Assembly: GCA_036172245.1 (NCBI GenBank)
Contig: JAYWIR010000026.1
Span: forward strand, 1,178,001 to 1,242,000
DNA: 64,000 bases
Direction of reading: 5' to 3'
Source: Raillietiella orientalis
Taxonomy: Eukaryota
Part shown: positions 1-64,000 of the stretch, one piece after another
Numbering within the stretch: position 1 is the stretch's first letter
Layout: every line of letters begins with the position of its first letter
Position numbers and translations under genes: made by a program
The notes under the pieces: generated by a model
What the model saw: only the letters and a program-made list of their open reading frames with translations
Databases searched by the model: none
What the model was told of the DNA's origin: nothing

Positions 1-3000
1 AGTTAGCAGAAAGTTTCGCTGGGTTATAATAATTGTTTCTGTAAGGAGATGGTAGTGGAGATTGTAAGAATTCAGTGTCATTTTAATGAGCGAAAAGAAG
101 ATCTGAGTGGAACATGGTATAAAGGGAATCTTTAAAATTATGGATTCGTTTAGGGAATAAGTTTGCTGGTCGTATGATTTATCTGAGTATTGGAAGATGT
201 CTTCAAGTAAGTAAATACTTTATTGTCTACAAGTTGATTTGATATTATTTGGTGTCTGATAGGCAGCATCCGGTGGCGCGGATGGTGACACCGAGCTAGG
301 CGACCTCAACGAACGAAAGCGAACGGTTTTACAGCATTCGTCGTACGCATACCCCCCCACCCCCAAGAATAGGCACAACTAGGGGGCAAACCCCCCGAGG
401 ATTAACGTCTTAGACTCCTTTCCCACCGTAAGAATTCCCGCGTTTTTCGGGAAGGGGGATCGTGCCCGAGCTGTGGAATTTCTCCACGGATCAGTGCAGC
501 AGATGGAACAGCGAATGGAGTGAATGCGTTTGGATGCTGGGTTACTACGCATTGATGGAACGAACGAGCAAAAGTCTTGACGCAGCTCTAAGAATTCTCA
601 GTAGAAAAAAACACGACGCGGTAGAGAGCAATGGGAAGAGTATGAAAAGACAAACGTTTATCAAGAGAAATAGCCGGGACGCACACCACCAGGCGCAAGT
701 GCGACATCTTGATTGCTTCTGGAAGAGAGCTCCCAAACGTCGATTACAAAGCACGGATCAGGAGTGCCGATGTGGGTCGGAAGATCACCACGCAACCAGG
801 GCAGCACCATGGGCGACAGATGATGGGTGTGCCATTTGTAGTGAGAACTCCCTGCATTTTCCGACAGGAGGGAAATCGGGTACCCAGTTCTTACATTTAG
901 AATTCCTAAGGTGTTCCTAGAGACAGCTGCACATCTTTAGATGCTGCGTCAAAGGACCTCTGCGGAGGCGTATGATTAACGCGACGCAGACTCTCTGAAA
1001 GACTTCGTCCTAATGCATACATCGCGAAGATGAGATCGCCGACTGTGTTTCTCAAGTGATTTTCCAGATCTTTTATTCCCTGAGCAGCTGAGTGTCTGCT
1101 TCCAATCTCTTTGTTTTCTTGGAAGTTCATTATTCCTGTGCAGGCAACTCGAGACAGTGGTGTGCAAATTTACGTCGTCATGCTCCGTTCCGTGGGAAAA
1201 TGGCGTTTCCTTGCAGTGTACTTCTTGCTGGTATCTGCATTTTATTTTGTCTTTCTCTTCATTTTCTTGTTGCATTTGTACAAATTTGCCTCAAGAAAGC
1301 GACCCACTTACCAATCGCTACCGTTGAATGAGTGTTTCGGCAAGGCAGCGTACAGTTCCATCTCACCGATGCAGGATCCTTGCGATGGAAACGCTACTCA
1401 GTAAGAGGGGAGTTATAGGTTTTGTCATTTCGTACACTCTACTGATTAATGAACCACCATCCGCCATGTTCTGTCCAACCGACTTCAATCCCATGGCATT
1501 CATTGAAATGTCGCTGAAGAGTTTTGCAGACTTCGCGTTCGAGAAGAGGCTGGAGGCTTTCTCGCTTCCGATGTTCATCGTTCCAGTCTAAGGACTCCAA
1601 TTTCTATCAAGTGGTTCAAGTCCATGAACGCCAGAAGAAGAGTACGATAGTAATTTGAAACCGTACTCGCGACTTTCACACAAACTGCAGGGATTTCAAC
1701 ATGCGTTTCGCAGCATCAGAATTGCAAGATGCTTTCCTCACGTTTATGGATCACAGCGGGAAAAACTTCCTTGCTGCCAGCCTCTGCTGTGACTTCAGAG
1801 TAGTCCAAGAGGAACAGAGGGAGAACGAGAAAATCGCTTTTTCCCTGCACGCTTGTTGATGGGCCGTCGAAAGCACTCGCCGTTGGGTTTGGATAAGACG
1901 GCGGCATAGGCGAAGAGATCGACGGAAAAAAGCGCCGTCTGCTGCTTGCCACGAAAAGAGATGCCTAGGCAACATGCAGGCTTCCTCTGGTTCCTTTCGT
2001 GTTCCCATCCCGCCGTGCCTGACCGCGGACGGGTGAGTTGACCTTCACTGCCTGTGAAGGTCGCCCACGTTGCGTGTGTACGGGCATTCCGGAGGTCAGG
2101 ATGGCGATGGCAGCAGCCGTGAGAGTGCATCCGTATCCAGGATACGCCAAGTGCTTCACCCGATTACGCAGAAGCGTTCTTTTGTCAAGGTGAACCAGTT
2201 GAGGCGCAGTTCCCGAGTGAAAAGAGCAAAAGCATTTAAAGAGGATTCTATATCTGACACGCAGATCGGGACATAGACAGTACCGAAAGGGGAGTGGGGA
2301 GGAAGGACTACAAAAACAAAATTACGAAATCCTAGGTAAATGGGGAAGGGTCCTCGCGTATGCTGCGTGTAAGCCGGGATGTATTTATACGATCCGGGGA
2401 AGTTCCGCAACGAAAGGGAGAGAGGAATGAGGAAAAACAGCAAGTGAAGGGAGGCAAGGGACAAGGTCCACGGATATCCGCAGTTCCTCATTCCTTCCGG
2501 AGCCGATGCCGGATGCCCGTGATCTCCCTCTTGACTCTCGCTTGGAGGCGAAGTCACCTTGCAGCCGTCCTACTATAGATAACGGCCCTTCTGGTGACCT
2601 CCCTTCGCGATCTCTTTCTCTCCATGACGTGACGATGAATGTCCTCGAAGGTGCTACCTCCGCGAGGAACCATCGCCGCAGATCGCGATCAGGGTGTCAA
2701 ACTGTTGAAGTCGCGTTGATCGGAAACAAGAACTTTCGGACGGTATAGGAGTTCAAAGGCAGGTGCGGGCGTGGACACCACCGACCTGCACCAAGAATTC
2801 CGATCTAGTATGCAATCTCTGCGGAAACGGAGCTGCGTGCTCCGGTTGCACTGGATTCCGCAGCGCAAGAAAAGCAGCACAGACTCCTTCAAGGAGATCA
2901 GGAACGCATAGGCGTCCAGGCATCGGGAAGAGACCACACGCTCCTAGAGGACAATCCTCTCCAGTGTACTCCTCCGAAGGATTCCCGTAGCCAGAGAACC

Positions 3001-3420
3001 CGTATTGCCATCCTCCACCGCCTACTGCCTCCTCCTGGTTACGCAACGCGGCCCTAAGAACTACGCATCATTATGAAGCGTAGTCTATCGAAGAGGCCCG
3101 CGCGGAAACGTGGGTCGCACTCGTCTTCCTCCACGGGTCCGCCCTCCGTCCATGATGATCAGTCCTCAGCAGAAAGATCCCAAAGCACCAAAATTACTCT
3201 TAGCACAACTCCGTTTCCATTCTTGCCAAACTGAGGGGTCGCACGCGCGTTACGATGCATGGTGGCACTTTGCAGCCGCTGGGCTCTCTCGTTTACGTTT
3301 GTTCCCACCGCGATTTGCACGGAGGGCCACCACAGGTGCAGAGCGAAATTCGGTTCGCGTTTGCGGAAAGGTCGCGGCGCGCAATTACACGTAGAAGCAA
3401 ATATCACAGTTTTCTTCCAG

Positions 3421-3666
3421 ACAGAATGTTGGGCCTACCAGGACCAAACGAATGACCTCAAGCGACCGCTTTCCGTTGAGAGAAGCCCATTTTCTGCCTC
3501 CACGCCTGGAAACATTTCGGTGTTCGACCGATTCATCATTCAAACCCTAACGGGAGGCTGCACCCTGAATGCGGCCGTTGGAGGCAATTTCAACACTGCT
3601 GTTCTAACCACTCCCAATTTCCCAGCCAACTTCCCTGCGAACACAGTATGCGTTCTGGAGCTTCAG
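3421..3666 (+). CDS. CUB-domain protein, coding exon A (first half of CUB1; true start unresolved, frame open back to ATG 3259)
   Basis: Acceptor tttcttccag at 3420 and donor cag|gtaaga at 3667. Translation ...GCTLNAAVGGNFNTAVLTTPNFPANFPANTVCVLELQ matches the CUB motif C..G.LTSPNFP.NYP.N..C. Confidence 0.8.
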
Positions 3667-3724
3667 GTAAGAGCTACCTTTCCAACTGAAAACTTGCTCA
3701 CCTCCTCCCTCAACTCAGCCTCAG

Positions 3725-3828
3725 AATCCATGGGTGTCTCCGGAGAATGTCTTCGGAGTTTTCTCAGCCACCTTCGCGCTCGGAGCGGGTGGTGTGCTCA
3801 CCCTTGAGGACACTCTGCGTGTGAGACA
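3725..3828 (+). CDS. CUB-domain protein, coding exon B
   Basis: In-frame acceptors at 3718 or 3724; NPWVSPENVFGVFSATFALGAGGVLTLEDTLRVR; phase-2 donor ca|gtgagg is compatible with the next exon. Confidence 0.65.
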
Positions 3829-3948
3829 GTGAGGTTCCCTCCACCGCCATTTCTTTCCTTGGATAGTTAGGGGATTCTCTTGGGAACTAGCATTTGAAAA
3901 GAATTGCTTTCTTTCGGAAGACGCAAAACGGATTTCCTTCTTTTCCAG

Positions 3949-4177
3949 AGTTCGAGACAGTGAGGATCTTCCGGGGTTCCCTAACATCGCACTCTTTCTG
4001 CCCGGGAGGATCACTTTCCAAGGGGTTGTGGCTGCTGCAGGTTTCCAGCTCACCCTGAGCACTGTGAGAAACGCTTACCAAGTCACGTCTGCCTGGAGAA
4101 CCCATCAGACCACCATCTCCGCAAGCATGGTGCAAAGTCTTCCGATTCCACAGCAGTTTCTCTCTCTACTGGTCAGG
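3949..4177 (+). CDS. CUB-domain protein, coding exon C (end of CUB1, start of CUB2)
   Basis: Acceptor ttccttcttttccag at 3948; VRDSEDLPGFPNIALFLPGRITFQGVVAAAGFQLTL (CUB-terminal GF motif); phase-0 donor agg|gtacgt at 4178 is in frame with exon D. Confidence 0.7.
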
Positions 4178-4282
4178 GTACGTTTCCCCTCCCTAGCGCG
4201 TCCCTCAGGCGCTGTTGCGTTGGAAACGCGCGTTTCGCGTGAGCACTGAACAAAACGCCACGCTCATATGCCATGGGAAACG

Positions 4283-5703
4283 TGGGTGAAAGGACACTTC
4301 GGTGCAGGGCATCCTCCATCGAAATCCCGAACTCCGAAATCTCCAAACTAAAGGTTTCAAAAGACTAGAAAAATAAACGCAGGTGCATGTCATATACGTT
4401 AATATGGGAAATTCCATACTTGTAAATATGTACAAAAATATATAATGTTAAGATGTTCAGTATACATCACGAAGATTAGTGTTGGTTCATTGGAGATCCG
4501 TAACATATATTGCTCCATTTATTTATCAAAATCAATATTACCTTATCCATTGAACGCATCTGTTTATTTTTCATATTCTTTGAAAAATCATATTCGAGCT
4601 TATATTCTCTTATGTCTTAATGCATGTTAATATGTATGGACTAGTGGGAAAGTTTATTTTACATACGTATTGAACTGTATCGATGTACAGATCATATACA
4701 GTAATGTTATTTCAACGTATACCTTCCTGAGTACTTCCAAGCATGCATGTTATGGATACAACTTACAATACAAGGCTAAGTATATGAACTGTTCGTTAGT
4801 TAACATATTTAAGATTCTAAAAATGAATGGGCATGCCTTTTGCATATTTTTATGCAACCGATTTCATGGTTGTTACATTTTCAAATGAAATTATTAGCAC
4901 TATTGTGATTCATAGGTGGATATACAAATGTTTCTTGCCATACGTATACACTTTTATAATGAGTGATTCACATTGAGAAACATTATTCACACTGTATTAA
5001 AGATTATAAAAGGTAGCGAAAATGAATATGTGTTTCTGCATATAACAAGGATACGTGATGAGAATATGCGATTATGGAATGCGTGTCCTTCTCCAGTGAT
5101 GGAACTTCCGGAAGTGGAATCCATTACTTCTAGAGGAGAATTCACCGAGTGCTCGAAATGGTAAGAAAAGGAAACACCGACCTTTCTTCTTTGCCTCTTT
5201 GAGTTTCCTCTTTTTTGCATTCCCTTCTATTTGCAACTGCCGCCATTACTTTACTTTCGTACAATCCCATATGTAAGTTCTCATTTCATAAACATCACCA
5301 CAGATGTAGTTGCATGTTCATGCGTATACTCAACACATGTGCTTATGTTTCAGAATCTTTCTTACATATGTTAAAAATACATTAATGCAAATCATTATTC
5401 ATTATATCGAAATTATGCATGTCGACAGGAAAGTGCGCTAAAGAGATTTTGAATTTACACGGATACATCAATGCTTCCATTGATATACATGAGAAGCACA
5501 CATTCTTTTTTATAGTCTTTGCAGCATACGATAATGCATATACCAAACTATATACGAGTGCATGCTTATTGCTACATGCAAGAAACACATGTCATCATTT
5601 TCGAGCTCCTGCAGGATTTCGATCCTTGGAGATTTCGCTGTTTGGGATTTAGGCCCGAATCTGTTGGAGGACCCTTCTTGTCCGTGGTATGGGTGCTCAC
5701 CCT
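4283..5703. mobile_element. Non-autonomous AT-rich element with degenerate terminal inverted repeats (MITE/foldback-like), intronic
   Basis: aaatcccgaactccgaaatctccaa (4322-4346) against the reverse complement of 5626-5650 (aaatcccaaacagcgaaatctccaa) is nearly identical. Weaker similarity extends both ways. The repeats enclose a sharply AT-rich non-coding core. Confidence 0.5.
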
Positions 5704-5937
5704 GCAAAAAGTAGGGGCTGAAGACGACTCACGAGCTTTGTGCTGTGAACGGTGCACGCAGTGTCGGCACTCGTGGGATCCGGGAACAAGACACGGTTCG
5801 ACCACGGTTTTCAATGCTAGCCACGTCCACCCGCGAGCAGATGGCGTTTGTGCGCATGTGCGAGCACGTTTGGTTGGCACGGGGTGCCGGTTCGGGTGAT
5901 CGAATCAGATTCCCTTCTGCATCTTGTCTTTCTGTAG

Positions 5938-6195
5938 CCGAGGAGGAACCACTGCTCCAGGGTACACGCCACCGTGACCAATTTGGATCTTCGTACCGGA
6001 GAAAAGCTTTCAGTTGGGAGAAATGGACAGAATCTTCCACCCATGGATATTTTAACTGTAGTGGGCCCATCCACTTCGAGCTTCAGCGTGACCTCAAACC
6101 GGAATCGAGCACTCGACCTTTTCTACTACACCGATAGCAATGCACAAGGAGTGGCTGGTGGATTCACTGTGTTGTATTACTGTTCCATCTACTGA
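5938..6195 (+). CDS. CUB-domain protein, terminal coding exon D (second half of CUB2)
   Basis: Acceptor cttgtctttctgtag at 5937; PRRNHCSRVHATVTNLDLRTGEKLSVG...VTSNRNRALDLFYYTDSNAQGVAGGFTVLYYCSIY*, with the typical CUB F.TD....GF..Y ending; AATAAA downstream. Confidence 0.8.
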   Translation, partial: PRRNHCSRVHATVTNLDLRTGEKLSVGRNGQNLPPMDILTVVGPSTSSFSVTSNRNRALDLFYYTDSNAQGVAGGFTVLYYCSIY

Positions 6196-6327
6196 AGCTC
6201 TCAATAGTGAGCTCACGCGTTAAGAGCTGGAAACCACATTTAGGAATTTCTTGGTGTTGCATCTTCGGTGCTGATAATTGTAGCACCGGCGCATTACTTG
6301 TGAGTCCTTTGATTTTCCTGCTTTATA

Positions 6328-6333
6328 AATAAA
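6328..6333 (+). promoter_or_regulatory. Candidate polyadenylation signal of the CUB gene
   Basis: AATAAA about 130 nt after the stop codon at 6195. Confidence 0.5.
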
Positions 6334-7218
6334 AGGAAAGGAAGTTTCGTCTTATTCGATGCTACCCCTTCCTCCTTGGAGCAGTTGGCATTCTTTTCGA
6401 TCGTTCTATTGCTGTGATTCACAGCCCAGCATCCTTGGAACGCCACCACTCGACCCTGCAATTCTCCTTGCGACGATTAAAGGGGTAGGCAACCGGGCAA
6501 AGCACTATCTTTTCTACAAAATGCCCGGTCTTCTATTCGCGCTTTGAACGCTTGCAGTGGCATCTAGCTCCATCGCGGTGCTCACGAAGGAGCACCCTAC
6601 TAGGATACTCTGAATGTCGGCTCCGTGTTGTCATTCCAGATTCTCCCACGCTTCTGACTGCTATCGATCCACTGAGCTTTCTGCTAGAATATCTTAACAG
6701 GGTAATGTTCGATAAATTGTTGATTGGCAGCCGGGAATCGATTCCACTGCACTTTTCTGGGGGGAGGCATTTGTAAAGCAACGCTGACCTGTCCTTACCC
6801 TTCGACTACCTTTACCATAGCTGAATTCGGTTGCCATGTCACCAAACGCAGAACTCTAATGATGGACGATCCTGGTGTCTCGGAAATGCCACCGGCGGAA
6901 AAGTGCAATACTCAATATTCTGTAAGGCCCAAAGAATCCATATGGATGGTGCAAACTCTCATCACTTCTTTGGGATCCGACGGGTAAAAGCAGGAATCAC
7001 TGGAGAACATCATAGGAAAGATGGAAAGGATTTCTTCCAAATTCCCACAGATCAAAGGTCCTAATGACGAAATGTCGAAAGATCATTGAAAAGAAATATG
7101 CGTTTCTATTATAAATGAAAATATGTATTTATATATAGATTGACAGAGCATATCGAGGTGCTCATGAATATGATTATTGTGTTCATTAATATGTTTGTAT
7201 ATCAAGCTTTTCGTTTCG

Positions 7219-7710
7219 AACGGTGGTCGTAGGCAGCATTCACACAACGATCCGTATCGACGAACGCCGTTTATTGACGGCATCCATGCAACGTTCCATC
7301 CCTACAAGACACCGGCTATTAGCGGCATCCACGCAACTTCTCATCGCTATGGACATCAGCTATCATCGGCATATACGCAACGTTTCCTCGCTACTGCACA
7401 CCGGCTATTGGCGGCAGCCACGCAACGTTCCGTCGCTGCTGCACACCGGCTATTGGCGGCATCCACGCAACTTTTCATCGCTATGGACACCAGCTATCAT
7501 CGGCATCTACGCAACGTTTCGTCGCTACTGCACACCGGCTATTGGCGGTATCCACGCAACGTTCCGTCGCTGCTGCACACCGGCTATTGGCGGTATCCAC
7601 GCAACGTTCCGTCGCTGCTGCACACCGGGTATTGGCGGCAGCCACGCAACGCTCCGTCGCTACGAACAAAGGCTTTTGGCGGCACCCACGCAACGTTCCG
7701 TCGCTGCTAA
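7219..7710. repeat. 45-bp minisatellite, about 10-11 copies
   Basis: Consensus cacaccggctattggcggtatccacgcaacgttccgtcgctgctg repeated head-to-tail, with degenerate outer copies and two 44-bp variants. Confidence 0.92.
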
Positions 7711-9915
7711 CGAGCGTTTCGATTGAAGTCTGTAATTTTACTTAGGCAGGTAATCATTGAAGCGATTCTTCCCTTCGGGTGGGAATGCATCTGGTGTGAA
7801 ATCATTCATTCATTGCGACTATAAATGGTGCCTGTTGAGAACTGTTTTCGTGACTCGTGCTCTCGTGACAGCACAGCTACCGAATACGAGGATATCAGAA
7901 TATATTGCATGGTTTGACCCTGTCACCATTATGTCGGTACATATGGAGTAAAGCACGCGATACAGCCACTCGGAAAAACCACACTTGGGCAGCTGTTGCA
8001 TCAGCGTGAATTTGTACCGTACGGTGCACGTTTCTTTCGCATACAACTCTCGCGAACGTGACCGCTTGGAATAGGTCGGATAAGTTGATACAGCCCTCTA
8101 TAGCTTCCATAGATGCCTCACTACGCCGCCACACGGTGCAGGCCCTTGCAGCGGTTACCTCATCGCGCGAGATGACTCCCATGAGTGCACTCGCGGCCGC
8201 CGGCTGATTGTCAAAGGGGCATGCAATCTTGGACGCGAGCGATCCTTTCAGATGCACACCTGGAGGCTGGAGCCATCCCAGAGTCATCTCTCGGGCGGAA
8301 TAGAAGCCCATAGCGCATCCAAGTTGGCGTGGATTCGCCACTTGTGCGGCACAGGGAAAGAAAAATACCTCGCGCAGCACGTGATAGTCATTTATTAAGA
8401 AGCAAACATGAGAAAGCATTTTTTTCTTGTTTTTACAACACTCCATCTTCAGGATGGATGCTTAGGATAAATCGCTGCATTGTATTCACGATGTTGGAGC
8501 AACAGCAAACTATTTTTGATTTCGGGTACTTCTCAACCTTGGGACCGGAAGCTGTCGAAGCTAAGATGAAAAAAAAAGAGTTTCGAGAGAAGATTTCTCC
8601 AGTTGACCAGGATGAGGAGCACTGCTGCGGAGATCCTACATGTACACCTGTGAATGCAGATTGAAATGGTCAGTTTGAATATGCCCTGTGGACGTGAATA
8701 CGAAGTCTTCCAAATCTACAAGAGAGATACATGTGGCAGTGAACCTGAAGCATGTGTTCCGAAGTAGCAGCGCGTCAGTTCGGAGATGTGTCCTTATTAA
8801 GGTCGTTTTCGAGCAACGAAGACGCCTTTTTCTTGCTGGGGTGGGGAGAGGCAGTGAAGGTTGGCACATTTGGGGTCCACCATTTTGGCTTCCGGGAAAA
8901 CGCGAACGGTGGAAGCAGACAGGATTTCCTACTATAAGTTCTCCTGAAGAGGCCACATCGAATTCACTACTCGTTAGGAATTTTGAAGGTAGGAGAAGAC
9001 GTTAGCAAACTGCAGGATTCCTCTACAGGGACAGAATGGGAAACTCTGAAGTGCGCAGATAACTCAAATCTTCCGAAAAATGTCAGAGGATTCGCAGGAG
9101 AAGATCGCCCGCAGGGATCATAGAGGGATGAAAAAATCTCTCATGGGGAGCATGCATGCGAAAGTGGACCAACCACGGCGGAGATTCCTGCAGTACTTGC
9201 AGCGTACGAGGGCAAGAAGCTTGCTTAAGGGGACTTTTGAGACCTAAGCGTTCAAGATCACCCGTGGAAAGTCCACGTGGGGTAGACGCCCACGCTTAAG
9301 AAAGCCGCCTGCAGCGTGTGCGCGACTTAAGTTGGAGCGACATCCCTACTCATGAAAGATGCCCAAAGGGAAGGTTCTCCGATGGACAGATTCTGGGTGC
9401 TTTCCATTCAACAAACGCCAACGAGGCGCGCTTTTCAGAGCAGATTTTGCCAAAAGCCGAATGGCATCCCTCAATTCCAAGAAGGATATAATACTCTCCG
9501 TGTCCTAAAGGTGGCATTTGGTATCCCCTGAAGAAATGTTGAAGAGGAGCTGAAGCGGAGAGGTACTGCGGAGCTTTCCGTTCAAACCGAAGCACTGAAG
9601 GCGCTTCTAAACGGCAGTTCCATTGGCTGCGAGGAAAAGAGCAAAAGGTTCGCCGCTTGAGTATTGCACGAACTGATCAAAGTGTGGTTACTGCAATGTC
9701 TGCTGACCCACAGATCAAGTTTCCATGCTCCTAGTCACCAACGGCTGCAGTGCTCCTAGCAATCAGTGGGTCGGTAGTAACGCCGTGCAAGTTCACCTCG
9801 AGACGAGCACAAAAACAGCAAATCTGAATGAAGCGTTTGTCCGGCCGAACATTTTTTGATGAAACGATGATGAAGACTGAACACAGCAATCTGATTCGCC
9901 TCCCCGGTCACGAAC

Positions 9916-10200
9916 GAAACCCCGAACGGCCCAAATCTCGAGTGTCGAAATCTCGGATGATCACAAAAAATAAGCATTACGTGTATTCTATGGTTCGCTG
10001 TGTGTAATTAAGATTACGAAAACAATGTGAGTGCTCCTATATCTATATTTATGTACAGTTGAAGCCAGGGAATCATTTCAACATGCATTTCACTATTATT
10101 TATTTACATGGTTTATTAGTTGTTCATATAGATCGTTAGTTCATAACATAGGTGATAAAAAATAAGCAGATTTGCTTATTTTTTCATACGCAGTCAAAAG
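9916..10200. mobile_element. Truncated copy (one end) of the AT-rich TIR element family
   Basis: aaaccccgaacggcccaaatctcgagtgtcgaaatc...aaaaataagcattacgtgt resembles the terminal repeats at 4322 and 5650 and is followed by an AT-rich tract. Confidence 0.4.
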
Positions 10201-13200
10201 AAATTGAATGGAACATACAGGAAATGTGCCTTCCTCCCACTCCCACTTTTGTTTTGTCTCTTTTACTATACTTCCAGATGAGATATGGATGCATCCGATG
10301 AGAACCCTCAACCGCTCTTGCATCACCGACTCCGTCTTTCAGCATCCGAAGCTCTCTTTCAAGCTCAATTGGTGCCAGAAATCCCCGTGCCAGTTATGGA
10401 GTGTAGCCAACAGACCTTTGAAATCCACGTGGATATTTCGTAGCTCTTTTTTCTGCAATGTAGAAAAGCACCCATAGCCGATTGGCCAACCATTCAATGA
10501 CTACTTGATGACTGCTGCTCCGATTTCACATCACGCCATTCGGTATTCTGGCCGCAATACAGCGCTGCGTCTTTAGAAATTCGTTACTGATGATGAATTC
10601 AAAAGGCTTGTTAAAGGATCGAAAAGTACCAATATCACTATATTTGTACTTTGAGGATGCTGAAAGAGAAGGAGAAGGCGAACAGTATAGTTTTTGTTGT
10701 ACTTTTTCGGCGTGCACAGTCACAGTCACACTTAATGTGCGCTCCGCGTTCTTCACAGTAGGATTCGGATGCAGTCCTTTGGGAAACCCACCTTTGCTTC
10801 CATCCCTGCTGCGCAACCAGAACTGACAACAAGATGAACGATGATGATTTCACACAAAGTGAAGTTCCTCAGCATCACGCATGGGTTGTTTGAACTGATG
10901 GGCGATGCGGTCTTTACCAACAGCACGCATGCACTTTGAAATCCACAGGAGTGAAGAAAATGTATTTTTTCTAAGAAGCATCCCACGTCGTGAGCAAATT
11001 ACTATTTCCGGTACAGCCATCGTGGTGAATGCAAGCAGACTGAATTTTTCGAGGTGTTCGCGTTCCTTCGCACATCCTCAAACTCCAAGGATTCTATGCA
11101 ACGCTCTATGAGAACCCATTTCCAATGGCACCTCTTCGTTTGTGCATCCAGGAAATTGCAAATTCCTTTCGCATTCTGGGAAAGGAGCTTTGGAATCGTA
11201 GGGAGGTTGTTTCCGATTGCAGGATGCTATTTGGAAATTTTGCTCCTCCTGCCTTCACAAATAAACTGACGAGTTATGCACGTTGCTATGTACATCCAAT
11301 GAAAGATTAGTGACGTCAATCGGCATCAGTCAGGTACAAAGGTTTTTCATTGAGTACCACGTTGCAATGCAATCGTTTTTCGCTACTATCAGGAATACAC
11401 TTACACTCTTTGGATGTTAATTCTTTGCCCGGAGCAATATTCCATGTGGTAAAAATCCATTCAGCATGATAAAATAGATGGTGAAGGATGGAAGGTGGAC
11501 TGAGTGCGCAGTTCGCTCGCGATTTGAAATTCAGATACGAAAATGCATCTTCAAAGATACGTCACGTCTCCACCTGCAGCCCGTGGTTACGTAGCACCTA
11601 TCGACATATTGGATACCTACTATGTGCCGTCGTGAAGTCCCTCAAACTCTTCCTTGCGAAATATGGCATGCAAAAAAAAGAAAAATTATCGCACGTTAAG
11701 AAGAGGATGCCGATCATGGGTAACGCGCAGATTGAGCCGTATACTATGTACAGCCATCGAGCTGTCCGCAGCGTGTACTCCGATATAGAAGCTGCATCTT
11801 CGTGTCCGATAACAGGGTGGTCTCCTGGATTCCGGCAGACATACCAAGCTTTTCCATGCAGTCGAAAACAGCATACGTTTGAACACAAAAACAAATCAAA
11901 ACAGAAGGAGACCAACGTTTTCAACAACCAGCTGCACGCTAATCTATTTTTGTATTGTGCATGCATACAGAAGATGCACAACATTCTGTGTTTGCGTACA
12001 ACGAGGTGGCCAGCTTGTCTGATCAATAGAAGCCTTTCCCCGGTCTTCTTCCCAGAATTCCTGTTTTGCTGTCACCACTTGGCTTTTGGGCTGGTCAGCG
12101 TTAGTCTCTTCTCATGGGGGTCACTGCAACCAGCAAATGCTTTCTTAGATAAAGGCTACCGCCGCAATCCTCTTGTAGCGTGCGGACGTCAAGTCCTTTC
12201 ATTTTCCCTTTTGTAGAACCACTTTGTTTCCCTCTGTACACCTGGGATCTGGATGTGTTCTGTTTCCTGGTTTCAGTCGTCCCAGCGGTCATTGATTTTT
12301 GGATGCAACTCTCGTTGTACGGAACAGCTTCGATCGCGCCTAAATTTAACTGTGGGTTTTTTTCATTTTCGTTCTTTTGGTTCCTTAGATGGCTCAGAGT
12401 CTGCCAGAATGGGAAAACCGTGCAAAAGCACGATCCGTGTGTTGTAGCAAACTTTCTGTTTTCGGTACGCAACACAAGAAGTATCTGGAAATGCTCTCAT
12501 ATGGGAAGGACTGAGGGTCTAATCTAAAGACAGATGAAACTGCGCTGTCCTTCCTTTAGAGAATTAATGAAAAACCATTTCATTTACTGTCCTTTTGAGG
12601 TCAGCTCAATGCATGGATTTCACCTTAGGATGATTCTTTCACCTGCGCGTAGTAAAAGATGCTCAAATGGCTTGCTGATCAAATTTTTCACAGTCAGCTG
12701 AGAGGTAAGGAAGAGCAGAGTCAGTGTTGGTCATGAAAAGCATCGATCTGTTGTACTTGTCTCTCATCGTTGGTCATCTTTACTTGAGCTATCAAGATTC
12801 CTCCCGCGGCTTGTCTTGCCAGTAGTTTGTTTCTTCGTCTCCGTGTCTCAAGCACACAAATTGCAAATGTCTGCATGTAATCCAACAGGGAGGCTGCCAG
12901 TGCAAGCACGTAGTGGAAGATGCCTGCCAAATCTGCTTTCTCTCCTTTTTTCGCATCCTTTTACAGCCACAGTCACTGCTATTGATTTATGTTTGTCAAA
13001 CAACAAATGGAATCACATTCTTGTTGATGATGCTGAATGCTGCTTTTCCTACCAACAGGAAGACTTCTTGAGGGCAAGTAGGTCTTTCCATTTTGATGCA
13101 CAACTGAAAATCAACCACTGGAGAGGTGGTGCATATGCTTTTTAGGTTAAATCACCTGGAAACAACTCAGGCCGAATCCACGGTGGAAACAGTTCTCCTT

Positions 13201-13409
13201 CTCTATTGAAGGAGACGCGGCCTTCAAAGTAAAGAACTCATCTCTGAATTTCTGCATGAAAGTGATCTTAGCAGCTCCTCCTGCCACATGAGAAACGCAC
13301 AGTTACATGCGTCCTAGCATTTCCTGTTTTTCCACCGTGGTTTCCTGTGCAACCAGCGTAGGCACCCTGTTTCCTGGGCGTTTGCACCCTCTAACTGCCT
13401 AAGGCGAGG

Positions 13410-13960
13410 GGAAGATTGGAATCGTTCCCGCGTCTTCTGTTGGGCTTGTACGGTGCCTTGCAGGAAGTTTGGCGTAGACCGTCACCCCTGCGTACCGAGG
13501 ACACCGCCAAAAAGTTTCTGAAACGATTCTCCGCGAGCTGCGGTGTCGAGACATTCGCCGTGATTGCGAGGTCATCCACGCCATCGCCTCAGCCCGCTGT
13601 TTACTGGTGTCTCTACCGGAAAGAAAGTTCGCCTGTATCGCAGTACCGCCTACATGACGACGGTTGCTGGGTGACGTCATGCAGAAGTGAGGTACGGAGA
13701 TCGCCGGCATCCAGCGTCGGTTTTGCCCTCACTTCCCCAAAGTGACCCATGTGCTCACCCTTCTTTCATTGATTAGTTATGTTTCTTTTTAATTTACTTT
13801 CTTGTGCTCATTTCGGACTTTTCCCGGTTTTTCAAGAAATGAACGAAACACACCAAAGTCCCTCCGCCTCCACTATATTTATTTCTTCTCCTTTTCCTTC
13901 CGTTCCTAACTTTTTGAAACCCTGACCTGCGTGTCGGTGGACTCTTCAAATGAACTTCTT
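13410..13960 (+). mobile_element. Probable 3' remnant of an L1/Tx1-like ORF2 plus T-rich 3' UTR
   Basis: LESFPRLLLGLYGALQEVWRR resembles ESLPHLLFDGNALQGLWRR at ~21100. It is followed by a T-rich tract like other copies in the window. Confidence 0.45.
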
Positions 13961-15584
13961 TTTTTTTTTCGCATCGGGAACCGCGTTTTCCCCAGCTTCC
14001 CTGTTAATGAGTTTTATTTTTTTATTTTTTCTTTTGAAACAAACGCCCCTTAGTGAAAATCCGACCAAGCGTTCTCGAATTTTTCTGTCATTTGCCCCTC
14101 GAGAACGCAGTCACCCAAACACGTCCGAGAATGGCGTGCAGAATTGGTCTGCACCGGCGAATTTGAATCCTGCCACCGTGGTGCTCCAAGGTCCTCCAAG
14201 CTCCTTCGCGGTTGCCAGGACCCGTACGCACTCCTGGATTTCCGATTCTGTGCGCGCGACAGCGGCTGCAGCGAACTTTCAAAACTTCTGCGACATTTTT
14301 CTGGATTATTACGGAACACACGTTACCGACGGGGCACACGTCCTCCGCAGATAACATCTTCACAATCAGTGTGGTATTTGAATGGACTGCCCCGGTTTCC
14401 AGCACGCACTTGTTAGGAGAGTGTTCCCTGGAAACGTCGAAGAGCGTCACCCCCATGCTCCATGTGATCGCATTTTCTGTAAGTGATGCTACCGGTGAGA
14501 TCGTGTGAGGACTTGTGTCGCGTTGAAAGCCCGTGAGTGCTCCGTTCCCAGAGATGCTTTCGCTGGGTCCGCCGGCCGATGGAGCGCCGTTCTCACAGTA
14601 GCGTTTGTCACGTAAAGCACATTGCCTAGTTGATAAGCAGCTGCTCCGGATGGCTCAAGAGCGCTGGCAGGAATTTGAGTGCCCTTTTTGGTGTCGAGCG
14701 ATGTAGCTTGCAGATCAGAACACCCCAAGCACTCGTTTCCGACTGACGCCGGACCAGGCTTCGGATCTTTCCGCGGATCCATTCTCAGGCGTTTGCCTCC
14801 CTGAGGAAAACTGCTGGGCACAAGATGAAGGAGCGCAGAGATTTCGAGAACCTCTACGCAAACTCGTGCTTCCATGCTGCGCATGTGCGCGAGGTGCACA
14901 CGTAAATGCATCACTTACGTCCGGATGTGCTCGTGAGGAAACTTTCGCTAACGAGTTGCCCCCGGCCGTCCGTGATCGCCCGAGCATAACGACGGGGTTC
15001 CGGCACCTCTTCCTCGCTGCCATTTACTAGTCACCTCAAGAGTGAGAGAGGCCGAAACTGATTAAGGACTAATTAAAGAGTGAGGAGCGCTATTGACTGA
15101 ACAACTCGATCCCCGTTTACGAGGCCACGTGGTGTGCGGTGTTTGTGCAAACGCCTAAGGCTGTGGGAAGGAACCTTGCTGGAAATGCGTGCTTGTGCAT
15201 GCTGCTCGTTCCGTGCACGAGACGGTCCGGAAGCTGAAATTTGCTGCCGAGAAAAGCGTGCTGTCTCAGTGTCTCCCCCTCTCTATTGCCCCCTTTTTTT
15301 TGTTTTTGCAGCGAGAAGAGGAATCCGTGGTCGCTGGAACGGGACGAGACTGCTGCTAGGAGAGAAGACCGCAGTTTCGAACAGAAAGAACCTTAGGAAC
15401 CAGTGTCCTCTAATCCTCGAGCCCCAGTGTCAGGGAGGGCTGAGAATTCTCGCCTCAGACACCTGGTGAGATTTTGGAGAGACCTGTGAGAATCTGCGTC
15501 CCGATCGCGCAGGCGCAAAGTGGATAGAGAGAATTCCTGCACCCTTCTGAAACCCTAAACGGACCGAACTCGGGAGTCAGCGAG

Positions 15585-16562
15585 ATGCAAGCTGAGGGAA
15601 GCAAGAGGAACTATTTCGCCTTCCCATCCGTGATCCCCCATATTGGAATTTTCCTCGCTGCCCTTTCCAGCGTGATGATCTCTCTCTGCTTCGTGATGGT
15701 GAAGCAGCTGGAGTACATCCCTCCGTCTCAGCTGGCTATGTACAGATTCGCAGGCATGCTGCTCCTGGCACTACCCACGGTGATATGGTTGCGGCACAGT
15801 TTGTTCCCCAGGAACTTCCGGATCAAAATATTACTGCAGTGCATAGCGGGCTCCGCTTCTCTCGTGCTAGAAACATATGCTCTTCAGAAAATGCCCATAG
15901 GGGATGTTTCAGTCATCAAGTCGAGCATTGCGGTGTTTGTGTTCATCTTCGCGAGAATCTTCTTGAAAGAGGACTGCACCATATTCACCAGCCTCTGCGT
16001 TACCTTGGCATCGGTGGGCATCCTGCTTGTCATCCGACCTCCGTTCCTCTTCGGAGGTAACTCGGATACCATCAACAGGACCTCGTATTTCATAGGAGCG
16101 CTGGCTGCCATCCTTTCCATGCTCACTGCGTCTCTGATGTTTATAATGACGAGGATGATCCGCGGCACGCATTACTGTGTCCTCATGTTCGACTTCAGTG
16201 TTGTGGGCTTGACCGTGATGGCCATCCAGACGGGTCTGGAAAATGCCTTCTGCCTTCCTAGGTGTGGATTCGATGTTTTCCTTACATGCATGCTCGCCCT
16301 CCTGAGCTTCTTGGGGCACATGCTATTCATCGTTTCGCTCCAGCTGGTGGAAGCAGGAATTGCAGCTGTAGCTCGCCGGGTGGATATCATCTTTGCATTC
16401 GTTTGGCAAGTGGCGTTTTTCCACGAATACCCGAAGATCCTCAGCATCATCGGTCTGACGTTAGTGAGCGCAGCAATCATAGCAACCGTGATACCGAAGT
16501 GGATCGGAATCCTCCCCCAGAAGAGCAGCGTGAGGCATGTGCTGCAGTACCTAAGTGTGTAA
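15585..16562 (+). CDS. SLC35G1-like: SLC35G1-like solute carrier (drug/metabolite transporter, two EamA repeats), paralogue 1, 325 aa
   Basis: Intact ORF with ~10 hydrophobic segments; motifs GIFLAALSS, MPIGDVSVI, FARIFLKE, LQLVEAG, DIIFAFVWQVAFFHEYP. Candidate 5'UTR acceptor at 15311. Confidence 0.93.
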   Translation: MQAEGSKRNYFAFPSVIPHIGIFLAALSSVMISLCFVMVKQLEYIPPSQLAMYRFAGMLLLALPTVIWLRHSLFPRNFRIKILLQCIAGSASLVLETYALQKMPIGDVSVIKSSIAVFVFIFARIFLKEDCTIFTSLCVTLASVGILLVIRPPFLFGGNSDTINRTSYFIGALAAILSMLTASLMFIMTRMIRGTHYCVLMFDFSVVGLTVMAIQTGLENAFCLPRCGFDVFLTCMLALLSFLGHMLFIVSLQLVEAGIAAVARRVDIIFAFVWQVAFFHEYPKILSIIGLTLVSAAIIATVIPKWIGILPQKSSVRHVLQYLSV

Positions 16563-17399
16563 GGGCCCGGGAGCTGCAAAGATGGGTGGTAAATCATGGA
16601 CATGGTGTGCTATTTTTCATCGGAGGAGAAACACCGCGAGTCCGCGAGACAAATCCCGCTTCGTGAGGAAGGAAGCCGTCAGCAATCCTTACGATTCCGT
16701 GGATCAAAGTCAGCTGTTGTCGGCTCTCTGAAGAGAATACAACTTTCCGTTCCAAAAAAAAAAAAAAACAGCGCAGTTTTGCTTCATCTTGATGACATGC
16801 TCGGGGCACTCGGGAGGAAGTCAAATAAAGCAGCAGGGAAGGCTTCTGGTTGCGAAACGATCCCCAAATTCCATGATCTCGAGATAAGCAAGACCACCAA
16901 AGCCGTCTGTCCATGGCAAAGGAAGAATCCTACCAGAGAGATCGAAAGGTCCTTTTCTGCAGTTCTGGCAACCTGAATTTCAGTCACAGGAGTCACCATT
17001 CATCTGTTGAGGACGGCGATAAGGAGCCTGGAAATTCCGTCTTTGACAGTGAAACACCTATGACACAAACCGTGCATTCGCAGTTAGTGCATTCTGCGAC
17101 AGCGACGGTGGCGGAGCGGAGGAGGAGGAAGTTCAAAGTGAACCAGATCTAGTCAGCTACCCGTGAGGCAAACGCTACCCATCGCCGCCAGAGAAGCAGC
17201 CAGTGCCCAAAGAGCGGAAGAGGAGGAGAGAGCGGCGGAGTTGGACTGAGTGGTGCAGGCAGTTTTCTGAATTTCTTTCTGAGGCCTCTCCTTTCCCCGA
17301 TCTCTTCTCCTTTCTGCCCCTTCCAGTGGCCAGAAGCGCGACAAGAGTGTCTCTGATTTCCCTGTTCGGCTGCTGTCGCTTGACGCCGCACCCTTCAAC

Positions 17400-17711
17400 G
17401 AAGTGCCGGCGCATCAGTGCGGCCACGATCGGGAAGCTGACCAAACTCCAGGCTGCCATTTGTGTCGGCCCGGAGTGCGCTTGCTTGGACAGCATCCGTC
17501 TCGAGCCCCTCCAGGATCACACTGCGAGCAAGGGCGGCCACGAGAACTTCGTCCCGTTCCTGGTCCAGTCGTGAAGGCCCGCCAGAGATCCTCCGAGAAG
17601 AATGGCTGGCACAGCAACGCGGACTCCATGCTGCCACCATCCTCATGAGGAGACAGCTTCCCTGCTGCTCGTACACGAAAGAGCTGTCCGGAAGCGTCAA
17701 GCGCGCTCTAG
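17400..17711 (+). pseudogene. Ankyrin-repeat-like frameshifted fragment
   Basis: ISAATIGKLTKLQAAI...PLQDHTASKGGHENFVPFLVQ and, after a frameshift, QRGLHAATILM resemble LH.A+..GH..+V.+L repeats; coding-like C/G-ending codons. Confidence 0.4.
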
Positions 17712-19449
17712 CCTTTCGGGTGTGTGCCCACGCACGCATCGGACAGCGTCCACTTTTCAGTTCCTGCGCTCTGAACTAGCACCACGTGGCTGTGCTTGTA
17801 CGAAGAATAGAAACCACTCGGCGTTTTGAAAAAATGAAACAAATCACATCTTTGGGAGAATTCCTTGTCATTGACAAAGCAAAAAGATCTCGGAGGTTCT
17901 CTCGAGCACCAAGTGAATCCATTTGTTGAGGTTTTGGAACCCAACTTAGTCCAAGACTGTGGGCAAACCCTTGTAAGATCTTGTGGGTGTCTTGTGCTCA
18001 CAGAGTAGGCCTTCACTCCAGGAAAATCTTGCCTGTGGGGAGCTTCTTAACCTTTCAAGACAAGGCATGCTTTCATCCCGGCATGGTGCACTTCATATCG
18101 AGAACACGACGTAGTAACACGCCCCTGCTACTGCGGAGCTTCAGGATCAGATAAAATCAATCGTTTATAAAGATTCGACGTGAAGATAACTCCGCAAGAG
18201 ATATCGCCATGCTCTGTTTAGTTCGGTTCATGCGTAGCATCTGCACCGTTGGATGCCAAGAGATCCTTAGAATGAGTAAAAGTAATCTGAATCCAATCGC
18301 TCGGGTGACTCGGCTGCTGCCCCTCAAGCGAATAAGCGAAACCTGAGGGCATGATTACAAAGAGAAAAATCTTCCTCCCCTTTTCAAAGCGAAGATGCCA
18401 CCATCGGGACATCACCGCCGTTTACCTGCCCAGTCACGTGTGGTGGCGAATTTATAAAGGGGTTCCTTGGAATTATGGATCACATTTTTCGAAGGGTGGC
18501 ATCACAAATTGCAAGTGATTCACCGCAAGCGATCTGATGTGATCACGTCCATGCTCTGCACTGTTCCTTAGATACAGATAACCAGCAAAGACTTTCTGAT
18601 TTTTTTATGTAGTTGGAATGACCTCAAGTTCCATCGCTCGTGTCTCCAGCATCTACCAGAGTAAACGTTTGCAGAGGTTCCACTGAGAGATTATTGTGCT
18701 GCTTCGGTGAGAGATCTGAGGGCAAAAACTGTAACTTTTAGAAGCGGATCGCTTGCTTCCATGGACGCTTCCCAGACGTGCTTATCTGTGATACGACAAG
18801 CAGTGAATCTGCATCGAGATGATTCTTGACTGCCATCTACTGGTAACTTCTGTAAATGGAAAGAAAAAAAACCCTCTGAATCCTGATCCGTTTGACCCAG
18901 GTTTTGCTCGAGCAGCAAAAAAATCCGAGTGAAAATCCAGTTCAGAAACCACACAAGGTGCTCGGCACTGGATGGCAGGCAGCAGGAAGATCACCTCATG
19001 TCAAGATCCCTTGAGAGGACCTCTCCCATCACAGAACTGTTCATGAGCAGCAGCGGCTCTGTAGATCTTGTCATCTTGTCCCTTCTCCTCCTCTGTGTCC
19101 AAGCAAGCAAAGACGAGAGAGAGAAAGATGATGAGCCTCCTGTTGGGACGAATCCAGCATCGAACTCAGAACCTGTGAGCAGTTTCTCTGGAAGCACTGC
19201 AGTTGACAGAATGAAGAGAATCGCAGAGACATCTTTATAGAAAACGCTCAACTGAAAGGAAAATGAAAGCTTCTCTAGGAAGTACACGAGCCCTGTTACC
19301 CGAAGAGGTGAACTACTCCTCATAGAGCTTCAGGTGTCCCGAAAGCGAGAACAGCATCCTCAAGGTCGGTTCTTCCTGTGGTCATCTTCCAGACTTCTGC
19401 GCTCTTTTTCAGCCCTTTGCTGCAGCGTGAGTACAGCGAGGAGGGACTC

Positions 19450-21500
19450 CAAGATTTCGTTCAGGATCCACCCGAACACGTAGCTCTCGTCGGCCTCGCA
19501 CAGAGATTTCCGTGGTGACGACTGTGCAGCTTCCGCGCGTGGTCACCCAGCGTTACGGGTTCGACGATCCACGCCGAGAATGGACGGTCGTGGGGTTTCG
19601 AGTTTCGGTCTCCCCCGCAGGATGGCGTTGGTTGGCCCACGCGCTGGAGGGACACGCGTGCACGTTGGAAACCGACTGCTCCCGCTGGCTGAAAGGGATT
19701 GCAAGTCGACCCTCCGGGGTCCTTCCAGGAACCACGTGGCTGGTTTCCTTCATGGCGCCCTTCCGGTCGTGCAAATGGTGCTCGTTGATACTCCCCTAGG
19801 GAAATTTCTCTCCTTTCGGGCCACACTCTTCAGAGGAGGAAACAGGAACCGAATCGTTTCCAGGTTCCCTCCTCCGGAGAAGGAATCAGCAGGTGCGGCC
19901 TCTTCGGAGGGAAAGAGGTTCCCATAGGGGCTCCCCTCTCAAGAGTAGAAGGAACGGAACTCCTCCTTCCTGAACCTCCTTTGGTCTCTTCGGGGTTGCA
20001 GACTAAGTCTCCCCCGTCCTCGGATGGCGTTAAAAGTCTTTGAAGAGCTTTGCGCGCCTCCATGTGGTGACATCGGTCGACCCTTTGCGATACCCTCCCC
20101 TAAGGAAGCTTCCGGATTTACAGACTCAGCGAACCAAGGGACACAGAAAAAAAAAGAGCATGGAAGTGGGAACGAGATGTGTCCAACCTGAGTCACATTT
20201 CAAGAAGAAGTGCTTTAGTAGAGTCTGCAAAAAGGTATGGAAGATGGCTGGAGAAGGACACCAATCCGTCAGTTTCAGCAGCGCCATCTGCTCCTTTTCT
20301 AAAAGGGTCGGCAGGAAAGGGAAACCCCTCTCAAGTCGAAACCCACGAGAGACGTGATGCCCTCTTCTCTGGAGCGCTCCTCCTTTCTGGAGAGTCGCTT
20401 CTTGCTGATGGTCCAGCTTTACCCGGGCTAGTTCCTGTGGGACTAGTAAAGCCGTTCTCTGAGAGGCAGAATCCTCGAGGAAACTTGACCTTTTCTACCA
20501 GTTTTAGTTGGTTCCCAAGAATCGCCAGTTATGAATGCAAGAAATGTGTGCGGATCCAGGTGTCCCTGTTGCTCCAGATATCAGGATGAAAGCCAGGCAT
20601 GCACCTTCTGGCCTTTATTCGTTGGCGTGTCCAGCCGCAAACATCCTTCTAGAAAAACATAGGGTGGAACCACCTTGAAGGCATCTGGGTGATTCCCAGG
20701 CTGAACAAGAGTTGTCGGAGAAATGGGTTTCCTGGAAGAGACCGCTGGCAGAAAGTGATGCGCCCTTTCTGCTGAGGTGCGTGGAAATGCCTACCTCTTG
20801 TTTCCTCAAACCTAATGGAATTCCATTCCATTGAAATGAGTTTTCATGGTGTCCCTCTAGCGCACGCGCATCTCGACATGAGATCTCAGCTTTTCACGGC
20901 CAAGACTGTCCAACTGTCGAGGCTGCCCTCTGAGGAACTTGTGGTTTCTCCCTCGTGCGTGGGTACCTCTGTGTTCCCCTATCGATGGAGACAGGACGGG
21001 CTTCCGCTGCTGCATTGGGATCCCCACTGCAATCAGAGCGCGCACCTGGTTTCCGACGTGGCTGCTTTCCCGAACTGTAGAAGGTGCGGGGCAGTGGAGT
21101 CGCTCCCGCACCTGCTCTTCGATGGCAATGCCCTCCAAGGACTGTGGCGGAGGCTCCCTCCTGCACCAGGGGGACACCGACTTCGAAGTCCTGAACCGCT
21201 TCTTCACGCGAGGCATGCTCTCGCTAGGCGCGGTCATCGCAACGGTCAGTTGCATCTACGCCATCTTCATGGCCCAACATGTGTTGGAGTCGCGAGCGTT
21301 CCCAAGAGAGGTCACCAAGATTGCAGCCGTTAACATGAGGGCGGCTGCTAGATGGCCTCATCTCAGCGAAGAAGCAAGGAAGGAGATTGCAAGGAAGGAG
21401 ATGCTCGTCGAACATCGCGTAGCAGTTCAGGACGCAACTGTGTTCCAGGAGCGACGCCTCGGGGTACTACAGGCAGAAGGTGAGCTTCTCTTTGCCGGGG
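19450..21500 (+). mobile_element. L1/Tx1-like non-LTR retrotransposon ORF2 remnant
   Basis: Decayed RT-region motifs (TKSPPSSDGV ~20000, EMSFHGVPL ~20835) and a well-preserved C-terminal CCHC region LLHWDPH...NCRRCGAVESLPHLLFD...LW (21010-21150); frameshifted. Confidence 0.75.
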
Positions 21501-22152
21501 GCGATGGGACTAGAGCTATCTGGAAGCCGCGCAGGTTGATGACGCCCCACAGGTGATGCAGGACCTCATGGGAAACTCCTGGGGGACAGGCGGATGCGCA
21601 CGAAATGTGACAGGAGGCTCTTCTCCGGGTAGTGAACAATGTTGTGATTTTTCCATGTGTGGTGGCTGTTCATCCTCGTGAGGGAGAGGCACGGTCCTTG
21701 AGCTCCAGGCAGGGCGGCAGGGGCACGATGAGGTAGGCTTAGATGATGCATCTCGGCTTGGTTCTGCGGTTGGAGAGCAGGATGCAGCTCAAGCCGGTGA
21801 CGTGCGCTCTGCTGGCACGCCTTGCTGCACAAAGGCCAGTTGCAGCGCCGGCACCGGTAGACGGGGGAGATCAAGGCGCCCACGTTCTTGCCGCGCCGGT
21901 CCACGTGGCAGCCGAGACAGTACGGGTTCGTCTTGGAGAAAGCCGTCACCAGCAGCTGCTCCGTCATCAGCAGGGTGCCCGTCTGGATCTTCTGTTTGGA
22001 GACCAGGAGCAGGCAAACTCCAGTCTCATGCGGAACTGCTTGAACTCCTTCCGGTGTTCCTTTCAGTGCTTCTCCTGGTGCCGCGGTGAAACGTGGTCTG
22101 GCACACACAGCAAACGCGAGGGAGCCTTCTTCTTGCAGACGGCGCAGTTCAT
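21500..22152 (-). pseudogene. SmydA/msta-like MYND-finger SET-domain pseudogene, 3'-truncated
   Basis: MNCAVCKKKA...HQEKH*KEHRKE; LLVSKQKIQTGTLLMTEQLLVTA; CLGCH...YRCRRCNWPLCSKACQQSARHRLE; YLIVPLPPCLELK; EVLHHLWGVINLRGFQI. Several frameshifts and stops. Confidence 0.85.
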
Positions 22153-22925
22153 TGGGACGTGCCTAAAAACCTCTCTTTTCGTCCACGGTAGCGATCCTCG
22201 GGCGGGAAGAAGAGAGGAGTGGAGTCCATTGCATCCAGGGGTCTGTCGGCCCTGCACCCTTCGCGCGAGGCCCATCCTCTCGGGACCGCGGCCGTCGAGT
22301 CAGCTTTCCTTACCGCTTCTGCATGCGCTCCCGGCGACACACCACCCGCGTGACCCGAGCCGCGTGGACATCGTCTCTGAACTTCGTCTTCAGAAATAGA
22401 TAAGGCGGTTGTCTTCTGAGACATCGTCACCTCTCAACGGTGCTCCAGAGACCCACCTGTTCAGACCCTATGAAGTGCCTCTTTGTCCCTCCTCTTCTGG
22501 ACACTTGACGTAACTAAGGGCTGCATCAAGAGCTCAGGATGACTCTGCAGGAGACAGGGCAGAAGGAAATCTGGAATTTTTGCCTCCCTCGACACCGAGA
22601 TCCTTCACTCCCATGAAACTGTTCGGCACCATTTGCGTGTGAGAGGAAGAATGAGTTCTTGGAACAGACTTGTCTTCAAGGAGAAACCATCGTTCGCATC
22701 TTCCGCGCATGATACCGAGACCACCAACAAGAGCCCCTCTGTCCAGCAAACACTGCACAGAGTTCTGTACATCTGAAGTAGGAATCAGTTGGAGCGGCTC
22801 AATCCGGGTGAAGGAAAAAAATAGACAAAAAAAAAACCCTCTCCACTGCTGTATCCTGGAGCAAGGAGGCTCTCGTAGAGATCGGCACTCTTGCCAAACA
22901 GGACATGAGCCAGTTAGCAAGATCT

Positions 22926-23903
22926 TTAGCCTTTATTTGCTTTCAGCGCCTTGAATAGAGGAAGTTCCAGTTTCTTATCCATTGCACTGATAAACACGCA
23001 AGCGATGACGACGATGGCTCCACAGATGCTCCAGGCGTCTGGGTACTCATCGAACCAGATGACTTCCCAGATGAAAGAGAATACAATGTTTGTGCTGGTA
23101 GAAATGGAAATAATGGACGCTTCCTCTATTTGCAAGGCTTTGGTGAAGAGGCACTGGCTCACGAAGGACTGCAGGCTTATCATCCCAATGAAAAGGAACT
23201 CCTGGCCACAGCACGGGGCGCGGAAGGCACCTGTGACCGACATCAGGAGCAGCGCAGACATGAACCCGAACACGCTCGAGTACAGCGTGTTCACGCAGTA
23301 GTGGACTCGCTGGAGCTTCCTCATTATGATGCAGATGAAAGACGACGTGATCATCGACGAGCCGGCCAGCACGCATCCCAGCAGCCGCTGGCTCCCCTGG
23401 GAATCCACAGTCGAAAACAGAAAATTCGGCTTCATGATCATGGTTATCCCGCACAGTGTGATGCCGATGCATATGATCTTCAGAAGATGGCAGGGCTCCT
23501 TCAGGAATATCCTAGAGAAGACGGCGACAAACACAGGCAGGCTGTAGGAAATGACGGACGCCTCGCCGAGGGAGAGCATCTGGGCGGCGGAATAGTAAGT
23601 AATGACAGACATCGGTCCCAGAATTCCGCGAAGGACGAGTTTTCCTAGGAACTCCCTGGGGAAGATTTCGTGTCTCAGCCAAGCTATAGCCGCTAGGTTG
23701 GGCAGAATCATCCCTAAGTATTGATAAAATGCTATCTGGTAGGGTTGGAAATCTGGGAGTCTCTTCACCAGCAGAGAGCAGAGAGATATCATAAGAGTCG
23801 ACAGCATGCTCAAGAAAACTCCAAGATGAGGAACGTGGCAGGAACAAACTTTCTTCTCAGCCTTTGCGACGCTATAGTGGGAAAAATTCCCGAGGATCCC
23901 CAT
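22926..23903 (-). CDS. SLC35G1-like: SLC35G1-like solute carrier, paralogue 2, 325 aa (start placed at MGILGNF, not the upstream non-ATG start at 24098)
   Basis: Intact ORF; PHLGVFLSMLST, LGEASVISYSLPVFVAVFSRIFLKEPC, FTKALQIEEAS, FSFIWEVIWFDEYP; colinear with the other two paralogues. Confidence 0.92.
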   Translation of the reverse strand: MGILGNFSHYSVAKAEKKVCSCHVPHLGVFLSMLSTLMISLCSLLVKRLPDFQPYQIAFYQYLGMILPNLAAIAWLRHEIFPREFLGKLVLRGILGPMSVITYYSAAQMLSLGEASVISYSLPVFVAVFSRIFLKEPCHLLKIICIGITLCGITMIMKPNFLFSTVDSQGSQRLLGCVLAGSSMITSSFICIIMRKLQRVHYCVNTLYSSVFGFMSALLLMSVTGAFRAPCCGQEFLFIGMISLQSFVSQCLFTKALQIEEASIISISTSTNIVFSFIWEVIWFDEYPDAWSICGAIVVIACVFISAMDKKLELPLFKALKANKG

Positions 23904-24099
23904 TTTCTTGGATCTGCGCTTCAGGGAATTCGATCTTCGGCCGGACCGATGGTTTCTTGCGAATGCAGAGCTGAAAAAGAGAAGCTCGTTAACCCTTTCG
24001 CTCCCGACTCCGGTGCTGTACAGGCGGCATCCTCTCAACGATCCGTCGCCACGAACACGGGCCAGCGTAGCCGAGTTGCAAGCCTGTACTGGAAGCAAG

Positions 24100-24870
24100 G
24101 GAATAAGCAGCGATGATTACACAGATTTGGTCACGTGTCCTGGATGCAAATCCCGCCGGCTTCCCAGTCAGCCCTCCGAACATCCGCGGTTCTCCACCAC
24201 CGTGCAGGCCGGCAGCAGCAAACGAGAAGCCGGAGGCGGCGAGGAGTTCCAAAGTGTTTTCGTACGCATCGTTCGAAGAGATCATCCACCTGTACACCCG
24301 CCGCTCACTGCTCGGAGACTTTCCGCATCCGCTTTTCATCTCAGCGAGCGATCCCGTCTTGACCGCTTCGGAATTCCCACGGGGAACCTGAGAAGCCGGC
24401 AAGCGCTTCAGGTATTCGATGATTCCGGAGCGGATTCCGATCCCTCATCCTGATGCAATGCGAGCGCACCTCGGGGGTGACGATGAAGCCCGCATCACGG
24501 AAAACCGGAAGCAGCGACGAAGGGCATTGGGAAGTGCCGGTGTGCAGGGAAGAAACCCGCACGAAAGAAGGGAACACCGCTCTGTGGGAGCACCACCTCT
24601 TTCCGGCAACGCTGTGCGATCGTCCTTAATCACTCTCTCCGTTTCTCGGTCTTCGCAGTGGAAGTCAATATGGAAGTCTTCCGGAAAAAGGAAAAAAAGA
24701 GTCGGTCGAATACACTCAGCACCTCGGAATCAGAAGGAACAGGCGAAGCCAACGCTCGGTCTGTTCCTTCGAAAGCAGCATCTTCCCGCTCCGTGGCACG
24801 GCCTTCGAAGAAACTTCTGTCAAAAAATCTGAGGCTCGATGCGTGGACATTCGGGAATCCGGGAGAACGC
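24100..24870 (-). mobile_element. Highly decayed LINE RT-region remnant
   Basis: RSPGFPNV..LRFF, TSILTSTAKTEK..LRTIA and SCGFLP..LPNAL occur in the order expected for KSPGxDG / PKxxKxxRPI / QxGF. Inverted homologue at 25520-25712. Confidence 0.4.
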
Positions 24871-25269
24871 AAATCATCCGTTTAACATTCTGGGATGTGA
24901 ATGAATACGTTTACCGAGGTGCCAATGCGAAGACGTGATGTTGGGTGGTACATGTCTCCCTGTTTCTGAACGACGCGCATCATATTCATTCATATGATAA
25001 TTATTCGCTTATCAAATCACTCATTTATATTACTGATCCGCTGGAAACGTGTTGATTATTATGTTTATTATTACCATTCCTTTTTTTTTTATCGAAGGCG
25101 GTTTGTACACCGGCGTGGGATGGCAAACCCTGAAGGTCAGACACTGTCCATGCCGACAGTGTACGCTTATGGCATGGCACCCCCTTTCAGCCGTGGCCGT
25201 TGCAGACGGCCAGTTGCGTGGTAGCGAAACGAAATCCCGTTTCCGTTTTCCTGGAGTTCTTTAATGGCT

Positions 25270-26040
25270 TCTTCAATGGGGGTTCCTAGCAGACTCCGCT
25301 CGAAGAGGGTGGAGGAAACCGAGGCGGAATCTCCGGTGGGGAACGCCTTCCGGTCTCACCTTAGGACGGGTGAAAGGGAAAGCCGCACCGCTCGGCGCTG
25401 CCCAAGTCGGGAGTTCGGAGGAACTGGGAGCGTCTGCACGGGTGGACTCTGATCGCGAGCGGTCCAAAAAAGGATCTGTCAGATGCATCAGTGGAAGAGA
25501 GAATGCCACGGGCTTAGTGAAACCTAGAAACAGAGAAAGTGATTCGGAACGATCGCACCGTGTTGCCGGAAGGAGGTGGTGCTCCCATAGAGAGGTGTCC
25601 CCATCTTTCGCATGGATGTTTCTTTTTCGGACCAGCACTTCCCGGTGCGCCTCGCCACTCCTCCGGGTTTCTCGTGACGCCGGCTTCACCATCGCCCCGG
25701 AATGCGCTCGCATCTCACCACGAAGAGTGCACTCGCGAAAACCCCTTCTTCATCTGAGCACAGAAATCGAGGCCCTCCCTTCTCATCTCGCCACTCCCCC
25801 GTAGTCCGGGAATCTTCCCATCGTCTTCGGAGGGAATGCAAGTCCATCCTCCCTTCCACAGAACGGGCGCTTTCGATGAGCTCACGCCCTACGGATTCGG
25901 CCATTCGCCTGCGCTCCTGCATTTGTGGCTACAGAAGCCAGCCCTCGGGTCACGCGGATGGGTGGCCCACCTTCGTGTCACCCGAACGGCTTGGCGAAGC
26001 CGCACCAAGCCAAGGTGCTAAACGTCGTTGCCAGAGGGCG
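25270..26040 (+). mobile_element. Highly decayed LINE RT-region remnant, opposite orientation to 24100-24870
   Basis: 25520-25712 is clearly homologous to the reverse complement of 24452-24645 (IRNDRTVLPEGGGAPIERC versus IKDDRTALPERGGAPTERC). Confidence 0.4.
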
Positions 26041-26044
26041 CGAA

Positions 26045-27066
26045 ACGTCCAGGCAACGGGCACGGCCCTCTCAGGGCCGGACCCGGAATCCCGAAAGGTT
26101 TTTAAAAATAAGCGCACGCACGCACATTGCAGATTTTAATATCATTATTGATGCGTTTATTGTGTACACATAGAGTGGTTTGTATTGTAAAGGTTATGAA
26201 TACATGTGTGTGTGCCCACCCTGCGCGTTAACGTGTATGTGATAAATGTACATTCAATGAATGTCGAATAAATGATGATAATTGGTGAATAAAAATAGTG
26301 GGGGTGGAGGTGGGGGGAAAAGAAGCAGAAAAAAAACAAATTGGAAAGAAAAAGAAGAAAGAAAATTTTCTGTTGGATTTTCCTGCCATTTCCAACACGC
26401 ACGGAACGGCGAATTTTATTTCCGGGATTCCGATCCTTCGATAAATGGCTGTCTATTTAAATCGATATTTGTATGTTCATTATGCGTGTAAATATATATT
26501 AATGTACAAAAGAAACATGTATTCATTTCTTAGAATCCTTACTCTATAAATAATACATATCAACACACGTTATTAATTATGGTAATGAATGGGCATGTCA
26601 AAATAAATCTGTATATTAATCTATCTCTATCTACATGCATATCAGCATACATAAAAGGCATATATATATCTTATTTTGCATAACGTTTAGGGTATATATG
26701 AAGTCATATATCAGTATAGCTATTGATATACATAATAAACATATATAGTTATTCTTTGTCTTCATAATATATATCGATGAATACCAGTATATAACAGACA
26801 TATTATGCATTTTATTAATGATATGCATGTTAATAAATATAACTAAATATAGGTGTTCAAATCAATTTCTAAATGAATTCACATATAAATAAAGATCTCC
26901 ATTCGTTTTTCATCACCTTTCTAATGTATGTGAATCTATACATTAATCTAGGTACGAATATACATATTAATACATGTAATCAACATATGTATTTATTTTT
27001 AAGCTGCTGAGAGAGCTCGACGTGGGCATTCGTTTTGCAAAGGCCCCGCCGTGGTGCGTCTGACGA
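26045..27066. mobile_element. AT-rich element with degenerate inverted ends, probably related to 4283-5703
   Basis: Abrupt AT-rich island bounded by ttaaaaataa (26102) and ttatttttaa (~26993). Its left end aaaggtttttaaaaataagcgca resembles 4350-4381, and internal 26370-26406 resembles the reverse complement of 5141-5180. Confidence 0.35.
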
Positions 27067-28599
27067 ATATATACGCCGTGTGGAAAAAAAATCTCCATTT
27101 GCCACGAAGATACGACGTTTCAGTGGAAAGTTGGGAAAATCCCGTGTACGGCGGGCCTTTTGGCTAAGATCGAAGTGTACACGTGTATTTTGATCGCAAC
27201 GTGCAATGAATGGCCTCGTTCATTTTTTATCTGCCGACCAAACACACACACACAAAAAAAAGAATTCTTCTTCCTTCCTTTTCTTTTTTCGCACTGAGTT
27301 TCTGCACATACTTTTCGCATAACCGAAGCTCCAATCGAGGAAAGAAATGACAATAATTTTCCTCGATTAAAGCTTCAGTGATGTCCCTCAACTAAGGCTC
27401 CCAAGGATCCCTTCTGGCAAAGAGTGACCTGCGCGAGGCGGAATTCAGGATTTTCGTCCTCCTCCCACCTTGAAGATGACCGAAACGCGACCTCGAGAAG
27501 CAGAATTCCCGGAATCGAAACTGCTTGGGGGAAAAAAAAATGGACCCGACGTGGATGCAAATCCCAGCGCATTCCGCAACAGGGCACTCGCGTGGACGGA
27601 TCCCCGTTGCCATGGAGAGGACGACTGCCTCGGAAGCAGCACGTGTGCCTTCCAGAAGGAATCGTTTGGGAATGGAAGTTTTTGCCCGGTGCGATCTGTA
27701 CACATTTGGAACTTCCGGGCGCACACTGGCGAAAACACAGAATGTGGTCAAAACTGTCCTCTATCGATACAAGACTCGCATCGTTCCCGAACTCTCTCGT
27801 GACCTATTGGACCATAAGATAACCAATTCCTTATGAGTTTTTTTTTTTTTTTATTCTTCTTGTGTATGAAGTTTCTCATTGTCTATACAATGACGAGATT
27901 TTGGTGAATAATGCTTTTTCCTTTTTTTCGTTGAAATTTACAATGGATGCATTTGCTGCGCATGTGAGTCTACCTATCCGTTTCGCCCAGTTTCACCCGC
28001 CGGTGGAATCTGCAAAAAAAATGACTCGCTCAGCAGGCTGAGGACTTGCGGTGAACAGCCTCCCTCGAGGTGTTCTCTTTCGCCTCGTCTCCGAAAGTCT
28101 CCATCGGAAACTTCTCTTTAACCCTTTGCCCGAGAAGGAAGTGAAAGAGGAATGCACCCACAACGTCGGAAGAATTCCGCGACACTCCGCCGCTGCATTA
28201 AAGCACAGTCGACGAATTTGTGACCTCCCTAGCCTCGCGGCGTTCCGCCTCCGAAATTCTCTGGAGCAGCATCTGCATGTGCTGGCGGGATGCCTGCCGT
28301 GCTCAGCTTCGGCTGAAGAAGAAGCACGGAGTAAGCTTTCGGGATCTCCTTCACTGCTGAAGCTGACGAAATACCTCCACGCTCTTGTGGTGCGGAGTCT
28401 GCTTCCCGCGATTGACGTGCGTCCATCGATAAAAGTCGTTGATATAAGGCGAAAACAAGGGAAAAAAAAAAAAATGCGAACGTTGCCAGGCAGTGGGTCC
28501 AGGAGGAGAACGCCATCAAGTGAAGTCGGTGAAGTCAAAGAGTCAAGGACTTCTTGAGTACGCGAGAACAGCATATCCAAGAAGCGATTGGTCAGTCTT

Positions 28600-30900
28600 C
28601 CTGTGGATTCAGGCTGCTTCCTGTAACCCGTTGATGCCTGTAAACAGGAACCGAGCTTCCGCATGTCCCTCTGTACCAGGGGATCCCCAGATGGGCTTTG
28701 TCCTTCGACGGTGCCAGCTACTCCCTCAGCCGCCTTCTTCAACGGAGAGCGTTCCCGTAGTTGCGCCTCGATCTTTCGCGAATCCGATCTGGACCGGCTT
28801 CACCACCGCACGCTCACGGGAATCCACCAACAGCCGGGAATCTTCGGCTGGCGGCGGCGGCTCCACGCTTTGCGCAGACGGCAGATGAGCACACAGCAGC
28901 CTTTAGAGATTCCAGCGGCGGCAGCCACACTTGGCCGCACGGTGCGAAAACTTCGAGGACGGTGGGGAAGTGCGTGGGGAGAATTCCGGGATTTCTCTCT
29001 GGAGCACGAAGCTTCGCTGCCCGCGTCGGAGGCCACGTGGCTACGGTATCCGCGCGTGGCACCTCCAAGCGTCGCGGGTCCGAACACTCTGAAGTGAATC
29101 GACGCAGCGCGTCTCAGGTTTCGAGTTCCTCCCGCGAGATGACACTGGTTGTCCTGCATCCATTCGGGCGCGGCACCGGTGACGCTTCAATCCGGATGCC
29201 CCCGATAAAGGCCAGAACAATGGGACTCGGTCTTCGGGTCCTTCCAGGAATCACGCAGTGGGGAGCTCTTCCCCTCCCGTTGTGAAGGAGAGGACATCGC
29301 ATTCCGAGGTCGTGCTGAGGGAGTAGATGTGTCCTCACCTCTCCAGAGAGTGGCAAGAAGCGAGCTGATCCCTCCGCGGAAACAGCGTTCTTCTGAATTT
29401 CGGAAGCGCCCCTTCGGGGTTCTCTTGAGAGGAGGAGGAAGCAGGAGCAGTCCACTGGCGGGTTGCCTCCGGGGAGAATAAGGAAGGAGATTCCCTTCGG
29501 GATTCCCATTCGGAGACAACCAGGGTGGAGCCGATTTCCATTCCGGAGATCCCTCCCCAGGCGTGAGAGGAACCGCCTTGAACCCTTCCTGGATTGTGCG
29601 GTAAGATTGGACCCCATCGTCACCGCACTGGACATTTTTTTTTTCATCGCGAACTCGTGCCATGCAGGTCTAACACGCTTGCTTCTGCCGCCACAAGAGA
29701 CCGACGCTGCATCGATGACCTCCTCCCCACAGGGAGGAGCTGCGAGCTACGGTTTTCTCTCGAGTCTCGGACCAAGACAGGCAAAGCAGATCGCTGTTCC
29801 CGGGAAGGAGGATCAACGGAGAGCGGAGAGAGGCACGAGAAGGGGATGAGGGCGCGGAGGGAATCAGGGTGGATCGCCCTTCGGACGGGAGGCGGAGGAA
29901 GCTTCTCGAGGGAGCTGAGACCTATGGACGCGCGACGGACCGAAATTCCAAAGCTCGCTCCTGCATGACACACGCACACACGCCTTTTGTTCACATGAGC
30001 GCCCAGAGAACTCACGAAAAGATTCTCGTCGATCCCAGTTTATCCCCAAGAGCAGTTCTCTCCCTCTCCCTTCCTCTCTACCTCTCCCAGGCGATTCCGC
30101 CTACCACGCGCAGCATCCTCCCTTCCGAGGAGGTTCGCATGAGTCCTCCTTCCGCCTGATGGAAACCAGTTTCCGATCCAAGCCCGAAGGGCGAGTTCTA
30201 TGGAGGAACCATTCCGATATGCCGGCGCCCGCTCCTCCTAGCGGTTGAGCGTCCGAGGGGAAGCCTCATCGGAAAGACGCAGCCGGGGAGAGGGCCCTGC
30301 GGACGAGGGTTCCGGTTTGCCGAGAGTCGAGCTGCGGCCAATCCCGAGAGTCGGCACGCGCGTTCCTCGGGATGAGCCTCCGGTGCGCAGGGGAGGGAGC
30401 CGAACTTCCGCGCGGACCGTGCGTCGCCGATTCCGTCAGAAGCAAGCGCGGTCCAGGTCCGCGTCGGTTGGCGGCGCTCCCACCAGTCCGACAGACCCTC
30501 TCAGCTTATCGAATAAGATGTATGGCGGCGCAGGCGACCAGTGTGCTCGCCTTGGGACGCGAAGCATCTCCCTCTTCCGCATCTGTCCCTAGACTCCAAG
30601 TATCCTTGGCAAATCGTGTACGCAAACCGTACAGCTGCTCCCTCCTTCCATCCAATCCCCCTCCCATCAGATCAGATGGCTTCCAGATGGATGCGAAGCA
30701 AGGATGCCGATTCAGCGAAATGATTCGGGTTTCTTCTAGTGAGAGACAGCAAATGGGCAGAGGACACTCGAAGTGGCAGCGACCGGAAGAAGTCTTTGCA
30801 GGCCCCTGCTGATGGCGGGCAAGCATGGAGGAAATCCTTTTGGATTCTCCTGCTGGACGCGCTGGCCAACCTTTCGTTTTCTTTTTCTTCTTCTTTGGTT
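28600..30900 (+). mobile_element. Old L1/Tx1-like ORF2 remnant running into the left palindrome arm
   Basis: Ordered decayed motifs RVLPGITQWGALPLPL (~29235), KEIPFGIPI (~29485), SSPQGGAA (~29725) and GDQCARLGT / LPHLSLD (30535-30595), then a T-rich tail at ~30875. Confidence 0.5.
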
Positions 30901-33900
30901 CGACCAGTGCTGAAAACCCGCTCGCCTCCTCGGAGAAGGGGGAAAGGAAGAAGGATGGATTTACAAAGCTCGTTAACGCTGTCCACACCATTAGAGGGTG
31001 CGTATCTCTCTTCAAGTTATAGGGGGCAACCCTGGAGAATCCGGGACATTGACAAATATGCCAATGCGTGCCGTTTCGTTCGTGGTTCCAAGAACCGCCT
31101 TCCAAACGATTCCAAACGGTCTTTTACACCGTCCCGCTATCATCGGGTATCAACACATCTCTTCTTCCCATCAATCGGTGTAAGACTGTTCCAAGCGGCT
31201 GACTACCGAAACTTTCCTTAGAATTTCATGACGGCATTGATGACAAAGTTCCGCCGCAACTGAAAACGTACCATTGTCCTCAGTTCCACGACATTGCCAG
31301 CGCATAGAGTACTGGGGAATGCTCATCGGTATTTTACTGGCGCGATGAGACAAACACGCTTGAAAGACGGACTTCCCTATAGGCATTCAAATGAGTGGTC
31401 CAACTCGGTTTGCTGATTCTGCTCGTGGCGCATCGGCTGAGTCGGTATCACCGTAGGCGGCACCTTGGCACTTGGTAAATGCATTTTCGCGAGCTTAATT
31501 AGTTGGTTCTTTGATTCGAACACGAAGGGCGACCACCCGTAAATCTTTCGTTTAGAATCTCGACAACACTGCCAGGCATCGAGAAGTAGTCCAAACCCGA
31601 ACGCTTCGTCGCTATCTACTCCTGGAAGTGAAAGATGCTCAGCTGGGAGTGTGGAAGCGTCACAGCTGACAGCAGCGCGAACTCTCCGCTTAACGAAACA
31701 AGGGAAAACCCGGTTCGTGCACTCTTCACCACCTTCTACGACTTCAGGAAGGTTGTTGGTCGCCTAGGAAACTTGGAGGCCTGTCGAGAGATTCCCCTAT
31801 CGCGATGCCAATCACATCCGCATCCGATTGACTTCCAGCCTGTGCGTTTCGGCGGAAACTTATCCAAAAGGAATCCTACCGAAATCAAGAAATACCCAAA
31901 GGCAACCGAAATTGGCCAGGACAGAGAAGGAGAAAAAACCCAAATCCATGCTCTCCCTATTCCTACCACTGGTGGCGACGCTCGCAATGTCTTCATAACC
32001 GAAATTTCGGCATTCTTTTCGTCGAACCGAGTCCGTGGAAAGAGCTTTTGTTAAAGTATCCGCGAATGAAAATCACACATCAAGAACCGAGCAGAAAAAG
32101 ATCGAAAGAGGAGAAAAAAGAGAGAGAAGGAAGCACCGAGTCGGTGGAAGCAGAAGAGGTCACGGGTGCATCCGACCTGAACTGCTAAGATTAGCGAAGG
32201 ACTCGTGGGGATGCGAGAGATGGAACGTAAGCAGCACGTCCAGGTAAGCATGCGGAAGACACCTCCCTGCGACGCATGTAGACGCAGATCAATGCAAAGT
32301 GTGTCTGCACCCGTTTCGTTCACTCCCACACAGGAATCCAAAACCATGAATACCAGAAAAAACGAAGGATGCACCAACAGGTAATAACTTCTTCCTGCGT
32401 CCCCTCAAAACAACGGTCTTCACGTTTCCTGAACCCGCACGCAAACGGCGCACGACACGTGTTCTCACGGCCAAACGCACATCAGCAGCTTGCTAGAAGT
32501 TCTTGCAGTCTCCTTCGTTATCCGCGAACACGTGAAAAGCCGTCACCAAAAACACAACCTCACACAGAAAGGAAAAAGGAGCTTCCCTGTATCACTACTC
32601 CGCAGGATGCTCTCCCGAGCGCACGCCAGCCCGACAACATCGTCCATTTTAGTGTGCTCCGAAATCAAGACACGTTCCAACCACACCGCCTAAAAAAAAC
32701 TAAGGAGGATGAGAAAACCAACTCTGCACATAAATCGAAACACCCGAGCTGGCGGCAGACTGGAAACCGCGTCCAGGAGTCCCACCTCCTAGCGACACAA
32801 TGGTTCGCTGTACGCAAGAGGCATCAAAGAGGAGACGGATGCGCCTCTGTTTTCCAGCCTTCCTCCGAAGAAAGTTTGCGCTAAGTGCGTGCGCTGGGTT
32901 ACGAGCGAGCGCCTGGCACCCAGGCGCCGAAATGTTCCCCCGTCGACCACCACGACCCGCGGCAAGTGGATGGACAGGCGTCCGTCTAACCGCTTCTCTC
33001 GAGCGACGCCGGTGCTGGCGTGGCCAGCGGAAAGCCTTGCGGTCGCCCCACGTCGCACGCGTTGCCGGGACGCGCGCAGATGTTGCCATAGAGGTGAAGA
33101 GACGGTTCTCGGGCCCTTGTCGCACCGAAGAGCAGCCAACGAAGAGGGCGCCCACATGCTCTCCGAGTGGGAGAAACCCCTTTTCCCTTCCAGGCCGCTG
33201 CCCGAGTGGCGGCTGCAAGTCGGCGTCCCGGAGAGGACTGAGAGCGGCAGCAGCCCTCGTCGCCCACGGCCGACTCTCCCACCGCGCCGTTGAGCACTTC
33301 TTCGACGGCAGCCCCGTGGAGGTGCCACTCGTTCCCTGCTGAAGAGATCTTCGAATCCGCAGGATGGATGCAACCGGTGGCGCCTGAAAGGGGCATTTGC
33401 GGAAGAACAGTCCGCGACGTTTCTCTTGTGAAGGGCGCAAAGAGTGTGTGCTGGGGCTCCCGTAGTCGGCTGTGTCGCAGCGAGCACTTCGGCAACTCGA
33501 GAACGAGCGGAAAGTCCGTGTCGGATGTTAGGCGTCCCCGTGTCGCCAGCTCCGACTCGCGAAAGCCCCCCGTCGCGGCTGAGGCCGATGTTGCTAGACA
33601 AGCGTGCAGGCCGGCGCCACAGAAAGATGGGAAAAGGGAGAGGAGGGAGGCTGAAGAGAACGAGCGGATCCCTCCTCGCACTCCCACCCGGACGCACGCG
33701 CTCAACCAATTCACTCCGCGCACAGAAGCGCACGAAACGACTCTTCCAGAAGCAAACAAGGAAGCAGCTTACCACCATCCAGCATCCAGCGAATCCAGCG
33801 ATGCTGCCGGCGGATTCACCAAAGGGCAATTTTTATAGTGCTCGGAGGTGATAAGAAAATGGCCGGCGTGCAGGGAATGCCATTAAGGCGCGCGATGTCC

Positions 33901-36900
33901 TTAGGACTGCATGCCGTCGAATTGTGCGAACTATCTGCGGGCCGGCGGCAAGCGGCTTCGTCCCGACTGCCGCCGCCCACTTAAGTGTGTTGCAAGTTGG
34001 CAAGTCCGGGAGTGCAGGGAAGAATCTTAAGCGTGGACGGAACACCCGGAGGTTGGCGAAACGGGAAATGGGAAGGAGCGGCGATTCTCCACCCGTCCCT
34101 CGGACGCTTGAAATTTCAAGCAGAGCCGACCGCAGATCGTCGCGCGCGAGAGGCACGCAGCCAGCGTCTCCGGATGCGTAGCAACGTGGAGGACGCATCC
34201 AAGCAGCGGTCGCCGTTCCACGCAACTCGCAGCGTCCAGCGCCACCGCCCTCCCCTTACTCCCCTCACGGTCAATCCCGGTGCTGGAGGGAGGGCCGCCA
34301 GCACGTGCTCCACCGTCCACAGAGGAGTTGTTCTCCTGACTCCGCATGGCGGTCGGCGGACCTTTGCGGCTGCGACGGCGCTCGCGGAAGCGGAGCCATC
34401 ACCACCACTCCTCTGAGCTAGTCGCGCTTCCCCAGGCAATGACAGCGCAGGGTGTCCTTCCGAGCAGGAGAAGGCCAGGCGAACTCGGCAGGCAGACAGC
34501 AAGGACGCTTGTTATGCTGCATCCCCTTGGAGAAGATCGAACGTTCTCCGCAAAAGACGTCGGTAGGTTCCATCTCTTTGCCACGGACTCCCTGGAACGC
34601 GGCAGGCTTGCAGTCGGAGGTGCAAAGCAAACACCGGGAATACTGTCGAAACGCGTTTCGCGGATTTCGCGCACGAGATGGACCAACCGGTGTTCCTCGC
34701 AGGCAGGATGAAAGCAGAGTGGTCCGCGCGAGTGAGTCTCCTTCTTGGTGACGTTGCTCTGCAGGATCGGAAAGAAAGGCTGCCGTTGGGATGGCACTCG
34801 GCTTCGAGTGTGCGCGGAGCTTACGGAACGAGCGGTCCTTCCAGAATTCTCTCCACTCCTCAAATGCTGGCGCGCACAGGTTCACCGCCTCCGCCCCTTT
34901 CCCTCGTTCGGTCCTACCCTGGGAAGGAAAAAAGAAAAACGATGACAGGAGCCAACAGAAGCTCAGTTTGCTGACCGAGGCTGTCCACCCTTGCCTGGCA
35001 CGAGAAGGAAACCACGGAACATTCCAGAATCCTCGCCAGATCTCGAGAAAGGCAGCTTCACTCGTCACAACGGCACGAGAGAGCGCTGCCAGGAACAGGA
35101 GGAGAAAGAGGATAGGAGCTTTCCAAGCTGCTCGCGTTGCTGGGAGAGTCGACGCAGACGATGGAACTCTCCCGTCATCTTGCGCCGAAGCGCACCTCGA
35201 TGCAGCGTCCGAAGCGTTGCAAAATCTTCCCGAGAAATCGCCTGAAAAGTCTTCGCGCGACCACAGCGAGGACACTCGCTGCTTCCCCTCTCCGTATCTA
35301 TCTTGGAGCGAAAACTCTGCATCCCAGGATCACGAAAACTCGAGATAACCTCAGGAAGGCCCTCCATATCGCTCGCTTCCACGTTGCTGCGAAGGCCGTC
35401 GCCAAGCAGCGCAGGTAACCTTCAGCAAAGTTGCCCCCTAGCGGTGCTGCACCGAGGAGGCTAAGCCTCTCTCACGAACATTCGAAGAGCAGGCTCGCTC
35501 GCAGTCGGAGGCGGGAAGAGGCTGCTGCCTGCCGGAAGACAGTCGCTCCTCTTCGCTCGCCATCCGGGCGACGGTGACTCCCTCTCGACGTGGCGGCCAG
35601 AATTCGCACCAACCTGCGTGGGAAGAAAACGCCCGAGGGCAGTGAATCCTCACGGAAGCTTCCTGCAGACGCGTGCGGAACCAAAGCGACCCGCTGCGAC
35701 GGGAGGAATCGCGCTTGCGATCGTGTTGCCCCTCCCTCCATCCGGTTCCCCGCTTTTTCTTTCCGCCAAGTCCCTTTCCGCTTCGCGGAGAAGCCCGTCA
35801 CATCTCATCCCCGATTACCGGCCACACGCATCCGTTCGCTCGCGGGCATTCCGCCGAGTGCCGCAGAGGTCCTTTGCGCCACTGGTCCCTCTTCACCGAG
35901 AAAGGGAGCCAGGGGTCGATCTCGGAAGATCCCTGCGAAGACGCGGCGTCCCGTTCCCTTTGCTCGCCTCCCGCAATGGATACAGGAAGACGGAAGGAGC
36001 GTCGCCTGGAGACGCTGGAAGCTCCCTCGTCGAGCTGCACGTTCGCACCCGGCGACTCGGTTCGTTGCGGAGGTCCTTCCGGTGAAGGCGGGTTTTCCGG
36101 TGGGGAGTCGCCCCTGTGCGCGTCGGGCGTCTGCCTGATCCGAGTTGGGGCATTCGCCTCTCCGGGAAGACGAAACACCGCCCGCGTGAGGAGGCGCGAG
36201 TCCTTGGAGACAGAGCAAGGACACTCCGTTGACCTCGCCCTCCGAATTTCAGAAAGAGCGGCCGGAAGGAAAACCGGTAGCCGGGAGCGATGCTCTTCTC
36301 CAAGGCAGCCTTCGCTGTGCGGGAAGCCCGGAACCGCGAAGCAGCGACCGTCTTCGTCGTTCTCAGCCACCAGTGGCAAAAGCAGCAGCAGCATCAGCAG
36401 CAGCAGACCGCGCCGACGCTCTCGGGAACTTTGCCGCTCGCAGCGGACACATCCCGGTCCCCTTGGCGCGTTCCCTGTACTCCGCGATCGTCACCTGAAG
36501 AGGAAACGGATGGCCGCATTGGACGGGGAGCGCGGATATCCTCCTGTTGCTGTCTCGGCAACGCCAAATCCTCTCCCTGGAGCTCTGGAGCTTGCTTTCC
36601 TGGAATGCACGTTCGCGGGCCTCCCGGTCCACCACCACTGCAGAGAGGCGAACGCGTTGCTGAGAGGGAAAAAACTCCTCCCGTCTTCCGTCCCGCGCAC
36701 GGGACCGCACGCCCTTGCTGTCCCGAACGCATGGACGTTTCCGTGGAGCTCCCACCCTGGTCGATCGTCCCTTCTTCCCTTCGTCCCGCTCCCGTTACCT
36801 CTTGCCCCCGTTTCGTGCGCCGTTCGTCCATGCCGTTGGACGCACGAGCGTTGGCGCCGCGTCGCGAAAGCAGCCGCAGCTACGGGTGCGTCGGGAGCGC

Positions 36901-38588
36901 GCACCGAAGCTGAAAATGTTTGTTTCTTCCTGGTGGACGGCACTTTTCATCGCCGATGGCCGACGCCCGCACAACGTCTGCGCGCGATTGGGTGTCCGCC
37001 GAACGATTTCATCCGGGAATTCCCCTCGCAAGCGGAGTTTCCGCGAGTTCCCCCCACAAGGGAACGCGTCGTCGTTACCTGCTCCAGTGCTGCAACCACG
37101 GGGGCTTCGGTCGATCCGCCCCTCCACAGAGAGTTCCCGTACCCATTCTTCCCTGGTCCCGAGCTTGATGCGGTCCTCCGGTCCGCTCTTCGCACCCACA
37201 TTTCACGCCACTCGGAACGCGGATGCGACTCGCATCTCAACCACGTGCTCTTGGGCCGCATTCCGTCCGCGTTTTCCCAGCCGCCGAAGAGGCGAGAATC
37301 GCGTCCTTCCGACTTCCGAGCGGAGATGCTCGGCCGCGTGCGGGAGAGGTCTCCGGATGCAAGAGCGCGGTTCCGCGTCTCCTTGCGACCCGAAGAAGTG
37401 CTGAGCCTCCCCATGGCCCATCCGACGTCCGGAGCGCGCAGCCTCCGCGCATCCCCTCCCGAATGGAGCGGCGCGCACGCGGGAAACCTTCGACCTTCCG
37501 GGCTACGGCGCGAGAAACGAACTCGTTCGCTCCCGGCCCGCTTTTCGCATCCCATTCCCGGAAAGGCGTCCCAGTCCGAGCACCGGCAGCCATTCTTGCA
37601 GCACCATCGATGCCCCTCGACTTCACTCGTCGCGTCTTCCCGCCGAAATCAGCATCCGCCCGCTCGTCGTGCGGGACGAGGCGCTGCTCTCGGATGGCGA
37701 GCGAAGCGAGCGGCTCGTCGCATCTTCTCTTCTCGCGTCCGCTGTTTCCCCTGGCTTCGCTGCACAATCCGCACGAGGCCGTCCCTCCGCAGAGAGAAAA
37801 TAAAAAGGCAAAAGCAAAAAAAAGAGAAAAAGATAGAAAAGAAAGCGCGACCGGAGCGCACCTGCGCAGTTGGACACGGACCCTTGCGGCGGTCACGGAA
37901 GCCAACCCACGCGCGCCTCACTGAGCAGACAGTTGCCCGGCAAGAAAGCGCCGCATCAGCAACAAAGTTTGTCCGCTCCATCGGGAACCTCACCACACCC
38001 CGATGCAGTCGGCTCCAGAAAGCAAACAACTCCTTCTACCTGGACGCGCAGAGCAAGCATTGCAGCTGATTAGGTAGCGGCACCGCCACCTCCCTACTGG
38101 TAGTCGCTACTGCCACTGCGTTTCACGGACACGGTCGCACATATTCAGGAGCTCCCCAGCGTGCCACGGAACCAGCTACCGCTTGCGCCGGGTCGCCTTG
38201 CTTCAAGGCAATGGACCTCGGCACGAGCGCCTCCTCCCGGAGCACGGCAAAGCCGCTTCCTGCGGACACACGCGGGACTCTGCAGCATGCGCAGGCACGC
38301 CGGAGCGACCCCCGTGCTTCATGCGAGACCCAACTCTCCCTCCTACTCCACTGCCCCTACCCCAACCATCTGGACTCTGCTTGCCCCGTTTCCCGTCCGA
38401 CACCTGCGGCCGATCCATTTCCTCAAAACGGTTCCCCTTCCGCGGGAAGTGCCCAGCGCCGTGCGCTGCCGTTCCGTTCTTCGCGCAATTCGGCGCACCC
38501 CTTCGTCGACCCATGCCTGCAGCCGCACCTGCCCCGTTCCCGCTGGAACGCACGCGGGCCGACCCCCTGCGCAGCTCAGGTCTTCGAG
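30568..38588 (+). repeat. Left arm (8021 bp) of a 16.3-kb inverted duplication
   Basis: Reverse complement of 38865-46883. The ORF track is mirrored (e.g. 35673-38069 + versus 39384-41777 -). The length difference is explained by a 3-bp CAG indel and a 1-bp indel. Confidence 0.98.
32691..37553 (-). mobile_element. Near full-length, highly decayed L1/Tx1-like element in the left arm
   Basis: Mirror image of 39900-44760. Confidence 0.5.
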
Positions 38589-38864
38589 TGGGCCTTCCGG
38601 AAAGGAAGGCAATTGCCCGATCGGTTGAGGGCGCGCAGCCGAGGCGTTCCGGGCCTATGACCATCACGTGACTATTGCATTTCAAGTACTCGTGACCACT
38701 TATAGACCATCGTACTCCAAAAGGAAACTTCGGACTTCGACCGAACAACGAACGTCAGCAAGCACTTCATCAGCGCTCACAAAGCAATCAATATGCCACC
38801 TCTGCAAGACTGTGAGCTCTCGTTATCAGCAATTCCGTAGACGCATTGGGAAAGATAAAGCTGC
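38589..38864. other. Unique 276-bp spacer at the palindrome centre
   Basis: Arm identity ends at ...tcttcgag (38588) and resumes at ctcgaaga... (38865). Confidence 0.95.
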
Positions 38865-41800
38865 CTCGAAGACCTGAGCTGCGCAGGGGGTCGGCCCGCG
38901 TGCGTTCCAGCGGGAACGGGGCAGGTGCGGCTGCAGGCATGGGTCGACGAAGGGGTGCGCCGAATTGCGCGAAGAACGGAACGGCAGCGCACGGCGCTGG
39001 GCACTTCCCGCGGAAGGGGAACCGTTTTGAGGAAATGGATCGGCCGCAGGTGTCGGACGGGAAACGGGGCAAGCAGAGTCCAGCTGGTTGGGGTAGGGGC
39101 AGTGGAGTAGGAGGGAGAGTTGGGTCTCGCATGAAGCACGGGGGTCGCTCCGGCGTGCCTGCGCATGCTGCAGAGTCCCGCGTGTGTCCGCAGGAAGCGG
39201 CTTTGCCGTGCTCCGGGAGGAGGCGCTCGTGCCGAGGTCCATTGCCTTGAAGCAAGGCGACCCGGCGCAAGCGGTAGCTGGTTCCGTGGCACGCTGGGGA
39301 GCTCCTGAATATGTGCGACCGTGTCCGTGAAACGCAGTGGCAGTAGCGACTACCAGTAGGGAGGTGGCGGTGCCGCTACCTAATCAGCTGCAATGCTTGC
39401 TCTGCGCGTCCAGGTAGAAGGAGTTGTTTGCTTTCTGGAGCCGACTGCATCGGGGTGTGGTGAGGTTCCCGATGGAGCGGACAAACTTTGTTGCTGATGC
39501 GGCGCTTTCTTGCCGGGCAACTGTCTGCTCAGTGAGGCGCGCGTGGGTTGGCTTCCGTGACCGCCGCAAGGGTCCGTGTCCAACTGCGCAGGTGCGCTCC
39601 GGTCGCGCTTTCTTTTCTATCTTTTTCTCTTTTTTTTGCTTTTGCCTTTTTATTTTCTCTCTGCGGAGGGACGGCCTCGTGCGGATTGTGCAGCGAAGCC
39701 AGGGGAAACAGCGGACGCGAGAAGAGAAGATGCGACGAGCCGCTCGCTTCGCTCGCCATCCGAGAGCAGCGCCTCGTCCCGCACGACGAGCGGGCGGATG
39801 CTGATTTCGGCGGGAAGACGCGACGAGTGAAGTCGAGGGGCATCGATGGTGCTGCAAGAATGGCTGCCGGTGCTCGGACTGGGACGCCTTTCCGGGAATG
39901 GGATGCGAAAAGCGGGCCGGGAGCGAACGAGTTCGTTTCTCGCGCCGTAGCCCGGAAGGTCGAAGGTTTCCCGCGTGCGCGCCGCTCCATTCGGGAGGGG
40001 ATGCGCGGAGGCTGCGCGCTCCGGACGTCGGATGGGCCATGGGGAGGCTCAGCACTTCTTCGGGTCGCAAGGAGACGCGGAACCGCGCTCTTGCATCCGG
40101 AGACCTCTCCCGCACGCGGCCGAGCATCTCCGCTCGGAAGTCGGAAGGACGCGATTCTCGCCTCTTCGGCGGCTGGGAAAACGCGGACGGAATGCGGCCC
40201 AAGAGCACGTGGTTGAGATGCGAGTCGCATCCGCGTTCCGAGTGGCGTGAAATGTGGGTGCGAAGAGCGGACCGGAGGACCGCATCAAGCTCGGGACCAG
40301 GGAAGAATGGGTACGGGAACTCTCTGTGGAGGGGCGGATCGACCGAAGCCCCCGTGGTTGCAGCACTGGAGCAGGTAACGACGACGCGTTCCCTTGTGGG
40401 GGGAACTCGCGGAAACTCCGCTTGCGAGGGGAATTCCCGGATGAAATCGTTCGGCGGACACCCAATCGCGCGCAGACGTTGTGCGGGCGTCGGCCATCGG
40501 CGATGAAAAGTGCCGTCCACCAGGAAGAAACAAACATTTTCAGCTTCGGTGCGCGCTCCCGACGCACCCGTAGCTGCGGCTGCTTTCGCGACGCGGCGCC
40601 AACGCTCGTGCGTCCAACGGCATGGACGAACGGCGCACGAAACGGGGGCAAGAGGTAACGGGAGCGGGACGAAGGGAAGAAGGGACGATCGACCAGGGTG
40701 GGAGCTCCACGGAAACGTCCATGCGTTCGGGACAGCAAGGGCGTGCGGTCCCGTGCGCGGGACGGAAGACGGGAGGAGTTTTTTCCCTCTCAGCAACGCG
40801 TTCGCCTCTCTGCAGTGGTGGTGGACCGGGAGGCCCGCGAACGTGCATTCCAGGAAAGCAAGCTCCAGAGCTCCAGGGAGAGGATTTGGCGTTGCCGAGA
40901 CAGCAACAGGAGGATATCCGCGCTCCCCGTCCAATGCGGCCATCCGTTTCCTCTTCAGGTGACGATCGCGGAGTACAGGGAACGCGCCAAGGGGACCGGG
41001 ATGTGTCCGCTGCGAGCGGCAAAGTTCCCGAGAGCGTCGACGCGGTCTGCTGCTGCTGCTGCTGCTGCTTTTGCCACTGGTGGCTGAGAACGACGAAGAC
41101 GGTCGCTGCTTCGCGGTTCCGGGCTTCCCGCACAGCGAAGGCTGCCTTGGAGAAGAGCATCGCTCCCGGCTACCGGTTTTCCTTCCGGCCGCTCTTTCTG
41201 AAATTCGGAGGGCGAGGTCAACGGAGTGTCCTTGCTCTGTCTCCAAGGACTCGCGCCTCCTCACGCGGGCGGTGTTTCGTCTTCCCGGAGAGGCGAATGC
41301 CCCAACTCGGATCAGGCAGACGCCCGACGCGCACAGGGGCGACTCCCCACCGGAAAACCCGCCTTCACCGGAAGGACCTCCGCAACGAACCGAGTCGCCG
41401 GGTGCGAACGTGCAGCTCGACGAGGGAGCTTCCAGCGTCTCCAGGCGACGCTCCTTCCGTCTTCCTGTATCCATTGCGGGAGGCGAGCAAAGGGAACGGG
41501 ACGCCGCGTCTTCGCAGGGATCTTCCGAGATCGACCCCTGGCTCCCTTTCTCGGTGAAGAGGGACCAGTGGCGCAAAGGACCTCTGCGGCACTCGGCGGA
41601 ATGCCCGCGAGCGAACGGATGCGTGTGGCCGGTAATCGGGGATGAGATGTGACGGGCTTCTCCGCGAAGCGGAAAGGGACTTGGCGGAAAGAAAAAGCGG
41701 GGAACCGGATGGAGGGAGGGGCAACACGATCGCAAGCGCGATTCCTCCCGTCGCAGCGGGTCGCTTTGGTTCCGCACGCGTCTGCAGGAAGCTTCCGTGA

Positions 41801-44800
41801 GGATTCACTGCCCTCGGGCGTTTTCTTCCCACGCAGGTTGGTGCGAATTCTGGCCGCCACGTCGAGAGGGAGTCACCGTCGCCCGGATGGCGAGCGAAGA
41901 GGAGCGACTGTCTTCCGGCAGGCAGCAGCCTCTTCCCGCCTCCGACTGCGAGCGAGCCTGCTCTTCGAATGTTCGTGAGAGAGGCTTAGCCTCCTCGGTG
42001 CAGCACCGCTAGGGGGCAACTTTGCTTGAAGGTTACCTGCGCTGCTTGGCGACGGCCTTCGCAGCAACGTGGAAGCGAGCGATATGGAGGGCCTTCCTGA
42101 GGTTATCTCGAGTTTTCGTGATCCTGGGATGCAGAGTTTTCGCTCCAAGATAGATACGGAGAGGGGAAGCAGCGAGTGTCCTCGCTGTGGTCGCGCGAAG
42201 ACTTTTCAGGCGATTTCTCGGGAAGATTTTGCAACGCTTCGGACGCTGCATCGAGGTGCGCTTCGGCGCAAGATGACGGGAGAGTTCCATCGTCTGCGTC
42301 GACTCTCCCAGCAACGCGAGCAGCTCGGAAAGCTCCTATCCTCTTTCTCCTCCTGTTCCTGGCAGCGCTCTCTCGTGCCGTTGTGACGAGTGAAGCTGCC
42401 TTTCTCGAGATCTGGCGAGGATTCTGGAATGTTCCGTGGTTTCCTTCTCGTGCCAGGCAAGGGTGGACAGCCTCGGTCAGCAAACTGAGCTTCTGTTGGC
42501 TCCTGTCATCGTTTTTCTTTTTTCCTTCCCAGGGTAGGACCGAACGAGGGAAAGGGGCGGAGGCGGTGAACCTGTGCGCGCCAGCATTTGAGGAGTGGAG
42601 AGAATTCTGGAAGGACCGCTCGTTCCGTAAGCTCCGCGCACACTCGAAGCCGAGTGCCATCCCAACGGCAGCCTTTCTTTCCGATCCTGCAGAGCAACGT
42701 CACCAAGAAGGAGACTCACTCGCGCGGACCACTCTGCTTTCATCCTGCCTGCGAGGAACACCGGTTGGTCCATCTCGTGCGCGAAATCCGCGAAACGCGT
42801 TTCGACAGTATTCCCGGTGTTTGCTTTGCACCTCCGACTGCAAGCCTGCCGCGTTCCAGGGAGTCCGTGGCAAAGAGATGGAACCTACCGACGTCTTTTG
42901 CGGAGAACGTTCGATCTTCTCCAAGGGGATGCAGCATAACAAGCGTCCTTGCTGTCTGCCTGCCGAGTTCGCCTGGCCTTCTCCTGCTCGGAAGGACACC
43001 CTGCGCTGTCATTGCCTGGGGAAGCGCGACTAGCTCAGAGGAGTGGTGGTGATGGCTCCGCTTCCGCGAGCGCCGTCGCAGCCGCAAAGGTCCGCCGACC
43101 GCCATGCGGAGTCAGGAGAACAACTCCTCTGTGGACGGTGGAGCACGTGCTGGCGGCCCTCCCTCCAGCACCGGGATTGACCGTGAGGGGAGTAAGGGGA
43201 GGGCGGTGGCGCTGGACGCTGCGAGTTGCGTGGAACGGCGACCGCTGCTTGGATGCGTCCTCCACGTTGCTACGCATCCGGAGACGCTGGCTGCGTGCCT
43301 CTCGCGCGCGACGATCTGCGGTCGGCTCTGCTTGAAATTTCAAGCGTCCGAGGGACGGGTGGAGAATCGCCGCTCCTTCCCATTTCCCGTTTCGCCAACC
43401 TCCGGGTGTTCCGTCCACGCTTAAGATTCTTCCCTGCACTCCCGGACTTGCCAACTTGCAACACACTTAAGTGGGCGGCGGCAGTCGGGACGAAGCCGCT
43501 TGCCGCCGGCCCGCAGATAGTTCGCACAATTCGACGGCATGCAGTCCTAAGGACATCGCGCGCCTTAATGGCATTCCCTGCACGCCGGCCATTTTCTTAT
43601 CACCTCCGAGCACTATAAAAATTGCCCTTTGGTGAATCCGCCGGCAGCATCGCTGGATTCGCTGGATGCTGGATGGTGGTAAGCTGCTTCCTTGTTTGCT
43701 TCTGGAAGAGTCGTTTCGTGCGCTTCTGTGCGCGGAGTGAATTGGTTGAGCGCGTGCGTCCGGGTGGGAGTGCGAGGAGGGATCCGCTCGTTCTCTTCAG
43801 CCTCCCTCCTCTCCCTTTTCCCATCTTTCTGTGGCGCCGGCCTGCACGCTTGTCTAGCAACATCGGCCTCAGCCGCGACGGGGGGCTTTCGCGAGTCGGA
43901 GCTGGCGACACGGGGACGCCCAACATCCGACACGGACTTTCCGCTCGTTCTCGAGTTGCCGAAGTGCTCGCTGCGACACAGCCGACTACGGGAGCCCCAG
44001 CACACACTCTTTGCGCCCTTCACAAGAGAAACGTCGCGGACTGTTCTTCCGCAAATGCCCCTTTCAGGCGCCACCGGTTGCATCCATCCTGCGGATTCGA
44101 AGATCTCTTCAGCAGGGAACGAGTGGCACCTCCACGGGGCTGCCGTCGAAGAAGTGCTCAACGGCGCGGTGGGAGAGTCGGCCGTGGGCGACGAGGGCTG
44201 CTGCCGCTCTCAGTCCTCTCCGGGACGCCGACTTGCAGCCGCCACTCGGGCAGCGGCCTGGAAGGGAAAAGGGGTTTCTCCCACTCGGAGAGCATGTGGG
44301 CGCCCTCTTCGTTGGCTGCTCTTCGGTGCGACAAGGGCCCGAGAACCGTCTCTTCACCTCTATGGCAACATCTGCGCGCGTCCCGGCAACGCGTGCGACG
44401 TGGGGCGACCGCAAGGCTTTCCGCTGGCCACGCCAGCACCGGCGTCGCTCGAGAGAAGCGGTTAGACGGACGCCTGTCCATCCACTTGCCGCGGGTCGTG
44501 GTGGTCGACGGGGGAACATTTCGGCGCCTGGGTGCCAGGCGCTCGCTCGTAACCCAGCGCACGCACTTAGCGCAAACTTTCTTCGGAGGAAGGCTGGAAA
44601 ACAGAGGCGCATCCGTCTCCTCTTTGATGCCTCTTGCGTACAGCGAACCATTGTGTCGCTAGGAGGTGGGACTCCTGGACGCGGTTTCCAGTCTGCCGCC
44701 AGCTCGGGTGTTTCGATTTATGTGCAGAGTTGGTTTTCTCATCCTCCTTAGTTTTTTTTAGGCGGTGTGGTTGGAACGTGTCTTGATTTCGGAGCACACT

Positions 44801-46883
44801 AAAATGGACGATGTTGTCGGGCTGGCGTGCGCTCGGGAGAGCATCCTGCGGAGTAGTGATACAGGGAAGCTCCTTTTTCCTTTCTGCGTGAGGTTGTGTT
44901 TTTGGTGACGGCTTTTCACGTGTTCGCGGATAACGAAGGAGACTGCAAGAACTTCTAGCAAGCTGCTGATGTGCGTTTGGCCGTGAGAACACGTGTCGTG
45001 CGCCGTTTGCGTGCGGGTTCAGGAAACGTGAAGACCGTTGTTTTGAGGGGACGCAGGAAGAAGTTATTACCTGTTGGTGCATCCTTCGTTTTTTCTGGTA
45101 TTCATGGTTTTGGATTCCTGTGTGGGAGTGAACGAAACGGGTGCAGACACACTTTGCATTGATCTGCGTCTACATGCGTCGCAGGGAGGTGTCTTCCGCA
45201 TGCTTACCTGGACGTGCTGCTTACGTTCCATCTCTCGCATCCCCACGAGTCCTTCGCTAATCTTAGCAGTTCAGGTCGGATGCACCCGTGACCTCTTCTG
45301 CTTCCACCGACTCGGTGCTTCCTTCTCTCTCTTTTTTCTCCTCTTTCGATCTTTTTCTGCTCGGTTCTTGATGTGTGATTTTCATTCGCGGATACTTTAA
45401 CAAAAGCTCTTTCCACGGACTCGGTTCGACGAAAAGAATGCCGAAATTTCGGTTATGAAGACATTGCGAGCGTCGCCACCAGTGGTAGGAATAGGGAGAG
45501 CATGGATTTGGGTTTTTTCTCCTTCTCTGTCCTGGCCAATTTCGGTTGCCTTTGGGTATTTCTTGATTTCGGTAGGATTCCTTTTGGATAAGTTTCCGCC
45601 GAAACGCACAGGCTGGAAGTCAATCGGATGCGGATGTGATTGGCATCGCGATAGGGGAATCTCTCGACAGGCCTCCAAGTTTCCTAGGCGACCAACAACC
45701 TTCCTGAAGTCGTAGAAGGTGGTGAAGAGTGCACGAACCGGGTTTTCCCTTGTTTCGTTAAGCGGAGAGTTCGCGCTGCTGTCAGCTGTGACGCTTCCAC
45801 ACTCCCAGCTGAGCATCTTTCACTTCCAGGAGTAGATAGCGACGAAGCGTTCGGGTTTGGACTACTTCTCGATGCCTGGCAGTGTTGTCGAGATTCTAAA
45901 CGAAAGATTTACGGGTGGTCGCCCTTCGTGTTCGAATCAAAGAACCAACTAATTAAGCTCGCGAAAATGCATTTACCAAGTGCCAAGGTGCCGCCTACGG
46001 TGATACCGACTCAGCCGATGCGCCACGAGCAGAATCAGCAAACCGAGTTGGACCACTCATTTGAATGCCTATGGGGAAGTCCGTCTTTCAAGCGTGTTTG
46101 TCTCATCGCGCCAGTAAAATACCGATGAGCATTCCCCAGAACTCTATGCGCTGGCAATGTCGTGGTACTGAGGACAATGGTACGTTTTCAGTTGCGGCGG
46201 AACTTTGTCATCAATGCCGTCATGAAATCCCAAGGAAAGTTTCGGTAGTCAGCCGCTTGGAACAGTCTTACACCGATTGATGGGAAGAAGAGATGTGTTG
46301 ATACCCGATGATAGCGGGACGGTGTAGAAGACCGTTTGGAATCGTTTGGAAGGCGGTTCTTGGAACCACGAACGAAACGGCACGCATTGGCATATTTGTC
46401 AATGTCCCGGATTCTCCAGGGTTGCCCCCTATAACTTGAAGAGAGATACGCACCCTCTAATGGTGTGGACAGCGTTAACGAGCTTTGTAAATCCATCCTT
46501 CTTCCTTTCCCCCTTCTCCGAGGAGGCGAGCGGGTTTTCAGCACTGGTCGAACCAAAGAAGAAGAAAAAGGAAAGGAAAGGTTGGCCAGCGCGTCCAGCA
46601 GGAGAATCCAAAAGGATTTCCTCCATGCTTGCCCGCCATCAGCAGGGGCCTGCAAAGACCTCTTCCGGTCGCTACCACTTCGAGTGTCCTCTGCCCATTT
46701 GCTGTCTCTCACTAGAAGAAACCCGAACCATTTCGCTGAGTCGGCATCCTTGCTTCGCAGCCATCTGGAAGCCATCTGATCTGATGAAAGGGGGATTGGA
46801 TGGAAGGAGGGAGCATCTGCACGGTTTGTGTACACGATTAGCCAAGGATACTTGGAGTGCAGGGAAAGATGCGGAAGGGGGAG
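38865..46883 (-). repeat. Right arm (8019 bp) of the inverted duplication
   Basis: Reverse complement of 30568-38588. Confidence 0.98.
39900..44760 (+). mobile_element. Near full-length, highly decayed L1/Tx1-like element in the right arm
   Basis: Motifs in LINE order: gag-knuckle relic FGGHPIARRRCAGVGHRR*KVP (40450-40515), APE-like AFQESKL (40845), REIRETRFDSI for DxxKAFD (42780), FSKGMQ (42918), PGLTV (43171), EHVGALFVGC (44290), then a T-run at 44752. Confidence 0.5.
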
Positions 46884-49266
46884 TTCCACAAACCTGTACG
46901 ATGTCGCCTTCATTCAGGTAGGGATGAGGCCCGCGAAATGAAGGCAGACAGCGCCGTTCCGAATTATTCTCCGTGCAAGCCACTGCTGCATTGCCAGCAG
47001 GATGCCCAACGGCGTGGTCGCAGGCGTAGTCAGCCAGCAGTTCCCCTCGTTGAGGAGCGCTGGTCAACACTTCCGACCGAGCGTTCCAATCGACTGGGCC
47101 GCCCTCATATCCGGCAAGCACTCCGATGGCAGCGGAGGCGTCCTCACTCGGGAGAAACGGGAGAACAACCTTTCCTCGAGGATGACGTGTGTTTCAGCCA
47201 GTTCTTTCCCAAGCGTGATCTTTAGACAGCTCCACCTAGAGACCAACGAAACCAGAACCGCTATTCCCTCCGGCGTCCAATGAGCGCCACACGACCTGCT
47301 GGACGCATGAAGCACTCCCATCCCTCCCCGTTGGGTTGTTAGAAGGCGAGATGACCGTTCATTTCTGCTCTCGGTGGACGCCGGAATACCACGAGAAACT
47401 CTTTGGTCTGCTCGACCGCCCGGGCTGCCTCCTAACAAAGACCATTTCTTCTGCGTTAACTCCATCGCAAGAAGAACAAGCATTGTACGGTTGAGTACTA
47501 AGCGACTCGCTTGGGCTTCCCTATCCCACAACACTCCTTCTTATCCCCAATCACCGGTCACCAGAGAGGCAATTCGCTCAGGGAGGGCGCAATTCCTGCG
47601 TAGCGAAACCCACGAATCGCAGTCCCTGTTCTCGTCCCAGCACCTTCCGCAATCGCAAATCAAGGAACTTCTCCTTTCCCTGCAAGCGGACGGAAAAAAA
47701 CATGCCATGTGTGAAGAAGCAAACGTCGTACCGACGAGGAAGATTCTGGCCAGCGTGGCAACTCATCAGTGCACTGCTCAGCATTCCCTGGGGCGACGCA
47801 TCTTTGCAACGGACCGGAAATTAACAATCTTAGAAGCGGACGAATTGCTTCGAGCCGAGACCTCGCTGTGGTGTTTGCGACGGACAACAGATGTCAGCGC
47901 TGCTGCCTCTCCCGACTCGAATGTTGGTTGGCAGGCACCAGCCATACTCTGCGGATCGTGCTTTGCCTGTGCTTCACCGCGACGGCCTCCAACCCCAAGA
48001 GACTCCTTGGCTCCTCGACGTGGTTCCTCTTGTTGCCTGCGTGCCCCAGGCACACACATCATTGAGCTCCAACTTTGAGACTTTGTTTTGGCGTTCCTTC
48101 CGCCTGGTGTCACGTGCATTTTCTGCATTCTGGTTCACTGCCGAGCGCTCTTCGCGTGCTGTCTTCCACACCCGCTCAGTGCGGAGAGTCCTCTGATGGA
48201 TCCCGTTCTTCCAGAGTAGAGGGTGCATCCGAAAGGGAAATAGGTCTTCTTCCAGACGCAGGGAATCGAGACAACCTTAACGGGGAACTGCGGCAAGCAG
48301 CCGGTGCAGAATCCCAACTTTCGACGGACGACTCGCTCGCAGCTCGTCCCGGGGGATGCTCAATGCGTGACCGCACCTCCTCTCAGGAACCTCCTTCTTT
48401 CCTCCTGAGAGCTCCAGAACCATCAGCATCGATTCCTGCAGGTTCCCTCAAAACGATGGTGCGCCTCTTCTCAGACGAATCCCCATTCAATTCTCCTCAT
48501 TGAGGACCTTTCTAGCTTTTTCTCCCTGACGGGCACCCTTCGCAAGACTCTGGTCACTCCTGAGAAGATGGACTTGCCGTCTTCTGCTTCTCCGTGGAGG
48601 ACGAACTTTGGTAACGGAGCCCCCGGCGGAAGACGGCCACGAGGTTTCTTTCTTTGCCCATCTCGGAAATGCTATTTTCTCAGCATTCCGTGGAAGGTGG
48701 ATTTTCTCATTTCACAAGGATCTGTAGCTGCCCGATCCGATGCTGTGCGTTCCTTTCTACTTCCGACGTTTTTTGTGAGACGCGTGGCTCGCCGCTTCAA
48801 TCGTTTGACCAGCGTCCCGGTCGCGCGCTCCAAATCGGGAGGCAGATGCGCTTCTGCTCGCGTAGTTAGCGGGAACGGACGCTCGGATGTTGCTGAGTCG
48901 GCCTTTCGCCACGTGGAAATCCCAACTTCCCGTGTTCCCGGAAACGCAAATGATTCCGAAGTTAACCTAGAAATGCCAATAGTGTTTTCAGAGTTCGACG
49001 ACGGCGGTTACGTCGGAGACCGCAAACAGGGGAATGTCATGGGGAAGCGGATCTGTGGAAGACTTCGTCACCTGCCGCTCGACCCAGAGCGCACCCGGGA
49101 GATCAGCGGCCCTGATGCAAAAGAAAGCGACTTGCCCAAAGCCCTCACCTGTGCCCGTGAGCATTTCGTCACCGGAAAACCTCGCCTTTCGTGAGGAACC
49201 GAAATTCCCGTCGCGACACAGGTCGCGGCTTTCGATTTGTTCCTGGTTCAGCCAGAGCAGCTCGGA
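46550..49266 (-). mobile_element. Old L1/Tx1-like ORF2 remnant running into the right palindrome arm
   Basis: ELLWLNQE and PLFAVSDVTAVV (APE-like, 49260-49000), RRYDVCFF (YADD position, ~47725), TTQRGGMGV (GGLG, ~47325), GDIVQVCGT / LPHLSL (46905-46860). Confidence 0.55.
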
Positions 49267-49298
49267 GATGCCACCCGGGTACGCCGGGACGTTTATTA

Positions 49299-49916
49299 AA
49301 ACTTTTCAATTCTCAAGACATGAAGTGGTAAAACCCCTTCTTTGGTCATTACAGAACGTGGTACAAGGCCCCCCTAACGGCCTCGAAACATCGGACCTGC
49401 CGGGACACCGGGACCCAGGCCGGTGTGACTCTCCTCGGCAGTGAAAGGGGAAGGGTGAGAAAACACAAAAAAAAATAAAATAACCGCAAAAAACAAAAGA
49501 GATTTTGGAAGGAAGGGATGGGATTACTGTCCACTGGGAGGAGAGTCCATCCTTTGCAGGATGCCCTCGAGGTCCTCCTTCGGTCTACCCAGCTGGCGCC
49601 ATCCGGTAGCTCTTTGAAGGAAGCGAACAGCTTTCGAAATGTCGTCTGTTACAATGGATCTTCGGATCCACTCCAGGCCGCTACAATGCCACGGATGCAG
49701 CAAAGTGCTGTCAAGGCTGCGACTGGACTGAGGGCGTCCCGCACGAAGAGAAGACTGTAAACGCCTCAGGGGTTGCCACCATCCGGTATCCCGAGGGCCG
49801 TTCCAAGACATTCCCATTCATTCCGGAGAGCAATGCAGTCAACTATGAGGTGGAGGAGGGACTCCCGCTCCCCACACCTGTCACACTTAGACTTTACTCT
49901 CCCTCGCGTCCCAGTG
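49299..49916 (-). mobile_element. 3' fragment of a younger L1/Tx1-like element (CCHC region to 3' UTR)
   Basis: Direct homologue of 51827-52396; encodes a C..CG.RESLLHLIVDC..L..W-type motif at 49890-49815. Confidence 0.85.
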
Positions 49917-51794
49917 TCCTTCTAGGGGGCAGAAGTGGTGTGGCATCTCTCAGCGGTCTAGTAAGTGCGTAGGTTTTGGGTTGTTTTGTCTGGTGTGTGG
50001 GAGCGCCGGTGTACCATGGCAAAAATGCCTCAGGAGACCGCCATGGAAATTGGGGGAGGAGAGGCGACTTGCCCTCCTCCACCCATTAAAGTGGGGGCAC
50101 CCGCTTCCACGGAATCCGGGGCACTTGCTCCATCGGAATCGGGGGCAACCGCCCTTCGCGACCTTCTTCGCCAGCGGAGAGGAGTTCGAGTGCCATCGTT
50201 GCTGCACCATCCCCGGCTGCAGCTGCGGAGCTGACTGCCAACAAGGACAGCGGCTACAAACTGTCGCTGATCTATAAGGTAGACAGAATGTTTGATGAAA
50301 AAATTGCACGTTCCTTTGAAATGGAACTGCAACGTCTAAATGTGAGGGAGGAAGACCTTGAGGGCCTCTCCGTCCTTAGTGGGGGACAGTGAGTTGAGCT
50401 GACATGCAGAGAAACAAGTCTGGCGCAGCGCCTGCTGAACAACCCCATTACGGTGGACGGCCGCAGGATCTTCCCTGTGACGGAGGACCGCACCGTCGTG
50501 GTCCACCTCACGGGCGTAACACTCCGAATGGACAAAGCCAGCGTCCATGAGGAGTTGTCAAAACATAGTAATGTGCACGCGTATTGGGCCAAACCCAATG
50601 TCTTCCGAACGTACGGAAGGCTATTCAGTGGGATGGCCGCTGCCCGCGTCACACTACCAGAGAATGGTGAGCTTTCCCACAAACTAAACATCGACGAAGA
50701 AAAAGTCGATGTTTGGTACGTGGGAAAGCCCAAGTATTGTGGCCATTGCGATGCTACAGGGCACTTAAAAAAACGGGGCCCTAGCATCCAATGCCACTTA
50801 TGTGGAAATAAGGGCCACATTCTCAAGGTGTGCCTGAGAAGAGAAATCCCGGTCCCACCCGCTGCCGAAAAGGCAAAGGGGAAACGGGAGGGAGAGGTGA
50901 ATAACTTCAAATAGGCTGTAAAAAGCCAGATGCCAGTCCCTAAACTCTCCCAGCAAACGTCGGTTAAGAGCACTCCCGACGACGCTGGCGACGGCGAAGG
51001 CTGGCAGACGGTACAGCCAAGAAAACCCAGGAGTCCGGAGAGAAATGCGGGGAAAACAAAAACGCAGCGCGAAAAACCGTGCCGCGAAAAACTCCGCGTG
51101 TGTTTGGTGAAATTAGAGCGTGTGGAGGCATTCGATGCCGCCACCGGGGGAGCAATTCCTCCCCTCGCGTCCGCCGAAGCCACGATGGTCGATGGCGTAC
51201 CCTCTGGGAAAACAGAGGGGGACCGATGGCCGCCTTCCAGCAGGCGGTGGAAGAACTCGCGGCTGAACTGCAAAGCCGTGAGAAGAACTCGCGGAAAGCC
51301 TTACGAAGGCCGGCCGCGAGGAAGGCTCCGGAGGCAGGTGAGGCCGAACCGGATGCCGGAAGTGCGTCCTCCTCAGCGGAGGCGCCACCAAAGAAGACGG
51401 GACTCAAGTCCCAGGATCCCAGGAGGCGCATCCGGACTAACAAGGAGGGAGATGAACCGGCACCCGAGGGGAGAACCGGCAGCGTGGGAGAAGAGGGTGG
51501 GAATCTCTCATTCCCCGACACCGTGCAGCTGGCGACCCCCATGGAGGAGGAAGTACAAGTGGGTGAAACCCCTCTTCCTCTGCACGGCCCTGACGATGAT
51601 TCGGCCCCCATGGAGGAGGGAGCAGCAGTGAGCGACGCACCCCCTCCTCCTAGCGTCCCGCCCGACCAGGTGGCGGAAGCCCCATTGCCACTTTCCCAGG
51701 ATTAGCACCTGGGCTCGCCTGTCGCCGTAGGATCCACGTGGCCAGTTGGAACGTCAACGGGCTGCGCGACGACGGCAACAGACGGGGATTTGGT
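49912..51794 (+). mobile_element. 5' part of an L1/Tx1-like element: 5'UTR, disrupted ORF1 (gag-like, two zinc knuckles, acidic tail; ~50016-51705) and the first codons of the APE domain
   Basis: VWYVGKPKYCGHCDATGH...QCHLCGNKGHILKVC (CCHC knuckles); RIHVASWNVNGLRD at 51730-51770 is APE motif I; stops and frameshifts at 50234, 50914 and elsewhere. Confidence 0.9.
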
Positions 51795-53935
51795 GATGCC
51801 ACCCGGGTACACCGGGACGTTTATTATAAAGCCCTTTCTTGGTCATTACAGAACGTGGTACAAGGCCCCACTAACGGCCACGCAATACCGGACCTGCCGG
51901 GACGCAGCCCGGTGTGACTCTCCTCGGCAGTGGAAGGGCATGAGGGAGAAAACAAAAAAAAAATGAAATTGAGAAAAAAACAAAAAGAGTTTGGAGGGCC
52001 GGGAAGGGATCACGTTCCACTTCGGGGAGGACCCATCCTTTGCAGGATGCCCTCGAGGTCCTTCTTCATTCTTCCCAGTTGGGGCCATCTGCAGGAAGCG
52101 AACAGCATACTGGATGACGTCCGCCACGTTGCAAACTTCATCTTTGGCATCACTCCAGGCAGCCACGATACCACGAATGCAGCAAAGTGCTGCCAGGGCT
52201 GCGGCTGGACTGAGAGCGTCCCGCACGAAGAGAAGACCGTAAACATTTCTGGGGTTGCCACCATCCGGTATCCCGAGGGCCGTTCCAAGACGATCCCAAA
52301 GAATCCGGAGGGCAAAGCAGTCAACTAGGAGGTAGGGGAGGGACTTCCGCTCCCCACACCTAGCACACGCAGGATTTACACTTCCCCGCGTTCAGTGGAA
52401 GCGGCGCGCGCTGCAGGGTAGACCCCAATGCAGCCACAGGTACGCCGACTCTTGCCACTTGAGGGGAAGAATCCTGGATCCAATTAGAACCGGGGGCCAC
52501 TTCAGGTCATCCGACCGGATGCCGAGCAGCTCGCCCCATTTTTTAATCCGCTCGGCTGGACACTAGGGGTCGTAGCGTCTGTCAGCTCTCCCATGGTCCA
52601 GCCGCTCATCATTTTCTCTCTGCCTGCGATACGGCAGCAGACTTGCCACCTCGGCTTCGGGCTGTTGTGAAGCGCCCTCCGTAGGAAGGCATCACCGTAG
52701 CAAGGGGTGTCCCTTCCGCCCACGTGCAACTCGCTGGAAATTGAAGAATTTCACGCAGAGTGCGGCGGGCGTAGAAGCCGACTCGAAGGCACTTCCACAT
52801 CTCGTGGTTTCTTTCATTTATCTTCGCCCACGTGCCAGCAGTCTCCTCCAGCCATTCGGAGGAGTTGGCGGGGCTGCAGACCATCTAGCCGTTCTCCTTT
52901 GCCAAGGTGGACATGCGTTCAAGGAGCAGGCCGCATCTTCGTATCTTCCGGCCGGAACACAGAAGATAAGACGCTAGTACTTGCGTCCTGGAGACACGGC
53001 TGGCAAGAAGGCGGGCTGCAACGCACCAAGGGATGCTCCAAATCTTCGCTGCGATGGCCATGGTGCGCCATCGCAGTTGGATTTCCAAGCGCTCCAGCGT
53101 CAGGAGACCAAGACCGCCGATCGACGCGGAGCGCCAAAGTCCTTCAGAGATACTCGGGGCGTCCCTTTAAACCAAAGGGTTATGCGAAGGCGGTCCTTCG
53201 TACTCTTTTTCAAAAGTAGAGGGACGGGGCAAACAAAAACAAGGGAGCGGAGGATGGGAGTTGTAAACGCGTCCCATACCGCGGTCCGTTCCTGAAGGAA
53301 AAACCTGCCACGTTGGAACGGGTCGATCTCCGTCTCTACTTTCTGGAGGCAGCGGGATCACGCTTCCGCAGGAGGATAGTTCCCAAGCGGCACACCGAAT
53401 TACTTGAACGTCGGGATCCATAGGCGAACCCAGTCCTGCTGCCCTGCCCACGCCGCACCATCTGGCATCACGGACGACTTCGCCCTGTTCACCGTAAGTC
53501 CGCTTCCCTGATTCAGCAGGTCGAAGAACTCCTCGACCAGTCCATCGAGTCGGATCACCTGAGAATCAGCTGGCCGACGCGACCTTGATCGTCGAACCGC
53601 ACGCCCCGCGCCGCGGCCTCGACGGCTGGCCGAAGCAAGAAGGCAACACCACAACTCTTTCGTGTTCCACACCGATACCACAGCCGCCATCCGGAGATCC
53701 GCTCGATCCCCTGCGCTTGTTCTGCAGAGATCACATGGATCACCTGCAGCAGCTCAAGGTCGAAGGATACTAGAAGGGCGACGATGTCTCGTCTCCTGCC
53801 GGCGTCTGTCATGCCGTTGACGTTCCAAACGGCGATGCGCAGACGACGGCGGGAGGAGATTCCCTGCATTACTGCTGGGAGGATACCGGTGCGGAGGAGT
53901 CCGTCTCCTCCGAGGCGGGTGAGATGACCATGGGG
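51795..53935 (-). mobile_element. Internally deleted L1/Tx1-like element (ORF1 tail, APE N-terminus, post-RT region, CCHC, 3'UTR)
   Basis: LRIAVWNVNG...CGVAFLL...DDQGR (APE) joined to SGLTVNRAKS...FK*FGVPL; WFKGTPRVSL; WLHWGLP...CARCGERKSLPYLLVDC..LW; AATAAA at 51825-51820. Confidence 0.9.
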
Positions 53936-54059
53936 TTTCGAGAGTAGCCTGAAGATGACGCTTGCATGACGCACCGGCATTTTGGCAGCTGCAATCCCTT
54001 GGCTGCTACACTTTCTCTTCTCGGGGAAGGCAGAAGAGAGAAACAAAGTGAGGTGAATT

Positions 54060-55000
54060 CGAGGAGATGGGTGCCAAGGAGCTCAGCGGAAGGTCGTTTG
54101 AACCAGATAGAACTCTAGAAAATGCTTCTCGAACGCTTTCACACCTACAGTTGTTCTTGAGAGCCGCGTTTTCTTCCGCAGGTACGAAGAGAATGCGGAA
54201 GGTACACGATCGACGCTCCTCCGCGGATCTTCTTTTGGAAAGAGCAGCTCCAGAACGAAATTAGCTCAGTCCACGGCACTTCGATGCAATGGTGTCCCAA
54301 AGCTTGGCCGCAAGCAGCGCGCGCAATCCTCTGCACCTTGGTGCTTCTGCCTCTGCACCATCTGGGAAATCATCTGATTCCATGAGACCTTCAAGACCCG
54401 AACCCCCCAGGTCACGCAGAGCGACCAAGTTGAAGGTGCACTCGTAAAACGTCTGAGGCAAGTTTCCTCCGTCGCTTCGCCACGTGGACTGCGTTTCCAC
54501 AGGATCTCTTCCGGGATATAGGATCGAGCTGCGATCGGTGACGAAACTCGAGGGGCGCTTGGCCTCTCTCCTGCGCGATCCCAATCGCCTGAATCCAGCT
54601 AGAAAGAGCGCCCGCATCCGTATTCTATTGACCGGAATGCAGCAGCCCTAATCACAATCCCCATGGGCGTCCAATAGAAACGAACCTTCGAAAAAGAACG
54701 CTTAGCGGAGTGAAGACCTCTGCAGAGGAGAAATGGAAACTCTGACTGTGCCTGCTGCATTGGAATCCCCATCCGGAACCATCCCCCAGGACTCCATGAA
54801 CGGCCGAAGACGAGCAAACGGTGCACACGACGCAGCGTGTACACCATCAGGACGCATCGTCAACATCCTTCAAGGATTTCAGCGTTGGGAACTTGGAACT
54901 GAGACCGACACGACACTGTGGCAGCCATCCACGGTTCCTCGCTAAAGAGCTGCTAGGGACACGAGCGTCGCCAGGAACGCCGATGGGTACGAAGCGCAGT
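54060..55000 (+). mobile_element. Very decayed LINE ORF2 3' remnant
   Basis: IFFWK (~54230) and LLHWNPH (54752-54772), the latter homologous to LLHWDPH at 21007-21027. Confidence 0.35.
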
Positions 55001-55299
55001 TCCATAGCAGGGAGTGGTGCAACGGATGAGGTGGAGGAAGAAGGTGAGAGACGCAACTGTTGGCCCCAGCAGACACCTTCCGCTACGAAATCAAAAACGG
55101 GAAGAGGCCTTCGGTCCCATCGAAGAGAGAAGCAGAGTAGCCTCTCCAGCAACGGACGGTGCAACGAAGAGCACGAATTTGGCAAAGCGCCCAATCGCCC
55201 TGATCGAAAGGGTCGACGCGGAAGCGAGAAGCGCAAACCTGTCAACCACCCGCCGACGCGCAGCCGAGGAGGGAACTCCTTCCAGGCTCGGCTCCTCCG

Positions 55300-56450
55300 A
55301 GAGGAGAGCGGTCCGCCCTCGTTCACCTTCTAGAGGTTGCCAGCAAACCGGGAGGTTTCCAGGCTCAGCTAGGAAAGCGGCCGTCCAGGATCGGCCCTTT
55401 GCTTCGCCTCCAACAGCAGCCCTGGGTTACCCAGGGGCGCATGTCGCAGCGCCCCTGGCAGCAGCGCACCAGGGTTGCCGAGGTGCTCAGAGAGTTCAAG
55501 ATCCCGTGGCAGCATCTCCGACCAGTAGCCTGGAGCACTTCCCTGCACGTCAGCATCCGGTTAACCGACAGCCCTGGCAGGAGGCCAGGAATCCTTTGGG
55601 AGAGGCGGCTTCTTCGCGAGGATGTGCATTGGCAGATGAGATCCGACCACCGCTCGCAATTGTGTGGCCACTGTGGGGGCTCGAGTATCGCCTCACGTCC
55701 AGCCTGGAAGGAGCCGCTCAAGTCGGAAGCTGCAGCTGGAAGAAACAAGGAAACACAGGAAATCCCTTCCGAACGCAAGCCCTGCCGCATGCACAAGACC
55801 GCGCACTTTCTTGTCCGCGGCCGCGTGGATCTGAACGGAACCATGCAGAGGGGTCATGACTTTCCGTCTGCGGGAGGCGCTGCGTTGAACCAGACGGGAG
55901 CACTCCAGGTGCAACCCTCTCCTGTAGAATCCTGGATCTCTGGAATGTAAAGGCGCTGCATGGAGAACTCGGCAGCCGTCTCAGGAGCATCCTGGAAGCT
56001 GGGTTCGACGACCGCTCCCAAGCGCGAAGGTCCGTACGAACTGCGTGGCATCTCTAACGCACGACATGCGCTCTGAATGACCCTTGCTGGGTGATGGAGT
56101 CTTCACAGAGGTGGGAGAAGGTTCGCGCGCACCGAACATGCGGCCTATTGGCTGGCGTTTTCGAATGTCCGTCTTCGCTAACCGTACCTCAGCCTGCTTC
56201 TCGGGAATGCTTGTCCATTCTGACATGCTTCGGGAGGCAGAGGGACCCTGAAGAAACCAAGACAAGAACGCCACCGGGGCCGAAGACGAAATGCTACTCG
56301 AGGTACCCGCATGACAGAGCACGGCGCGTGCAACGTACAAGAGACGTTCCCTCCCTCGGGGAATCGGCAGCAACGGTGGAAATCCCTTCGTGCCCTTGGG
56401 CGACGTGATTTCGGTCGTTGGACACCAGTTCCGTTCCGCTGAAGAACCGG
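55300..56450 (+). mobile_element. Decayed LINE 5' remnant (ORF1-like, then APE start)
   Basis: VAEVLREF...QLCGHCG (gag-like) followed by RILDLWNVKAL at ~55925-55960 (APE motif I). Confidence 0.45.
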
Positions 56451-56680
56451 TGCCCCCACCCTTCTGAAAACTTGCAAGCTGAAATTCATTTTTTTTCCTT
56501 TTTTTTTCTTTTTCTTTTATTGCAGGATGCACAGCTGACGCTGCACGGAGCGACTCGGATGCAGTTCCGTTATCGAGAGTCCAGCATACCATTTCCGTTT
56601 CGATGGAGGGAGCACGAGCGTGCGGGGGAGAACAGTGAACCGGAAACACCAGTTTAGGGATCAGGTTTTTCTCGACCTTC

Positions 56681-57673
56681 CTAGCAGTGGAAACAGCTGG
56701 GTATCCTGTCGACGATCAGAAATTTCCATTTCTCTTTCGTTTTCGAATCCTCGGGTAGTAGGACGATTTTCTTCTGGAGCGTCGTCACGATAACGGAGCT
56801 TACGACCAATACGGAGCCGACGATGCTGAGTGTATCCGGATGCTCGTCGAACCAGATGATCCCCCAAACGAACGCGAACACGATATCCACTGTCCGAGCC
56901 ACAGATATCAGAGATGCCTCTTCTATGCTAAGCGCCTTCGTGAACAAGACCTGTCCAAGAAAACTCAACAGGCTCAGCAACCCCGCGAGGAAAATATCCC
57001 ACCCGCAGGTGGGGAAGCGGAACGTCCCAGTTGCCAGCGAGACGACCACCATGCAAGCCATCGACAAGATGCTGTAATCAAACAAGACGATGCAGTAATG
57101 CATGTGCCTCAGGGTTCTTATCAGAATATACGTTAAGGATGCCAGCAAAAGCGCCCCGATGGCTGTCAGAGAGCCAAGGGTGCTGACTTTCTGGGAAGGA
57201 TCCAGGTTGCGGAAAATGAAAGTCGGTTTGGTGATCAGCAAGACTCCCAGCGATGTCAAGAAGATGCACGTGATCGTCAGAATGTTGCACGGTTCCTTCA
57301 AGAAGATTCGCGAGAAAATGGTCACAAATACCGGCAAACTGAACAAGATCACGGAAGCATCGCCCAGAGGCATGTTCTGAAATGCGTAGAATTGCATCAT
57401 CAGAGCGATCGAGCCCATGATTCCTCTGACGACGATTTTCACTCTGAGCGGTTTGGGGAAGATATCGTGCCTCAGCCAGAACATAACAGGCAGGCTGGGA
57501 CAAAACATACCAACGAAACGAAACAGTGCCAGCTGCGATGGCGACAAGTAGTGAAGTCGCTTGACCACGACCGAGCACAGAGAGAAAAACAGACTGGAAA
57601 GTGCAGCTAGGAGGACACCCAGATGAGGAAAGTTCCATCGGCTGCCTTCACTTGCTTGATCCGTTCTCGACAT
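56681..57673 (-). CDS. SLC35G1-like: SLC35G1-like solute carrier, paralogue 3, 330 aa (most canonical copy)
   Basis: Intact ORF; PHLGVLLAALSSLFFSLCSVVVK, LALFRFVG, MPLGDASVILFSLPVFVTIFSRIFLKEPC, ARTVDIVFAFVW. Candidate 5'UTR acceptor tttgttttag at 57786. Confidence 0.95.
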   Translation of the reverse strand: MSRTDQASEGSRWNFPHLGVLLAALSSLFFSLCSVVVKRLHYLSPSQLALFRFVGMFCPSLPVMFWLRHDIFPKPLRVKIVVRGIMGSIALMMQFYAFQNMPLGDASVILFSLPVFVTIFSRIFLKEPCNILTITCIFLTSLGVLLITKPTFIFRNLDPSQKVSTLGSLTAIGALLLASLTYILIRTLRHMHYCIVLFDYSILSMACMVVVSLATGTFRFPTCGWDIFLAGLLSLLSFLGQVLFTKALSIEEASLISVARTVDIVFAFVWGIIWFDEHPDTLSIVGSVLVVSSVIVTTLQKKIVLLPEDSKTKEKWKFLIVDRIPSCFHC

Positions 57674-58099
57674 CCTTCACATCAAAGACGCTTGCTCTTC
57701 AGTCGTCCTGGCAATCGAGTCCAAATGCTTTCGAGAAAGATTATAAAGCAACCGCACTCTTCCTTCCTTCCAAAATTGACAACATCTAAAACAAACATCG
57801 CATATGAAAACACAGCACACACAATGTGGCTTTATTTTCTTTAGCGTAAGCAGGATGGATGACAGGGCGAGCACGCCATCCCTAAATTCTTTGCTCCCAC
57901 CTTTGCCCAATCGCCCGATAGCGCGGCATTTGCTTCAGCGGACTCTCAAACGCACAACCATTTAAGCGAACTTGCATTGATGGCGTCGCTTCGGCTCGCC
58001 CAGAGATGAAACTATGCATCTCATTATGGTACAGAATGCGGCGTGCCAACGGGGATCGGGAGACGAGAAACCAGGCACGCGGGCAGCTCCGTGGCTGAC

Positions 58100-59350
58100 T
58101 CCGCTGCTAAGGAGATGTATAAATAAACGCAGCCTCCGGTCTTACTGGTTCCGTTTTCGCTCGTTCTTGTTTCGGCTCGCCCGCGCCATCGAGCGTGCTT
58201 GCAGCAGCAAAGCGTTTCCGGGAATTCGGGAACGCAGCTGTAGAAAGTTTCGCGCCGAAACCCCTAGGCAGCGCAATCCCTGGTCAAGCGCAAGAACCTT
58301 CGCGCTGGAATGCATCGCTTGTCGCTCTAGGCGGCCACCTGTGGAACGGAAGTGCGGCGACGGCAGCAACGGTTGCAGCCGAACGCCGTTCCCGTGAATG
58401 CAGCCACCCCTTTCGGCACCGCCTGCCTGGGAAGCCCCCTGCGTTTGGGCTCCACTTTCGGCCCGGGCGCGCAACGGCAACAGCGGCCCACTTGCGCAAC
58501 GTCGCACCGACTCGTTCTTCGAGGCAAAAAGGCGCTTACGAAAGGAAGTCGTTCGATCTCAGCGATATCAGCGACGACCATGTGTTTTTCTTTCGCCGAT
58601 TTGGCATCAAGAGCTCCCCAGGCTATCGCGTAGCCCGCGGGACGGTCATTCATGTTATGGTGAGGCGTGTCGAGACCCATCGGGCTATGGGGGCGTTCGT
58701 GAGTGAAGGCAAAATTTTGGTTGAGGAAGACGAGGGGAGGTGGGCGGGATGCGTGAAACCATGAAAGGGACAATACAAGCAGGAGCAACGAGGCAACTGG
58801 TCAGAAATTCCTTCCTTCGAGGAAACACGGGTTCGTCCGCAGGTACGTTTGACCGAAAACGCGCAAGGATGCAGCATTCACGAAGGAACTCTACCACCGA
58901 ACTCCCCAGGGCGGAAGACAGACAGAAACCCCTACATCCCCGCCTCCGTGACTTGCGCGAACTGTACAAACGAAACAAGAGTCGAGCAAGAAGGCATCCC
59001 TAAATAAGGGTTGAGCGTTCCCCACGTGACTGGAACCGCGGCGTATGCGATGGAGAAAAGTGTCTGCGGTCTCGCTGCTTTTACCCGACGTGTCTGTCCC
59101 CTCGCTTTCCTTCGCTCCACTCGAAGACCTTCTTGGGCCGCCGGGGTTCGAGTTTGCGTTCGTTTGGCAACGACTTGGAAATTTCCCCACAAAAAGGGCC
59201 GTCTCACGCATCTCGAAAAAGTCTTGGTGGGCTTGCTCTGGATGCGTCGGACTGGCGCGGGCGATCCCCAAAATTCATGGAAAATTCACTCACTCTTCCT
59301 GCACCAGTAGAAAGGGTTGTGCGAGTGCCGATTGGCGACCGATCGTAGTC
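58100..59350 (+). mobile_element. Very decayed LINE RT remnant
   Basis: PGKPPAFGLHF, then DISDDHVFF (YADD position, 58565-58590), then SSPGYRVARG, in RT order. Confidence 0.35.
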
Positions 59351-62029
59351 CGTCATCGCTAAATAGTCAAAATTGTACCCGAGCTCAGCAATAGGCACGC
59401 AGACGGAATCCCGATGAGGCACGTTGGAGGTCTGCTTTACTGGGGAAAGGTGTGCATCCTGCAGAGGAAGCCTTTATGAACTTCAAGATCCCCATCATTC
59501 TATCCAGCTATCGGCGCCTTATCTGTGGCTTCGCGAGATGTGAAAGCATCTTTTCATGAGAGGCCGCACACGCACAAGGGTTACTATCGTAGTACCGAAT
59601 CCTATTGACAAGGAGCTAAGTAAACTGATCCACGTGGAGTTCCGCCACTCGATATGTCATCGAATTACAGTTTATAGTTCACTGCCTTTGCTCGTGAGAC
59701 TTTCTTTTTTTATCGGGAATGACACTGCCCGCCATCATGTAACCAGACACTCTTCTAGTGATCAAGCGCCGTGGATGCTCAAGATGTGAAGATAGAGGGA
59801 GAAACGAATGCACGTGGGGCGTCCGCGTCTATCAACGGAAAGTGGAAATTTCGACTTTTGACATCTTTTGCGGGAATTCCCTTTTTTTTTTAAAAAAAGA
59901 AAAAAAAAGATCATGTCACCTTCCCTGCTTCATCTGCATCTGATGGTTCACCTCTGATTGTAATTTAGCGATTGGTTCGTGCAAGCGTAAGCGAATGGGA
60001 GGAACTCGCGTGACTGAAATGCCTGCCTAAGAAACTCTCCTAACAAATTCAGGCCGAAACCAAACCAAAATGCTCTTGACAGGAAGGCAAGCTGGCAAGG
60101 AAGCACTCGAAAAAAGCTCTCGTTTGAGCTCTTACTAGGAATATAGTGAACACTTGGGAGAGAGTGGCTGAATAAGGCGTTTATGAAGTTTGTCACCAAG
60201 GACACATAATTTGAATTTTCCGGATAGGAAAACAGCTCAGTGCATTCTCCTTTCCACAAGTAATTCCGATCTTTGCCTACCATGTTATTCCCCTCCCCCA
60301 CCCCAAAAAAAATAAAAATAAAAAATAAAAAAAAAACAGAAACCCACCTAAGAGGATTCACGAAGAGACCATGTTGTTCCCATCAACAGATAAAGGGTTC
60401 GGTCCAGCTCGCCACTTCGATCCGTGCTGTGCAGTCGCATAGGGAGATGATCGCTTTCAGACACGGCTTCCCCTTTCCCTTCGATGCATCGTAAATAAAA
60501 ACGACTGCAAAAGGTGTTGACATCGCTTCGTACAATCGCGTGGAACCACGGAGTTAGGAGGGAACACGGATCGAAAAATAGGAATGAACTGCATGGGTCA
60601 AAATAGCCTCCGAGTATTAAAACCCGCGCGCGCGCGCACGCACACCCAGAAATACATTTGCTTCGGGGTTTTGCCGTACAACCTACCCCCCTGGTATATG
60701 TTTTTGGGCGGAATTTCGGGCATACACTTCCGTACTATGCATGACATACGTTCCGATCGATCCTACCGTTGACCCGCAAACCCTGCGGATGTGGTCCGTC
60801 GAATACCTCGAGCGCACGGCGCGACGCTGAAGAATAGCAACGAAATGGCCATCTGCAATGTGTTGAGGAGATGATCCAAATGTTTTTTTTTTTTTTTTTT
60901 TTTCCGACCCTCTTCTTCACTGAGCTGAGTTCCCAATGCATTGCCCTTCACCGAAATTTCAAGGAACATTTGCCGCACACTTCGCAAGCTCACAGAGTTA
61001 AGAACTCGCAGGCATTCAAATTTAGCAGCACGGAAGCTGCATGCTTACCTTAAATGTGCGGAACGTTCATCCCTTCGAGGACACGTGGTCACGAGGAGGA
61101 GTACTTTTTTTCCTCAAACAGAAGCTGGTCTTACAAAATCCCTGTTATCACGACCAGCACATGAAATGTGCCAGCTATCACTAGATTGATGACAGGCAAA
61201 GATACCGGGGAATAATCTCGACCTCTTGTTCTCTTATCTTGGATGGAGAGTTGGAAATTAAAAGCTGGGTTCCCTCTCTCCTTTACAGAAATACACCGCG
61301 GTATATCTTCTTGTACACAGCATTCCTATTTTTCAAAACTGACTAAGTGGTCCCTCCATGTGATCCATGCATCAACATAGCAGGAGCCACTGCAGGAACT
61401 CGCACTAAAATGATTCACAAAATTTTAATCCAAACTACCTTTCGGAACATTTTTAATTTCATTTTCTAATTTTGGCATGCGACCCGAATGGGGTTATCAT
61501 CATGGGTATTTCACAGGACGGGAATCGTGGCCTGTAAAACCGCTAATTTGCAATAGTTCATTTTCATCTGTACAGAATCAAACCTTTTATCTGTTGATAA
61601 ACATTTGCTACTGTCTCGATTTCAAATAACGAAAGGGTCGGTTTACTCGTGGCTTCAGCTCCTTTTTCTCAGTGATTAAAACTTGATGATGTTGGTCAAG
61701 CATGTTCTACTGCATTTCAGAACCAATGCAAGATGCAACATCAGATGAATATTTGTGGAAGATAAAATCAGAAAGAGCTGCAAAGCATTCCACCCAATTT
61801 CCACCTTGTGCATTTGTATACCTGCACATCCATACTTTAAAGTTATGAATTTATTTGCACTTGGTGGGAAAAAATATTCAATTTGCTACGAGCAAAATTC
61901 TTGATAAGATGTGCATTAATTATTATTGCATTCACATTCCAAATGCTGATGCATATTTTTGCCTTTTACTTCTAGCTTAGCATAAATGGAATACAGGAAT
62001 GTGTTTGCCTACTGGTGCTTTTATAAGCT

Positions 62030-62530
62030 TTTTCATCAGTAACCTCCCAATTATTAATACTCAGCTTAAATAAAACTTGGTTTCTGACTCAATTTCCAGG
62101 ATCAAACAAAATTTCAAAATCACATCCCAGATGCTGCAATCATTTGCTATCATAAGAGACCAGATGACACCCCAGTTGACTTTCAGATTACAGTCAAAAG
62201 TTCTTTTTGCTCAAAAGCCCATGGAGGCTTTCAGCCTTCAATGCTTCGAAAATTCTTTAATCCTACTTTCCTTGTTACATCTTTCACTGCTGAAGAGTTC
62301 TCTGCAAAGTCATCCTGCACAGAAATCCATACTGAGAATCCTAACTATCCTCTACACTATCCCATACTCAGAATTACAATATACTTTGCTCGGATCAATA
62401 TACTTTATCATCTTCTTGGAGAATTTGTTGATTCAAATTGTGAAAATCACATAAAAGAAAACATTGCTATGTAATTTGTTAGGCATTTTATTTTCTGTTT
62501 TGTTTTATGCTAATTTTTATTTTTTTTTTG
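62030..62530 (+). mobile_element. Possible decayed 3' end of an AT-rich jockey/I-type LINE
   Basis: SLQSHPAQKSILRILTILYTIPYSELQ resembles the post-RT motif LQxxQNxxLRxI...xxxLH; no other domain was recognised. Confidence 0.25.
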
Positions 62531-64000
62531 AGGTTACAGGAATCAGTCCAGCAAGTAATCAATGAATCTGAAATGCATAATAAATAGTAAGTGTAATGTA
62601 GATCACCTCTCCCATTTCAACATTTTAGCCACAGGCAATACTCACAAATTAAGCATTTTCATTCTCATTTGCCTATTTTGTTTTTGCCAATAACATCCTC
62701 TATTTTGAAAAATCAAATATCCACATGAAGTTCTACTTTCAACTTGTCTAACTTACAACTTCTAAACCAAGACTTCTTTAGATGTTCTTAACTTGACCAA
62801 AATCTCTAGAAAATGAGTATGCGTGCATACTCATGTTTTTACTGATCTGCTACATGGTATGCTACTTGTCAAGATAACTAATCCATTAGATCTAGAAAAT
62901 CAATCAATCTTTCCTGCCTGCAGAAGCTACTAGTCATCCTATGCAAAATATCACACCATCAAGTGTTCCTTGTAATAGCATAAATAAAACACCTCAACAT
63001 TCCTATATCAGGAAAGTATCTGAATAGAAAATGATGGAACTTTGTTCCAAGAAGTTCTGGCATTCCCATATGACCCAAATACTGGCTCAGCTCACTCTTC
63101 TGCAGAATTAATATTTTCATAAACAATTGTCAGTTATCACTGAAAGCTAGCCGAGAATAATAACCGCAATTCGACAAAATACAAGGAATGTGAAGAGCAA
63201 ACTCTTAGTTGGTGAGCTTATTCCTTGTTAATTACTACTGATTTCACAAATTATAAGTCCCTACAGTTTAAGATGGTTAACTACATAACCAAATCCATTT
63301 ATGTATACATCATAAAAATCATTTTTATCTTAGTGAAACTGCTGATGACTTCCATATTCATTAAGTAGCTGCAACAGAGCAATTACCCCAAATAATTGGT
63401 TAACTGAGTCTATACTAATGAAAACTATGCAAAAAAAGGCAACCTTTCAAAATTGCATCACACCTTACAATAACATGCATTTCTTATCCTCAAACATCAA
63501 AAACCTCTACTGAGCAATATAAAATATACAATTGACATTTTGCTGTTAAGTCTGACCATGAAAGTGATGTCATTATTAGGAAGGAATACATACTGATGAC
63601 CCATATTTCCAATTTCCAACTTAACTATAAAAAAAACGCTCATGCCAAAACAGCTGCATTCAACAAACTAAATTGCAGTATGGATAATGTTAATTCAGGG
63701 ACATTCATGCATATCTTATTATTCATACATCAGAATGAATAGGAAGCACAAAAGCTCAACTTGTAAAACAAGATGAGTGATTTTATGGATGATTTTGCGT
63801 AAATTTAGGTTTGGGCATTTCAGAATCGCAATGGAATGAAATTTTTAATTTTATGTTGAGTTATATCTCTGGGAATGTTGTGGTTTAGTAGAGAAAGACG
63901 AATTTAAGGTTAGGTCGAAACTAACCGTGTTATCACTTTTGTCTAAGAAAATATTCATGAGATGGAGCCGGTATGAAGTTCATATTTTAATCGTGAGATT

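Follow-up and report, generated by a model that had tools for sequence, protein, structure and literature searches.

A near-identical 16.3-kb palindrome with stepped arm divergence adjoins a second palindrome in Raillietiella orientalis

Results

Organisation of palindrome P1

The window, by which we mean the whole 64,000-nucleotide stretch of Raillietiella orientalis DNA that was analysed (GCA_036172245.1, contig JAYWIR010000026.1, positions 1,178,001 to 1,242,000, forward strand), contains zero N. It holds a long palindrome, P1, composed of the following elements (positions are those of the window):

30568..38588, plus strand: left arm (B) of P1, 8021 bp, from self-BLAST and global alignment
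38589..38864, no strand: spacer (S) of P1, 276 bp, 51% GC
38865..46883, minus strand: right arm (B') of P1, an 8019-bp inverted copy with 28 substitutions and 2 indels relative to the left arm

Self-BLAST recovered P1 as one match, 30568-38588 inverted against 46883-38865 (8022 columns, 99.601% identity), and together with global alignment gave 28 mismatches and two gaps between the arms. This bears out the preliminary description of a 16.3-kb near-perfect palindrome with two arms of ~8.02 kb around a 276-bp spacer. With arms of 8021 and 8019 bp, 99.6% identity and a 276-bp spacer, P1 passes the large-palindrome filter described in PMC8327919 (arms >8 kb, >99% identity, single-copy spacer). 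The spacer alone shows no fold beyond chance (z = -0.26). Genome searches returned no third full-length copy of the arm and no alternative arm haplotype.

Sequence content of the arms

The arm DNA is not a multi-copy family. Only 440 of its 8021 bases match loci outside the neighbourhood, namely a repeat family and a locus on contig C14, and the sole multi-copy piece is a SINE-like tail. From 31050 inward the arm DNA matches only itself, a nearby third copy of the arm end, a single locus over 220 bp and, over 41 bp, a CAG run; the stretch 31050-33600 matches only the two P1 arms in the genome search. The features located in the arms were as follows:

30866..31042, minus strand: SINE-like 3' piece with an A-rich tail; mirror copy near 46410-46585
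34565..34784, plus strand: 220-bp segment with a single other genome match, on contig C14, at 75%
35646..38069, plus strand: 807-codon stop-free frame; right-arm counterpart of 806 codons at 39384-41804, minus strand

The SINE-like piece accounts for 37 of the 40 genome matches listed (68-90% identity). Its family is an old interspersed repeat of about 750 bp that ends in an A-rich tail, and 7 of 20 loci carry a B-box-like motif at the head end. Judged by these sequence features, the repeat is probably a tRNA-headed SINE. Matches obtained with ARAGORN at a lowered threshold were noise and were discarded.

The arms had been described as mainly a decayed LINE, a view that our searches contradict. 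Two LINE profile HMMs (63-sequence and 11-sequence; L1/Tx1-type ORF2 with endonuclease, RT and C-terminal zinc finger) scored nothing at or above 3 bits in the P1 arms, compared with at most 3.8 bits for the reversed-sequence control, and the small share of arm bases with matches elsewhere points the same way. The same profiles scored 13-327 bits on LINE pieces near 21 kb and in the region 49.5-53.9 kb of the window, which served as positive controls. Thirty ORF2 pieces of the young LINE family of this genome, all of them one family, found no arm match by tblastn or HMM. A set of 73 ORFs, taken in part from copies of the local LINE family and in part from other loci, gave one marginal match in the arms (E 0.003-0.005). 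We rejected the marginal tblastn match at 34978-35277 (E 0.005, 30%), as its query is an uncharacterised frame and the profiles are silent there, and also the tblastx LINE rows within the arms, which are short, scattered on both strands and unreproduced by other methods. Near 30550-30620 and 31000-31100, some words that by eye resemble LINE motifs gained no score from either LINE profile.

None of the 111 stop-free fragments of at least 45 aa passed the Pfam cut-off, for retroelement and transposon domains as for any other, a test that very old remnants, if fragmented to less than 45 codons, could escape. This agrees with the earlier statement that the arms hold no intact gene, which is qualified by the 807-codon stop-free frame present in both arms. 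The product of this frame would be rich in Arg, Ser and Pro. It has no Pfam family and no Atlas match, and within the genome it matches only itself and a fragment in the third copy. A frame of this length arises in 3-5 of 300 Markov simulations, and the one seen here is probably a side effect of the GC-rich, TpA-poor composition.

A second palindrome with a common outer breakpoint

A second palindrome, P2, adjoins the right arm of P1 and had been overlooked in the preliminary description. Its elements, in part past the end of the window, are:

46879..46883, minus strand: shared outer breakpoint CTCCC, which starts both P1 arms and at which P2 homology ends (C26:1257325-1257329)
46884..59255, no strand: left arm (C') of P2, interrupted at 49269-53532
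56681..57676, minus strand: single-exon frame for an SLC35G/EamA transporter, intact in the left arm of P2 and likewise in its right-arm partner
59256..64000, no strand: first part of the P2 spacer (Y), 8.2 kb in total and extending beyond the window
65294-65711, window-numbered: third copy of the P1 arm end, in spacer Y, 1.3 kb past the window
67434-79329, window-numbered, past the window end: partner arm (C) of P2

The interruption of C' is without counterpart in the partner arm and contains LINE pieces. P2 homology reaches the same CTCCC as the P1 arms, with 26 of 35 letters identical, a score equalled by 1 of 5000 random windows. The overall order is A-B-S-B'-C'-Y-C-D, that is, two back-to-back palindromes with a common outer breakpoint at 5-bp microhomology, and the junctions comprise two fold-back-type joints and this one microhomology joint. 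Searches across the A|B and C|D joints, aimed at the ancestral joint, found no copy outside.

The third copy agrees with P1 in 412 of 418 letters. It includes the left arm-spacer joint, with the first 68 bp of the P1 spacer attached to the arm end, and carries the letter of the right arm at 38369; it is therefore an independent copy of both the joint and the variant. Further DNA evidence came from run X1, a single sparse run with 0.06 of words present, maybe of the same sample as the assembly. One 151-letter contig of this run equals the left arm at 30710-30860, with 0 differences at four arm-diagnostic sites, and letters of the right arm are absent among the X1 pieces listed (8 listed, 348 further). 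Contigs of X1 cover 16 of 30 bins and none spans any P1 or P2 junction. Its depth was 6 in one inner-arm piece, 2-3.6 in six flank pieces and 2.1 in an outer-arm piece, which is too thin for copy number.

Divergence between the arms

The differences between the P1 arms are non-uniform along their length (KS p = 3e-15), a stepped divergence that the earlier account had also overlooked. Three zones were delimited on the left arm:

30568..30723, plus strand: outermost zone, 13 substitutions in 156 bp (8.3%)
30724..31378, plus strand: middle zone, 10 substitutions in 655 bp (1.5%)
31379..38588, plus strand: homogenised inner zone, 5 substitutions in 7210 bp (0.07%), a 1-bp indel and a 3-bp indel in a CAG run

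The outer 811 bp thus hold 23 substitutions against 5 in the inner 7210 bp (Fisher p = 6e-19), and of 5000 simulations 0.06% equalled the second step, within the outer zone. The five substitutions of the inner zone show an even scatter, which one recent long copying event would fit as well as many short ones. Natural substitutions tend towards transitions, which make up 19 of the 28 P1 differences.

In P2, the first 400 bp beside the shared joint carry 21 substitutions, the interior is a patchwork of 0-3% zones, and the 1.7 kb adjoining the spacer hold a single substitution. In both palindromes, divergence is highest at the common joint and lowest beside the spacers. The duplication is older than the arm identity implies, given 8.3% divergence at the edge against 0.07% inside and the same shape in P2; this age argument covers the outer boundary of P1 and not its inner joint. 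GC-biased conversion in the P1 arms found no clear support: GC content does not follow identity (31379-32700 is homogenised though it has 50.5% GC), and the weak/strong asymmetry between the arms, 16 versus 7, is unpolarised and not significant (p = 0.09).

Discussion

Origin and maintenance of P1

We favour, as the probable explanation, that P1 is a genuine old inverted duplication, function-less as far as known, whose arms have stayed near-identical through repeated arm-to-arm copying (gene conversion). One old complex duplication would have given rise to P1 and P2 as twins. In a single replication-based event, an inverted copy of the end of C joined to the start of B would have been placed between S and Y, either by three template switches or by a tandem duplication followed by inversion and trimming of both palindrome centres. 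The suggestion in the preliminary description of a relic of fold-back or template-switch repair fits the two fold-back-type joints and the joint at 5-bp microhomology. The common joint would be old, since the arms differ by 8% or more at its edge. The short spacer may keep the arms together so that they repair from each other, the 276 bp being presumably long enough for the palindrome to be tolerated, and conversion tracts that seldom reach the outer edge would produce the stepped profile. If the steady-state relation c = 2u/d (10.1101/800185) applies, conversion in the inner zone would outpace mutation about 2,900-fold.

An origin in two stages, which we regard as unlikely, would start from an old outer repeat and P2. 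The right arm would have received its inner 7.2 kb in a single recent event, a fold-back or break-induced copy, which rejoined at that older inverted repeat and took the place of a longer spacer. In that case the short spacer would be young, and no long-term maintenance would be needed. The sharp step at 31378 and the even scatter of the substitutions inside it are what such an origin predicts, and spacers of primate X palindromes are often rearranged, the small ones most (PMC8327919). P1 shows two steps rather than one, however, and the patchwork within P2 indicates repeated homogenising events at the locus. It is still harder to credit the inner palindrome as an artefact of assembly or amplification, either a fold-back chimera or a head-to-head join of two alleles of one single-copy stretch. 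Whole-genome amplification does generate palindromic reads (10.1101/173872), mis-assembly can produce false palindromes (PMC7953838), and the X1 contigs leave every junction uncovered. A single-template chimera, however, cannot yield the substitutions of the outer 811 bp, and the breakpoint is common to P2, an older duplication whose arms hold different inserts. Two chimeric joints, both dominating the data, would be required, and the differences are mainly transitions and not run-length errors.

We consider it rather doubtful that unusually efficient arm-to-arm repair keeps the long palindromes of this genome without gene selection, with P1 perhaps kept for a non-coding or hairpin RNA or for a lineage-specific protein encoded in the 807-codon frame. 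If this were true, the gene-less P1 would have outlasted at least 8% edge drift beside a gene-bearing twin of the same event, and the twin pair would be a built-in control for the need of gene selection in palindrome preservation.

Comparison with known palindromes

As it stands, P1 is one more homogenised palindrome of known type. Palindromes of the human X have arms of 8-140 kb and spacers of 77 bp-358 kb (PMC8327919), and the geometry of P1 is within this described range, at its small end. Primate X and Y palindromes resemble P1 in their arms of at least 8 kb, identity >99% and single-copy spacer (PMC8327919), and human Y palindrome P6 is described as having no protein-coding genes (PMC8600007), as in P1. 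In contrast to the primate palindromes, P1 lies on an invertebrate contig rather than a known sex chromosome, its conversion is deduced from an internal gradient and not from species comparison, and it has an outer breakpoint in common with a second palindrome. Inverted repeats of Caenorhabditis that stay alike within species offer an invertebrate parallel, as their arms are homogenised and the spacers of the examples given are short, at 126 and 414 bp (PMC1803023). Unlike P1, these repeats carry gene pairs, and they were demonstrated through a three-species comparison (PMC1803023).

The combined P1/P2 layout is reminiscent of locally inverted DUP/INV-NML-DUP (1-2-1-2-1) copy number variants and the ODIRA model, in which two duplicated blocks also lie beside single-copy DNA and fold-back-type joints occur with a joint of few-base microhomology (PMC10766186). 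In a plain inverted triplication C' would come before B', whereas here B' precedes C', which needs a joint of the tandem-duplication type (PMC10766186). The variants described are new clinical ones, whereas the P1/P2 event is old and fixed in the assembly (PMC10766186). The stepped divergence that flanks the common breakpoint is internal evidence that at least P1 is biological. Twins of which one is gene-less and the other gene-bearing, with spacers of 0.28 kb and 8.2 kb, could separate the effects of spacer length and selection on the homogenisation rate.

Hairpin RNA and stability

A functional hairpin-RNA locus, in which a transcript across the spacer would form long dsRNA to be diced into small RNAs, appears highly improbable. 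Folding of the P1 centre gives a perfect stem that encloses the spacer (z = -11.3), as it must by construction, and if transcribed P1 could fold like Drosophila hairpin loci such as hp-ODox2 (PMC10317233); the latter is a TE-derived locus of Drosophila simulans with arms from BS2/Jockey (PMC10317233). The P1 arms, however, are without LINE homology, and because of this the idea of an anti-LINE hairpin loses its premise. Also, the arm DNA from 31050 inward is nearly unique in the genome, the window is without an Rfam match, and 0 perfect 21-mers are common to the arms and 79 other fetched loci (337,673 bases, or 0.34 Mb of 210 Mb, enriched for LINE and SINE copies). On these sequence comparisons, hairpin-RNA silencing from P1 would have little to target.

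The instability that the preliminary description expected of long inverted repeats was overstated. The yeast FS2 site has nearly the geometry of P1, with 6-kb inverted repeats and a 280-bp spacer, and in wild-type yeast it is described as completely stable (PMC7999016). It consists of two 6-kb Ty elements that represent independent insertions, and according to the same source it is fragile only when polymerase alpha is lowered (PMC7999016). The arms of P1, by contrast, arose as a segmental copy, and their DNA is mostly unique.

Architecture of two adjoining palindromes

The window lies at positions 1178001–1242000 of contig JAYWIR010000026.1 (C26) in a genome of 210 Mb and 491 contigs. Self-BLAST of the window identified a single long inverted match, 30568–38588 against 46883–38865, and the coordinates that the preliminary description had given for this palindrome (P1) are correct. 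The arms align with 99.601% identity over 8022 columns, with 28 mismatches and two gaps. The 276-bp spacer (38589–38864) has no distinctive fold: 80 of its 200 shuffled versions fold equally well.

When flanks were added (40 kb per side, later 90 kb), we identified a second palindrome (P2) abutting the right arm of P1. In window coordinates extended into the flanks ("window-numbered"), it is composed of an outer pair (46915–49268 against 79284–76951; 97.7%) and an inner pair (53533–59255 against 73157–67434; 98.6%), with a separate insert in each arm and a spacer of 8.2 kb. P2 homology extends as far as the CTCCC with which both P1 arms also begin; over this last stretch 26 of 35 letters match, a score that 1 of 5000 random windows equals. 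Because P2 stands beside P1 and the homology of both meets at CTCCC, the layout of the locus is A-B-S-B'-C'-Y-C-D, with A and D as outer flanks:

30568–38588, left arm of P1 (B)
38589–38864, spacer of P1 (S)
38865–46883, right arm of P1 (B')
46884–59255, left arm of P2 (C'), inverted relative to C
C26:1243294–1243930, third P1 arm-end copy and a further arm piece, within the P2 spacer (Y)
C26:1245434–1257329, right arm of P2 (C), inverted relative to C'

The third copy corresponds to 38239–38656 (412 of 418 letters, 98.6%), including 68 bp of the P1 spacer; it preserves the joint between left arm and spacer and, at 38369, has the G of the right arm. It is followed by 69 unrelated bp and a 150-bp piece of P1 arm at 91%. 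Together these pieces look as if they had been inserted from a template or left behind by the rearrangement.

Divergence between the arms

The P1 substitutions, 19 of 28 of which are transitions, become rarer in steps towards the spacer: the outermost 156 bp of the arm carry 13 (8.3%), the 655 bp that follow carry 10 (1.5%), and five (0.07%) lie in the inner 7210 bp. The distribution is not uniform (KS p = 3e-15; Fisher p = 6e-19); of 5000 simulations, 0.06% equalled the additional step within the outer zone. In P2, 21 substitutions lie within 400 bp of the shared joint, interior patches diverge by 0–3%, and the 1.7 kb adjoining the spacer contains a single substitution. In each palindrome, divergence peaks at the common joint and is lowest at the centre.

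False palindromes are reported to arise from amplification (10.1101/173872) and from mis-assembly (PMC7953838). However, a chimera would yield neither stepped, transition-rich divergence nor a breakpoint shared with an older duplication, and on these grounds we consider it improbable that P1 is such an artefact. We also compared part of the window with X1, a sparse DNA contig set (0.06 of words) that may come from the source sample. X1 covered 16 of 30 bins across 20500–38900 and none of the junctions. Among the eight pieces listed (348 more exist), one is identical to the left arm over 30710–30860, across four arm-diagnostic sites, and another has the left form of the 1-bp indel at 35423; these pieces support the left-arm letters only.

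Composition of the arms

The arms had been described as mainly decayed LINE, a view that our searches contradict. The genome is LINE-rich (all 150 reverse transcriptase candidates scored, out of 3358, match), and clear LINE pieces lie in the window at ~20.9–21.4 kb and 49.3–53.9 kb. These score 13–67 bits with a profile of 63 L1/Tx1-type ORF2 proteins and 28–327 bits with one of 11 ORFs from the local LINE family, whereas nothing in the P1 arms reached 3 bits with either (reversed-sequence maxima 3.8 and 1.5 bits), and none of 111 stop-free fragments of at least 45 aa passed a Pfam cut-off. As judged by these profiles, the arms are not mainly LINE, although an ancient, heavily fragmented element could escape detection.

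In genome DNA searches, 31050–33600 matched the two arms alone; besides the arms, 33600–36200 gave one 220-bp match on contig C14 (75%), and 36200–38864 matched the third copy close by as well as 41 bp at the CAG run. The sole multi-copy piece, 30866–31042, takes 37 of the 40 genome matches listed (39 of 116 candidates scored). The piece comes from an old ~750-bp repeat family, probably a SINE, given that the family has an A-rich tail and that 7 of 20 loci show a B-box-like motif at the head. Of the 8021 arm bases, 440 are covered by hits from 23 repeat-family and C14 loci. The left flank has a longer copy of the SINE-like repeat (29008–29580), opposite in orientation to the arm piece.

An 807-codon stop-free frame at 35646–38069 stays open in the right arm, whose 3-bp indel preserves it. 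It is rich in Arg, Ser and Pro, and its region has 62.5% GC and TpA at 0.28 of expectation; frames this long arise in 3–5 of 300 Markov simulations. Searches gave it no Pfam family, Atlas match or paralogue in the genome. The frame is probably non-coding, but given the 1–2% odds by chance it may be a lineage-specific gene.

Hairpin RNAs derived from transposable elements have been described (PMC10317233), and such a role against LINEs had been proposed for P1. A putative P1 hairpin RNA would have little to silence, since the arms share no perfect 21-mer with 79 loci elsewhere (337,673 bases, a small part of the genome). The longest common word is 19 letters, within the SINE-like piece. Rfam gave no matches in the window.

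Proposed origin and homogenisation

Given the observed layout, common microhomology and divergence gradients of P1 and P2, block B'C' would be an inverted copy of the C-end joined to the B-start, inserted between S and Y. This would require two joints of fold-back type plus a third, of tandem-duplication type, at the microhomology; they could have formed either by three template switches within one event or by tandem duplication, then inversion, then trimming of both palindrome centres. Searches of the outer joints A|B and C|D gave no sign of which is ancestral. The copy pattern 1-2-1-2-1 is a recognised class of human inverted variants, though a plain inverted triplication yields the opposite block order from this locus (PMC10766186).

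Once formed, repair off the facing arm would have wiped out differences save near the edge. Under the steady-state relation c = 2u/d (10.1101/800185), d = 0.0007 would place conversion in the inner zone at ~2,900 times the mutation rate; a single recent long copying event would explain that zone about as well as repeated conversion. GC bias in conversion was looked for in P1 and none was demonstrated. P1 appears to work like a conversion-homogenised palindrome, as judged within one genome for a class defined by cross-species comparison.

By comparison with reported examples, P1, with its 8-kb arms and 276-bp spacer, is a kind of structure already known. Human X palindromes are reported with arms of 8–140 kb and spacers of 77 bp–358 kb (PMC8327919), human Y P6 is listed without a protein-coding gene (PMC8600007), yeast FS2, whose 6-kb arms flank a spacer of 280 bp, reportedly shows complete stability in the wild type (PMC7999016), and Caenorhabditis inverted repeats with short spacers are reported to be kept homogenised (PMC1803023).

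Neighbouring genes and repeats

Four single-exon SLC35G/EamA paralogues lie inside 55 kb:

15528–16562, plus strand
22926–24116, minus strand
56681–57676, minus strand, P2 left arm
69013–70005 (window-numbered), plus strand, P2 right arm

The best named matches of one transporter in the window are insect SLC35G1 proteins (41–47% identity), which marks the host as arthropod-like. Each P2 arm carries an intact frame, and the two are head to head. This pair differs at nine synonymous and 16 non-synonymous codons, in contrast to the near-identical stretch beside the spacer, and is a possible island of divergence.

Two more small inverted duplications lie within 244 kb, at window-numbered −42595 to −33690 (2.5-kb arms, 98.0%) and 125446–130936 (0.8-kb arms, 99.5%). 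A minus-strand frame at 21569–22162, adjoining a LINE 3' piece, has a zinc-finger-like cysteine pattern with weak, sub-cut-off Pfam matches only; it resembles a MYND/SmydA exon. Elsewhere, same-orientation reverse transcriptase matches of a young Tx1-like LINE family stand ~5.5 kb apart on contigs C71, C96, C114, C139 and C150, a spacing that suggests tandem arrays; one copy (L070) holds ORF1 and ORF2 within a single 1810-codon frame. A 45-bp unit is repeated 9.7 times in tandem at 7272–7708. At C26:1143861–1191575 (window-numbered −34139 to 13575), a ~16.4-kb unit is repeated about three times head to tail with 95–97% identity, and carries a frame at 3235–3804 that by eye resembles a CUB-domain exon, without a Pfam match.
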